This document shows, one piece after another, positions 1 through 64,000 of a DNA stretch of 64,000 bases. The position numbers and the translations under genes were made by a program. How positions within the stretch are numbered: position 1 is the stretch's first letter; each line of letters starts with the position of its first letter. The notes below the pieces were generated by a model. That model had not been told where the DNA came from, did no database searches, and worked only from the letters and a program-made list of their open reading frames with translations. Source of the stretch: Somniosus microcephalus (taxonomy: Eukaryota); the NCBI GenBank assembly GCA_052327205.1, contig CM126213.1, positions 68,014,001 to 68,078,000 on the forward strand. The letters run 5' to 3'.

Positions 1-604
1 CAGTAATTTCATCCCATAAAAACAAATTGCTATCATAGAATGGTAGAACTTCAGTTTTGCCCTGTGATTCTTCATTTAGCAAAATCAATCTCAACCAAGC
101 AGTCTAGTTAAGTTGGGAACTGGAAGTAAAGCATTTCACTTGCAAAATTTAGGGACAAGTAAAAATCTGGAGTGTGAATCAACACCCACCCACACCTCCT
201 GGCAATTAGACAGAGACTCTGCTCAAGCAATTGTGTGTAGCATCGATTGGGGCAGGAAAAGAAGAGAACCCAAGAAAATAGTTGCAATGGAAGAAAGGTA
301 ATAAATTAAAACAGGACCAGCAAAAACTTATGCCCAAGAACTATAACCTCACGCAAACAAATATTAAAAGCATGATAATGCCCATACACTAACAAAAATT
401 GTTTTAGTGCTCTAGATTATTAACTTATATACAGGATAACCAGACAGAAATGAGCACCATGAGGTTCTTGTATTGTAGAATTTTTATCCCATTCTTATGG
501 CCAGTTTCAGCCCCTTTGGCTTTAAAAATCCCTACTCTTCCCGATATGTTCAAAGCCCCATTTAAACTAATTTGCTACACAACTAAAATGACAATTTCTA
601 CCAT

Positions 605-1070
605 GTCAGCCATGGCTCAGTTGGTAGCACCATCGCCTCTGGGTCAGAAGGTTCTGGGTTCAAGTCCCATCCCAGAGGCTTGAGCACAAAAATCTAGGCC
701 GACACTCCAGTGCAGTGCTGAGGGAGTGCTGCGATGTCGGAGGTGCCGTCTTTCGCAGGAGATGTTAAACCGAGGCCCCATCGGCTCTCTCAAATGGACG
801 TAAAAGATCCTATGGCACTATTTCGATGAGGAGCAGGGAAGTTATCCCCGGTGTCCTGGCCAATATTTATACCTCAATCAACATCACAAACAGATTATCT
901 GGTCATTATCACATTGCTGTTTGTGGGAGTTTGCTGTGTGCAAATTGGCTGCCACGTTTCCTACATTACAACAATGACTACACTTCAAAAAGTACTTCAT
1001 TGGCTGTAAAATGCTTTTGGACGCCCGGTGGTTGTGAAAGGCGCTATATAAATGTAAGACTTTCTTTTTC
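605..1070 (+). mobile_element. tRNA-derived DeuSINE (SacSINE1-like) with L2-type tail
   Basis: A-box TGGCTCAGTTGG and B-box GGTTCAAGTCC, Deu-domain-like core (GCAGTGCTGAGGGAGTGCTGC...GTTAAACCGAGGCCCC), tail AAAGGCGCTATATAAATGTAAG; further copies in the window. Confidence 0.75.
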
Positions 1071-1152
1071 TTTCATTGTTATTGTGAACAAAAGGGGAAA
1101 AAATCTCTCACTGCACTCTTTTATTCATAAGATATCCACAGGTTATATAGAA

Positions 1153-3090
1153 ACATAGAAGATAGGAGCAGGAGTAGGCCATTCGGCCCCTCGAGCCTGC
1201 TCCACCACTCAATGCGATCATGGCTGATCATCCAAATTCAGTACCCTGTCCCTGCTTTCTCCCATATCCCTTTAGCCTTAAGAAATATATCCAACTCCTT
1301 CTTGAATATATTTAATGAATTGGCCTCTACTGCCTTCTGTGGTAGAGAATTCCACAGGTTCACTACTCTCTGGGTGAAGAAATTCCTCCTCATTTCTGTC
1401 CTAAATGGCTTACCCCTTATCCTTAGACTGTGACCCCTGGTTCTGGACTCCCCGAGGTATTGGTGAGGCCGCACCTGGAATACTGCATACAGTTTTGGTG
1501 TCCATACTTAAGAAAAGACATACTTGCTCTCGAGTCAGTACAAAGAAGGTTCACTCGGTTAATCCCGGGGATGAGGGGGTGGTCATATGAGGAGAGGTTG
1601 AGTAGATTGGGACTCTACTCATTGGAGTTCAGAAGAATGAGAGGCGATCTTATTGAAACATATAAGATTGTGACGGGGCTTGATTGGGTGGATGCGGTGA
1701 GGATGTTCCCAATGATGGGTGAAACTAGAACTAGGGGGCATAATCTTAAAATAAGGGGCTGCTCATTCAAAACTGAGATGAGGAGAAACTTCTTCACTCA
1801 GAGGGTGGTAGGTTTGTGGAATTTGCTGCCCCAGAAAGCTGTGGAAGCTACATCATTAAATAAATTTAAAACAGAAATAGATAGTTTCCTAGAAGTAAAG
1901 GGAATTAAGGGTTACGGGGAGCGGGCAGGAAATTGGACATGAGTCTGGGTTCGGAATGGTCATGGTCCTGTGGGTAGTGGAGTGGGCCCAGGGGCAGTGT
2001 AGCCTTGTTCTGCTCCTACTGTGTTCTAATTCTGTTAGATTTCAGGAGATGGTTTTATTCCTGTTCCTGGCTGGGGTGGAGATCGCCTTTACAGAAGGTA
2101 AGTACTGTAGAAAATATAGGGACAGAGTGATCTCCTGGAAGAATTTCGATCGCCTAGATGGGTCGGAGAGGAATTTCCCAGATTTTTTTCTCCCAAATTG
2201 GCCATTGGGTCTTTATCTGGTTTTTCGCCTCTCCCGGGAGATCACATGGGTTTGGGTGGATGCAGTGTGATAGAAGATTTGAGGTTAGGATCAGATCAGC
2301 CATGATCTTATTGAATGGTGGAGCAGGCTCGAGGGGCCGATTGGCCTACTCCTGCTCCTATTTCTTATGTTCTTATGTAACATCCTTCCTGCATGTCAGA
2401 ATTTTATAAGTTTCAATGAGATCCCCTCTCATTCTTCTAAACTCCCGCGAATATAAGCCCAATCGACCCAATCTCTCCTCATACGTCATTCCTGCCATCC
2501 CAGGTATCAGACTGGTGAATCTTCGCTAAACTCCCTCTATGGCAAGAACATCCTTCCTCAGATAAGGCGACCAAAACTGTACACAATATTCAAGATGTGG
2601 TCTCACCAAGGCCCTGTACAACTGCAGCAAGACATCCTTGTTCCTGTACTCAAACCTTCTTAACCGCCTGCTGCACCTGCATGCTTACCTTCAGCGACTG
2701 GTGCACAAGGACACCCAGGTCTCGTTGCACTTCCCCTTCTCCCAATCTATTGCCATTCAGATAATAATCTGCCTTCCTGTTTTTGACACCAAAGTGGATA
2801 ACCTCACATTTATCCACGTTATATTGCATCTGCCATGCTTCTGCCCAATCACCCAACCTGTCCAAATCATCCTGGAGTTTCTCGGCATCCTCCTCACAGC
2901 ACACACGCCCACCCAGCTTTGTGTCGTCTGCAAATTTGGAGATATTACATCTAGTTCCCTTGTCTAGATCATCAATATATATTGTGAATAGCTGGGGTCC
3001 ACGGACCAATCCATGCGGTACCCCACTAGTCACTGCCTGCCACTCAGAAAAAGACCCGTTTATTCCAACTCTTTGCTTTCTGTCTGCCAA
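1153..3090 (-). mobile_element. 5'-truncated CR1 LINE (RT C-terminus and 3' tail), interrupted by a plus-strand CR1 at about 1455-2378
   Basis: Minus ORFs GPQLFTIYIDDLD...SKFADDTKLGG (2650-3099) and RNFFTQRVVNLWNSLP (1238-1474); CR1 3' hairpin and (TTTCTATG)n-type tail at 1153. Confidence 0.85.
1455..2378 (+). mobile_element. CR1 LINE 3' fragment nested in an opposite-strand CR1
   Basis: [16 protein letters not shown]...RMRGDLIETYKI...WNLLP; ends in TTCTTATGTTCTTATG. Confidence 0.85.
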
Positions 3091-5326
3091 ATATTCCAAG
3101 TCTTATCAGATTTTCTTATGACCCAAATGAACATATGCAAATTGAAGAGTGAAAAATACTTACATTACTGTTGCAACATTATTGCATTTGGAAAATTGTC
3201 ACATTTCTTAACAATGAGCTATTTAACCCTATGATGACAACATGACAGCAGTCATTCAATGCTCAGACACTGGCTGCGCTGTTCCTGTGCCCCCGCCGCC
3301 ACCACATCCCCACCCCCCCACTATCCCTCATAGCCGGCAATTAGTGTAATCAGTGAAACTGATGGAAACTTGGGCTTTTCCACGGTAATGTCGCTGGTAA
3401 ATACCCCATTAAAGGTTAAGCCTTGTTTGAATATGTGTAACTGAGGTTTTAACAGCATATTGACTGCTAAACAAACGTCATGGCCCTAAAAAACTCATTT
3501 TAATTTTGTGGCGTGTCAAATTTCTCCATTATGATAAAAGACAATTTTTAAGAAATTTAAAAAAAAAGTTTTAAAGTCCAGTAATGATATTTCAGGTTCC
3601 ACCTTATCTCTATTAGGGAGCCCCAATCTTTGTTTTGCTCTCTCTAACATTTTTTAAAAGTCCGGATAAAATCAGCTTCTCATTGCCTGGTTCCCTGTCT
3701 GAGCATTCTGCAAAGTGATTGGCCGCTTAGGCAGCTTGTTGATGTCACAGCAGCTCATACTAGGGATTCCCATTACAGAGTGCTGAAATCACCTGAATGT
3801 CGAAAAAGGCAAACTTCTCGCCACAGAGATCGTGTGGGCAACATTCTTCAGGGCCAGCGGCGAATGCCTTTGCTTCGCCGCTGATTAAAAATAATGGCCC
3901 AGAATTTGCAGTCATATAGGGTTTGCTTTTTCCTAAAAGGCTACAAATTCTCCTGGTACAGATACAGCACCCTGACAGAAGGACAAGGGTTATTCCTAGC
4001 ACAATTTGCATTAAACCCTGTAACTGCAAATGGATATTTTGCATGTCAGATTTAATGTTCCATAAAATAAGGTTACACTATCCATTAGCTAAGATTGCAA
4101 GAGGCAGAGTGGTGATTCTTAACGAGCTGCGATAAATGTGTATTAACTTGTTACTGTAACAAAGAATACTGCAAGAATATATGCAGAAAAATGTTCAAAA
4201 AAGTGTTCTTCTAAACACTGGGACTCAAAATGGATGGTGCAGCATCTTTACCCCCCTTCAATTGGAAGATGCCTCAAAAATCTAATTGATAGTGATCATT
4301 TCAACTTAATATAAAAATTTGCTTTGGTTAGCCATCAAAATATTTCCTAGGCAGTATCCAATAACTCAGCTTAATTAGATGGAGTCAACTTAGAACTCCA
4401 TATTCAGTACTTTAGCATTCCAATACTGGGAGGGCTAGAATTTCATGGTAATCCAGGCACACCAAACGAGAACACAGCACACTGCTGCTTTTGTTAGTAC
4501 ATTAGATGTCAATTTAGCAGACCAGTCAGGAGGCAGGGTTTGGGTCTACAAAAAGCAGTAACACTCCATATTTTTTAAAAATCAATGTTATTACAGTTGG
4601 ATACTGCTTTGATGGGAACACCATACGCATGCATAGATCACGGAGATGCTGCTATTTGAATTTATACAGAACTGAAAAAAATTCTGATTTTATACTTGCC
4701 AGTTCACTTTCTTTAAAAAGAAATGACAGACTTAGAGGGCAAACACCCATTAATGTGCAACTTAGACACAATATTTTACAACTGTTCTCAATAGAGAAGT
4801 TATAAATTAAAACACAAAAAAGTTGGAGAAGTGAACGCCTGTAGGCAGTTATAAAAGTGGCATTCATTACAATGGCTCGGAATATGAAAGTTCCTAATTT
4901 GACTGTACAGGATTTCATAAGAAAAGCAGATTTCTGAATAATGAAATATGTTTGATTACTCAAGAATTTTCAGTCAGCTATCCATTTGAAGGAAAAATAT
5001 CCAACAGTATTCCATGCAAGATGTAGAGGATACTGTACATAAAGTTGATGTTAAGGATATTCAATGGGCAAGTTTGAAACACTAATTTTATCAAGTAAGG
5101 ATTAAAATAACAGGGGCTACTAGAACTCTAAATACAAATTATTTCCTGTATGGGTTTAAAGGCTACACAAGTAGTAAACAGAAAAATCTCTCAGAAATAC
5201 TACTATCAATGGACTCATATTTCACAGCCAACATAGCCAGCTCATCTGCAGTGATGGCTTCTCCTCCTGTCCGGAGTACCCCAAAGTGCCATCCTTAATC
5301 ACCTCTTTCTTTAAAAAAAAATATTT

Positions 5327-6030
5327 ATAGAATAGTACAGCACAGAAGGAGGTCATTCAGTCCATCGAGTATGCGGCAGCTCTTTTGAAGAGCAATCCAG
5401 TTAGTCCCACTCCCCCGCTCTTTCCCCATATTCCTGTAATTTTTTTCTCCTTCGAGTATTTATCCAATTCCCTTTTGAAGGCTAGTATTGAATCTGTATC
5501 CACCACCCTATCAGGTAGTGCATTCCAAATCCGAACCACTCGTTGTGTAAAAATGTTTTTCCTCATGTCGCCTCTGGTTCTTTTGCCAATCACTTTAAAT
5601 CTGTGTCCTCTGGTTATCGACCCTTCAGCCGTTGGAAACAGTTTCTCTTTATTTAATTTATCTAAACTTGTCATTATTTTAAACACCTCTATCAAATCTC
5701 CTCTTAGCCTTCTCTGCTTCAAGGAGAACAACCCCAGCTTCTCCAGTCTATCCACGAAATTATAATCCTCATCCCTGGAACCATTCTAGTAAATCTCTTC
5801 CGTACCCTCTCAAAAGCCTTCACGTGTTTCCTACATAGTGTGGTGCCCAGAATTGGACACAATACTCCAGTTGGGACTGAACTAGTGTTTTTTGTTTAGC
5901 ATAACTTCCTGGGTTTTGTACTCTATACCCAGGATCCCATAAGCTTGATTAGCTGCATTGTTAACCTATCCTGCCACCTTCAAAGATTTGTGCAGAAGCA
6001 CCCCCAGGTCTCTCTGTTCTTGCACTTCCT
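5327..6030 (-). mobile_element. CR1 LINE 3' fragment
   Basis: ORF 5357-5755 LGLFSLKQRRLRGDLIEVFKI...QRVVRIWNALP; CR1 3' end near 5327. Confidence 0.85.
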
Positions 6031-6865
6031 ACTGTCTCTCAGTGACATTATCTGTAGGCATAGGGTCAGTTTCCAATAAATGATCCCAGAGCACAAACTG
6101 CATAGCATCTCGATTTTCTTCAGGTAGAATTATATCTCCTGATGCCATCTCTTAAAATGACCTTGCACCTCCCACTCCCATAAACCACACTCATTCAGCT
6201 GACTGGAATACCTCCCCATTGAAAATTGCAGTACCCATTCTTTCCTTCCTAAGAAAAAGCATCACCCCACCGCACCCCCCCCCCCCCCACCCCACCCATA
6301 GACAACTGTGCAACCCAGCCCCTCGGAGCCAAAAATATATACTTACACTCACCATTCCGCTTAGATACGCTTAGGACCATCTCCTCTCCTTTAATCTTCT
6401 GGGTTTCTAGGATTGTTTCTGCCTTTCTATTACCTTTGGCCATGTTATTAAGTATGACATCATGTCAGTATTTTACTTAGCGACATGTACCTAGTCTGGT
6501 TAAAAAAATATTGCACCATGTATTTCCACCATTTTCTGTTTCTATAAATGCAAGTCTTTCTTTTCTTTTTAAGAGTATGAAAATCCTCCTAATAATTTTA
6601 CTAAGAGTAAACGCGAGGACGAAACACTGAGGGAAGTTTGAACTTAGAACAACAACAACTTGCATTCATTTAGTGCCTTTAAGTAATAAAATGCCCTCAA
6701 GGAACATCCCAAGGATGAAACCATTTTGCTAAAATCAACTGGGAGAATTTTACCCTTTAGTGTCCTGGCAATGAACCTCAGCACAAGCAATGTCAAAGGT
6801 CAATTTCTTCTCTTCTAATAAATCTTTTTCCACCCATGTATTACTGACTGTCATTTCTTGGGTTA

Positions 6866-7140
6866 GGATTAAGAGTCATAAATACAAGATAGTCACTAAT
6901 AAATCGAATAAGGAATTCAGGAGAAACTTCTTTACTCAGACATGAGAATGTGAAATGTGCTGCTACATGCAGTTGTTGAGACAAATAGTATAGATGCATT
7001 TAAGGGTAAGCTAGATAGTTACATGAGGGAGAAAGGAATAGAAGGATACGCTGATAGGGCTAGATGAAGTAAGGTGAGAAGAGGATTGTGTGCAGCATAA
7101 ACCAGTTGAGATGAATGGCCTGTTTCTGTCCTGCAAATTC
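6866..7140 (+). mobile_element. Degraded CR1 3' fragment
   Basis: AGGAGAAACTTCTTTACTCAGA...GATGCATTTAAGGGTAAGCTAGAT matches the CR1 ORF2 end seen elsewhere in the window. Confidence 0.6.
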
Positions 7141-7473
7141 CACGCGATAGCGGGAGCATTTTTTTTTAAATGCACACTTCGATCAAGTTAAGTAAGTTTA
7201 CATCCATAATAATTTTCAGTATTTTAACCAACCATCAATAAGGCAAATCATTCTGCCTGTGCAAGGAGCCCAGTGTTATATATCAGGGGATTTTTCAGCA
7301 TTGCAAGGAGTGAGCTGAAATCTTTATTTAAAAAAATGCCTAGCCCAGGCAGCACATAATTCCCTGGAGCTGCTAGTAGTCGAAGGATTGGAATACTGGA
7401 TCATGATTTCTCTTCATAGTGCATAAATACACTATCTAGTGTGGTACTGAGCCACACAACCAAGATAGTTCTA

Positions 7474-7659
7474 TGATGTGGAGATGCCGGTGTTGGGCTG
7501 GGGTGGACAAATGCGAGAAGTCACACAACACCAGGTTATAGTCCAACAGCTTTATTTGAAATCACAAGCTTTCGGAGCGCTGCTCCTTCGTCAGCAGCGC
7601 TCCGAAAGCTTGTGATTTCAAATAAAGCTGTTGGACTATAACCTGGTGTTGTGTGACTT
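7474..7659. mobile_element. Penelope-like element pseudo-LTR in inverted arrangement with hammerhead ribozyme core; 12-bp TSD
   Basis: 67-bp perfect inverted arms (7518-7584, 7593-7659); minus strand CTGACGA-AGGAGC-AGC-GCTCC-GAAA-GCTT; flanked by AAGATAGTTCTA at 7462-7473 and 7660-7671. Confidence 0.75.
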
Positions 7660-7787
7660 AAGATAGTTCTAGTTTGAATCCTGGTCTGTACTTTTTTTCT
7701 TTAAATGCAAAAGCAGGATGAAGGCCTACAAACCAGTGCAGTAGGACCCCACCAAGGCTGAAAATGTGAGACACAGGATGAGGTAAA

Positions 7788-9838
7788 TCATAGAGCCAGA
7801 GTCATAACAGCACAGGGGGAGGCCATTCGGCCCATCGAGTCCGTGCCGGCTCTCTGTAGAGCAATCCCATTGCCCCACTCTATCCCCGTAGCCCTGCAAG
7901 TGCCTATCCAGTCTCCCCTTGAAAACATTGAGTGCCTCCACTTCCACTGGTAGCAAATTCCAGGTCATCGCCACTCGCTGCATAAAAAAGTTTTTTCTCA
8001 CATCCCCCCTGTATCTCTTGCCCAAAAACTTCAATCTGTGTCCCCTCGTCCTTGTATCATCAACTAGTGGGGACAGCCTTTCCCCGTCTAGCCTATCCAA
8101 ACCCATCATAATCTTGTACGCCTCTATCAAATCACACCTCAACCTCCTTTGCTCGAATGAAAACAAATCTAGCTTCTCCAACCTGTCCTCGTAGCAAAAA
8201 GATTCCCCATCCCCGGAACCATTCTGGTAAATCTCCTCTGCACCCTCTCAAGGGCCTTCACATCCTTCCTAAAGTGTGGTGACCAGAACTGGACGTAATA
8301 CTCCAGTTGTGGCCGAACCAGAGCTTTATAAAGGTCCAGCATAACTTCCTTGCTTTTGTACTCAATACCTCTATTAATGAAGCCCAAGATCCCAGATGCT
8401 TTGCTAACTTACTCTCAATATGTCCTGCCACCTTCAAAGACCTATGCAAGTGAACCCCCAGGTCCCTCTGTCCCTGCACACTCTTTAGAACTGCGCCATT
8501 AAATCTAGTACCCCTCCCTATCCCTTCTACCAAAATGCATCACCTCACACTTCTCTGTATTAAATTCCATCTGCCACTTGTCTGCCCATTCTGCTAGCCT
8601 ATCTATGTCCTGTTGCAGTCGATTGGTAGCCTCCTCACTGTTTGCCACATCCCCAAGTTTGGCATCATCTGCAAATTTTTAAATTTTACCCTGTATTCCA
8701 ATATCCAAGTCATTTCAAAAAAAGCAGTCGCCCCAGCACTGACCCTTGGGGAACACCACTGTCTACCATCCTCCAGTCTGAAAAACAGCCAATCACAACT
8801 CGCTGTTTTCTGTCCTTAAGCCAATTCCTTATCCAAGCTGCCACTGACCCACCTATTCCATGAGCCTCAATTTTGTTAACCAGCCTTCTATGTGGTACTT
8901 TGTCAAAGGCCTTCCGAAAATCCATGTAGACAACCACTGCATTCCCTTCATCAATCCTCTCTGTTACTTCATCAAAAAATTCAATTAGTCAAACAGGATC
9001 TTCCTTTTACAAATCCGTGTTGGCTCTCCTTAATTAGCTTAAACCTCTCCAAGTGCCCGTTAATTTTTCCCTTGGATTATTGTTTCTAAAACTTTACCCA
9101 CCACTGATGTTAAACTGACCAGCCTGTAGTTACTAGGATTGTCCTTACACCCTTTCTTTAACAATGGTGTCATAGTTGCCACTTTCCAATCCTCAGGCGC
9201 TTCCCCCGCATCTAGGGAAGATTGGAAAATTATGGCAAGTCCTTCCGCTATCTCCTCCCCCAATTCCCTTAGCAATCTGGGATGCAAGCCATCTGGACCA
9301 GGCGACTTGTCCACTCGAAGAATACCCAGCCTTTCTAGTACATCCTGTATCAATTTTCACCCCTTCCGTTGCTTCTACCGATATTTTGTCAGCATCCACC
9401 TCCTTAGTAAACACCGATACAAAGTACTCATTGAGTATTCTAGCCTTGCCCTGCGCCTCTAAGCATATATCACCTTCTATGTCTCTAATAGGCCCCACCC
9501 TGCCTCTTACTACCCGCTTACTGTTTACATGCCAGATGATGATTTTTGGGCTCCCTTTTATGTTAACCGCCATTCTACCCTCATATTCTCTCTTTGTCAA
9601 TCTTATTTTCATCATCACATCCCCTCCCAACTTATTGTATTTGGTCTGATTCTCCCTTGAAATATTCACCTGACATGCATCATACACCCTCTTTTTTTGT
9701 TTCATCATCTTCTCTATCTCCCTCATCATCCAAGGAGCCCTTGCTTTGGTTCCCTTGCCCTTCCCTCTTGTTGGAATGTACCTAATCTGTACTTGGAACA
9801 TCTCCTCCTTAAAGATCACCCATTGTTCCGTTACAGTT
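7788..9838 (-). mobile_element. Degraded CR1 LINE ORF2 (linker and RT) with multiple frameshifts
   Basis: Fragments DKSPGPDGLHPRLLREL, NYRLVSLTSVVGK, VYMDFRKAFDKVPH, SGVPQGSVLG, LVRPQLEYYVQFWSP. Confidence 0.9.
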
Positions 9839-12800
9839 ACAGTGAGTAGTGATCAGGTGATGTCAAGCTTGAGCACCTCCTCACTATTCAGTGACCACTA
9901 CTGGAAAATGCCTATGAGAAAGTGGGCAAGGACAGAGCAATTCTCAGTTTTGCTCCTCACCACTGTCAAACCACCTGTTCACAGTTAGTATCTTCAGCAG
10001 ACCATACATGAAGGGATAGCATTTGGGGAAGGTACTAGAAGATTGACAATGAGGAAAACGAGAGAGAGAAAAAAAAAATGTTTGGGGCTGGGTAGCATCT
10101 GCATCATGTTACCTCCCAGTCCCTATTGAATCAGTTAGAACAAGTCTGATTTCACCAGTCTTCCTTCATAACTTAGCATCAATCACCAAAACTGTCCTTT
10201 TTCCTGAATCCTTTCGAATACATTATCAAAAACACCATAAAAATCTTTTCCAAGACCAAACCTACCATCTATCTGCAGCAGCTATAGATTGATTGTTGAA
10301 TTCAATAAACCATTCAAGATTTCCAACAGATACGCAGCTCCGAAGAACAGCATAACAGATAAAGGAATTTCATTAAGTCAACATTGGCAATCTCCTGAGA
10401 ATGAAACAAATACATGCTAGAACACATGTGGCACTGTACAAAGCTGGTACTTTAAGTCTCATATATCTTACTTTTTGAACAATCTGCAGTTCTATTGAGC
10501 ATCCAACTAAAGAAGAATATTAAGACAATTCAATATTACAAGACAAAAATTGTTATGTTGGATGAAACTATGTTGCTACTTCACTTTCATTCAACCAGGG
10601 CTCAACCTATATAATCTGCTGGAGGAATGAGGAGGTAAAAAGGTTAAAAAACACAAAAACGGTTTATGTCTTGTATGGCTTGTAACTTTTCCCACCCTCT
10701 CCAGGCAAAGTAGAGCTAAAAAGATAAACCAAAGATGCTCAAAATGCACAGGAGACTCATTAATACCAGAGACAGATATTGCTTTATGAGGGACCTTTCT
10801 GGTTTCAGAGTGTTATTCGTCAACCTCGGAGAAAGGGTTGAGGTTATGTACAATCCAGCATTAGTCTCCAAACTCTTCATAAACTACTAGTACACAACAA
10901 ATGCCTATCTCTAACTCACCTTGTATCACAGGTGATCCCAAAAAAATAAATCTGAAGTGGAAATAAATTCAACACTCGATTTGTAACTGGATCGTACTAT
11001 TGCTCAGCTCACTAGTACATAGTGCATAACTTCTATAACTAAAAACAATGAAGTACCAAGCAGAACTGCACACACACACCTTACAATGTTGTTGCACTGT
11101 ACCTGGTGCTGCAGTAGTGGCAACATTTGAACAGCAAACCAACAATCGCCATGGAGTGGGGGGGGGGGGGGGGGGGGGGAGGAGGAGAAGGGGAGGTTGT
11201 GTTTACAGAACTCTACACAAGCATGTTTCAACCCACATATATGGTACTGCATTCCAGCTTTCTGATTGTAGCAATACTTTTACCGATTGAAAGGAGTTCA
11301 GCTAGCTTATTGCCTTCTAAATCAGTAATAGAAAGGCAGCAAATAAGCCCACTTTTGTTTAAAAAAGGTACATACAGTAAAAGGCAGGCTTCACAAAATT
11401 AACAGAGCAAAACTAACAATGCAAGGCCAAATTGCTTAGACTGATAACTCAACACTGCTGCTGCATGCCCTATGTTGAACTATTGGCAGTGGTGCTAAAA
11501 AGGTGCAGTATAATAGCTGTCATTACATTCATTATATGAGGTAAAGGCACTCCCAAGCTTACCATCTAGCAGCTGTAATTGTGCATCACCTCTGACATGA
11601 TTTTCTATATTGTCAAATTGCACTGTTTTTCTACCTTGTTCTTGATACTTAATTAAACATTGTGCTTGTAGGGCATCACTTACAAAAAAGTGCCACACAC
11701 TTCAAGAGATCTGATAAACATTTTGACACACAAAAACCTCACCCTTCTTTCCACAAGAAGCAAAACTGATTTTCTAACTTTTGCAGTAGCAATTCACTCG
11801 TTAGTGTCAGCTTTAAGCTGTTTCAAAAGTTAAGACAAGATATGTTATAATACTCACCAAGGCAATCCTTCAAATGCAGCTGCAATGCTGGTGATTTTTA
11901 TATGTTCCGTGTCCATATATTTATCACCAATTAAACGTGCAACACAAGAGTAAAAAATTGAATGTGAAGGAGAATTAAATACTAAAGCTAAAAGAGGCCA
12001 ATTAAAAGCTAAGTTTCACAATGTACAGTACTCCCTTTCCTCAAAAATTCCCACCACTATTTCAAAAGCAGCATTCCATGTCTGTTTCAAAATCATGGGA
12101 TCATTCTCAAGTACAAGGGGAAAAAATGACTGCAGACAGCACTACTGCAATGGAATATCTTAAACCTTTATTTGAATGGTAACTGAAACAGAACAGCAAT
12201 TATAAACAAAGTATTTTTTAAATGATCAGAGGAACTAAAATTAAGCTTAGTCTCACTCAAATCTGCAGCGTTTTGGGCTTCTCCTCATCTCAAATCCACA
12301 GCCTAGCTGAATCCAAAAGGTGACATTCCCTATTTAACCAGTATCAGCAAGGAGAGCAGAGCAACATCATTCTGGAGTCAAATTTAAGATAGGGCCAATA
12401 TTCTTCTAAACTGGGCTTTAAATACAGGACAAACTAAGATTATTTTTGGCATGTGTGCCCCATTTTGCATATGGCCAAAATACAAATTGAAACACCTACA
12501 TTGTAGCTTCTCATCGAAGCGGCCTATATTCATCAGATGCCTTTTGGATGTCATTAAAGGGTATTTTCTTTGTTGATGACACTAGCATTAACAAAGTGGT
12601 CAACTTCCCAGCTGACAAGACAAGCAGTGACAAAACCATTGCAGGTAGACAGAACTGGGCATTTTATCTTTGGTACTGGGAATAATTGTCAAGAAAGATT
12701 GACAATTATGCTGCTAGTAACCTCTAGTCTGAAAGAAATACCAAGCTCTTTTCAATTAAAAATGCAACTCCCCGATATTAAAATTACATCTAAAACCACT

Positions 12801-13669
12801 TTCCTCTTGAACTCAACAGTCCAAATCCATACAGACCAGAGGAATGGGTAAGACTGGCTTATTTCTGTTCTAGAGCCAGCTCTACTACAAAAGTCAGGCA
12901 GCCACTCTTCATCCACATCCTAACAAAAAAAAGAAAACCCCCCCTATGAGTTTACCATGGGGAACGTATCTGCAAGCTATGTGCTATGCCTTCACTGATT
13001 CTCTCACAAATGTATGCACCAATATGCTTTATGACCTGCTGCATCTCTGCTCCACTCCACTAACTTGCTCATATCCTTCAAAAAGGATAGTTTTGGCATA
13101 GGCTAAGTTTTTAAGCAAGTGGAAAATTGATTTACACAGACTCAAAATAAGCCCTGCTATCCAAGCAACTTGATAATTTAAAAAACATTTTTTCACCATA
13201 TTAGCACATTCACAAAATACCCCCAATAAATAGCAGTCAGAAGCATCTAGGCCAATCGTACCCTGCCACATTACAAACAAGATGCAGGAAGGCTTACTGC
13301 CAAAATAAACAAACATTGAAGAATGAATGGATGGTGTAAATGTTATGGATCTGGAAGTTACGTTTTTAATTAGTCTATTTTGTTTCCTTGCGTTCGTATG
13401 TAGTGTCATTATTTAATGGACGAGAAATATACAACTCATTACATCAAAAAGTGTTATTTGAAAATATGTAGCTGGAGAATTACAAAAATTTCTACTAACT
13501 CATCCTCCGCACAGCTGTATGGTTTTCATTAAGTTCAAAAGGTGGCAGTCTCACCAACAGAGCTCCTTTTTAAAAATATAAGATCAGTTAACAGCACAGA
13601 TTAGGAATTGAACTGGAGACCATACTGGTCTGCATGGCTCAATTACACACAATGCAGTGCCATTTACCC

Positions 13670-15165
13670 ATTGAACAAGTTTGCTGATATTGTTAACGGT
13701 TCCCTCTCCTCAGGTACTGTCCCCCCTCCTTTTCAAATCTGCCATCACCCCCCCTCCTCAAAAAACCCACCCTCGACTCCTCTGTCCTTGCAAACTACCA
13801 CCCATCTCCTATCTCCCATTCCTCTCCAAAGTCCTTGAACGTGTTGTCGCCTCCCAAACATCTTTCCCGCAACTCCATGTTTGAAGCCCTCCATTTAGGT
13901 TTCCGCCCTGCCACAGCACTAAAACGGCTCTAATCAAAGTCACAAATGACATCCTATGTGACCGTGACCATCCTTATCCCTCCTCGTCCTTACTGAACTA
14001 GTCTGCATCCTCTGACACAGTTAATCACATCATCCTCCAACGCCTCTCCTCCGTCATCCAGCTGGGTGGGACTGCACTCGCCTGGTTCCATTCCTATTAT
14101 GTCATCAGCAAAGAATCACCTGAAATGGCTTTTCTTCCTACTCCCACACCATTACCTCTGGAGTCCCCAAGGGACTATCGTTGGCCCCCTCCTATTTTGG
14201 TGACATCTGCCAAAAACAGGTCAGGTTCCACATGTACACTGACGACACCCAGCTCCACCACACCACACCTCTCTCAACACCTCCACTGCCTCCGATTTGT
14301 CACGCTGCTTGTCCGACATCCAGTATTGGATGAGCAGAAATGGCCTCCAATTAAATGTTGGGAAAACCAAAGTCATTGTCCCACCATAAGCTCCATACCC
14401 TATCCACTGAATCCATCCCTCTCCATGGGCACTGCCTGAGGCTGAACCAGACTGTTCAACCTTAGCATCCTATGTGGCCCAGAGCCGAGCTTCTGGCCCC
14501 TTATCCTCTCCATCACTAAGACTGCCTACTTCCACCTCTAACGTCGCCCATCTCCACCCCTGCCTCAGCTCATCTGCTGCGGATACCCTGACCCATGCCA
14601 TGGTTACCGCTAGACTCCAATGCTCTCCTGGCCGGTCTCTCACCTTGTATCCTCCGTAAACTTGAGTTGATCCAACACTCTTCTGCCCGTATCCTAACTC
14701 AATCCAAGTCCTATGCACCCATCACCCCTGTGCTCACTGACCTACATTGGCTCCCAGCCCGGCAACACCTCAGCTGTAAAATTCTCATCCTTGTTTTCAT
14801 ATCCCTCCATGGCTTTGCCCCTCCCTATCTCTGTAACCTCCTCTAGCCCTACAACCCTCCAGGATCTTTCCAATTCTGGCCACTTACGCATCCCCAATTT
14901 TAATCATGCATCCCCAATTTTAATCACTCCACCATTGGCGGCTGTGCCTTCAGCTGCCTAGTCCCTAAGCTCTGGAATTCCCTCCCTAAACCTCACCACC
15001 TCTCGCTCCTCCTTCAAAAGGCTCCTTAAAACCTACCTCTTTGACCAAGCCCTAATATTTGTGGCTCAACTCAAATTTTGTTTGATAATCCCTCCTGTGA
15101 AGCGATTATCATAGGAATGTTTGACCATGTTAAAGGCGCTATACAAACGCAACTCATTGTTGTTG
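13670..15165 (+). mobile_element. Degraded L2 LINE 3' region
   Basis: PISYLPFLSKVLERVVASQ; APITPVLTDLHWLP; tail TTAAAGGCGCTATAC...GTTGTTG. Confidence 0.8.
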
Positions 15166-17609
15166 AACCTTAGTCACCTTTTCAAGTCAGTATCTCCAGC
15201 GGCAATCACACAGTCTAACAAAAAATATTCATTAAATAGGCCAACATGGATGGACCAAAACTAAAAGTTTGTATTTATTATAATCCTTTGAATTAGTTTG
15301 ATTGCTAAAAAGGTATTAATGAAAAAAAAACAATGACACCAGCGATACCTTTCACTTGGGATATCTGTGGAAAAAACAACTTTCAGTGCTAGTTTGATTA
15401 AAAAAGGCTCATTACACAGAAAGCTCAAAGAAAAAAAAAAAATACCCACACCCTTATCCTTGTTAGTACATTTCCCCAGAGGTGTGGTGGTTGTGGGTAG
15501 TAAATTATATTTATTGTCAAATGCCAGTAAACTAACATTGTTTTTTTTGCCAAGACACACCCAGTTCATGCAGAACTTCCTTAGCAGTTAAGTCCCAAAT
15601 TAAAGGTCAGTGAAAGTCAAGTTCCTGCTTTGGGCAATGTTCAGATACACAGCCTTTTTTCACAAAGCATGTGACTATCATCCAGCCAACCTTGAGTCAG
15701 TTAGTTGCAGAATGTTTATTGCAAGACATCTGTTTGTGCTGTATTAAATGTGAAACCATATTCAGAGGCCAAGTACAAACTTACCCAAGTTCTAAGTATT
15801 TTCTCAATGTTAAACATCTGAAAAGTATCACATTGATAATTTACTGTATTAATAGAATCTATCTACACTGAAATGCAAATGTTCACAGTCACTGAACACA
15901 AACCCTCTTAAGGCTACTATTCTTAAGCTATCAAGCCAATGTTTTCCTATTTAGGTAATGTGTTATATGACAAACTACTGAAGGTTAAATTACATTTAAA
16001 ATTTACTTTTAATCATCATGTACAAAACTGTTTGGATCAGATAATCTGTCTAGTATCAGATCCCACTTGGAGGCTGGGATCAAACCAATTCCCAACCATT
16101 CTATTTCTAATACTTAGCATAATTAAATTACAGGATAGAAGATATTTGTTAAGTGTGTCCACACCCCCCAGAAAAAACGTGTCACAGAAGTCAAACAATT
16201 TTAGTTTATAAAATGGCTTCATCTTCACCCAATCTGTTGTTATTCTTTTAGTAGTTCATGTGAATAAACTACATAAAATAATTGAAGGTTATCAAATCTG
16301 ATGACATGTTCGAAATGAATATCCTGATCAAATTTTTCAGCAATTTCAGCAAAGGGTCAGCTGCAACCAATTTTCCATATCTCTAGGTAATGCAACATTA
16401 AGTTCACAAATATCCTAACACCACTAGATATCTCTAGCAGGTGTTAAGAATTATTAAACCATTCTATTTATAAAGCTACATTTGCTCTCAAAATCAGTAT
16501 CTTGTCAGCTTTTCCTTTCTACAGTGATTAGATTACAGTCTATGCTCCTACTGACTATCAATGGAAGTGCCAGAGAGCACAAGAAGACAGCCCAGCCTTT
16601 AAAAACAAATTCAATTTGCCAAAAATCTTCAAAAATTGCATTGGTCTAATGGTCTTACTAAGAACTAAATTTCCTGCTGTTATTAAACTGGTGCCAGAAC
16701 TGAGAGAGATAAATTTCTTTCATATATTTTTAAGAATAACAACTGTCTAACAGCTGAACCATTAGTTACTAGTTGGGTACAACAGGGAAACCCCAGTTTC
16801 TTCTGTACTGGAACTTTAAAAACAAACAAAATAACTTAAGCATTCAGTTTGGAATGAAATACAAAAGCTATAAATTACAATGATGAAAATTTACTGGCAT
16901 TGACTATGGGCTTGCATGTTTACAATTTTGACATACTAGTCAACAAAACGAAAAAAAGTGTTCTGTAGCTTTACAAGGAAACTTACAGAAGTACAGCATC
17001 TGGAGTTGTATTACCACTTAAACCTTTTAACCTGAAACTTTACTTAAGAAATTTTCAATAGCGTGGACAAAGAGCTCCGAAGTCAAGAGGAAAGCCATCT
17101 CGTGGCTAAAAGTGGGGAGGAGGAAAGGAGAAATAGTACTGAAGTGTCCAATATGCTATAATGATACCCTACAAAAACTATTAAATATGAAAAGTTACTT
17201 GTCATAAATAAAATACTGATCTGATAATACATTAAATTAGGCAACTCTAGGCATTATTAGGCTCTCAAGTCATGGAACAAAGAGCAGGCGCAACAAGTAT
17301 TTAGAAAATACATCAAATTCACTGATGCCTTGAGATAACATCAAAACCAATAGATAACATCACAAACTGTACCTCAAACTTATACTTCATAGGATGGTCA
17401 CTCACAGCACAAGACAAAATATGTTACATACACCAATAAAGAACTTTAAACTCAAAGTACTATTTAGGAGGTGCATTATAAATGAGTACAAAATATATTG
17501 TGGCATCGGGGGCTCTTAGTTTCAGTATTTTTTTACATTCATTGCTGAACATAAAAGATAATGGCTACTGCATTGGCAGACTTGTAGTACTGTGCTTACT
17601 TCTTCATCA

Positions 17610-18510
17610 TTGCACACAAGAAGCCCTAGCAAAACTGAGGTCAGTTAGGGTCAAAGGAAGATTATGGTTGACAGAATGCAAACATCACAGTCTCAGGCAT
17701 CACTGCAGGAGTTCCTCAGTGAAAGCTCCTTGGCCCAACCATCTTCAACTGCTTCACTGACAACCTTCCCTCTGTCACAAGGTCAGGAGTGGAGCTGTTC
17801 ACAGAGTTCAGCTCCTCCAATAATGAAGCAGCCTGTACCAGCCTACAACAGGACCTGGATAACAGCCAGGCTTCGGCTGACATTTTCACCACACAAGTGG
17901 CAGGTAATTTTGAACATAAAGCCAATCATCTCCTTCTAGCTGTCAACACCACTAACGTGAAGCTTAACTAGACCAGTCATATCAACACCATAGCTTCAAG
18001 AACAGGGCAGAGGCTACGTACTCCATAATGAGTAGCTCACGTCCTGGATCTTCAAAGCCTCTGCACCATCTTCAAGGCTCAATTCAGCAGTGCAATGGAA
18101 TACTCACCATTCACCTTGATGGGTGCAGCCACAACACTCAAGAAGCTCAACACAATCCAAGACATTGACCTCAATTTCCATCTTCTCCCATCACCGGCAT
18201 ACTGCAGCGACAGGATGCAATGCAGCAACTCACCAAGGGTACTCTGACAGCACCACTCGCCCTTGCTACCTTTACCACTGGGAAAGACAAGAGCAGCAAT
18301 ATTGTGCAAACACCATCACCTCCAAGTTCTGCTCCAAGTCACACACTATCCTGACTTGCACAGATATTCACTGTTCCTTTATCACCGATGGGTCAATATC
18401 CTGGAATTCCCTACCTGAAACCATTGTGGAAGCACCATCACCACACGGACTACAGGAGATTAAGGAGAAGGCACACCACCACCAATATGGACGCAGTCGC
18501 CCACATCCTA
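17610..18510 (+). mobile_element. Degraded non-LTR retrotransposon (LINE) RT/3' fragment
   Basis: SLQQDLDN and SISWNSLPETIVEAPS-like remnants; clade not resolved. Confidence 0.55.
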
Positions 18511-20484
18511 AGAACAATTTTTTAAAGTATATTATTGCAATATCTGAAATACTACTATGCAAGTGTTAATTTAAAAAGATGTTAATAAAAACTTCACAAA
18601 TTATTTCTGAACTAGTAGAGTGAAATCATACAAGCACTCATAGCCTTTGCCATGGTGGTGGGACCTCAAGAATTTGTTTGCTCACATGACATCAATCTAG
18701 AAACAGTTTTACAAGGTAATTGAGCGGGCTTTAATCTTATATGCACATTCTTCTTTTCACCGATATGAAATAAATGCTAATAGTTGTATATATGTTCAAT
18801 AAAAAGTATTATGCTGCACTGTCTACTTATTTTATGCCTTGAGTGGAAGGCACAGGGTAAAGCTTTGACTTATAACAGTTTGATTGATGGTTTTAGTTTG
18901 GCATGTCACAGTTTGACTTAAGTATGTCAACCATAAACAAAGGAAGAGTGCTTTCTGCAATCTACCATTATAATGTGCAATTAAACTACTTTTTAAGTAT
19001 TTGAAGGCGTAGCAGCTTTTAAATTAAATATTCATTGCATCAATTCCTTTCATAATAGCAGGGCCCTGGTTGGGCCTCTTAAGTAATGCTACAGCAGGCC
19101 AAAGTGAAGAGAGAATATTCAATCCACCATCTAAATGATTATCTTTCACCAGCTGCCACTCACTTCTAAGTCTGCCACAATCAGTATTTTATAGTATTCC
19201 TACAGAAGCCTAAAAAAGAGTGGTTATGAAATGATTTGCGTTTCTTACTTTCTGCATTGAAAGTGTTTCCACTGCACCACATCTCAAAACAAAATATAGT
19301 TATACTCAATTACCGGAACAGCCATTAGGCTTTGTTACTAATTTGACAGTTCTATGGAATTTGTGAATTAAGTTTGTCAAACTGTCCCATGCAAGCTTCT
19401 TGTTTTTCCTATAAAACATACATATTGCAACACTAAATTCCAGTTACGTTTGAGTGTTTGAGAAAAGCAACTGGTCACAATCATGGTTCCATTAATTAAG
19501 AAAGCAGCAGTGGGAATTATAGGCATGTTAGTTTGACGTCTATTACTACATCTCGTTCTGAAATGGGGTACAATTGGTACATCTTTGCTAAGTTGAGGAC
19601 AGGAGTACCTATCACTTTGTAACTACGCTTTAAGGTATCTGCAGGAATGCTATAAAATGCCAATTTGTAGGAGATTTGGAAATACAAATGGAAACGATTA
19701 CAAAGTATTAAACAGGGTATAATTTATGATCACTGGTGAATTCTGGCGGTTATTAGGGATTTGCGACAAGGCTTCAGGAAACATAGGCCCTGCCTCACTA
19801 ACCCGAGTTATTTGAGGAAGTGACTAGAATAATAGAGGATATCAGATCTTCCAGGACAGATATTATGCTGGATAAGAAACTAGTTAGATCTCATACAGAA
19901 AAGGTTATCAATAATATGAAAGGGAATGCTCGAGTGGAGTTCCACAAGGCCTCATATTGGAACCACTACTGTCCATTATTTTCATTAATGATTTGGAAAT
20001 GGCATTAATGGAACCATTTGTAATTTCACAGATGCCATTAAAGTGTGCACAGGGGTTAGTAATTTGGACCAAATCAATAGGTTGCAGGCCAATTTAGTTA
20101 AGTAAGCTGATTAGACTTTTGTGTAGCAGATGTCCTTCAATGTGACATGTGCAGTGTAATGCATTTGAGGTTGGGAAACACCGGGTAACTTTGTACCATG
20201 CAGGAGTACTCAGAAAAGGTAATAGATCAAGACCTAGGGATAATATTTTAAAACTCGTTAAAGGTACATAAGCAGTGACTATAGGAAGGCAAGTGTGCTT
20301 TTAGGTTGCTTTACTAGGATCACCGAGTATAAAACAGACAGCATCATACCTATATAAAGATTTTGGTACATCTGCACTTTGAGTATTATGTCTAGTTTTG
20401 GTCCCTGCACATGTCAAGGAATATCAAAACTCTGGAGAAGGTCCAAAATTATATTGAGCCTTAAGGCTCTTAGTTCAGCAGGAA

Positions 20485-20620
20485 GCAAAATACTGCAGAT
20501 GATGGAAATCTGAAAATAAAAACAGAAAGTTCTGATAAAAGCTCATCAACCAGAAACATTAACCCTATGTCTCTCTCCACAGATCCCGCCTGACCTGCTG
20601 AGTGTTTCTAGCATTTCTTC
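20485..20620. mobile_element. Penelope-like pseudo-LTR fragment with degenerate hammerhead
   Basis: GCAAAATACTGCAGATGATGGAAATCTG...CTGATAAA...GAAAC...CTCTCTCCACAGAT...GACCTGCTGAG; related pieces at 27612-27682 and 31816-31960. Confidence 0.5.
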
Positions 20621-20832
20621 TAGACTTCTTAGTTATCAGGATAGGTTTGAACAGTTAGGGCTAATTATTTCAGAAATGCAGGATTAGAAAGAATATGATT
20701 GATAGGTTTAAAATGTTGAAGGGATTGAATACAGTTAGGAGATAGGTAGCAACAAAAGGATTGTAGGCTATGCATATAAGACTCTTAGCAAAAAGCAGGA
20801 TTATACATTAGCAAGTATTTCTTTTTTCACAA

Positions 20833-21184
20833 GCACGGTGACATAGTGGTTAGCACTGTTGCCTCACAGCGCCAGGGACCCGGGTTCGAATCCGGCCTCG
20901 GGTGACTGTCTGTGTGGAGTTTGCACATTCTCCCCGTGTTTGCGTGGGTTTCCTCCGGGTGCTCCGGTTTCCTCCCACAGTCCAAAGATGTGCGGGTTAG
21001 GTTGATTGGCCATGATAAATTGACCCTTAGTGTTAGGGGGATTAAATACGTGGGGTTACGGGGATAGGGTGGGATATGTCTTGGTGTAGGGGTTACGGGG
21101 ATTGGGTGGGATGTGTGTCAGTGCAGGCTCGACGGGCCGAAATGGCCTCTATCTGCACTGTGGGGTTTCTGTGATTTCCGTGAA
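20833..21184 (+). mobile_element. HE1-like V-SINE
   Basis: tRNA head (TAGTGGTTAG, GGTTCGAATCC), V-domain GTGTGGAGTTTGCACATTCTCCCCGTG...GGGTGCTCCGGTTTCCTCCCAC, CR1-type tail. Confidence 0.85.
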
Positions 21185-22822
21185 GGTATTGCCCTCTAGA
21201 ACAAACTACCAAAACACGCAGTGGGTATGGATTCATTTCTGTCCTTTAAAAGAGAAATGACAAATGCCTGAGCAAACATGGCATTTCTAGTTATAGCGGG
21301 TAGGTTGCCAGTTAGCTGGGATTAATTGGAGTTATAGACTGACACGGTCTCCAGGAGCCTTGCTTGATTACCTTAGGGAGTCACAAAGGAGTTTTCGGAA
21401 TTGGCTGCAGGTCTTTCTGCTTTATTTGCTTCTCCCAGGCATTTGCATGGTTGGGGTGGGTCAATAGTGTACATGATTGCACCATGTCTGGATGGGTGGG
21501 TTTGATGGTCTTTTCCCATCATTTTGTACATTTGTATGTCGCTCACTGGCTGCTGCAGACGGAAAATTTGGGTTAAAGAAGAGAACACTTTAGCTGCAAT
21601 TAAAAGGATAGATTTTCTATCGAAAGGTTGTTCAAAACTTCAAATGTAAACAAGTTTGTGGCCTTATTAATGACCAACACAAATGACAAGGAGTAGCACA
21701 TTTAAAATAACTAACAACTGTTCCATTTGCCGCCATCTCTTTTGTACTCAATTTCTTCAAGTCCCAATCACACTAGTGTCTGATGTTAATTTCTTAAATA
21801 TTATGTAGAGAGAAAGATTCTGAAATATTGCAAACTTGAGAAAAACTATATTTAGGGTTAAAAGGAACCTTAATCTACTGCAGTGTTTATGACAGAAATC
21901 CTACTCATTGTGTACACGTATTCAGGTAATTATTTGCCAACTTAGTGATCCAAATTACAAAATACTTATTTCAAATTGGAAAACTGTAGCATTGTAGACA
22001 TTATGCAGCTAAAACAAATTTGTCACATGGGTAAACAAGCCTCAATATCTAATCCTGCTTTAAATACTCTAAGTTATACAAACTTTTGCAATATACATGG
22101 CATTCCACAGTCCCCACAATATGCTTAATTCCAATACAAGACCATTTTACACAAATTCAAATACATAAACAGTTCACAAAGCTTGTCGTACCGTGATCAT
22201 CTGATTAAAAAAAGGTCTTAAAACAGCAGCTGGCATTTTTCTAACAACCCTGGTAATTACGGCACCAAGTAATCAATATTGAACCCACCTCTTCAAGCAA
22301 TATTAATATATGGCAAATATCACCAATCTAACCTTTCAGAACTATGTTGGAGGATGTTCTATCAGGGATCTATTTGAAATCAGGTTTCTTGTTTGAGTTT
22401 TTAAACTACAAGTTTTGTTTGTTGGAGAAACAACTACAATGACAGAATTGGGAACAATGGGACAGCTGTCGGCCAGACAGAGCTTAAAAACCATGTCAAT
22501 ATCACACAAAAGCATTTTAACTGTAAATGACCCCAGATTACAGTGATTAAAATTACATTTCAGCCTTAATTTCAGAATTTGAAGAGTTGGTGTTCTACAA
22601 GCAGGAAACAGGTCAAATAGGCAACTGATGAATAAACCATTCCACCACAAATAAGACCAAGATCACAAGCATTGTACACTAGAATAACACAAGTCATCTG
22701 CAATTTAAATCGTTTGTACTGTTGGCAATAGGAGAATGAAGGTTTTCTATCTTTCAGGGAAGAGCCTTGGCCAACAAAAACTCAATGAATTTCCATCTTT
22801 GATTGTAAACAACCTGTATATA

Positions 22823-23660
22823 GAACCACAGATGGAGGCCATTTAGCCCATCATGTTTGTGCTGGCTTTGCTAGAGCTATCCAAAACAAATCCCTCTGCC
22901 CTGCCCTCTCCCCACAGCCCTCAATCTTCCACTACTTCAAATATAGATCCACTTTTCCATTAAAAGCAGCAATGGACTCTGAGCATTCCATGCGCCAACA
23001 ACCCGGTGTAAAAAAATTGCTCCTAAACTCTTTCCGCATTCTGAGTGATAATTATAAATTGATCACAACTCATCACTAATTCCCAGCCGAGGAAATACTC
23101 TTTCACGATTCAGTATATCAAAACCATTCATAATATTAAAAACCTCTATTAAATCTCCTCAGCCTTATCTGCTCCAATGGAGATAGTCCCAGTATCTCAA
23201 ATGCTTCTTCACTCTTTGCTAAACCTCCTATTTTTCTGTCGTCATCAACAAACTTTGGTATTGTGGTCTCTACGCCCACGTTCAAATCATTTATATATAC
23301 ACCAAGAACAAAAGTGGACTCAGCACTAACCCACTGGGGTACACCACTTCCAACCCTTGTCTACTTCAAGCAATGCCTAGTTACTCTCTCTCTCTTTGGC
23401 AGTGAATCACCTGGCGGCCTCTCCCGACCCCACACCTTGGCGGAAACCCCACTCCCACAAACAGAGCTTGTGTCGAAGTTGCGGCTGTGGTATGGGAAAA
23501 GCCCTGAAGAATTCCACCCCTTGTTTCCTGTCCATCAAACAACTTGCTATGTAACAAGCCTCTTGTGAGACACTTTCTCGAATGCATTTTGAAAATCCAC
23601 ATACGCTGCATCCAGCGCATTGCCTTTACCGATTCAATCAGTCCTTCTTCAAAAACACTT
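22823..23660 (-). mobile_element. Degraded CR1 fragment
   Basis: CR1 3' end GGAGGCCATTTAGCCCATC and the reverse complement of the YMDFQxAF region near 23580-23610. Confidence 0.55.
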
Positions 23661-25967
23661 AAATTTAATTAAATAGTAAATGTATATTTTAATTGAATTG
23701 TAAGGATTAAGGGATGAATAAACCATAGTACATTGGGGCATAGTCCATAGTTTATGGTCCAGTTAGTACTGAAATGAAAACATATTCAAATACCACATAT
23801 TCACTCTACATAAATCAGCACAGTATATATAGTTACAAATCTCTTCACAAATGAAATCTGATCTCTACAATACAGTTGACTACTATACGATAAAGTTTCA
23901 TGTACTGCAGTCAAAGAGGGAGCCCCAAAAGAGAAGCTTTGAAAGGTCCACAAAGAGGCATGTCCTTGCATGCAAGGCTTTATTTTTTTAATTCTGAAAT
24001 GGGAGAGCTGTCCTAGCACCACTATTCCAGAGGGCTCAAAAAAGGTAAAGGCCCCTTCTATAGTCTCTGCAAAATTTCATACAAGTACCTGCAAAGGTAT
24101 TTTGATAGGATTGGTCAGATGACTATTGCTGCACCATTCGTGGTAGATTTTCCATCTAAACTTTTTCATTAATAGTATTTTTCATTCAAGTGTATAGGGA
24201 TGGTCAGTTTTAGACGACCCGTGCTACTTTCATAGAAATTTACGGCCGCCACTCGGCCCTTCGTGTTTATGTCGGCCGAAAGAGCTATCGAGCCGAATTC
24301 CACTTTCCAGCTCTTGGTCCGTAGCCTTGTAGGTTACGGCACTTCAAGTGCATATACAAATACTTTGACAACTATCTATATAAATAAACCAAAGTCTAGT
24401 TCTAAAACGGGAGCAACTATCATGGCTTACTAGATTATTCTGTTGTAAACAGTACATTAAAACAAGTATTGTAACATTTAACATTGCAGTTAAATAGTTC
24501 TCAGTGTAAGACAAGATAAGATGAAGGCTCCTTACAAGCTGTTTAGAAAATTTCTAAGTAATCTGTATGGTTGATTAATGCAACAGCAAAAAAGATACAA
24601 GATAAAGACTGACGTAGAAATTATAAACGTAGTATTAAGTATCAAAACTGATACTTGTACTTTCAAATCTTCACCAACTTCAACTTGAATTAAAATGATG
24701 TAATACTGTACACTTAAAAAGCACGTTGGAAGCTGATTTTAAACCTACCAGTGAGATAATGTTCATATTCCTAATAAAAAATGTAGTGAGATGAAGGCTC
24801 ATTCACAATAACAATCTAGCTGATTTATGCATATATGCAGACAAAAAAATATTATCGATGTGTGTATATTACTGGTCAATGGTTCATATTCAGGAATTAC
24901 ATGTTTGAAAATGGTACAAATACATGTTAAAAGACTTGAGTATATGGAATTAGCAGTGTGCATAACTAGCAAATCCCCTAACAATAACAGACATTGCCAG
25001 CTACACCCAATGATGTCAGGTCTCAAATAATATTGAAGATACCCTTCTAGAAATAGAACTACGCAAGTTGTCAAACTACTTTGTTTTAATGTTTGTGTCC
25101 CCTTTAAGGCAAGCTAAAAGTGAATTTGAACTCGAACTGACATTCACCTATTGAACAAAGCAAATCTTGCTAACATACTGTATAGCAAGAGATACCCAAT
25201 AGTCCAGTTCTCCATGCCAGATGTGATACAATGGCTCACCATTCAGTTGTTAATCTTATTATTGACGTCAATGAAATAGTCCAGGAAGTGAATCCTCTTA
25301 ATTTAACATACAATAGAACATTGGCTACTTAAGTATAAACTAAACTGATTAAAACTATTACTACACTCATGTAAATAACATTATGCTAGTCACCAACTCA
25401 GTTGCAACCTAATCTCGAGAAGGAGCACATTAAGAATTGATATATGGTTAAGCTTGTGGTAGAAAAAACACATCAAAGCTTTTATCCCATCACATGTCCA
25501 CCTACTGATTTAGAATTGTGAAACATGTACAAAGAAGTATTCCTAAATACAAAGTCAACAAATAGGCTGCAACAGCAGTAGATTAAACTGGTGACGTTCC
25601 TTGTTAATTATAAGGAAAGCTATTTTGCAAAAAAGAAATCAAGCAAATGTGTACCTGAACATTTCATTGTGGGATAGGTGAATTTTCTCACACTCCACAT
25701 TTTGTGTCCATTTTTTAATAGAAGCAATCATGTTGTGGAAACTTTGCAACATTTCACAGCATAATAATACGAGTTATTAATTGTGGACTTTGATAAATCC
25801 TCAATGCGTAGAAAGAGTTAATTTTCCGATGTTTAATATACTAGGAAAATGACTTGTGAGATTTAGCCCAACCGGTTCCACAAAAGTAAACAAACAACTG
25901 TTTCATGTATCGGCGCAGTTCAAAGCACGGTAACATTTCAGACAGGATCACCTAAGGTTCTGCTTAC

Positions 25968-26142
25968 CCCATTCCAGGAATTCTGCAATGTATTTTTCCC
26001 GTCGTATAGGCGAGCTGCTACATTCGTTGTATAAACATATTAAAATATCCAACAAAGTCTCCACACTCATTGAACTTGCATTCTTCTGAGGTCCGTTCAG
26101 GAGCAACTGCTCCAACTTCTTCAGGCGAACCTTCGCTGACAT
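25968..26142 (-). CDS. CDC42BPB: First coding exon of serine/threonine kinase MRCK-beta (CDC42-binding protein kinase beta)
   Basis: [58 protein letters not shown] matches the MRCK-beta N-terminus; 175 nt, ending in a phase-1 donor G|GTAAG (25967-25963); exon 2 not found in the window. Confidence 0.93.
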
Positions 26143-26429
26143 TTTATCCTCACAAGTTTTTTTTCTAACCCCAAAAATGATCTTCCTCAAAGGGCAACTA
26201 TTGAGCGCCTTCACTTGCCCACAAGAGATCAAAGCTGTGATTTATTTCACATTAAAAAAGGCAGGAACCGACATTTTCACGGTTGAAGTTAAAAGGCAAA
26301 AAAAAATAGCAGCTGCACTCAGGCCCAGCTGGTCATAATATTTTCTTCTCCCTCTTTTCCCCACCTCCACAAAAAAATCTCCTTCGCTCGCCGAAAACAA
26401 ACTTAAGCCTTTTCAGTTAAGCTGAAGCC

Positions 26430-26900
26430 CAGCCCCGTGAAGCCAGCCCGTCTGCTCAAGTGCGTTGTTCATTTCCCCTTTTTTTTCCTCCTCGCTCTCC
26501 CGAAGCGCCGCGGCGTCTTGTGGTGAGTGTGAAGCCGGCGGCGCTCATCCCGCGGTCCGCCGCTATACGTGCCTCGATCCCCGTCTTCCTCTTCCCCCAG
26601 AGCCCGGGCTGCCGGCTGGCTGGCCGGCCGTCACACACTTGGCTTCTCCTTTTACCGTATATGGGGAAATATGGCCGATAAGCGCACTGGGCTCGGGCGC
26701 TGACCGACACTCGCCGAGTCGACACTCTCCCTCCACAAAGCAGCCCACCGGAAACAAACTCACGTCACCTGATTGACAGCACCCCCTCACCCGCCCCCAT
26801 GCCAACGGGGAGGAACCTGGAGCGCGAGCGCCAGGGAACGTGTCCCGGGAGATGGCAACGCTTCACCTCGGCCGCATCATCGCCAATAAAGGCGGAAAAA
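26430..26900 (-). promoter_or_regulatory. CpG island / promoter and 5' UTR of CDC42BPB
   Basis: CpG-dense non-repeat segment just upstream of the ATG; TGACGTG (minus, 26761-26767), TGATTGACAG 26770-26779, GC box CCGCCC 26791-26796, CCAAT 26883-26887. Confidence 0.75.
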
Positions 26901-27533
26901 AAACATTTGATGCATGCGAACTTGTGCAGACCGGCATTAGTTTTTAATGTTATTTTCCAGGCGTTACTCCCCGTTGCGCAGATTTGTCGATCCGTATGTA
27001 ATTTAGAGGAAAGAAATTCCGCTTTATGTTGAAGTGGAGCAAGTGTCCAGCAAGACTTGAAATCAAAACGGCGAAATGTTTATGCTGCTCCTTTTAGCTT
27101 AATCGGCGCATGCCGGTGTATTTTGTCTCAAAATGTAAACGTGCCCACTCAAATGGATGTATAATATCTATATCCAATACTCAGTGATATTGTACTCACA
27201 GTACTACATAGTCATTGAAATATGTTTTTCTTCTACATTAAACTTGACAGTCCTAATCCTCCGCCCTCCCTAAGAAACCTCACAGAAGGGTTTGTGCAGA
27301 TGCAGGTTTCTGAGAAAATTGTTAGGCAATCTGCTCCCTAAACTGCAATACCATTCCTTAAGTAATCTCTAGAAAACGAACACAATAGCCCAAGTGAACA
27401 ATCTTTGCTATTTCATGCCCTACGAGTACCAACCTCTGTTTGACATCTCCAACAAAACAGTTGCCATGTGGGACATCTTGGCTCCAAAGGAGCGTCCAAG
27501 TACAGTACTGTACTGTGAACGCAATGTACAGTT

Positions 27534-27970
27534 AAGAAATAAAGACTTGCATTTATATCGCGCCTTTCACAACCTCAAGACGTCTCAAAGCCAATTAAGT
27601 ACTTTTTTGAAATAACAACAGAAAATGCTGGAAAAACTCAGCAGGTCAGGCAACATCCGTGGAGAGAAATTTGAGTTGACGTACTTTTTTGAAGTGTAGT
27701 CACGGTTGTAATGTAGGAATCGCAGCAGCCAATTTGCACAAACAGCAATGTGATAATGACCAGCATCTGCTTTAGTGATGTTGGGTGAGGGATAATTATT
27801 GGCCAGGACACCATTGAGAACTACCCTGCTCTTCTTCAACTGAAAGACAGCATCTCCAACCGTACTGCACTGGAGTATCAGCCTAGATGTTGTGCTCAAG
27901 TCTCTGGAGTGGGACTTGATGTTGTTGTTGATTCAGAGGTGAGAGTGCTAGCAACTGAGCCACGGTTGAC
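27534..27970 (-). mobile_element. DeuSINE (SacSINE1-like), internally deleted and interrupted by a PLE fragment
   Basis: Reverse complement of the 605-1070 SINE head (GCAACTGAGCCACGG) and tail (CTTGCATTTATATCGCGCCTTT). Confidence 0.65.
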
Positions 27971-28252
27971 ACCAGTTTGTAGTGGCTATGGTACTGGTCT
28001 GATGACCCAGAGATCATGATTGCGAATGCTATCAAAGTGATAATTGGTGAGCTGGCACCAGGAAAAAATGACAACGAAAGCTGCCAGCTTGTAAAAAAGT
28101 GTTGAAGGAAAGTTTGCTTACCAACATTGTAGCAGCAAAGAAATAACAATGTAATATAATGTATGACATCAAATGATCTAGATGCTAGTTATCTTTGCGT
28201 CTAATGTGACTTTCACTGAGGACGTTTTGGTATTGAAAACTGACAATGACAT

Positions 28253-28517
28253 TGATGTGCCTCAATAAATCCGAGACTCGATGTTAGCGAAACAAAACAA
28301 GGCTTTTATTGACTTAGAAGGTAACACACAGAGGAGAATGTATCTTCCATCCAGAGGTCTGCCGTACTGGATGTGCTGCAGGCTGGGCCAGCTTACATAG
28401 GAGCCAGGTATGGGCGGAGCCCTACACACAGTACAATACAATGGAAATGAAACTGAAACCAACCACAGTCACAGGCAGAGAAATACTGATGAGTGATGAA
28501 TGGAATATTTCATCACA
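28253..28517 (-). mobile_element. Solo LTR (265 bp) with 5-bp TSD
   Basis: TG...CA termini (TGATGTG...CATCACA); GACAT at 28248-28252 and 28518-28522; minus strand has a GC box, TATGTAA and AATAAAAGCC. Confidence 0.75.
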
Positions 28518-28869
28518 GACATATAACCCATACATTGTTTCCTCCACAGTTATAAGACAACGTAGAATTGTAGAACTTATGGTACGCTATGACTCACTGC
28601 TGGTGAGACTGGGGATGTCTTTCATCCACTCCACACAAAATAGTGTGCTTTATTTTGTGTTGCTGATGTTACTGGAAACACCAATGTCTAGCCATTATTG
28701 AGAATGTGTCTGTTTGGTGTCCAGCGCAGGCTCCTACAAGTATATTAATTAGGGATAAAAGATTGTAATTTACCATTGCACGTGTCTGAGTATCCATTTT
28801 GGCCTTTTACAAAAATGAGATTACACTGACAAAATGTAATTGGTTTTTCTAAGAGGTGTTAGAAATTAA

Positions 28870-29796
28870 GGCCTCGATATTAACCCCCCCACAACGGGTT
28901 GGAGAAGGTCGGAGGTGGGGATTAAAGAGTTATAAACAGAACGCGACCCCAACACACCGCACACGCGCCTGCTGCCTTTTTTATGACTGTGGATATTGGG
29001 GCAATTGCATGGCCAGCCATGGAGAGGCAGGACACTTCATTAACATATTTAAATTGGGCTCCCACAGTGCAATTGGGAGCCCGATTTAAAATTTACTGTT
29101 GCTGCATGGGTATCCCAGGGGTCCTCTTTTTGTTTGAACCCAAAAAAAACCAATTAGACTGTAAATAAACAAAAATTCAACTAAATCTTAACAAATCAAA
29201 TTAAAATGTGGTTTTCCAAATTGATGATGCACTCCAGTCCCCGCGGCGCCCACCGGTCGCGGAAATACTCAAGCGCACCGGCGGACACCGCGTGCTCCAT
29301 CTCCCAGGGGTCAGGAAACTCGGCAATGTAACGGAGGCGGGAGCTGTCAGCTTCAAAAGGTAAGTGCCTCTTTCAGCACTCCTGGAGGGGCAGGAGTGCT
29401 CCCCCCAGCACGTCAAGGAAGCCTTCGGCCTCCCCCAGCCCCGATCGCCGGGCTCCCTCTCCTCCCTGCCCCAATTGCCAACATCCCCCCAAGCCCCATC
29501 GCGGGCCACTCCCCCCTACTGATTGCTGGCTTCCCCCCAGCACCAAGTGCAGGCCTATCCCCCCAGTCCCAATCGCAGGGCTCTCCCGATTACTGGGGAT
29601 CATCCCCAAGGGTCTCCGGCTGTGGCCCCCTGCCGCTGGTGCTCCCTTCCATCCACTGGTCAGGCTGTCTGATTGGCCAGCTGCCGGGCGGGAAACTGAG
29701 CTAAAAAATGTTAATGAGGTCCCCTCCGTATTCCCGGCCTTCCTGGGTTCTTTGGCCATTTTCGGCCTCACCCGCCTCCCCATAAATATCAGGGCC
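28870..29796. mobile_element. Harbinger/PIF-like non-autonomous element (MITE)
   Basis: Imperfect TIRs GGCCTCGATATT / AATATCAGGGCC; flanks TAA and CAA; C-rich interior. Confidence 0.55.
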
Positions 29797-31223
29797 CAAG
29801 TCCCTGAAGTAAATCCACATTTCCTTAACAGCTTTATTTCACCTTTAGCGATTATTTTTCTGAGTTGATTATTATGACAAGTTGGTGTACTTCAGTGTAT
29901 AATTGTAATTAACCTTGATTTCTGGATGACATTGTTGTAACCATAGAGATGCAAACTCCATGGATTCTTATCTGTTTCCACAAAAACTGCAGCAAAAATT
30001 CAGGGAATTAAAAATAGGTTTGGGAACACAAGTATTTGAAATGTTATAAGGCATGTGGTGGTTTTAAAAATTGACAGAAATTCCACATAAATGAATGATG
30101 GCATGCTTGGCACCCCAATGTGTTGTGGCACTTGTAACCCTCGACACAGTGAGAACAGGAGAAAATTGGAGAGATGGTTACTCCACTCCACTCATTTATT
30201 TTTTAGTCATTAGTTTCAGTGCAAAATTAGTAACGTATTAGGATTAGGCACCCAATAACTCTTTCCCAGGATGAACATTTTAATAATACTATTTGCACCT
30301 TATACAATACCTTATCACATTAAAACATTTCAAAGCACAAATACCTCGGCTTTTCTAAAGATATTGCTAAAATATAGATGACAAATTGTCCTCTGTCAAA
30401 TAAGACAAATCTCTATTATATTTTTATAATTTTAGGTAGAGAGGGTAAATAAGATTTGAAAACTTCTTTGGCTAGTTGCAGCTGAGTTTGTTTATCTCAG
30501 TGTGGGGGAGTAGCCAATACACATATATATCCATAGTTTCCAATGAGAAATGGCTAACTTTTGTTGCTACTGAAACAGACTGTCATAAATTTAAGGAACT
30601 AAGGAAGAGTCCGTTCCGTACTTCTAGAGAAATGGTTATCACGCTTGAGGTTATGCGATGAATGTGGTAGGACAGGGTAAGGTGCAACTGACTATGGAGA
30701 TCTTTGTCATTTAATGCTGAGGGACAGATTTCCGGGAATAGATCCAGATGATTTAGGAATCTGGCTACTTCATCAGGAGTATAAAACTTTTGAGCAGTTA
30801 AGCATATGTGCTAATCATTTTATGGCTGCATGAGTACAGGTAAGCCTTCACATAGGTGGGAGACCAGACACCTCTTGCCATCCCACAGAAAAATGGTACA
30901 GTGAACCCCACCCTACAGGACTGTCATGCAGAATCCAGGGAGTACACTTCTAATATTCAAATGACCACAAAGCCAAAATAATGGCCAGGGTCAGAGTTCC
31001 CCTCTCCCTCCTCCTCCCCAGAGATATGCACCAATGACAGAAAGGTGGGAAATCAAGGCTCCCATCTTCAGAAGTAACAGTTTATCTGCTGAGAAAATTT
31101 GGTTCATCTTTACTCAACTACTTACAAACTGTAAATGTCAAACTCATTGATCTAATAAAGACACTGGTCAACAAATTTCAATGTTTACTTTATTCAGTTA
31201 TGTTTTTCACTAAAGAAATATTT

Positions 31224-31799
31224 AGGTTGAGTAGATTGGGACTCTACTCATTGGAGTTCAGAAGAATGAGAGGCGATCTTATTGAAACATATAAGATTGT
31301 GAAGGGGTTTGATCGGGTGGATGCAGGGAGGATGTTCCCGATGATGGGTGAAACTAGAACTAGGGGGCATAGTCTTAGAATAAGGGGCTGCTCTTTCAAA
31401 ACTGAGATGAGGAGGAACTACTTCACTCAGAGGGTGATAGGTCCATGGAATATGCTGCCCCAAAAAGCTGTAGAAGCTACATCATTACATAAATTTAAAA
31501 CAGAAATAGACAGTTTCCTAGAAGTAAAGGGAATTAAGGGTTACGGGGAGCAGGCAGGAATTTGGACATGAGTCTAGGTTCGGATCGGTCATGGCCCTGT
31601 GGGTAGCGGAGCGGGCCCAGGGGCCGTGTAGCCTGATCCTGCTCCTATTTCATGTGTCTAATTCTGTTAGATTCAGGAAATGGTTCTGTGATAGTGGATT
31701 GGCGGTTAGGATCAGATCAGCCATGATCTTATTAAATGGCGGAGCAGGCTCGAGGGGCCGATTGGCCTACTCCTGCTCCTATTTCTTATGTTCTTATGT
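31224..31799 (+). mobile_element. CR1 3' fragment, same subfamily as 1455-2378
   Basis: RLSRLGLYSLEFRRMRGDLIETYKI; TTCTTATG tail. Confidence 0.85.
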
Positions 31800-32412
31800 A
31801 ATTATTCTAAAACATAAAATGCTGGGTTCTGATGGAAGGTCATCGATCTGTAACGATAACCCTAGCTACCTCTCGCCACAGATGCTGTCTCACCTGCGGA
31901 GTGATTACAGCATTTTTTATTTTAATTTCAGATTTCCAGCATCTGCAGCATTTTGCTTTTTGATTTAAATTATTTTCTCGCCCAACTAAACTGTTGCAGT
32001 TCATGACTATAGTTATAACATCAAATCATACAAGCATACCAATCAACACTTAGAACAAATCTTGGGAACTAATTTATTGAATTGTGGGAAGAAGCAGAAT
32101 TATCCACTAATCAAATGAATCTACAGAAATTCACTAAGAGCCATTAAAACATTCATGGCCCGCACCCCACTGAAGTCAACCACAAAACACACACACGCCA
32201 TGTCACTTTGTAACTTGCATGATATATGGTCCATTACCACATTAGAATGGAGATCATTCTGACCTGTGAATGCATCAACACAACAAGACAATATGCTAGC
32301 AACAATAATGATGACAAAAGATTTTCAGTCTGGGGATAGATATCTCCTTGTCAGGAGCTAGAAGCAATGCTTAATATAAACAGTGCACACATAATGTTAT
32401 AAACGTTTGAGT

Positions 32413-32680
32413 GTCAACAGTGGCTCAGTTGGTAGCACTCTAGCCTTTGACTCAGGAGGTTGTGAGTTCAAGGCCCACTCCAGAGACTTGAGCACATAAA
32501 CTAGGCTGACACTCCAGTGCAGTACTGAGGGAGTGCTGCATTGTCGGAGGTGCCGTCTTTCGGATGAGATGTTAAACCAAGGCCCCATCTGCCCTCTTAG
32601 GAGGATGCAAATGATCCCATGGTAGTATTTAAGTACATAATAGGTTGTAAAGTGATTTAGGATGACTTGAAGTCTTCTTC
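32413..32680 (+). mobile_element. DeuSINE (SacSINE1-like), partial
   Basis: TGGCTCAGTTGGTAGCAC...GCAGTACTGAGGGAGTGCTGC. Confidence 0.7.
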
Positions 32681-32898
32681 TTTAAACAAAAACAAAATTT
32701 CAAATAACAAGGCATTAATCTTAATTTGTTAATGAATTGAATACTGTATAATAGATAAAGGGCATTGAGCAGGGCTTTGAGCTGAAGAACTCTTAGTCGT
32801 CACTGGCTCATCTGGATTAGGGTAGGTTCTTGATTCTCTAGCTCCCAAATGCTTCCATCTTTAATTCAATAAAAAATTTGGAAGACCAAAGCCATTTC

Positions 32899-33090
32899 TG
32901 TTGTGTCCGTGTATAATAAGACACAGACTGCAGGAGAACGGTACAACAGGTGTTTACTCAACGTGGCTCACACTGGAACTGATCTGTACAGATTACTACT
33001 CAGTGCTATATACAGGTGTGGTCACTGCCGGTACTGCAGTATACATGAGCTGTAAAAGATAGTTCCCCCCTTAAAGGTATATACATTACA
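32899..33090 (-). repeat. 3' LTR of Gypsy copy 1
   Basis: Direct repeat of 39360-39551; TG...CA; preceded by the PPT on the minus strand. Confidence 0.95.
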
Positions 33091-33199
33091 ATTCCTCCCC
33101 TTTTAGATTAACAGTACCATAACACTCATTTAACAATTAAATATCAAACTAATTACAATTAACACTTTTAACATGCAACATTAGCTGAAAATAGTCTAC

Positions 33200-34269
33200 T
33201 TATATATTCAGTCTTTGGGGAGGCTTCCTGATCCTTTCTGGATAGCGCCTTTCCCGAGTGTCTTGCTCTTGGTGCGGGGGCGATTCTGGCCCCCTGTCGT
33301 CGGTTGGTTCATCAGCTTCCGATGCTACTGTTTCTGGGGTAGATGCGACCTGTACGTCGGGTTCATCACCAGGTACGTATGGGCGAGGCATGGGGTTGAC
33401 TTGTTCCTGTGACTCTAGGATCTGGTCAGCATGGCGTCTCACGATGCTCTCCCCAACGTCCACTGTGTACATTAGTGGGCCTTGCCGTGTGCATATCGTT
33501 CCTGGCTGCCATTTTTCTGTTCGGTAGTCGCGGGCCAAGACTGGTTGCCCTACATTGAAGCTCCTTGTTGGCTTCTCATGGATGTGCTGGAATTGCTTAC
33601 TCTCAACATCTCTTCGTACGTTTGGTCTGAGCAAATCCAGGCGAGATCTTAACCTTCGGTTAAAGAACATCGTGGCTGGGGCCTGGTTGGTGACTGCATG
33701 TATCGCATTCCGGTAGGCGAACAGGAAATTGTCCACCTTGTGCTGCAGCGGAATGTTGTCATTGCACATAGCCTTTATTGCCTTCTTAAAGGTTTGTACG
33801 AACCTCTCAGCCAATCCATTTGTGGCTGGATGATACGGGGCGGATGGGTAATGCCTTACCCGATTCTTTTTCAAGAACCTCCGGAACTCTTCGGACACAA
33901 ACTGTGGTCCGTTGTCGGAGCAAATCTGTTCTGGCAAGCCATTCCTGGCAAAAATGGTCCGTAGGACTGCAATAGTTTTCTCCGTGGTGGTGGAGGACAT
34001 TTTGATGACCTCAGGCCATTTCGAGTGCGCATCCACGGCTATTAAAAACATTGAGTCCATGAATGGACCAGCAAAATCAATATGCACCCATTGCCATGGA
34101 GATGAGGGCCACTCCCATGGGTGTAGAGGGGCATGTGGTGGTGCATTTTGGACTTTCTGGCATCCTGAGCAGCTCTTGGTCAGGTCCTTGATTTGTTTAT
34201 CGATTCCCGGCCACCACACATAAGCCCTGGCTAGGCTTTTCATTTTTACCCCTCCCAGATGACCCTCAT
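33200..34269 (-). pseudogene. Integrase portion of Gypsy copy 1 pol, severed by CR1 insertion
   Basis: GHLG...CSGC zinc motif, HIDFAG / SDNG / LAERF DDE triad, ends KPPQRLNI. Confidence 0.9.
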
Positions 34270-35883
34270 AGATACATAGATACATAGAAGATAGGAGCAG
34301 GAGTAGGCTATTCGGCCCTTCGAGCCTGCTCCGCCATTCAATGAGATCATGGCTGATCATCCAAATTCAGTACCCGGTCCCTGCCTTCTCCCCATATCCC
34401 TTGATCCCTTTAGCCTTAAGAAATATATCCAACTCTTTCTTGAATATAGTTAATGAACTGGCCTCCACCGCCCTCTGTGGCAGAGAATTCCACAGGTTCA
34501 CCACTCTCTGGGTGAAGAAATTCATAGAAACATAGAAACATAGAGATAGGAACAGGAGTAGGCCATTCGGCCCTTCGAGCCTGCTACTCATTTCAGTCCT
34601 AAATGGCTTACCCCTTATCCTTAGACTATGACCCCTGGTTCTGGACTCCCCGGCCATCAGAAACATCCTTCCTGCATCTAGTCTGTCCAGGCCTGACAGA
34701 ATTTTATAGGTTTCGATGAGATCCCCTCTCAATCTTCTAAACTCCAGTGAGTATAAGCCCAATCGACACAATCTCTCCTCATACGTCATTCCTGCCATCC
34801 CAGGTATCAGCCTGGTGAATCTTCGCTGCACTCCTTCCATGGCAAGAACGTCCTTCCTCAGGTAAGGCGACCAAAACTGCACACAATACTCAAGGTGTGG
34901 TCTCACCAAGGCCCTGTACAACTGCAGCAAGACATCCTTGTTCTTGTACTCGAACCCTCTTGCTACGAAGGCGAACATACCATTTGCCTTCTTAACCGCC
35001 TGCTGCACCTGCATGCTTACCTTCAGCGACTGGTGTACAAGAACACCCAGGTCTCTTTGCACTTCCCCTTCTCCCAATCTATTACCATTCAAATAATAAT
35101 CTGCCTTCCTGTTTTTGCCACCAAAGTGGATAACCTCACATTTATCCACATTATAGTGCATTTGCCATGTTTCTGCCCAATCACCCAACCTGTCCAAATC
35201 GTGCTGGAGTTTCACGACATCCTCCTCACAGCATATCCTCCCCCCCAGCTTTGTGTCATCTGCAAATTTGGAGATATTACATCCAATTCCCTCGTCCAGA
35301 TCATTAATATATATTGTGAACAGCTGGGGTCCTAGGACCAATCCTTGCGGTACCCGACTAGTCACTGCCTGCCACTCGGAAAACGACCCGTTTATTCCAA
35401 CTCTTTGCTTTCTGTCTGCCAACCAGTTCTCTATCCAAGTCAATACCTTGCCCCCAATCCCATGTGCCTTAATTTTGCACACTAATCTCTTATGCGGGAC
35501 CTTATCGAAAGCCTTCTGAAAGTCCAAATACACCACATCCACTAGTTCTCCCTTATCTATTTTACCAGTTACATCCTCAAAAAATTCCAGTAGATTAGTC
35601 AAGCATGATTTACCTTTTGTAAATCCATGTTGACTTTGTCCGATCCAGTCACTGCTTTCCAAGTGCTCTGCTATTACATCTTTTATAATGGACTCTAGCA
35701 TTTTCCCCACTACCGATGTCAAGCTTACCGGTCTATAATTCCCCGCCTTTTCTCTACCACCTTTTTTGAATAGTGGGGTAACATTAGCTACCCGCCAATC
35801 CATGGGTACCGTTCCAGAGTCTATCGAGTTCTGGAAGATGACCAGCAATGCATCTACTACTTCTAGGGCCACTTCCTTAAGTA
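34270..35883 (-). mobile_element. 5'-truncated CR1 LINE (open RT frame 34367-35872) inserted in Gypsy pol
   Basis: NYRPVSLTS, YLDFQKAFDKVPH, FADD; (TATCTATG)n tail; CTCAT at both junctions (34265-34269, 35884-35888). Confidence 0.92.
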
Positions 35884-37632
35884 CTCATGAAGCTCATTGA
35901 GCAGTCTATCCCTTAACTTGGGTGGAATTACCACTCGGGATCCACACATCAAGGTCCCCCGGCACACTGACAGCTGTTCTCTCCTTGTCGAGAATGCTGG
36001 CAACAGTGAGTCGCCATGTGCTGGCCATCCCTTCACCGTCAAATCATATACCCGAGACAGTGTCGGGTCATTTCGGGTTTCCTTTTCGATACAAGCGTTA
36101 GTTACCGGTAGGTATTCAACTATAGTCGAATGGAATATTTCGACAGGATCCACTGCTGGTGCATCCTCCGCAGTAGGCAGTGGCAGGCGTGATAGCCCAT
36201 CAGCATTTCCATGCTGTTTCGTGCCCTTATATTCAATCTCATAGTGGTGCGCCCCTAGAAAAAGTGACCATCTTTGTAGTCGTTGCGCAGTCATCACCGG
36301 AACGCCCTTCTTCGGATTAAAAATGGAGACCAAAGGCTGGTGATCAGCCAGCAAGGTGAATTTCTGCCCGTGCAGATAGTGATTGAACTTTTTCACTCCC
36401 CACACTAGGCTGAGGGCCTCCCTGTCAATCTGGGCGTAGTTACGCTCGGCTGAGGTTAGTGATCGTGACGCAAAGGCTATTGGCCTCTCTGAGCCGTCCG
36501 AGAATTTGTGCGACAGCACCGCTCCAATGCCGTAGGGTGACGCATCACATGCCAACCGAATTGGTAATGCTGGGTTGTAATGGGCCAATACCTCTTTCGA
36601 TGTGATTAGTGTTTTGCTCTTCTGGAAAGCTCGTCTACATTCGTCACTCCACTTCCATGGCACCCCAGTTTGCAGTAGGGTGTTCAGTGGGTGTAGTATT
36701 GTAGACAAATTTGGCAAAAACCTATGGTAGTAGTTTACCAGCCCGAGGAACGATCTCAGTTGTGACACATTTTCCGGTGCTGGAGCCTTGACTACTGCCT
36801 CAATCTTCTCTGGGGACTTATGTAACCCCTCTTTATCGATAACGTGGCCACAATACGAGGTCTGTTTTCTAAAAAGCTCGCATTTGGGGCGGTTAGCTCG
36901 GAGCCCATATTCCTGCAATCTAGTGAGCACCTGCTCCAGGTTGGCAAGGTGATCACTGTCATTTTCGCCCGTGACCAGGATGTCGTCCAAATAACACTGG
37001 GTCCCTGGGATTCCTTGCAGGACTTGTTCCATTGCCCTCTGCCAAATAGCCGGAGCTGATGCTACCCCAAATATCAGCCGGTTGTATTGGTAGAGACCTT
37101 TATGGGTGTTGATTGTGAAGTATTTTTTTGATGATGCTTCTACCTCCATTTGCAGATACGCCTGGACCAGATCAATCTTAGTGAAGCGTTTCCCTCGAGA
37201 TAGCGAGGCGAAAATATCTTCAATCCGCGGAAGTGGATATTGTACGGTGTGAAGGACCGGGTTCACTGTTACCTTAAAGTCCCCACAGATGCGAACCTTC
37301 CTTGGTTCCCTAGGCATGCTGCTCAATGACTTTTTCATCACAGGGACGATGGGTGTAGCCCACTCGCTCCAGTCTACCTTGGACAGTACACCTGAATGTT
37401 CCAGACTCTCCAGCTCTGCTTCGACGGCTGGGTGGATCGCATAAGATACCGTTCTGGCCTTAAAAAATTTTGGGCTTGCGTTTTCTTCAATTTTAATCGT
37501 CGCTGTCATGCCTTTTCGTGTTCCAAGTCCTTGCTGGAACACTTCTTTCGCGTCAGTTAGGATCTTTGACAGTCGCCCAGGTGTGACGTCGTCATCCTTT
37601 TTGTCAGCCACAGTCAGGGCCTGTATGGAATG
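35884..37632 (-). pseudogene. RT and RNase H portion of Gypsy copy 1 pol
   Basis: WATPIVPV, RICGDFK, YLDD, LACDASPYGIGAVL, NADGLSRLP; in frame with gag across a TGA at 37633-37635. Confidence 0.92.
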
Positions 37633-38772
37633 TCAATCCAGTTGTATTTTCCGGATCCATTCACGTCCCAGTAATGGTGGTCCTCCATCTTGCAATACAT
37701 ACAGGTCTAGTTTTGGTGTTTTCTTACCGTTATATATAACGGTCACCCTTATTTTTCCTTTGGGGTAGACTTTTTGCCCCGTGTGCGTCTTCAAAATAAT
37801 TTTTGTGTCTCTCAAGGGTATGTGTGAGAATAGCCGCTCGTAGTCCCGTCGGTTTATGACTGTTAGGGCTGATCCTGTGTCCAATTCCATCTTTACCTGG
37901 ACTCCTGCTATCTTGAGAGTGACCCAAATGGTTCGGTGATCCTCCGTTGTGATCACATTATGTAGTTTCAGACAACTCAGTTCCCTGCTTTCGGAGTCGT
38001 TATCACTCTTTTGTTCATCTGAACTATTCTCCGTCATCTTATGTACCTTCTTGTACTTTCCTTTGGTAGGTTTCTTATTGCTGGTTTTCTTTCCCGACCT
38101 GCAGACTCGTGCTATGTGTCCTACTTTTCCACACTGTCTGCACACTTTGTCTTTGAACCAGCAATCATTCTGGTCGTGTGTTGTTCTGCCGCAGCGATAG
38201 CACTTCTCTGTTCCATATGACATTTCGTTTGTGCCATATTCTTGCGGTCTCTGTTGTATCTCTGCAGCGTCCCGTGCTGCTGCTTCATATGATACCGCAA
38301 TGCTGAAAGCCTTTTCCAGCGTAAGGTCCTTTTCAGATAAAAGCCGTTTCTGGGTTCCTTCACTTTGAAGCCCACACACAAACTTGTCCCTTAAGGTATC
38401 TGCCAGTCCCGCTCCAAACTGGCAGTGTTTCGATAGTTTGCGCAGTTCTGTTAAATAATCAGCATTGCTTTCATCCTTATGCTGGTTCCGTTTGTGAAAC
38501 TTGAATCTTTCTGCTATCAGCAGCGGTGTGGGGTTTAAATGTTCCTGTAGTATCGTTACTATGTCTTCAAAACTCTTTTCCATTGGCTTCGTTGGGGTTA
38601 CTAGATTTCGTAATAAACCATACGTCTTTGCACCCATTAAATTTAACAATACCGACGCTTTTTTGTCATCTGACACCTCATTTGCCTTGCAGCATACCTC
38701 TATTAGTTCGACATATGTAGTCCAATCTTCGACTTCATTGTCAAATGCGGTGATACTGCCACTCTTCGGCAT
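37633..38772 (-). pseudogene. Gag and aspartic protease of Gypsy copy 1, ending at a premature TGA (TGG in copy 2)
   Basis: Two CCHC knuckles, LDTGS, LLGREW; read-through would give LD[W]HSIQAL as in copy 2. Confidence 0.9.
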
Positions 38773-39359
38773 TTTGGGTGTGGTTTAAAATGTCGTGTCC
38801 CAATGGCTTAAAATGGCGTCTCCCGCGCTTTCCTTCCTCCCCCGCTGCTGCCAACACCGCTCCCAGCGGTTCTCATGACAATGGCGGCGCCCTGTAGGTT
38901 CCACGCGTTTCTCCTGCGCTGCTGCCAACGCCGCTCTCGGCGGTCCTCGTGGCAATGGCGGCGCCTCGTGGGTTTCTGCGCGTCTCTCCCTCTCTTCGAC
39001 GCTGCTCGGCCCCTGAACACCGGCTGCGCCCTGTGCACTCTGCCCTCTCTCTCTCCCCTGTCGACGCTGCTCGGCCCTTTGCTGTGCCGCTCGGTCGGGC
39101 TCTAGCCCGCCGCTGTCCGGGAAGGGTCTGCGCACTACCTGTTGCCAGCCCGTTTCGCTGGACCACCTCGACTGGAAAGCCAAGCCTGGCTCTCGACAGC
39201 CTCCCCTGCAATTCTCGAGTCTCTGCTGGATGACTGGGCGGTTGCCTGTGGTCGACGCCCGAGTCTCTGGCCTTGACCTCCAATCCACTGATCTCCAGGA
39301 ACGAATCCCCGGGAGGTGATGCAGAGTTGCAGGTAGGTTCGAACTTGCCTTGTCGCCAA

Positions 39360-39551
39360 TGTTGTGTCCGTGTATAATAAGACACAGACTGCAGGAGAAC
39401 GGTACAACAGGTGTTTACTCAACGTGGCTCACACTGGAACTGATCTGTACAGATTACTACTCAGTGCTATATACAGGTGTGGTCACTGCCGGTACTGCAG
39501 TATACATGAGCTGTAAAAGATAGTTCCCCCCTTAAAGGTACATACATTACA
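39360..39551 (-). repeat. 5' LTR of Gypsy copy 1
   Basis: Followed on the minus strand by PBS TGGCGAC. Confidence 0.95.
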
Positions 39552-39599
39552 ATTTCCTTTAGCCCCCTCCACAAAATCCGTGACCCATGACAATGATTG

Positions 39600-40269
39600 T
39601 ATCCTCCTCCTCAGTCACTGTGTCATGTTGAACCAGACTGTTTGTAACTTCGGCATACTATTTTACCCTAGCTGAGCTACCAACCCCATATTCTTTTCAT
39701 CACATAGACTGTCCACTTCCACCTCCATAACATCGCCCGCCTCAGCCCCTGCCTCAGTTCATCTGCTGCTGAAACTCTCATTCACACCTTGTCACCTCCA
39801 GATTTGACTATCCCCATCCTCCACTCTGCATAAACTTCAGCTCATCCAGAGCTATGCTGTCCCGCTCACTTATTGCTCCTGTCCTTGCTGACCTACACTG
39901 GCTCCCATCCTCCAATGTCTCCAATTTTACATTCTCATACTAATGTTTAAATCCCTTCATGGTCTTACACTTCATAATCACTCTAACCTCTTCCAACCCT
40001 ACAACTTCCCCAGAATTCCTCATTCTTCCAATTCTGGCATCCTCCTCCCATTATCTCACCATTGGTGGCCATGTTTTCAGCTGTCTATGCCCTATGCTCT
40101 AGAATTCCCTCCCTAAACCCCTCTGTCTCCTCCTTTAAGACCTTGCTTAAATCCACCTCTTTGACCAAGGGTTTTGGTCAGGCCTCCTAATAACTCCATC
40201 TTTGGCTCATTTTTGTCTAATCATGCTTCTGTATTGCTTCTTGGGATGTTTTCCTACATTAAAGGCATT
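39600..40269 (+). mobile_element. Degraded L2 LINE 3' fragment
   Basis: Similar to 14440-15150 (CTTGCTGACCTACACTGGCTCCC, GAATTCCCTCCCTAAACC); tail split by the MITE at 40270. Confidence 0.7.
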
Positions 40270-41195
40270 GGTCGGAATTTCCCCCTAAAAAACGGGTAGG
40301 TTTGGAGCGTGGGGCAGTTAAATAGTTAAAAATGAGATTCCCGACCTGATCCCACCACCAACCCGCCCAATTCCAGCCTCTTTTTTTACCTCCATTTTGA
40401 ATTTAACTGCCTGTGGACGGGTTTCACACAATTTGTGAAACCTGGCAGTTAAACTGAGGTGGGGGACTGCTACATCCAGGAGGTAAGTGGCTTTATACCT
40501 ATCTCCTCGATCCAGCGTCCCTACTTAACCCACACTTCGCGATCAGAGACCCCACCATGAGGCCTCCGATCACCTCCCCAGGTCTCCAACTCCCACCATG
40601 AGGCCTCCCCACCACCCCACTAATGATGCTGAGGCCGGCCACAATCCTCCGGTGGCTGGCCCCGATTCTCTCACCACCCCTGCTGATGCCGTCGACCCCC
40701 CGCGATCCCCGACCCCCCTCCTGATCCCCAAACGCCCCCTCCATCCCCAACCCCCTCCCAATCTCTGATCCCCGGCCAATGCCCCCTGCCGATCACCGAC
40801 CCCCCCATTCCCTGACCATGTCGACCACCTCCCCCGTTCCCCAACCATGCCATCCCGACCCCCCACCACGATCCCCGACCATGCCGACACTTGATCCCCC
40901 CCGATCCCTGACCACGCCACCCCCTGACACCCCACCCCACGATCCCCGACCATGCCGAACCCCCCCCCGCACGATCCCTGACCATGCCGACCCCGCGATC
41001 CCTCCTCCAGACCGACCCCTCGCATCTGAGGCCTACCTGCCCACAGCCAGCCAAGGTGGGAATCCAAGGTCTCACATTCAAATCAGGCCCTGCCATTAAA
41101 GTCGGCAGGGCCTGCAGGAAACTCGGCCACCCGGGTTTCCCATCCGCCTCGGAGGACCCCGCCCCCAACCCGCCTACCTGGGAAAAATTCCGGCC
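40270..41195. mobile_element. Harbinger/PIF-like MITE, copy A
   Basis: TIRs GGTCGGAATTT / AAATTCCGGCC; 3-bp TSD ATT; C-rich interior with CCGATC-type repeats. Confidence 0.7.
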
Positions 41196-41524
41196 ATTAT
41201 ATATAGGCAAGTTTTTATTTGTAATTAGAGGGTTGATTCCATTTCATGCTCTTGCTCTTGCCTCTTATTACTAGAACACACAGGAGACATCTGAACAAAT
41301 ATTTACTGCTTCCACTATACACACCAACCCTAACTGACCATCAAGGTATTTTTCTTATCCTTGCTTTATCATTTATTCTGTCTACTCATTTCACCCTCTT
41401 TTACTCTACAGACACAAAGGACACAGGTCTTTATGTAAAAAGCTGTGGAGTAAACAAGGTTTGTTTTCTGGGAAAGTTATATTGTTATGAGCTTCATGAA
41501 GTCTTAATATAAATACAAAATGTT

Positions 41525-43945
41525 ATAGAATCATAGAATAGTACAGCACAGATAGAGGCCATTCGGCCCATCGAGTCTGCGCTGGCTCTCTTTCAAAGAG
41601 CAATCCAGTTAGTCCCACTCCCTCACTCTTTCCCCATATCCCTGCAATTTTTTCTCCTTCAAGTATTTATCCAATTCCCTTTTGAAGGTTACTATTGAAT
41701 CTATATCCACCAACCTATCAGGCAGCGCATTTCAAATCCTAACCACTCGTTGCGTAAAAAAGTTTTTGCTCAAGTTGACTCTGGTTCCTTTGCCAATCAC
41801 CCTAAATCTGTGCCCTCTGGTTATCAACCCTTCAGCCATTGGAAACAGTTTCTCTCTATTTACTCTATCTAAACCACTATCAAATTTTCTCTTAGCTTTC
41901 CCTGCTCTAACGAGAACAACCCCAGCTTCTCCAGTCTATCCACATAACTGTAACCCCTCACCCCTGGAACCATTCTAGTAAATCTCTTCTGCACCCTCTC
42001 CAAAGCCTTCATGTCCTTCCTAAAGTGTGGTGCCAAGAATTGGACACAATACTCCAGCTGGGGCCGAATTAGTGTTTTATCTAAGTTTAGCATTACTTCC
42101 TGGCTTTTGTACTCTATAGCCAGAATTTTGTTTGGGGAGGAGGGTTGGGGGCGGGGGTCCGAGGCAGGTGGGAAACTTGGGAGACCAGGTTTCCCGCAGG
42201 CCCAGATGATTTTACCAGCAGGGCCTAATTTGAATGTGAGGCCTTGGTTTCTCGCCCGCAGCCAGCCAGCTTGAGAGGCTGGCAGGCTGCAGACAGGTAG
42301 GCCTCAGTTGTGAGGGGTCGGTCCGGTGGAGGGATCGTGAGAGGGGGTTCGGGGATCGGCGGAAGGGGGGTGTGGGATCAGCGGGAGGGTTGTCGGGATC
42401 AGCGGGAGGGTTGTCGGAATCGGCGGGATCGGCGGGAGGGGGGTTGGCAATTGGGGGTGGGGGATCAGCAATCAAGGGGGGTCGGCAATCGGGAGGGGGG
42501 GAGAGGATTATGGAGAGGTTGCAGGATCGGCAGGCAATGGGGGGTGGTCGGGGATTGGCAGGAAAGCGGGGATTGCGAGGGGGTGGATTGGCGATCGAGG
42601 GTGGGATCGCGCGGGGGGGTGTCGGGCAGGGATCGGCGGGGAGGGGCCAGAGGATCAGGGCCGGTTACTGGAGGATCATGGCCAGTCTCGTCATCATCGT
42701 TGGAGGGAAAGGGGGCGGGGGGAGGCCTGGGGGGGTGATCGGAGGCCTTGTGGGGGGAGGACTCCGATCGCGGGGGGCTGGGTTAGGTAGCAACCCTGGA
42801 TCCAGGAGATAGGTATAAATCCACTTACCTCTGGGTTTCACACAGTCCCCACGAATTGTGTGAAACCCGGCCCCCAGACAGTTAAATTCAAAATGGAGGG
42901 GAAAATAGAAGCTTTCAGCCTCATTACAATATTTAAATTGAGGTAACGCCCCCTGGCAGCGGGTTGACTGCCCGCCCCCTGTCCCGCCTCCGGCAAAACC
43001 GGAAGGAGGCGGGATCAGGTTGGGATTCACATTTTTAACAATTTAACTGCCCCCACGCTCCAAACCCACCCTTTTTTGATGGGAAAATTCTGGCCTATGC
43101 CTCTATTTATAAAGCCCAGGATCCCATATGCTTTTTAAAGTGTTTTGTTTACCTGTCCTGCCACCTTCAAAGATTTGTGCACAAGCACCCCCAGGTCTCT
43201 CTCTTCTTGCATCCCCTTTAAAATTGTACCATTTTGCTTGTATTGTCTCTCCTCATTCTTCCTACCAAAATGTATCACCTTACACTTTTCTGCGTTGAAT
43301 TTCATCTGCCATGTGTCCGCCCATTCCACCAGCCTGTCTGTATCCTCTTGAAGTCTATTACTATCTTCCTCACTGTTTACTACACTTCCAAGTTTCGTTT
43401 CATCTGCAAATTTTGAAATTGTGCCCTGTACCCCCAAGTCCAACTTATTAATGTATATCAAAAACAGCAGTGGTCCTAGTACTGAACCTTGGGGAACTCC
43501 ACTGTATACCTCCCTCCAGTCTGCAAACCAGTCATTCACCACAACTCTGTTTTCTATCCCTTAGTCAAATTTGTATCCATGTTGCTACTGCCCCTTTTAT
43601 CGCATGGGCTTCAATTTTGCTAACAAGCCTAGTATACAATACTTTATCAAAAGCCTTTTGAAAATCCATATACACAGCATCAACTGCACTGCCCTCATCC
43701 ACACTCTCTGTGACCTCATCAAAAAACTCAATCAAGTTAGTCAAACATGATTTGCCCTTAACCAATCCATGCTGGCTCTCCTGTATTAGTCCATGCTTGT
43801 CCAAGTGGTTGTTAAACTGACTGGCCTGTAATTGCCAGGTTTATCCTTCGCCCCTTTTTTTGAACATGGGGAGAAGGATAGATCTGGCAGTTACAGGCCA
43901 GTCAGTTTAATGTCAGTGGTGGGGAAGCTGTTAGAAACAATAATG
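41525..43945 (-). mobile_element. CR1 LINE RT/3' region interrupted by MITE copy B
   Basis: SQHGLVKGKSCLTNLIEFF, SGVPQGSVLGPLLFLIYIN, IRPQLEYCVQF; 3' tail at 41525. Confidence 0.88.
42118..43095. mobile_element. Harbinger/PIF-like MITE, copy B (inverted relative to copy A)
   Basis: TIRs AGCCAGAATTTT / AAAATTCTGGCC; 3-bp TSD TAT within CR1 sequence ACTC-TAT-GCC; subterminal regions are reverse complements of copy A. Confidence 0.7.
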
Positions 43946-44824
43946 CAATGTCACAAAGTTAGATGAAATGGTACATTAATGTTATTATCTCATCATTATA
44001 CTCTAAACAGAAATGTCTAGTTAGTACATTCTGTAACCTTGTTTAGCACTGATTTCTGATTCTATTGCCTAGTTAATGATAGTCCCGTTTTTGTGACTAT
44101 ATTTTAAAAATCTCAACAATTATGTGACAGATGCAGACAATAAGGTGGTAGATTAGATGTGAGCAGATTTATATTCTCTGACACCTTTATGTAACTAGAG
44201 CTACTGTAGCAAACTATATACAGCAGGCTTCTGGCTTAAAAAAGTAAACCAGACCAGGACTTGCTTTGTAGACAAAAACTGGGTCGCACCAGTGTTCTTT
44301 TAATTGATTGCGAGTTATTTTTGAGTGTTCTCAAAAAAATTTGAGGTTGAACAATTATACAGAATAAATATTTAGTTAAGCTTTAGAAATTTGTAGTACA
44401 GCTTCTGCTGATGCAGTGATGATATTCACTTTGATGCTGCCATGTCCCAACACTGTATGATGAACATGGCGTCTATGGGTATTGCTTTATCTTACTCTTT
44501 CACATATCACAGTGCTGCATCAAGTGAAGCGACTCAATTGATGTGGAACATTTCTTACTTGGGATCTTCTTTCACAGAGTCTTTTGCAACACTCTTAGTG
44601 TTACCCTGAACTGCAACCATAATATCACAGTCCAGAAGTGTTGGTGTTCTAGGCCATGCTCAAATGCAAGCCACTGGCTGATGTTGCCATTTTCCACCTT
44701 GCTGTACCTTGGCAGCAGTTTGAATAACTGGACGAAGGTGGTTGTGCAGTCCATTCACTTCTGTCTTGCTACATTTGTGCTAGGGCCCAACATTGCTTGT
44801 TAACATGAAATATGGTTTTATCTT

Positions 44825-47800
44825 TGTTGTGTATGTACCTTTAAGGGAATAACTGGTCTCAGACTGCAGTACCGGCAGTGACCACCCCTGTATAAAAGGC
44901 CCTAGCAGGCTTCTGTAGTTTCAGTTTCCAGGTTGTCTCCATTCAGTAAAGACTTGTTATGATCAACTCCTGCAGTCCGTGTTTCAATTATACACGGACA
45001 TAATACTGGCGACGAGGAAGAAACGAACTTACCTGCAACTCGGCAGCAGCTCAGACGACGTTATTGAAGGTCGGAGCCAGAAGAAAGAAAAAAAAATAAT
45101 CCAAAGAAACTCGAGAAACGGGCGTCGACCATGGGCAACCGCCCTCCAAATCATCGAATTGAAAAATTGCAGGAGAGACAGTCGAGAGCCAGGCTTGGTT
45201 CTCCAGTCTGTGGTTTCCCAGCTAATCGGGCTGGTGGCAGGTAGTGCACTGATCCTTCCTGGGCTGTGGCAGGCTAGAGCTCGATCGGGTGGCTCTGCAA
45301 TGGGGCCGGGCAGCGAGTCGGGAAGCAAAGAGAGAGAGAGAGAGGGTGGAGCACACAGGGCACGGCTGGTGCTTCGAAGCCGGGCAGCGTTCGGACTTAA
45401 GAAGAGGGAGGGAAGTGTCCCAGAGGGTCCGCTCCATGACGGGAACGGTTCTTCAATTAACGGAGCAAATATTGAAGCGCGATAGAAAAATAAAAATACC
45501 GCGGAGAGCGGCGTTGGCAGCAGCGATCGGGGAGGCGCGAAGACCATAGGGCGTCGCCATTACAGGATAGTAAAATAAATATAATCGCCAGCAACAGCGT
45601 TGGCAGCAGCGGCAGCGGCGGGAAAGCGCGGGAGGCGCCATCTTAACTCGGCGGGGAAGAAGGAAAAGCGCGGGAGGCGCCATCTTAGATTTTCAAGATG
45701 CCAAAGACTGGCGATATCACTGCCTTCGATAATGCAATAGAAGACTGGACCACGTATGTGGAAAGAGTCGAGGTATATTGCGAGGCAAACGAAATAGCCG
45801 ATGAGAAAAAGGCATCGGTATTGCTAAATTTAATGGGCGCAAGAACGTACGGCCTATTGCGGGACCTGATTACTCCAGCCAAACCGAAGGCGAAGAATTT
45901 TAACGAAATTGTTGCTATCCTACAGGAACACCTAAATCCTACACCGCTGCTGATAGCAAAAAGATTTAAATTCCACAGGAGAAATCAGCATAAAAATGAG
46001 AGCAATGCTGATTACCTTACGGAACTACGCAAGCTATCAAAGCACTGCCAGTTCGGAGCAGGACTGGCAGATACCTTACGGGACAAATTTGTCTGTGGAC
46101 TCCTGAGTGAAGGAACCCAGAAGAGGTTACTCTCAGAGAAAGAGCTGACGCTAGATAAGGCTTTCAGCGTGGCAGTATCGTACGAAGCAGCAGCAAGGGG
46201 AGCTGTGGAAATACAACAAAAGCCACAGGAATACGGCACCCACGAAATGACACGGGGATTTGCAAAATGTTATTGCTGCGGCAGAACAAACCATGACCAG
46301 AAGGACTGCTGGTCCAAGGACAAAATATGCAGGCAATGCGGAAAGATGGGACACATTGCACGAGTTTGCAGGTCTGGGAAGAAGACCAACGACAACAAAA
46401 AGGCTACTAAGGAACCGTACAGGAAAGTACAAAAGATGACGGACAGTAGTTCCGAAGACCAGATGAGCGATAGTGAATCCGGGAACAAGAGACTAAGCTG
46501 TCTCAAACTTCACAACGTAATCGCAAAAGAGGATCACCGAACCATTTGGGTCACCCTCACGATAGCAGGGTCCCAAGTCAAAATGGAATTGGATACAGGA
46601 TCAGCTCTAACCGTCATGAATCGACGCGACTACGAGCGGCTATTCTCACACATACCCTTGAGAGAGACATCCATTGTCTTGAGGACGTATACGGGGCAAA
46701 AAGTATACCCCAGAGGAAAAATAAGGGTGCCTGTCGAATACAACGGCAAGAAAATAAGGAAATTGTATCTCTACATTCTGCAAGATGGTGGACCACCGTT
46801 ATTGGGACGTGAATGGATCAGAAAGATAAGTTTAGACTGGCACTCCATTCAGGCACTGACGGTGGCTGGTAAAAAGGATGACGACGTCACTCCTGGACGA
46901 TTGTCAACAATCTTAGCTGACGCCAAAGAGGTATTTCAACAAGAACTGGGCACTCTTAAAGGCGTAACCTCCTTGATAAAAATAGAGGAGAATGCAATTC
47001 CCAAGTTTTTCAAAGCAAGACCGGTACCATATGCAATTCGCCCAGCCGTCGAGGCAGAGCTGGAGAATCTGGAGAATGCAGGCGTGTTATCTAAGGTAGA
47101 CTGGAGCGAGTGGGCGACACCCATCGTTCCTGTCATGAAGAAAACGTTAAACAAGAAGTCTGAGGAGCCAAGGAAGGTTCGCATCTGTGGGGACTTCAAG
47201 GTGCCAGTGAACCCAATCCTTCACACAGTACAATATCCTCTTCCAAGGATAGAAGACATCTTCGCCTCACTATCTGGAGGGAAGCGTTTTACAAAAATTG
47301 ACCTAGCACAAGCATATTTGCAGATGGAGGTTGAAGAATCGTCTAGGAAGTATCTCACGATAAACACTCACAAAGGTCTTTACCAGTATAATCGACTGGT
47401 ATTCGGAGTAGCATCAGCTCCGGCGATATGGCAAAGAGCGATGGAACAAGTCCTGCAAGGGATTCCGGGGACTCAGTGTTACTTGGACGACATCCTAGTG
47501 ACAGGTGAAGATGACAGTGAACACCTTGCCAACCTAGAGCAGGTGCTCACTAGACTACGTGAACATGGGCTATGAGCCAATCACCCTAAGTGCGAGTTTT
47601 TTAAGAAACAAATATCGTATTGTGGCCACATGATTGATGAAGAGGGGTTGCATAAGTCCCCTGACAAAATTGAAGCGGTAGTTAAGGCTCCAGCACCTGA
47701 AAATGTGTCGCAACTGAGGTCATTCCTCGGATTGGTGAATTACTACCATAAGTTTTTGCTGAATTTGTCCACAATTCTGCATCCACTGAACGCCCTACTA

Positions 47801-49940
47801 TGAACGGGAGTAGCTTGGAAATGGAGCGATGAATGTAAGCGGGCCTTTCAGAAGAGTAAAGACCTAATCACTTCAAGAGAAGTATTGGCTCACTACAACC
47901 CATCACTATCGATAAGACTGGCGTGTGATGCGTCTCCCTACGGCATTGGGGCAGTACTGTCACATAAATTCCTTGATGGTTCAGAGAGGCCGATAGCTTT
48001 TGCGTCACGCTCGTTAACTTCAGCCGAGCGTAACTACGCCCAGATTGACAGAGAGGCCCTCAGCCTGGTGTGGGGGGTGAAGAAGTTCAATCACTACCTG
48101 CACGGTCAGAAATTTACTCTACTAACTGATCATCAACCTCTCGTCTCCATTTTCAACCCTCAGAAGGGCGTACCGATAATGACGGCACAACGGCTACAGA
48201 GGTGGTCCCTTTTCCTAGGGGCTCACCAATATGACATCGAGTACAAAGGAACTAAACAGCATGGGAATGCTGATGGATTGTCGCGCCTACCGTTGCCGAC
48301 GGTGGAAGAAGAACTGCCAGTGGATCCAATGGAGTTATTCCACTCGACTATAGTCGAATGTCTCCCTGTGACGAATGCAAACATAGAAAAGGAAACACGA
48401 AATGACCCGACACTCTCCTGGGTCTATGATTTAACAGTGAAGGGATGGCCAGCACATGGCGAACCACTGTTGCCAGCATTCTTGCCAAGAGAACAGCTGT
48501 CAGTGTGCAGAGGAACCTTGATGTGTGGATCCAGAGTAGTAATTTCACCCAAATTGAAGGATAGAGTGCTCAATGAGTTTCATGAGGGTCATCTGGGAGG
48601 GGTAAAAATGAAGAACTTAGCCAGAGCGTTTGTGTGGTGGCCGGGAATCGATAGAGAAATCGAAGAGATGACCAAGAGCTGTACAGGATGCCAGAAGGTC
48701 CAAAACACCCCACCACAAGCCCCTCTACATCCATGGGAGTGGCCCTCATCTCCATGGCAAAGGGTACTCATTGATTTTGCTGGTCCCTTTATGGACTCGA
48801 TGTTTTTAATTGCGGTGGATGCACATTCAAAGTGGCCAGAGGTAATAAAAATGTCCTCAACCACCACAGAAAAAACTATCACAGTCTTACGAACCATATT
48901 CGCCAGGAATGGGCTGCCTGAACAGAATTGCTCTGACAATGGACCACAGTTTGTGTCTGAAGAGTTCCGGAGGTTCTTAAAGAACAATGGTGTTAAGCAT
49001 TACACATCCGCCCCATATCATCCAGCCATGAATGGATTGGCCGAGAGGTTTGTTCAAACATTCAAGAAGGCTATTCATGCAATGTGTAATGAAGATATAC
49101 CCCTACAACACAAGGTGGATAACTTCTTGTTTGCCTACCGGAATGCGACACATGCGGTTACCAACCAAACTCCAGCCATGATGTTCTTCAATCGAAGACT
49201 ACGATGCCGCTTGGATTTGGTTAAGCCAAACGTCAGAAGAGATGTGGAGAACAGGCAGTTTCAGAATATGAATGAAAGGCCGACCAGGAGTTTTAAGATA
49301 GATCAACCAGTTTTGGCCCGGGACTACCGCACAGAGAAATGGCAGCCAGGAACGATCTGCACACGGCAAGGACCCCTAATGTATACCGTGGACGTTGGAG
49401 AGAGCATTGTAAGACGCCATGCTGACCAGATTCTAGAGTCACTGGAAAACGTCAACTCCACACCACGATCTGATACACCTGGCGATGAAACCGAAGTACC
49501 AATTGCATCTACCGCAGAATCGGTGATATTGGAAGCAGACGAACCAAACAACGACATTGATCCCGACTCAACCTTGCCAGAAGAACCTGATATCCCAAAG
49601 AGGCGTTATCCAGACAGAATCAGGAAGCCTCCTCAAAGACTGAACTTATAATTGCTTAACTTCAACCAATGTATCTAGCAACCGTAATTGTAATTGTAAT
49701 TAGTTATTATTTAGTTGCTAAATGAATGTTATGTACTGTTTATCTAAAAGTGGAGGAATTGTTGTGTATGTACCTTTAAGGGAATAACTGGTCTCAGACT
49801 GCAGTACCGGCAGTGACCACCCCTGTATAAAAGGCCCTAGCAGGCTTCTGTAGTTTCAGTTTCCAGGTTGTCTCCATTCAGTAAAGACTTGTTATGATCA
49901 ACCCCTGCAGTCCGTGTCTCAATTATACACGGACATAATA
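44825..49940 (+). mobile_element. Ty3/Gypsy LTR retrotransposon, copy 2 (full length, two nonsense codons)
   Basis: 181-bp LTRs 44825-45005 and 49760-49940 (2 mismatches); TSD ATCTT; PBS TGGCGACGAGGA; PPT AAAAGTGGAGGAAT. Confidence 0.95.
45698..49651 (+). pseudogene. Single-frame gag-pol polyprotein (Gag, PR, RT, RNase H, IN) with in-frame TGA at 47573 and 47801
   Basis: CCHC x2, LDTGS, YLDD, CDASPYG, HHCC and DDE motifs; ORFs 45698-47575 and 47885-49651 share a frame. Confidence 0.92.
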
Positions 49941-49999
49941 ATCTTCACCACTTTGCAGAACTGCCGCTCTCTGTGGAGTGTGTGGCCTTTCCAGATCCA

Positions 50000-50360
50000 T
50001 CAGCTATGGCTCAGTGGTAGTAATCCCACCTCTGAGTCAGATGGTTGTGGGTTCAAGTCCTACTCCAAGGACTTGAGCACAAAATCTAGGCTGACACTTC
50101 AGTGCAGTGCAGAACTGAGGGGAGTGCTGCACTGTCGGAGGTGCCGTCTTTTGGATGAAACGTTAAACCGAGGCCCCGTCTGTCCTTTCAGGTGGACGTA
50201 AAAAGATCAAATGCCACTATTTGAAGAAGAGCAGGGCAGTTCTCCCCTGGCCAATATTTATCCCTCAACCAACATCACTAAAACAGATTATCTGGTCATT
50301 ATCTCATTGCTGTTTCTGGGACCTTGGCTGCTGCATTTCCTACATTTACAACAGTGACTG
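50000..50360 (+). mobile_element. DeuSINE (SacSINE1-like)
   Basis: TGGCTCAGTGGTAG / GGTTCAAGTCC boxes and core similar to 605-1070. Confidence 0.72.
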
Positions 50361-51129
50361 TGGGACATGTTGAGGATGTGCCCAGCAGCAGGGCAATGCA
50401 GAAGCCAGAGATAAGAAAACTGTCTCTCAACACAGCACAGCGACCTTATGCTGAGCCAGAAAGAAGTTGGGCCCAGGCAGCCACTCCAGCCTTGGATGTG
50501 CTGGAATCAGTTGCAGGCCAACCCTTGAGCCTGCTCAAGGAGGTACAGAGCCACTGCATCGCAAGAGCCGCCTTTTGGGATTGAGCAGCTAGCCATCTAA
50601 CTTGTTCCTCCCTAAGATCCAAAAGGACCAATGGATTAAATACTACTCAATGCAAACCATACACAACCATCAAGGGGAAGCACCAGCCAGAAAAAGACAC
50701 TAATTTCGAACACTCTGAACACCAGTTAGATGAATAAATTAGTTAAAGTCCATTTGCACTCTGTGCAGAATTTATTTATATTGAAGAAGATTTCTATAGC
50801 AGGAAATTAATGGGTTGGAACTTGGCAGGCTGCTACATCAAGCAGAGGATAATGGTGGGTATGGTGTTTGGGAAGCCAGTTCATTTGGAACATATATTGC
50901 AAACTTCTTGTACTACGATGACGTTGAAATTTATTTGAATTGTTGTCTATTAAATATTACAAGAATGCAAAATAGGGTCAATGACAGGTCAAAGTGGCAT
51001 TTGGTGGTTTCCGCCCCAACCTGCAGGTCTCAGGCTGCAGTGTAAATTCTGCAGTTTGAGCCCCAAAGGGCAAACTTTAACAGGGCCAAGAAGGAAATAA
51101 AATTAAACTTAAAAAAATAATTTCCCACT

Positions 51130-54100
51130 TGTTGTGTATGTAACCGTTTACCTTTAAGGGAACTATAGAATGTGACCGTTCGCCTTTAAGAGCACTACTT
51201 TAGGGTGGCACTATTTATTGGCTCATGTATACTGTAATACCGATAGTGACCACACCAGTATATAAGGGTTGTGATACGTTAACTAGATCAGAAATCGCCC
51301 AGACCACTGAATAGTAAAGACCTGTTTTGTTTGTACTTCTAAAGTCTCTAAAGTTATTTACTGCACAACCTACAGACTTTACAGTGGCGACGAGTCCGAT
51401 CGTACCCTGCGGCAAGACTAACCAGTAGCAGAGAGCTTCAAAAAGAAAACACGAGGCTCCGTCTACTAAAAGTATAGTACTTACTGGAAGCTGGAAGATT
51501 AACAGCAAAGCTGCGGCAGCAACAGGCACAGATTACCCTGCTACCACATCTTGAGCGAGCCAATCAGCCTAAAACAAGGCGGCCGAAGAGACTGTGAGTA
51601 GTTAAAACAAATAAATTTAAAAAAAAACGGGGTAGAAGTATTTGGAGGAGAAGGGCAAAGCATTCGGGTCCAACGGCGTCGGGTGACAGCCGGACCGCGG
51701 GCAATGTGAGAAGCCGTGCAGCAACCGCTGCCACGAAGCGCTGAGCCTGCGAGTAGGCGCGGGAGTGTCAGAGCCAGAGCCGAGCGGGAGGCGTTGCAAG
51801 CCAGCGATCGCATCTCCAGATAAGGGCGAGAGCCGCGAGAGCGATCGGATCTACAGATAAGGGCCGGCAGCCGCTTCGCGATCCAGCGATCGCATTATAG
51901 ATAAGGGCCGCACTCGGGCTGACAGACGGCGTCGGGGGACCGGGTGAAGACCGCCAAGCGCGGGAAAACCGCCATTGAAGTGGGCGGGGAGAGCGAGAAG
52001 CGCGGGAAAGCCGCCATTTTTCGGGGAAAACCGCTGAAGAAGAAGGAAGAAGCGGGAAACCGCCATCTTGGAAATTATTAAGAATTTCAGAAAAGTAATA
52101 AGATTTTTCAGAAAGGCTGGTGTGTTCTCAAGAAGAGAGAAGAAAATTAATAATAAGTAAAGTAATACTTGTACTGTTCTCAAAAAGAGAAGAAGATGCC
52201 TAAGCGAGGAAATATTAATGACTTTAATGCAGAAATAGAAGACTGGGCCACGTATGTGGAACGCATAGAAATATATTGCGTAGCCAACGAAATTGAGGAT
52301 GACAACAAGGCAATAACTTTGTTAAATTCGATGGGAGCAAAAACATACGGGCTTTTGAAACATCTAATAGCACCAGTTAAACCAGTGGACCAGACCTTCG
52401 AAGAGATCGTAACAGTGTTGAAGGATCACTTGAACCCCACACCGTTGATGCTGGCTGAACGATTTAAATTTTACGCCAGAACCCAGAGGCAAGATGAAAG
52501 CAATGCGGAATACTTAGTCGAACTGCGTAAGCTAGCGAAATACTGCCAGTTTGGAGGGAATTTGACAGAGGCGCTGCGGGACAAGTTCGTATGCGGCTTG
52601 GCCAAAGAAGGAACGCAGAAGCGACTTCTGGAAGAAAACGACCTCACACTGGACAGGGCTGTCCTCATAGCTTCATCGCACGAAGCCGCAGCGAAAGGGA
52701 CGGCGGAAATGCAGCTAAAGGCGGCGGCACTCGGGGTGGACCAAATTACAGCAAGCACTCCCAAATGCTACCGTTGTGGAAAGACAACGCACGACCAGAA
52801 TCAGTGCTGGTTTAAGAACCAAGAGTGCAGGAAATGTGGCAAACTGGGTCACATCGCGAAGGTATGCAGGTCCGGAAAGAAGACCAACAAGCAAAGGAAG
52901 CCACCACCACAAGGAAAGTACAACAAGGTGCATCAGGTGGCTGAAAAGAGTTCAGACGAACAAAATTCAGACTCAGACCCAAACAGCCAGGAGCTGGATA
53001 GTCTGAGAATCCACCATGTGGGTAAAGTAACTGATCTACAGTTGATCTGGGTCACACTAAAAATAGCGGGAGTCCAAGTACGAATGGAGATGGACACGGG
53101 ATCAGCTGTATCCGTCATCAACCAAAAGGACTATCACCGGCTATTCTCTCACATACCCTTAAGAAATACCAAATTCATATTACAGACATACACGGGGCAT
53201 CATGTATACCCCCTGGGAAAAATACGAGTCAAGGTGAGAGATAGGGGTAAAGAACACCCACGAATGTATCTGTACGTACTACCTGAGGGAGGACCACCAC
53301 TTCTGGGACGGGAGTGGATCAAGAAAATAGACATGGGATGGCACTACCGACAAGCAATGACGAGTGAGGACTCGGTGCAGACAAGCAGCTCAGACTCCGA
53401 GCCGGAAGACGATAAGTCCAGCTTATGTATGAAAAACAAGATTAACATGAACTCACGGACTAAGGTTGGGAAATCGATGGCGTGCATAAAGACAGAGAAT
53501 TCTGAGTCTGTTCAAGCTACAGACATATGCATTACGGAGGAACACCGGGCTAGAACTCAACGTTATGTCAAAGTACAACGACAATTAGAACAGTTGAGTG
53601 CCCATCTCCTACAAGAGATGGAAAAGGTGAAAAAGTTCTGGGACACCGAATGGGAGTCCCTGGAAAGACAACAGAGACAGCTCGCTCAAGCAGAGAGCGA
53701 CCATAGAGCCATCGTGGCCAAGTACCAATCACATCTCCCTGAGGCTGTTCAGGAACTAGAATATACACAGAACGATCCAAAGGAAGAGGAATCTTCAGGA
53801 AGTCAGGATGGTATTCCAGTTCACCTCTACGACTTGTTGCAAGCAGAGTGTAACGAGTTGAAAGAACAGTATGAACAGGCTAGGACTACAATCCTGGAAG
53901 GGGTTAACTTGGCAACTTCCGAAAAGCTCGTGTTAGTGAAAGCATATGAGCAACTAAAGGTTGAACATGAACGACTAAAGGTTGACCATAAGCAAGAATT
54001 ACAAAGTCTGCAGGAAATGTTTGATGAGCTTCAGGCCAAGGCTGACTCATCGTTAGGGATTCAATCCATAGGAAAAAAATTAGTGGTGGAAGACATACCA

Positions 54101-55543
54101 GAACAGGGAATACAGGATGTCCAAGAACTCGTTAAATTATTAAAGGAAACACAAAATAAATATGAAGCGGCAATGGCCGAGGTCCAACGACTTGAAGAAC
54201 AGATGCAACTGGAAATCTTTTCAGTGGAAGAAAAGGGAACTGTAAGAAACACAGAGACCGTAAGAATGGGCCATGAACATGAGCTTAAATCGTCAGAGGA
54301 GAAGGGTTTGGAGCTCTCAAAAGTTATTGAAATAGCCGAGGTTGCAACACAGACTGAGAAGATGGCAGCAGAGCAACCCTTAGATACCAAAAGTACGCTG
54401 ACTCATGTCAAGGTTGAACAACAGAACGCTGAAACAACTGCTCCGGTAGAGGAATTGAATAGTCCGATCAATCAATCTCCAAAGGAAGTTGAAGTATTAA
54501 AATCACAAATGAGGTCATTAGTAAACAACTTGCTGAAAGCCCAGAAAAAGTTAGAGGAAGCGGAACACGTGAAGAAGTCTCTTCAGGAAAGATGTCTGAA
54601 TTTGGAACAAAAGCTGGCTGACGTCCAGCTGGGTAGGGAGGACATAGAAGACCCTCTCGCTGGCCTAGCTCAGGACGACTCCGAATATTACTATGTCCTG
54701 TCCTGCCCAACTTGTAACTTCGACTCCCACCATACAGAAATCATGGAGGAGCACCGAAAGTCTACGGAACATCGGGAGAAGGTGGCTCTACTACGGAAAA
54801 AGGAGGAAGAGAAGGAGGAACTGCGCATGCAGCTGGCAGCTGACAGTGGAGCCCAGAGAGTCTCCAAGAAGCAGAAAAGGAAAAGTCGAAACAGAAGATG
54901 ACCCATCTGAACCATTATTACCTCTACCAGATCACACACGTGGTCCCTCCGAACGGAGCCAATTCAGTTCGGAAGTTCAAATTGTTAAACCCATGGAAGG
55001 ACTATTGAATGAGTCACTCCAGCAATGTGAACCGACTACACCACAGAGACTGAATCTATGAACTGTTTTCCACAGAGACTGAATCTGTGATCTGTTTTGA
55101 CATGAAGTTATATATGTTATTATGTTATGTTAAACATGAAGTTATATGACGTTGACTCCATCGAGAGTATATCTGTAAATTGTTATATGACGTTGACTCC
55201 ATCGAGAGTATATCTGCAAACTGTGTATATAAAATTGAAGATTGTATGTTTAACGGGATTCTGTAAGTAATAAGCTAGGAAGGGAGGAGTGTTGTGTATG
55301 TAACCGTTTACCTTTAAGGGAACTATAGAATGTGACCGTTCGCCTTTAAGAGCACTACTTTAGGGTGGCACTATTTATTGGCTCATGTATACTGTAATAC
55401 CGATAGTGACCACACCAGTATATAAGGGTTGTGATACGTTAACTAGATCAGAAATCGCCCAGACCACTGAATAGTAAAGACCTGTTTTGTTTGTACTTCT
55501 AAAGTCTCTAAAGTTATTTACTGCACAACCTACAGACTTTACA
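51130..55543 (+). mobile_element. Non-autonomous Gypsy-derived LTR element, copy 3 (no RT, RNase H or integrase)
   Basis: Identical 254-bp LTRs 51130-51383 and 55290-55543 (TG...CA); TSD CCACT; PBS TGGCGACGAG; PPT AGGAAGGGAGGAG. Confidence 0.95.
52196..54901 (+). CDS. Gag-protease fused to a long coiled coil (ANKRD24/RAI14/UACA-like segments), C2H2 zinc finger and basic tail; ~901 aa
   Basis: Uninterrupted ORF from the ATG homologous to the gag start of copies 1 and 2; CCHC x2, MDTGS, LLGREW, then E/Q/K/L-rich helical sequence, CPTC-x12-H-x5-H, SKKQKRKSRNRR. Confidence 0.85.
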   Translation: MPKRGNINDFNAEIEDWATYVERIEIYCVANEIEDDNKAITLLNSMGAKTYGLLKHLIAPVKPVDQTFEEIVTVLKDHLNPTPLMLAERFKFYARTQRQDESNAEYLVELRKLAKYCQFGGNLTEALRDKFVCGLAKEGTQKRLLEENDLTLDRAVLIASSHEAAAKGTAEMQLKAAALGVDQITASTPKCYRCGKTTHDQNQCWFKNQECRKCGKLGHIAKVCRSGKKTNKQRKPPPQGKYNKVHQVAEKSSDEQNSDSDPNSQELDSLRIHHVGKVTDLQLIWVTLKIAGVQVRMEMDTGSAVSVINQKDYHRLFSHIPLRNTKFILQTYTGHHVYPLGKIRVKVRDRGKEHPRMYLYVLPEGGPPLLGREWIKKIDMGWHYRQAMTSEDSVQTSSSDSEPEDDKSSLCMKNKINMNSRTKVGKSMACIKTENSESVQATDICITEEHRARTQRYVKVQRQLEQLSAHLLQEMEKVKKFWDTEWESLERQQRQLAQAESDHRAIVAKYQSHLPEAVQELEYTQNDPKEEESSGSQDGIPVHLYDLLQAECNELKEQYEQARTTILEGVNLATSEKLVLVKAYEQLKVEHERLKVDHKQELQSLQEMFDELQAKADSSLGIQSIGKKLVVEDIPEQGIQDVQELVKLLKETQNKYEAAMAEVQRLEEQMQLEIFSVEEKGTVRNTETVRMGHEHELKSSEEKGLELSKVIEIAEVATQTEKMAAEQPLDTKSTLTHVKVEQQNAETTAPVEELNSPINQSPKEVEVLKSQMRSLVNNLLKAQKKLEEAEHVKKSLQERCLNLEQKLADVQLGREDIEDPLAGLAQDDSEYYYVLSCPTCNFDSHHTEIMEEHRKSTEHREKVALLRKKEEEKEELRMQLAADSGAQRVSKKQKRKSRNRR

Positions 55544-58500
55544 CCACTCCTTTTGACTTTGGGTGATAGTGTAAAATGGGCACTCTCGACTCAGCCACCA
55601 TTTGGAAATGAAAATTGAAAGAACTGTATAAAGGATGGTATTGCCCGTTTTACACTATCACCCATCCACCCCCCCCCCCCACGCATTCTCGCCCCACCCC
55701 CGCGATCTCTCCCTACTGCCGCAATCTCTCCCTCCTCTCCACCTGGCTCCAAGCCCAACCCCACCACCGACCCCAAACTTCTCGATTGCCGGGGACCATC
55801 CCCAGCAGTCTCTGGCTGTTGCTTTGCAGTGCAAGCAGTCCCACCCGGCAGCTGGCCAGCCTCTCAGCTGCTGGGCTGGAAATGGAGTAAAACATTCTAA
55901 AATAGCAGGATCTCTGCCCTCCCGGTATAACAGGGCCGGGGTCTCCAAACCTGAAATAAACTCGTGAATGATTCGCATTGAGGTCCAATAATGGAGTATC
56001 AATGCCCCTTAACTTAATTTTTTAAGTTGTGTTTCAACAGAGCTATGGTGCAGTTGTTTGACTGTATAATTATTTTTAAAAATATTGTGATTATCACAAT
56101 GCCATAAAACATAGAACATTGTATGTTTATCTGGAATTTGAGCTTTGTTATCCAAGTTATCTTGGACTCTGATACTCACAGTCACCATTTGTTACAGTAC
56201 TGCCAAACACCTCTCCTGATATGAAGTTGAAAATTTTTCATAAACGTTACGTGAAGGTGAGGCAACTTCATATACTGTTTTAAATGAATTACAGTGTGTG
56301 GAGTCTTCAGTTTGGTGTCAGGCATACACATATGACCCAATGGCAACTGGAAAACACTTACATGTTCTTAATTCAAACCTAAACATCCATTATTTATATA
56401 GTACAATTATGAATCTGAGAAGCTAAAATGACAAACTGGGGGGAATTTTAACATCAAAGAGTGAGTGGGTTTGGGAGCGGGTGGATAGTAAAAAGCACTG
56501 AACTTGACAGCACATTGGGAAGCTGGCTCCAACCCCTTGACTTCCGCATTTCACTGGAGTGCATTCGGAACATGCGAGAAACCCCCTTGGGAGAGATGGG
56601 TTACCAATTGAAAGCAATTAAGAGGTCATTAAGAGGTTTTTTAACAGGGGTTTTCAACTCTCAATATGGGTCTATGGGTTTCCCGAGCTTCCTGGACTTT
56701 GCCAGTGAAACCAAGGCAAGAGCACAGCAGCAATTGAGGGGGCTGAAGAAATGACAGGCAAAAAGAGACCTCACACCTGCTTCCTTGCCGAAGTGAAACA
56801 TTTCTGCTCACAGCACTTGTATTGAGAGTTTGCTTTCAGTACTTCACAGGTGATTTCTACAACTTTGGAGGTGGATTCTATTACTTTGGAGGTGACTTTC
56901 AGTACATTGGAGGTCACTCTCACTACTTTGTTCCTTTGATCTCCACTTTAAATCTGTCATATGTCAGATCAGCATGGGTGTGCTTAAGTTGTTTCACCTA
57001 GGACCTCAGATGAGGACCAAGATGAGCACCAGCATCAACAGCAGGAGCAGCTGCTCACATTGCTGTCCGGGATGCCCAGGATGGACTCGTCATGGCAACA
57101 TTTAGTTAGGTTGCACCACTGTACCCATCTGGCAGCCACATGCTGAACACACTTGCCCCCCACCCCCCAGCAAAAAGCAATCCTGCAATCAACAAAGCAT
57201 CCCTTTCACAGACACCCATTGCCCAGATTTAAGTCTTGTCTTGCCATTCATCAGAACTGAGAAGACCAATTGGCAGGCTGCAGGCGGGTGGAAAGCGCAG
57301 GCAACTGGAAAGTGCAGGCAACTGGAAAGTGGTGTAAAAAAATCATTTTATATGTGAATCAAAACTTATACATTAACTTATTATTGTGACATGTCTAACA
57401 CACTCATGTGCATACCCTTGTGCAACTAATAATTTTTCATCTTCCTTTTCCTATAGCTCCTACAAACTGCAACCTCTGTGGCTTCAGCAGAGGTAGAGGC
57501 AGGCTGCTCACATCCCTGCTCTGACTGCTCAGATGCTCTTGGCCGACGACCTCTGGGTTTTGGAGCCCGTGAGGGCCCCGCCAAAGGCTGCTCCACATGT
57601 TCAGCTGTGCGAGTTTAAGAGAGGGCATTAGCTGGAGCATTGAGCTCCAAAATAGCAGCGCTGGCGTCAAATCAGCATTACACGTTGAGTGACGTCATGA
57701 TCTGCCTACTCTGCATACGTTCGGTGGAAGCTCACGCTGTGCGCGCTAACACCCTCACCAGGATGGCATCCGGCACAACTCATACGAGAAGTGTGTGCGC
57801 ACCCGCCAAGGACGCCACTTTGGATCCAAATGGCACTCGTAGAGCTGAAACAGCAGGCGCTAAGGAGCCGAATTTTGCGCCCATTGTAGCAACACCCCTC
57901 TCCCCGAGTGACTGTCTCTGAGCTGCTGAGTGTACAGGAGAGAATGAATGATGGGATGGATGAGTTGATGATAGTGCTGCCAGAGATACAGGGGAAATCA
58001 ATCTCTTGGTCAGGACTTGCACCCGCTGGAGGGAATAAACTATTCACTTGAGTCTGCGAGACCGGTATACTGTCTTATACAGCTAGTATGTTTGTTGTGT
58101 CTTATTTACCTTCTGAATTTCCATCCATTTTAAAATCCAATGGGTCTTATACATAGAGAAAAACTATAACTTCTATTATATTGATCTTTGACCACTGGCT
58201 TGTGCAGCGCTGGTCCCCTGCAGACGATGGTCAGATGGACAGTAAAACTGGCAGATTTTATTAGACAGTTGGCCAAGAAGACACATATTTTCCTTGATCT
58301 TAGTGCTTGTCACTGGCCTAACTGTGACCACACCACACCAGCGGCAGCGTGATCTCCATAAATTTGAAACACACGTCCCAACTTCCCCATCACATATATT
58401 TTAAACACATTAGCACATGGCTGCCTGTCGCCTGATGATGCCGTGACGTCATGGATGGCCGCGATTTTAACTCGGGCCAGGATCGGTGTGTGGTGGGAGG

Positions 58501-59105
58501 CAAGTGACAAGGCAAGTGACAAGCTCACATGCTGAGGCCTGGAAAGATTTCAGCTCCCGGGCCTCATTTACATTTGTAGGATCGGACTCTGCCCCCCCCA
58601 CCCCAAACCTGGCAGGAATCATTGCCTGGCCAGCGGGTAGGAGCTGGAATTCAGGCGACAGGAGGCCACTCCTAGGGACTCGCGGGAATGGTCTTCAGCA
58701 CAAGGTAAGTCCATCGGAGGGCGATGGGGAAGGGAATCCCCATCAAAGTGCAGGAGTGGGGTAAGCAGGGGTGGCCCAAGGCTTCCTTGTGGGGCCTGGA
58801 GTAGCACTTCTTTTCCTCCTGGCCCATAGTAAAATTCAACTTCTGTCTGGAATTGAGAAGCTTCCCATGCCTCAAATGGAAGTATTTAAGAAGAAATCTG
58901 GTTGCTGAGCTGAGCAAAATATATAAGATCATACGGCTCCTTCATTACACAGAAGCACACTGAGGTGTTCCAATTTCTAATGGTTAGGTCACGTCACAAG
59001 GAGATCTTAGAACTGGGGAGTACATTTGGATTTATGGTCAGTTCCATTTGATGGAATATTTTTCAAAAACATTTGAAAATCAGATGATTCGCATTGTCTT
59101 TTCAT

Positions 59106-59223
59106 CTCTAGAGCCTGTAAAACCAGACAGATGAGATCAATATGTAGTTCCTAGTAGCATAGCCTACAATGCTACTAGGAACTACATATTGATCTCATCT
59201 GTCTGGTTTTACAGGCTCTAGAG
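59106..59223. repeat. Perfect inverted repeat, 55-bp arms and 8-nt loop
   Basis: 59106-59160 is the exact reverse complement of 59169-59223. Confidence 0.95.
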
Positions 59224-59231
59224 TGGGATAT

Positions 59232-59592
59232 GGGCAGCACGGTGGCATAGTGGTTAGCGCTGTTGCCTCACAGCGCCAGGGACCCGAGTTCGAATCCAGC
59301 CTCGGGTGACTGTCTGTGTGGAGTTTGCACATTCTCCCCGTGTTTGCGTGGGTTTTCTCCGGGTGCTCCGGTTTCCTCCCACAGTCCAAAGATGTGCGGG
59401 TTAGGTTGATTGGCTATGATAAAAATTGACCCTTAGTGTTAGGGGGATTAAATACGTGGGGTTACGGGGATAGGGTGGGATATGTGTTGGTGTAGGGGTT
59501 ACGGGGATCGGGTGGGATATGTGTCGGTGCAGGCTCGATGGGCCGAAATGGCCTCTATCTGCACTGTGGGGTTTCTGTGATCTGATCTGTGA
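59232..59592 (+). mobile_element. HE1-like V-SINE
   Basis: Near-identical to 20833-21184. Confidence 0.85.
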
Positions 59593-60213
59593 ATGCAAAA
59601 CTTCATAAATTGGAACTAATTGGCAATCTGACTCAAGTGTAAATAGGGAATATTTATGTTAGAAGTAAAAAAATACAGTACAGCAGTGGGTGCTTTTCTG
59701 AAGTTCAGGTTATTGTGGGGCAAAGTAAAGGGGACTTTAGTCTGATGCTGACTGTGCTGTACCTGAAATAGGAGCACTTGCTGCAAATACTAGGTGACAA
59801 GAATGAAATACATGCTCCACTCTAGCACTGACATCTGTGACCTACTTCGGCAGCCCTGTGGTGCATGGATGTTAACAGTGGGTGTCCTTACATCAGATGA
59901 CAAAGCACTGCATCCAGTTCTCTGAAGGCCCTGTACAGACACTATCCACAACAGCTGTTGCCAGGTAGGTGCAACACCGACTCCAAATATGGTGGTGGCA
60001 TCTTGGAAGGTGCAGCCAATCAGTCTTTGTCGATTTTTCTGGATTTAATGCTCAAGTTTAAGAGTGCCTGAAAAATTGGTGTTATGCGCAGGATATGTGG
60101 CCGCTAACCCTTTCCCACTGTTCTGAGCCTGAATAGCACAGTCCCCAAATTTATTGTATTGTTTTTCAGGTGACTGCGCCCAAAGAGGGCACAGCAATGT
60201 AAATTACCAGCAT

Positions 60214-60843
60214 CTCAGACCGCGGGTGTTGGCGAGAGGCGCGAGCGGGAAGCTTAAAAAGGCTTCAGAGACCCAGGTAAGGCCTCAGACCGCGGGTGTC
60301 GGCGGGAGGTGCGAGCAGGAAGCTTAAAAAGGCTTCAAAGACCCAGGTAAGGCCTCAGACCGCGGGTATCAGTGGGAGGCGCGAGCGGGAAGCTTAAAAA
60401 TGCTTCAGAGACCCAGGTAAGGCCTCAGACCGCGGGTATCGGCGGGAGGCGCGAGCGGGAAGCTTAAAAAGGCTTCAGAGACCCAAGTAAGGCCTCAGAC
60501 TGCGGGTATCGGCGGGAGGCGCGAGCAGGAAGCTTAAAAAGGCTTCAGAGACCCAGGTAAGGCCTCAGACCGCGGGTATCGGCGGGAGGCGCAAGCGGGA
60601 AGCTTAAAAAGGCTTCAGAGACCCAGGTAAGGCCTCAGACCGCGGGTATCGGCGGGAGGCATGAGCGGGAAGCTTAAAAAGGCTTCAGAGACCCAGGTAA
60701 GGCCTCAGACCGTGGGTGTCAGCGGGAGGCGCGAGCGGGAAGCTTAAAATGGCTTCAGAGACCCAGGTAAGGCCTCAGACCGTGGGTGTCGGCGGGAGGC
60801 GCGAGCGGGAAGCTTAAAAAGGCTTCAGAGACCCAGGTAAGGT
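60214..60843 (+). repeat. Tandem array of nine 70-bp CpG-rich monomers at the 5' end of a CR1
   Basis: Unit CTCAGACCGCGGGTRTCGGCGGGAGGCGCGAGCGGGAAGCTTAAAAAGGCTTCAGAGACCCAGGTAAGGC at a 70-bp period. Confidence 0.92.
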
Positions 60844-61066
60844 GTACCAGTCTCCAGTCTCGGACCTCAGAGGGAAGGAGAGAGGTAAAAAGTAACCCAG
60901 GTGTGACGTCACCAGAAAACGGGTAAGTGATTGGTTGGTGAGTATTTCTCTCTTTTTTAAGCTTAAACTCTGTGGTTTATAGTTTCTAAGGTGCGATATT
61001 CATCATCTAGAATCGGGGCAGAGGGTATTTAAGAATAATATTAATAAATTTAATTAATTACATAGA

Positions 61067-62023
61067 ATGGGAGAACAGGTGATGTGTTGCTGCTGCAATA
61101 TGTGGGAGCTGGTGGACACCATTGATGCTCACAGTGATCACATTTGCAGTAAGTGTTGGCTGCTCGAGGAATTCCGGCTCCGTGTTGAAGAGCTGGAGTC
61201 CGAGCTTCAAACACTGAGACACATCAGGGAGGGGGAGAGTTACCTGGACTCTGTGTATCACGAGGTATTCACACCAATTAGATTAATTAATTCAGATGTA
61301 GTCCGTGGCCAGGGTCAGGATGGTGTGACTAGAAGTGAGGCAGGTACGGGGATCTAGGAGGTAGTGTTGGAGGAGCCGCAGCCCTTGCTCTTGTCCAACA
61401 GGTTTGAGGCTCTTACTCCCTGTGAGGATGGGAATGGGGACTGCGAGGAGGATGAGCAACCCGGCCACAGCACCGTGGAATGGGGGGCCATTCAAGTGGG
61501 GGGAGATAAAAGAAATGTTGTAGTGGTAGGGGATAGTTTCATTAGGGGTATAGATAGAGTTCTTTGCAGCCGAGAGCGAGAGTCCCGAAGGCTGTGTTGC
61601 CTGCCCGGTGCCAGGGTTAAGGACATCTCCTCTGGGCTGGAGAGAAACTTGGAGTGGGAGGGGGAGGATCCAGTTGTCGTGGTCCATGTTGGTACCAACG
61701 ACATAGATAGGACAAGGAAGGAGGTTCTGCTGAGGGAGTTTGAGCAGCTAGGGGCCAAATTAAAAAGCAGAACCACAAGGGTAATAATCTCTGGATTACT
61801 ACCTGAGCCACGTGCAAATTTGGCTAGGGTAAATAAAATTAGAGAGTTAAATGCGTGGCTCAAAGCCTGGTGTGGGAGAAATGGGTTTTGCTTCCTGGGA
61901 CACTGGCATCAGTACTGGGACAGGAGAGAGCTGTTCCGTTGGGATGGACTTCACTTGGCCAGTGCTGGGACTAGAGTCCTGGCGAATCGAATAACTAGGG
62001 CTGTAGAGAGGGCTTTAAACTAA
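61067..62023 (+). pseudogene. CR1 ORF1 (zinc finger/leucine zipper and SGNH esterase) with in-frame TAG at 61355-61357
   Basis: CCCC...CSKC, LRVEELESELQTL, VVVGDS, LPGA, HVGTND, DGLHL. Confidence 0.9.
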
Positions 62024-62061
62024 TTAGTGGGGGGGAGGTTTTAAGAGAGCGAAAAATAAAA

Positions 62062-64000
62062 ATGACAGCGGAGAAGGCAATAGAGCAAGGTAGCAGTGGG
62101 GGAATTAAAAACCAGAGCATGTCAGGAAGGGGCAGAATGTATAATGATAAAGGTAAAGTAGTAAAAGGGGTAAAAGCAGGAATAAATTGTCAGAAAACAT
62201 ATTTGAAAGTTCTTTATCTGAATGCACGCAGCATTCGTAACAAAATTGACGAGTTGACGGTACAAATAACTACACATGGTATGATCTGGTGGCCATTACA
62301 GAAACATGGCTGCAAGATAATCATGACTGGGAACTAAACATACAAGGGTATTTGACAATTAGGAAGGACAGACAGGAAGGAAAGGGAGGTGGGGTTGCTA
62401 TGTTAATCAAGGATGGAATCACTGCAATAGTCAGAAATGATATTGGGTCAAAGGATCAGGATAGTGAAATAGTTTGGGTGGAGATAAGGAATAAGAAGGG
62501 GAAAAAGTCACTAGTGGGTGTAGTCTATAGGCCTCCTAACAGTTGCAACTCCGTTGGTCGGAGTATAAATCAGGAAATAGTTGGGGCTTGTAATAAGGGA
62601 ACAGCTATAATCATGGGGGATTTTAACTTTCATATTGACTGGACTAATCAAATTGGGCATGGCAACCTTGAGGAAGAGTTCATATAGTGTATTAGGAACG
62701 GGTTCCTTGAGCAGTATGTAACTGAACCAACCAGGGGACAGGCAATCTTAGATCTGGTCCTGTGTAATGAGACAGGATTAATAAAAAATGTCCTAGTAAA
62801 GGATCCCCTTGGAATGAGTGACCATAATATGGTTGAATTCCAAATTCAGTTTGAGGGTGAGAGAGTTGGATCTCAAACCAGCATACTGAGCTTAAATAAA
62901 GGAGACTATGAAGGTATGAGTAGAATTGACTAAAGTGGACTGGGAAAACAGATTAAAGTGTAAGACGGTACAAGAGCAGTGGTCTACATTCAAGGAGATA
63001 TTTCACATCTTTCAAGATAAATATATTCCACTGAGGAAAAAGGGGAGTAAAAGAAAAGACAGCTATCCGTGGCTTAGTAAAGTAATAAAGGATAGTATCC
63101 GACTAAAAACAAGGGCATATAAGGTAGCCAAATCTAGTGGGAGGATAGAAGATTGGGAAGCATTTAAAAGCCAGCAAACAATAACTAAAAGATTAATTAA
63201 GAAAGGGAAGATAGATTATGAAAGTAAACTAGCAAAAAATATAAAAACAGATAGCAAGAGTTTCTACAACTATATAAAAAGAAAAAGGGTGGCTAAAGTG
63301 AACGTTGGTCCCTTAGAGGATGGGACTGGGAAACTAGTGGTGGGGAACATGGAGATGGCAAAGACGCTGAACAAATATTTTGTATCAGTCTTTACAGTAG
63401 AGGACACTAAAAATATCCCAACACGGGACAAACAGGGGGCAAGGGGGGTGGGGGGGGGGAGAGAAGTGGCGGTAGGGATTGTGGATGCATTGGTGATTAT
63501 TTTCCAGAACTCCCTGGACTCAGGAAAGGTCCCGGCAGATTGGAAAACTGCTAATGTAACACCCTTATTTAAGAAGGGAAGTAGACAAAAAGCTGGAAAC
63601 TATAGACCAGTTAGCCTAACATCTGTGGTTGGCAAAATGTTGGAGTCCATTATTAAGGAAACAGTAACAGAGCACTTGGATAAACATAATTTAATAGGAC
63701 AGAGTCAGCATGGTTTTATGAAGGGGAAGTCATGTTTGACAAATTTGCTCGAATTCTTTGAGGACGTAACATACAGGGTGGATAAAGGGGAACCAGTGGA
63801 TGTAGTGTATTTGGACTTCCAAAAGGCATTTGACAAGGTTCCACACAAAAGATTACTGATCAAGATAAGAAATCACGGGATTGGGGGTAATATACTGGCA
63901 TGGGTGGAAGATTGGCTATCTAACAGAAAACAAAGAGTTGGGATAAATGGTTCATTCTCGGGCTGGCAATCAGTAACTAGTGGTGTTCCGCAGGGGTCAG
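62062..64000 (+). pseudogene. CR1 ORF2 (APE endonuclease and RT), frameshifted, with stops and an internal deletion
   Basis: YLNARSIRNK, ITETWL, VYRPP, MGDFN; downstream NYRPVSLTS, YLDFQKAFDKVPH, SGVPQGS. Confidence 0.88.

Follow-up and report, generated by a model that had tools for sequence, protein, structure and literature searches.

The window analysed here, a 64,000-nucleotide stretch of Somniosus microcephalus contig CM126213.1, carries on its forward strand an LTR element with a single ORF (52196-54901) of 901 aa and the following features:

51125..51129, +: 5' target-site duplication (TSD) CCACT, matching the 5-mer at 55544-55548
51130..51383, +: 5' LTR, 254 bp, TG...CA, 100% identical to the 3' LTR
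51385..51394, +: primer-binding site, common to the Pol-bearing helpers
52196..52870, +: Gag, aa 1-225, with two CCHC knuckles (ORF and Pfam)
53051..53345, +: aspartyl protease (Pfam), with its catalytic Asp at aa 300
54857..54898, +: basic C-terminal tail (sequence compared with older copy L065)
54893..55134, +: 3' UTR with two inherited pieces inside
55277..55289, +: polypurine tract
55290..55543, +: 3' LTR, 254 bp, 100% identical to the 5' LTR
55544..55548, +: 3' TSD CCACT

The element shows the Ty3/Gypsy hallmarks (TG...CA LTRs, primer-binding site, polypurine tract and TSD) together with the Ty3/Gypsy order, in which an aspartyl protease comes after Gag and its CCHC knuckle, and its Gag motifs, single ORF and 5-bp TSD make it a candidate member of the Mag-like clade of Gypsy. 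In a Pfam search of the 901-aa ORF, the CCHC knuckles fell at aa 190-225 and the protease at aa 286-376, with E-values of 1e-4 to 7e-4 in the window copy, just under the cut-offs; the protease passes these cut-offs in sister copies. No RT, RNase H or integrase was found by Pfam in the window element, which in this respect departs from an autonomous Ty3/Gypsy element with its own RT-RNaseH-integrase in order. An earlier sequence-only reading had described the identical 254-bp LTRs, the CCACT TSD, the primer-binding site, the polypurine tract and an ORF of about 901 aa in which Gag-protease is followed by ~520 aa without RT, RNase H or integrase, all of which is borne out. The basic tail arose by a net 7-nt insertion that shifted the old frame, as judged against L065, and the 3' UTR holds former STK10 coding sequence (54893-54975) and integrase-tail DNA of a helper (55041-55134).

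Copies, helpers and transcription

A 30-mer spanning the protease/cargo junction has 1,772 genomic matches with at most two mismatches (reversed control, 0), and the subfamily of the window element has about 1,770 young copies, this one included, within a surrounding Gypsy clade that numbers at least 11,311. Misassembly, which the sequence-only reading had named as a possible source of the structure, is rejected because all 40 of the 40 scored genome matches span the whole cargo at 99-100%; together with the junction count, the dispersed TSD-flanked copies and the RNA reads, this rules out a single-locus artefact. Two LTRs and a 5-bp TSD flank 18 of 19 fetched copies, which lie at 17 distinct sites (two with common flanks); the 901-aa ORF is present in 15 of the 18 two-LTR copies and the LTRs are identical in 10 of 18, although these 19 were the top-ranked matches and hence biased towards intact ones. 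The expected dispersed copies with intact ORF and distinct TSDs therefore exist. The element is also transcribed with a sense bias, as the RNA-seq check proposed earlier could reveal: reads cover 28-29 of 30 bins, with the sense bias seen in one run.

Among 40 sampled copies, 28 have the Gag-protease-cargo structure and the other 12 have Pol; in this position-ordered sample 11 of 28 cargo copies and 3 of 12 helpers are intact. None of the 28 non-autonomous copies sampled is a plain Gag-protease deletion derivative, and no envelope gene was seen in the element or in the 12 helpers. Since the window element lacks Pol and helper L116 has RT-RNaseH-integrase inside one 1,322-aa ORF, the former is a non-autonomous derivative. 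Its mobilisation in trans, as previously suggested, is upheld by the Pol-bearing relatives (12/40), by a recombinant (L119) in which a cargo-type LTR and leader are joined to Pol, and by constrained Gag and protease. The two neighbouring copies within the window, to which the element had been likened, are indeed Gypsy elements but form an outgroup in the Gag tree rather than its closest helpers; the tree is a ladder running from helpers through the STK10, optineurin and ankyrin types to the window family.

Composition of the cargo and selection on its frame

Matched against host exons, the cargo reads as a patchwork of spliced host RNA with four source genes (STK10, an ANKRD24/ankycorbin-like gene, optineurin and DNAJC21):

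53362..53682, +: STK10, three exon remnants, 76-84% DNA identity, the putative residue of the founding circle capture
53687..53752, +: ANKRD24/ankycorbin-like gene, complete 66-nt penultimate coding exon, 88%
53752..53753, +: back-splice junction from the penultimate-exon donor to the acceptor of an upstream 1,512-nt exon, with host GT/AG ends
53753..54285, +: ANKRD24/ankycorbin-like large exon, first ~512 nt, 81%, one 21-nt insertion
54275..54646, +: optineurin fragment made of three exons, spliced and in normal order, 81-88%
54650..54830, +: DNAJC21 C2H2 zinc-finger fragment, four zinc ligands retained

The captured, non-retroviral nature of the cargo, as first proposed, stands to the extent that it is host-derived; it is not one protein, and its treatment as one unknown gene was rejected on the separate host matches of its segments. 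Both the host origin and the back-splice junctions had escaped the sequence-only reading. As a stand-alone query, cargo aa 384-502 gave no match, and their origin was resolved only via less diverged sister copies. The host STK10 exons lie at G000:C8:167.19 Mb (L154); a candidate STK10 gene at C26:34.36 Mb was rejected as another element copy. The optineurin piece is colinear with its host gene and starts mid-exon, and a back-splice junction sought within it was not found; beyond about aa 428 of optineurin, the 4 matches among 73 scored were all host exons and none an element. The DNAJC21 piece is colinear with its host over 60 aa, and all four zinc ligands are retained at an identity of 55%.

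Purifying selection acts on both Gag and protease: among diverged subfamilies (six pairs each) dN/dS is 0.06-0.13 for Gag and 0.20-0.32 for protease, and for the window-family Gag against four diverged subfamilies it is 0.07-0.13. The cargo is near neutral yet stop-free. Its dN/dS is 0.67-1.10, below 1 in 6 of 8 non-independent pairs with an interval excluding 1 in two, and 0.35-0.75 without transition correction; the values below 1 in most pairs and the lower uncorrected values mean that some protein-level constraint may exist. Under neutral simulation at 0.2-0.25 changes per site, 13-16 stops accumulated and none of 2000 runs stayed stop-free, whereas the lineage retains its frame across ~0.2-0.35 changes per site; where old STK10 sequence lies beyond the stop, 5 of 8 copies carry indels that break its frame. 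The simulation thus supports element-level selection for an open frame, as suggested before, and the neutral evolution that had been set against the whole idea is found for protein function, not for the frame. The notion of one specific delivered cargo protein does not hold up, as the cargo is near neutral and its content is swapped between subfamilies.

We consider it probable that the element belongs to a helper-dependent, satellite-like Gypsy lineage in which pol was replaced by host RNA through RT template switching, repeatedly from circular RNAs, and in which the cargo is mainly frame-keeping filler. The element would supply its own Gag and protease and co-assemble with helper Gag-Pol, borrowing RT and integrase from the helper. 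The filler would bring the RNA and the polyprotein towards helper length, and a single frame open almost to the 3' end would escape nonsense-mediated decay (NMD) and preserve translation-coupled packaging, with selection acting on frame, length and perhaps the basic tail and little on amino acids. The host-derived extension measures 470-750 aa across the lineage (~520 aa in the window element), and copies of the 3.5-kb founder type number about 75 (75 of 98 matches), while the 4.4-5.2-kb types run to thousands.

The cargo might instead function as an accessory protein that the protease sets free, made up of a helical spacer, a zinc finger and an NLS-like basic tail, with a role in particle assembly, RNA binding or nuclear entry and with the tolerance of substitutions expected of a coiled coil. 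In all subfamilies it is acidic and helical (D+E 0.18-0.21), and a low-confidence single-sequence model predicts long helices (pTM 0.30, pLDDT 56). Every subfamily has a basic tail, remade by frameshift, and retains the motif directly after the protease upstream of every junction; the surviving zinc ligands and dN/dS values of 0.63-0.78 in several comparisons point the same way. However, cargo content has been exchanged wholesale between successful subfamilies, most dN/dS intervals include 1, and microhomology with an A-rich element would likewise favour A-rich coding RNA rich in E, K and Q, leaving an accessory-protein role rather unlikely overall.

Junctions of the captured host RNAs

Exact reversed junctions, from a downstream donor to an upstream acceptor, occur in three captures of the lineage, from STK10, the ankyrin gene and a gene with a TBC domain, in which the acceptor sits 45.5 kb upstream of the donor. 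The ankyrin junction is the sole reversed junction surviving in the window copy (53752|53753); it has 6,020 genomic copies, and a second junction in the family has 1,427. The STK10 capture measures 1,245 nt, exactly one turn of a circle, and contains five host exons at 98-100%; helper and host have 12 nt of microhomology at entry and 6 nt at exit, with one common host position, and its junction was predicted from the permuted exon order before junction-bearing copies were found. Entry and exit of the third (TBC-domain) circle lie at one host bond, with a seamless turn in sister subfamilies and 4 nt of microhomology, while the ankyrin capture is a partial turn only, with ~10 nt at entry. At the optineurin switch points the microhomology is ~9 and 7 nt. 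Five of the 7 cargo sources were tested: optineurin and DNAJC21 are colinear, and a circular origin is shown for the other 3.

Read in this way from DNA junctions, the putative templates are host circles. The founder exchanged RT-RNaseH-integrase for exactly one turn of the STK10 circle through microhomology; optineurin, DNAJC21 and a piece of the ankyrin-gene circle were added later, and sister subfamilies gained a turn of the third circle. The reversed junctions could also stem from linear RNAs, by trans-splicing or tandem exon duplication, or from RT switches chancing on exon ends, and the ankyrin exon ends do have 4 nt in common in spliced mRNA; Dong et al. 2016 (PMC4897178) caution that non-colinear junctions have other possible sources. 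Yet each of the three reversed junctions coincides exactly with GT and AG boundaries, two of the captures exit where they entered, the assembly has a single copy of the large ankyrin exon, and each tested donor and acceptor has one host match, all of which makes such an origin very unlikely.

For the favoured template switching onto circles, the steps would be as follows. Circular RNAs would be co-packaged in particles, and RT would jump onto a circle at short homology and copy round it. As RNase H would destroy the template behind RT, copying would run out at the entry point, and RT would have to jump back via the same short sequence; the insertion would be clean because this return jump uses the sequence of entry. 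More tentatively, and with the balance of our judgement against it, circular RNAs may be a favoured capture substrate of LTR elements, the RNase H-limited single turn giving a clean in-frame insertion, and the lineage may be a running exon-shuffling system that samples germline circRNAs and in which a new accessory protein with helical, zinc-finger and NLS-like-tail parts replaces Pol and outcompetes the helpers.

Relation to known systems and implications

Gene capture by LTR elements and circRNA-derived pseudogenes are each already known. The latter were defined by Dong et al. 2016 (PMC4897178), who in the text available left the mechanism open and in whose mouse circRFWD2 set of 33 high-confidence copies LTR sequence is over-represented in the flanks. 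By analogy, these mouse copies may represent the same phenomenon on a small scale. As in that study, the shark copies have non-colinear exon junctions without poly(A), with reversed exon-exon junctions at exact splice sites in three genes. Unlike decaying non-coding pseudogenes, the shark pieces lie in one open frame, their junctions form part of an intact Gag-protease ORF in a family that is amplifying, and three circles were taken serially, with entry and exit points that stand out on comparison with helper and host.

Tan et al. 2016 (PMC5131818) described LTR-mediated retroposition, including a mouse 'Super' retrocopy with four genes and an Alu. The shark exon maps likewise show intronless host segments between 5' and 3' element parts, with microhomology at the switch points and several parental genes joined in sense and often in frame, but those retrocopies, as far as described, occupy one or few insertion sites and the older ones are mostly decayed, whereas the shark chimera is a replicating lineage that keeps its frame; the main text of PMC5131818 contains neither 'circular' nor 'back-splic'. 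In maize Bs1 (review PMC13317346), pieces of three host genes likewise build a chimeric ORF in an LTR element, and the available portion of the review does not mention circular RNA; unlike Bs1, the shark element has a conserved Gag-protease fused in frame, thousands of copies and ongoing capture. TR-GAG elements (PMC8704663) are also non-autonomous, with a single Gag-bearing ORF between LTRs and mobilisation by an autonomous relative, but as described there they encode Gag alone, whereas the shark lineage retains protease and its long host-derived extension. In the open-access literature we found no description of an active, ORF-keeping family that captured whole turns of circles in series.

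Defective gag-onc transducing retroviruses have pol replaced by gag-fused spliced host sequence and need a helper. The shark element resembles them in both respects, but has no envelope gene and its host part shows no sign of selection for activity; the near-neutral cargo argues against a host insert selected in this way. That the element serves the host, either as a dominant-negative Gag restricting its family or as a particle delivering a host protein, is highly improbable: although Gag and protease are conserved, the element is transcribed and cargo elements stand at 28 to 12 against helpers with which they may interfere, there are thousands of young, scattered, TSD-flanked insertions whose LTRs are nearly identical, no envelope gene, a near-neutral cargo and, in place of the single fixed non-transposing locus of a domesticated Gag or restriction factor, 1,772 junction copies with distinct TSDs. 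The restriction role floated in the sequence-only reading fits poorly because the cargo lineage outnumbers its helpers.

The family would preserve a record of circular RNAs copied back into the genome, in which donor element, host exons and product can be compared directly and switch points are resolved to the nucleotide, and its copies could serve as a dated record of germline circRNAs. The mechanism left open in PMC4897178, as far as that text goes, gains a specific prediction: one full turn with the same entry and exit. Here a non-autonomous LTR lineage of a vertebrate keeps a long frame open while the encoded amino acids are not conserved, and it offers a natural test of NMD, RNA-length and cis-packaging constraints. 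Thousands of transcribed copies with host exons and back-splice junctions will mislead both gene annotation and the calling of circRNAs in these sharks, and element copies could influence the donor genes by way of small RNAs.

The element and its clade

The sequence-only reading had described an LTR element that lacks pol and has one ORF of ~901 aa, and this stands: in the window sequence the element is bounded by a CCACT duplication, PBS and PPT are present, and a domain search of the element found no RT, RNase H or integrase in the 901-aa ORF, for which the closest database proteins in a protein search are from sharks.

Features of the element in the window
51130-51383: 5' LTR, 254 bp, identical to the 3' LTR
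52196-54901: ORF, 901 aa, with CCHC knuckles and protease
55290-55543: 3' LTR, 254 bp

The same reading had named multiple dispersed copies as a test for a family, and the genome (6.45 Gb searched) contains them. All 40 scored matches to the DNA of the cargo (the part of the ORF that follows the protease in place of pol) are full length at 99-100% identity, and the protease/cargo junction is found 1,772 times. Among 19 fetched copies, a sample biased toward the best-ranked matches, paired LTRs with 5-bp TSDs are present in 18; LTRs are identical in 10 of these 18 and the ORF is kept in 15. The window also holds two full-length-type Gypsy elements (32899-39554, minus strand, and 44824-49940, plus strand) with LTRs 99% identical and broken Gag-Pol frames, the former containing a LINE RT insertion (34367-35884); the Gag of both branches outside the cargo clade, as an outgroup. 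A tandem array of a 70-bp unit (60144-60912, 93-95% alike) and a ~345-bp sequence present twice (20832-21175 and 59236-59581, 97% alike) lie elsewhere in the window.

The clade, which we take to be the Mag clade, accounts for at least 11,311 exact genomic matches to a degenerate Gag 30-mer. When every second of the first 80 loci listed on contig 1 was sampled, 12 of 40 carried Pol (helpers) and 28 of 40 a cargo, with no plain deletion derivative among the 28 non-autonomous copies. By our own intactness rule, 11 of 28 cargo copies are intact, including both from the young subfamily of the window element, versus 3 of 12 helpers; in three helpers, Gag and Pol are joined in a single intact ORF of 1,317-1,322 aa. 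In a tree built from the Gag of 48 real copies (midpoint root, one search, model without recombination), the branches form a ladder that starts with helpers and passes via STK10-only, optineurin and ankyrin (ANKRD24/ankycorbin-like) types, named by captured host gene, to the window subfamily. Because this ladder is ~0.3 changes per site deep in all, whereas LTR pairs resolved at full length are 98-100% identical in every class, we infer fast change of the lineage over numerous rounds of replication, with little ageing of the copies once inserted. A Pol-bearing locus, L119 (G000:C1:19.55 Mb), has identical LTRs, is 93-98% like a cargo subfamily in LTR, leader and part of Gag, and has Pol of another lineage, marking it as a cargo-helper recombinant. 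The window subfamily, too, seems to have arisen by recombination, with its 5' part of ankyrin type and its 3' part of optineurin type. Another locus (L085:5737-7800, plus strand) combines a distant Gag with a 3' cargo that shares 92% identity with the window copy.

Host origin of the cargo and its reversed exon order

By alignment, the cargo is a mosaic of coding RNA from several host genes and not the single captured protein of the earlier reading. The element is genuine, and what makes it more unusual than in the first description is a different feature from the one given there. Residues 518-699 resemble a shark ankycorbin/ANKRD24-like protein (58%) and are preceded by a 20-aa piece from the C-terminus of that protein; residues 694-817 resemble optineurin (67%); less diverged sister elements reveal residues ~390-495 as STK10 and ~818-880 as the DNAJC21 zinc finger. 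The window cargo pieces are intronless and 76-88% identical to the host genes of this genome. Other cargoes were seen in frame, namely titin/obscurin-like immunoglobulin I-set domains (L138:3812-4495, plus strand) and a piece of ~150 aa (L067:3350-3830 and L138:2801-3259, plus strand) without an informative Pfam match, presumably KMT2A-like with a taspase-type site. In one copy (L071:2561-6763, plus strand) the frame continues into a fragment of a LINE endonuclease and reaches 1,400 aa.

Three captures run against host exon order. In the ankyrin piece, the end of one exon and the whole 66-nt penultimate exon are followed, from base 1, by a 1,512-nt exon that lies upstream of the 66-nt exon in the host gene (C13); the host exon ends are GT and AG, and the back-splice junction (window 53752|53753) occurs 6,020 times in the genome. 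An older cargo copy (L083:2210-7101, minus strand), which matches the ankyrin-gene exon at 96% identity, sits in antisense orientation within this gene itself, in an intron between the final two exons of the inferred circle, possibly by chance given copy density.

Sister elements place STK10 residues 386-686 before residues 305-388, an order from which a founder carrying a reversed junction was predicted. Searching for the deleted STK10 middle found this type, 75 of the 98 matches being near full length, with the reversed junction visible in the five copies inspected. This junction agrees exactly with the host donor and acceptor on C8, and the capture spans 1,245 nt and five exons at 98-100% identity. 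In one helper (L121), a stretch of 12 nt where pol starts and another of 6 nt within the integrase tail are shared with STK10, both at the same STK10 position: pol was exchanged in the founder for one full turn of a putative STK10 circle.

The third case is an extra insert in 5 of 40 sampled copies (486 nt in three), whose host donor lies 45.5 kb downstream of the acceptor on C3 (G000:C3:347.94-348.02 Mb), with TBC-domain exons just upstream.

Insert from the third probable circle
L136:3254-3745, plus strand: insert in a sister-subfamily copy

Entry and exit of the insert fall at the same host bond, and its junction occurs 1,427 times in the genome; we take the gene to be EVI5/EVI5L. Two other loci (G000:C41:29882039-29882623 and C11:91798971-91799585) encode almost complete TBC domains, each in one open frame, and are either single-exon genes or retrocopies.

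Colinearity of the optineurin piece (six exons, starting mid-exon) and of the DNAJC21 piece (60 aa) speaks against circles as a general rule for captures. A circular origin is read from the junctions of three of seven cargo sources, five of which were traced, and the templates of the reversed junctions were very probably circular RNA.

Selection and a proposed satellite life cycle

We estimated dN/dS for pairs of real copies, which share branches, by modified Nei-Gojobori counts, with kappa (3.99) taken from 634 fourfold sites. Six pairs among diverged subfamilies gave 0.06-0.13 for Gag, 0.20-0.32 for protease and 0.67-1.03 for cargo; two closer pairs gave 0.39-0.42, 0.20 and 1.36 (few changes), and 0.78 and 1.10, respectively. 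Helper Pol gave 0.21. Cargo residues evolve almost neutrally (0.67-1.10 over eight pairs, with intervals excluding 1 in two; 0.35-0.75 without transition correction). Against the host ankyrin exon, with the host branch included, values were 0.63 (0.39-0.99) for the window copy and 0.32-0.44 for older copies. The open reading frame is clearly kept by selection, since simulated neutral change of 0.2-0.25 per site produced 13-16 stops and no stop-free run in 2000, and in the old STK10 sequence that now lies beyond the stop, 5 of 8 copies have indels that break the frame and 4 of 8 have two stops. Compensating small gaps in DNA alignments of the STK10 remnant of two diverged copies (68-69% identity) may be alignment noise. 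A single frameshift became established, at the extreme end of the frame, where it created a new basic tail.

The element resembles gag-onc transducing retroviruses. As proposed earlier, it is Pol-less and keeps a Gag and protease of its own, and these are under selection; its mobilisation in trans would follow general retroelement biology, element RNA being translated into Gag-protease-cargo that would co-assemble with helper Gag-Pol, whose enzymes would copy and integrate it. Reverse transcription could then enter a co-packaged circle at a short homology, copy it once round while RNase H removes the template, and exit through the same homology. The cargo would be filler that restores length, placed in the reading frame as the only place tolerating it; the short founder (3.5 kb) has ~75 copies versus thousands for later types (4.4-5.2 kb; helpers 5.1-5.6 kb). 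We consider it likely that the cargo is filler rather than a specific accessory function. The accessory reading draws on the basic tail, on zinc ligands that have been retained and on the mild constraint seen in the cargo. The combined account, a helper-dependent satellite with filler from circular RNAs, is only slightly less likely. The element is a non-autonomous Gypsy derivative and no domesticated gene.

LTR-mediated capture of spliced RNA via microhomology, multi-gene chimeras included (PMC5131818), and maize Bs1 (PMC13317346) are described, and circRNA-derived pseudogenes have LTR-rich flanks, with the mechanism given there as unknown (PMC4897178). The shark element would join both kinds of retrocopy, LTR-mediated and circRNA-derived, in a living satellite; it differs from TR-GAG elements, which are presented as Gag-only (PMC8704663). 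Our literature search (mainly open-access, main texts) found neither a description of this family nor any account of circRNA capture, be it serial or whole-turn, within an amplifying Gag-protease ORF.

Transcription of the family

The ORF was found in whole or part in twelve sequencing runs from six studies, with at least half of its words in five runs under three organism labels, perhaps not distinct species. Two RNA runs (one label) contributed 5,625 of 16.7 million and 4,495 of 14.4 million records on the element, summed over many copies, covering 28 and 29 of its 30 bins with flanks almost bare; one run is strongly one-stranded in the sense direction and the other about two to one. The element family is transcribed; RNA-seq had been among the checks suggested earlier. 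In both runs reads (26 and 10) skip 315 nt of Gag (window 52426-52742), in frame and without canonical splice ends, probably reflecting an expressed deletion copy.

Follow-up and report, generated by a model that had tools for sequence, protein, structure and literature searches.

Positions 51130-55543 of the window (the whole stretch of 64,000 nucleotides analysed here, from contig CM126213.1 of Somniosus microcephalus) hold a young non-autonomous Ty3/Gypsy LTR element (Table 1). Its single ORF, which is 901 aa long in 15 of the 20 best-matching loci, joins Gag-protease, in one frame, to spliced fragments of STK10, the ANKRD24 orthologue, optineurin and a zinc-finger gene, all four of them host genes. 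The Gag and protease come from a lineage with the order PR-RT-RNaseH-IN, and the element's own reverse transcriptase (RT) and integrase (IN) are absent. The Pfam scores of Gag (PF03732, E 0.01; PF00098, E 7e-4) both lie below the curated cut-off, and Gag resembles that of autonomous neighbours over its full length; the protease profile PF13650 scores above cut-off in the sister copy L031. Sense-strand RNA reads cover the ORF in a stranded run (X7) whose coded species label is not tied to this genome and in which reads of other subfamilies are included.

All 40 genome matches scored are at 99-100% and spread over many contigs; copies sit in different flanks, with short duplications of their own. 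One ANKRD24-carrying copy within an ANKRD24 intron was considered as a marker of the capture site and rejected, being one of 40 scored copies at 99-100%. Four subfamilies are distinguished: A, the form in the window; C, which also carries the ANKRD24 piece; and B and D, which have spread without any ANKRD24 piece. Two autonomous lineages were found by sequence patterns with 10,802 matches (the linker pattern of the parent, against 0 for the reversed control) and 978 matches. Both are just 72-79% like the window element, and the subfamily A LTR is ~75% like the LTRs of the parent copies retrieved; mobilisation would have occurred in trans, by autonomous relatives. A motif derived from RNA reads, followed as a lead to a close helper, led to another autonomous lineage instead.

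Table 1. Features of the element and their positions in the window
Feature	Position (strand)	Basis or remark
Target-site duplication, 5-bp	left 51125..51129 (+), right 55544-55548	
5' LTR	51130..51383 (+)	254 nt, TG...CA, identical to 3' LTR
Primer-binding-site-like motif	51384..51394 (+)	adjoins LTR; common to sister subfamilies; role assigned by position
Single ORF, 901 aa	52196..54901 (+)	Gag, protease, then host-derived cargo
Gag with CCHC zinc knuckle (aa 210-225)	52196..52900 (+)	Pfam and likeness to autonomous neighbours
Aspartic protease (aa 286-376)	53051..53323 (+)	PF13975 E 1e-4, below cut-off
STK10 pieces, three spliced host exons with internal deletions	53362..53682 (+)	76-84% DNA matches to host exons
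ANKRD24 C-terminal motif	53675..53752 (+)	last ~10 nt of 165-nt exon spliced to entire next 66-nt exon
ANKRD24 back-splice junction	53752..53753 (+)	66-nt exon donor joined to 1512-nt exon acceptor
ANKRD24 large coiled-coil exon, 5' part	53753..54285 (+)	81% identical to host
21-nt tandem duplication, adds one heptad	53951..53992 (+)	17/21 letters alike; TRF period 21
Optineurin mid-region	54275..54645 (+)	host exons joined without introns
C2H2 zinc finger and basic tail, fourth host gene	54653..54901 (+)	PF12171 found in a sister copy (E 8e-8)
Second STK10 piece, spliced from upstream exons	54893..55013 (+)	mostly non-coding here
Remnant of parent's integrase C-terminal tail	55007..55070 (+)	87-91% match to parent copies
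Polypurine tract	55275..55289 (+)	
3' LTR	55290..55543 (+)	identical to 5' LTR

Host donors and exon joints of the cargo

The initial annotation had likened the cargo (ORF aa 385-901) to shuffled fragments of a coiled coil of the ANKRD24/RAI14/UACA family, and the likeness goes far beyond generic coiled-coil composition: E values run from 4e-42 to 4e-24 for shark 'ankycorbin' proteins and from 3e-9 to 6e-7 for caecilian ANKRD24, with nine of the 14 protein matches to ankycorbin/ANKRD24 and the other five to optineurin. The family was correctly named, the donor being to all appearance the ANKRD24 orthologue. The cargo matches the C13 paralogue alone among three host paralogues (70% over 174 aa), and three caecilian ANKRD24 proteins, on which the naming rests, score 225-339 bits on the C13 paralogue against 70-130 on the other two. 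Compared as DNA, the ANKRD24 pieces map onto exons of a single host gene of this genome, at 81% over 538 nt and 88% over 67 nt. Both peptides quoted in that annotation lie in the ORF where it had placed them, the first being ANKRD24 in its later part and STK10 at its start (~53629-53682). ANKRD24 is a real part of the cargo, most of which comes from the three other genes, with ~54275-54645 being optineurin.

As had been described, the C-terminal motif precedes the internal ANKRD24 segment. The 1512-nt exon that supplies the latter is the exon two upstream of the 66-nt exon and begins 11.5 kb upstream in the gene; the joint between them, present in all 20 loci of subfamily A and in 24 of the 25 of subfamily C, is exact at the donor and at the upstream acceptor, and the 'shuffled' order thereby reads as a back-splice junction. 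ANKRD24 matches in the copies examined are limited to three exons, which as a circle would measure 1743 nt, a multiple of three. The ankyrin repeats of ANKRD24 are not among the captured sequence. The tandem duplication adding one heptad was also rightly annotated; the host exon lacks it, all 20 copies examined have it, and it arose in subfamily A.

The STK10 pieces at the front of the cargo match shark STK10 proteins and host exons at G000:C8:167.19-167.20 Mb and include the start of the PKK coiled coil (PF12474, E 1e-16 in a sister copy); they would be the remnant of the first captured circle, and the second STK10 piece ends at the point where the founder's first piece started. In subfamily D the insert amounts to a single complete lap, of 1245 nt, round a circle of five STK10 exons, back-splice junction included. 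In locus L113 the lap equals the sum of the five exons, a multiple of three, and STK10 matches in the copies examined are limited to these exons. All seven non-host loci aligned have the exons permuted, so that the donor of the last exon meets the acceptor of the first; four contain the full lap and three an internal deletion. Among eight distinct subfamily D loci, the joint comprises the exact 15-nt donor plus acceptor in six; one of the other two is 3 nt shorter and one was seen by alignment only. Parent and STK10 share the same STK10 motif at both ends of the insert, over 12 nt and 6 nt. With STK10 aa 705-977 as query, 18 matches and no multicopy family were found.

The optineurin host gene lies at G000:C17:85.87-85.91 Mb, and subfamily B contains six of its exons with no introns between them; no LIR-like motif was found in the optineurin piece of the window, which does not include UBAN or the zinc-finger end. 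Two host exons at G000:C1:4.79 Mb match the zinc-finger piece at 54742-54839 and 54857-54901, and we take their gene, by likeness, to be probably DNAJC21. It has a second C2H2 finger downstream and an assembly gap ~950 nt upstream of the matched exon, and its upstream exons were not found in the host genome; the nearest DnaJ exons lie 2.1 Mb away, with no match in the 30 kb beside them. Capture from processed RNA had been proposed from the lack of introns, on which the internal ANKRD24 piece, lying inside one 1512-nt exon, is uninformative; intron removal is seen at optineurin, STK10, ANKRD24 and zinc-finger exon joints, and capture from spliced RNA by template switching is supported.

Reading frame and selection on the cargo

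The copies were chosen as best matches, a choice that favours intact ones. Between subfamilies A and C there are 0 stops where 16-32 would be expected, and eight of ten indels are multiples of three, the other two being consecutive with a net change of three. The dN/dS of the cargo is 0.75-0.93 (kappa 2-4), against 0.11-0.13 for Gag-protease. It falls to 0.54-0.60, with intervals below 1, when transitions are left uncorrected, and the ANKRD24 piece stays at 0.64 (0.40-0.97) at kappa 2, which is near the estimate of 1.8 for the piece itself; the protein may therefore be under weak purifying selection. Residue changes caused by a single base show no excess of conservative replacements over expectation (z 0.1-1.0), with 2 new prolines against 3.3-3.5 expected and 17 of 25 changed hydrophobic residues staying hydrophobic against 52-56% expected (p 0.08-0.17). 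The residues of the cargo thus appear to drift close to neutrally while the frame is kept open. We lean slightly towards an explanation in which selection would prevent the Gag-protease frame from closing until close to the 3' end and the identity of the cargo would matter little; the open frame would most likely serve RNA stability, translation and packaging, or the reaching of a basic tail.

It is doubtful, if worth weighing, that the cargo does work in the particle, where any long coiled coil following the protease dimerises the polyprotein in the place of RT or acts as a scaffold, so that frame and helicity are selected and exact residues are not. Retroviral protease is activated by dimerisation, every captured coding piece is rich in coiled coil, the sole tandem duplication of the ORF lengthens it by one heptad, the uncorrected dN/dS is under 1, and an AlphaFold single-sequence model has five long helices, at a low mean pLDDT of 56. 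The residue, proline and hydrophobicity counts, however, argue against such a role, and purine-rich microhomologies arising from E/Q/K-rich codons would alone bias capture towards coiled-coil genes. Searches with the cargo gave generic coiled-coil clusters only (Atlas features), 0 matches in PDB sequences, and six matches among representatives, all ANKRD24-like or optineurin-like by sequence and none chimeric; the zinc finger gave Atlas scores under 0.9 only and weak zinc-finger matches in the PDB, and in a homologue search with the last 90 aa none of 62 candidates scored. PF21884, followed as another lead, pointed to a different gene, which did not match the cargo.

Probable assembly route and the closest known systems

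The element was very probably assembled by repeated RT template switches inside the particle, with two of the templates being circular RNAs. The anatomy, the junctions and the microhomologies are observed in the sequence, whereas the host circles are ones that we infer from the copies. In the first step, RT on parent RNA would have switched from the integrase tail, by way of the 6-nt match, to a circular RNA of five STK10 exons, circled it once and returned at the 12-nt match in the protease-RT linker, replacing RT-RNaseH-integrase by one in-frame STK10 lap and yielding subfamily D. In B, the STK10 back-splice joint and its surroundings would then have given way to spliced optineurin and zinc-finger-gene RNA; in C and A, part of an ANKRD24 circle of three exons, back-splice joint included, would have taken the place of the front of the optineurin piece; deletions and the 21-nt duplication would have completed the form in the window (A).

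The initial annotation had attributed the reversed order to rearrangement during capture, with a linear ANKRD24 mRNA rearranged by template switching and the fusion targeting particles to actin. The joint has 4 letters of microhomology on the linear mRNA, which makes a chance switch there possible, and microhomology switches, a route documented in the main text of PMC5131818, explain the remaining joints (6-7 nt at the STK10-ANKRD24 and ANKRD24-optineurin switches). However, the joint falls exactly on splice sites on both sides, a property of no more than 6 among the 3776 backward switch points that are in frame and have at least 4 letters of microhomology, and the same family contains a second, independent back-splice, for which linear mRNA offers a microhomology of just 2 letters and the insert is exactly one lap. 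We consider rearrangement of a linear mRNA very improbable; actin targeting is unsupported, given the spread of B and D without ANKRD24, the absence of ankyrin repeats from the capture, and residues not conserved beyond chance. A linear host RNA scrambled by trans-splicing, or a tandem exon duplication in the host gene, would carry the identical donor-to-upstream-acceptor joint, and non-colinear joints may arise by other routes (main text of PMC4897178), but each exon is single in 49.5 kb of ANKRD24 and 100 kb of STK10, the event would be required twice, in two genes, and a circle accounts simply for the exact one-lap length, leaving such an origin a very slim chance. Three known systems come closest to this family.

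Acutely transforming retroviruses are defective, carry host coding sequence in frame with Gag and depend on a helper. The shark element shares the first two properties and would share the third; unlike these viruses, it is a Ty3/Gypsy element without env, inherited and at high copy, in which the donors' catalytic and targeting domains are left out and the cargo bears no sign of residue-level selection. In LTR-mediated retroposition in animals, spliced host RNA replaces internal ORFs and multi-gene chimeras arise, one of them a four-gene locus in the mouse (Tan et al., 2016, PMC5131818). ORF replacement, switch-point microhomology, chimeras, re-mobilisation as non-autonomous elements and sense transcription are common to both, whereas the word 'circular' occurs 0 times in the main text of that paper and two shark templates would be circles; in the shark, moreover, serial-capture intermediates persist, each amplified as a subfamily of its own, and the fusion of the frame to Gag-protease has lasted across a synonymous divergence of ~0.3. 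Pseudogenes derived from circular RNAs (circRNAs), such as those of mouse circRFWD2, have non-colinear joints at back-splice sites, many copies and flanks enriched in LTR sequence, as here, by a mechanism that the main text calls unknown (Dong et al., 2016, PMC4897178). Those copies are described as pseudogenes, whereas the shark circle is coding and lies within a complete LTR element with switch points, parent and lap length defined; both comparisons concern main texts, and supplements may show LTR-internal structure of the mouse circRFWD2 copies. In the full-text literature searched, which excluded subscription journals and Repbase/Dfam, neither this shark family nor a circRNA lap within an LTR element that is coding was found reported, nor was a paper on the zinc-finger motif found, and the passages of PMC13317346 examined do not mention circRNA.

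From its sequence, the shark family would be a case of a circRNA-derived retrocopy written back into the genome by LTR-mediated retroposition. It is unlikely, in our estimate, that host circRNAs are routinely packaged and copied once round by RT as an ongoing route to new in-frame coding modules, which in this shark would have given a serially upgraded, translated Gag-protease-coiled-coil protein whose cargo aids non-autonomous elements to assemble or to compete with helpers. The family offers a readable case, with the parent, the donor exons, both switch points, an exact one-lap insert and then a second circle in the same lineage, and makes it testable whether circles packaged along with the element are copied by LTR reverse transcriptase; as a signature to search for in other genomes it provides permuted exons bounded on either side by one and the same short motif. 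It would record circRNAs present in the shark germline or early embryo, and it shows exon shuffling among four genes, in frame, on a high-copy mobile element.

Cargo element and host donors

The element carrying the host-derived cargo is flanked by a 5-bp target duplication, contains PBS-like and PPT motifs, and encodes one ORF of 901 aa, in which a domain profile search found signatures of Gag and protease and none of reverse transcriptase (RT) or integrase. With the interval under study as DNA query against the 6.4-Gb genome, 40 of 3091 candidates were scored, and each of these, among them the window's own copy, matched over its full length at 99–100%; among the 20 best loci, the ORF is 901 aa in 15, 952 aa in one, and broken or start-less in four. 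A related Gypsy element lies 1.2 kb upstream, with its pol frame interrupted within RT. Elsewhere in the window, a 221-aa open frame has a GDS-type esterase-like look and is probably ORF1 of a LINE.

Features of the window (window coordinates)
Feature	Position	Remark
Related Gypsy element	44824-49940	182-nt LTR matches 99% identical; order Gag-PR-RT-RNaseH-IN
LTR element	51130-55543	4414 nt; identical 254-nt LTRs
Gag-protease	52196-53340	
Gag segment omitted in reads	52426-52742	315 nt, in frame
STK10 piece	53362-53682	opens cargo
ANKRD24 piece	53675-54285	second in cargo
Optineurin piece	54275-54645	third in cargo
Zinc finger and basic tail	54653-54901	end of ORF
Basic tail reading	54845-54901	
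Further STK10	54893-55013	past stop codon; then integrase-tail remnant
221-aa open frame	61358-62023	

The named proteins nearest to the cargo are shark proteins, its matches comprising shark 'ankycorbin' with caecilian ANKRD24 (9/14) and shark optineurin (5/14); the homologue search named STK10 and optineurin. The ankyrin/coiled-coil family has three paralogues in the genome, of which only that on contig C13, the nearest to named ANKRD24, matches the cargo, which confirms by homology an ANKRD24 donor, from the family proposed in the initial annotation; the observation itself is real, both peptide segments that it quoted being present in the reversed order it described, along with a 21-nt duplication confined to the window's subfamily (A). 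Host introns are gone at the exon joints examined. The host genes of STK10 and optineurin were placed in the genome and the zinc-finger gene in part, an assembly gap covering the upstream exons of the latter; this fourth donor resembles DNAJC21, its candidate name. On contig C1, DnaJ-domain exons (2.67 Mb) and zinc-finger exons (4.79 Mb) stand 2.1 Mb apart, with a 500-N gap near each, and may be one mis-scaffolded gene.

When the front part of optineurin was used as query, all 150 scored matches, among 17,926 candidates, were intronless, and the ten fetched all belonged to sister subfamily B, which has the Gag-protease plan of the window element and carries a PKK domain, optineurin, and a C2H2 finger as its cargo. 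For the back part, 14 of 21 matches fall in long open frames away from the host gene (L053-L056, L058, L059), extend ~55 residues deeper into optineurin, and are probably another subfamily. A separate intronless STK10 copy (L111, G000:C3:354658271-354658948, minus strand; aa 753-977 from five exons plus some 3' sequence, 98–100% identical to host) is preceded by a different repeat and has no relation to the cargo element.

Back-splice joints and the proposed founding capture

In host ANKRD24, a 1512-nt exon precedes exons of 165 and 66 nt; the element instead runs from the end of the 165-nt exon through all of the 66-nt exon into the 1512-nt exon from base 1, joining donor to upstream acceptor with zero letters gained or lost. 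This joint is found in 20/20 loci of subfamily A and 24/25 of subfamily C, the latter 96% identical to the host exon and represented by 40/40 scored matches at 99–100%. The initial annotation attributed the reversed order to template switching with rearrangement; on linear mRNA the joint would have 4 letters of microhomology, but of 3776 comparable switch points no more than 6 run from exon end to exon start. The exact donor-to-upstream-acceptor joint revises this mechanism to probable circular-RNA capture. The ANKRD24 piece shows microhomology of 6–7 nt at both of its ends. One of the many near-identical subfamily-C copies (L041:2170-7061, G000:C13:62.867-62.872 Mb), carrying ANKRD24 sequence, lies in the ANKRD24 intron that separates the 165-nt exon from the 66-nt one, in antisense orientation and within the span of the proposed circle.

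Subfamilies A, B, and C have their STK10 sequence in two parts, the downstream one opening the cargo and the upstream one closing it; the upstream part ends where the downstream part begins, as judged in the start-retaining copy L037. The upstream exon as query gave 40 scored matches at 100%, the host being one of them. Subfamily D, defined from seven aligned non-host loci, passes from Gag-protease into STK10 part-way along the large exon, continues over the exons downstream, crosses a back-splice to the exon preceding the large one, and returns to its starting point. Four D loci keep the full lap; the other three have an internal deletion that B, C, and A inherited. In L113 the lap measures 1245 nt, the sum of the five STK10 exons, and in two other copies 1244 and 1242 nt; microhomology at the back-splice joint is 2 letters, no more.

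The autonomous parent lineage has 10,802 pattern matches in the genome vs 0 for a control. Its protease-RT linker has 12 nt in common with the STK10 start motif, and its integrase tail 6 nt. The founder can therefore be explained by a single reverse transcription: RT would have moved onto the STK10 circle at the integrase-tail match, completed one round, and returned at the linker match; from general RT biology, RNase H removal of the template presumably forces exit after one lap.

LTR elements are known to capture genes, with microhomology and with chimeras of several genes (PMC5131818), and circRNA-derived pseudogenes with LTR-rich flanks are described in PMC4897178, which leaves the mechanism open; within the coverage of the literature search, no report combined LTR-element gene capture with circRNA-derived copying as here.

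Probable later captures and transcription

The region around the STK10 back-splice gave way to optineurin (six exons in B); the zinc-finger piece is embedded in a remnant of the upstream STK10 exon. Both pieces are colinear, an order compatible with a circular or a linear source. The nested replacements would place the captures in D, then B, then C/A. Gag-protease dS between subfamilies is 0.81 (A-C) and 1.27 (A-B), more diverged than the cargo (0.3–0.5), which suggests that the cargo recombined onto another Gag backbone.

The RNA runs carry a coded species label that may not be this genome's, and they include reads of other subfamilies. In stranded run X7, 8574 reads aligned (1977 at least 99% alike), and the two bins of 53852-54179 had sense-reading depths of 57 and 40 and opposite-side depths of 4 and 3; X8 was less stranded. 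A contig of run X3 crosses the ANKRD24 joint with one difference. Reads in both runs (31 and 12) omit the Gag segment, whose ends lack splice sites and which is probably missing from a deleted subfamily.

Selection on the cargo

Between A and C (cargo dS 0.36), the cargo has zero stops vs 16–32 stop-creating changes expected, and 8 of 10 indels are multiples of three, the remaining two being consecutive with a net of three; its frame is therefore maintained. Its residues are not clearly so: dN/dS is 0.54–0.60 uncorrected and 0.75–0.93 at a transition correction (kappa) of 2–4, with kappa estimated at 1.8–4.5, vs 0.08–0.14 for Gag-protease. The ANKRD24 piece alone is slightly below 1 at kappa 2, and residue changes between A and C are no more conservative than expected.

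A specific function of the cargo finds no support, and this includes the actin targeting that the initial annotation had speculatively offered. Four differing cargoes have all amplified, with the donor kinase, ankyrin, and UBAN domains excluded; a LIR-like motif occurs in B only. A basic tail terminates each of the four types. A, C, and L034 keep the host frame of the zinc-finger donor's tail and then stop; most B copies read it in a shifted frame running via STK10 into the integrase tail. Whichever frame is read, the last stretch is basic. A generic dimerising role of the cargo is possible. A stop placed after the protease would leave ~2.2 kb untranslated vs 0.64 kb, a difference that would point to RNA stability as the likelier reason why the frame stays open.
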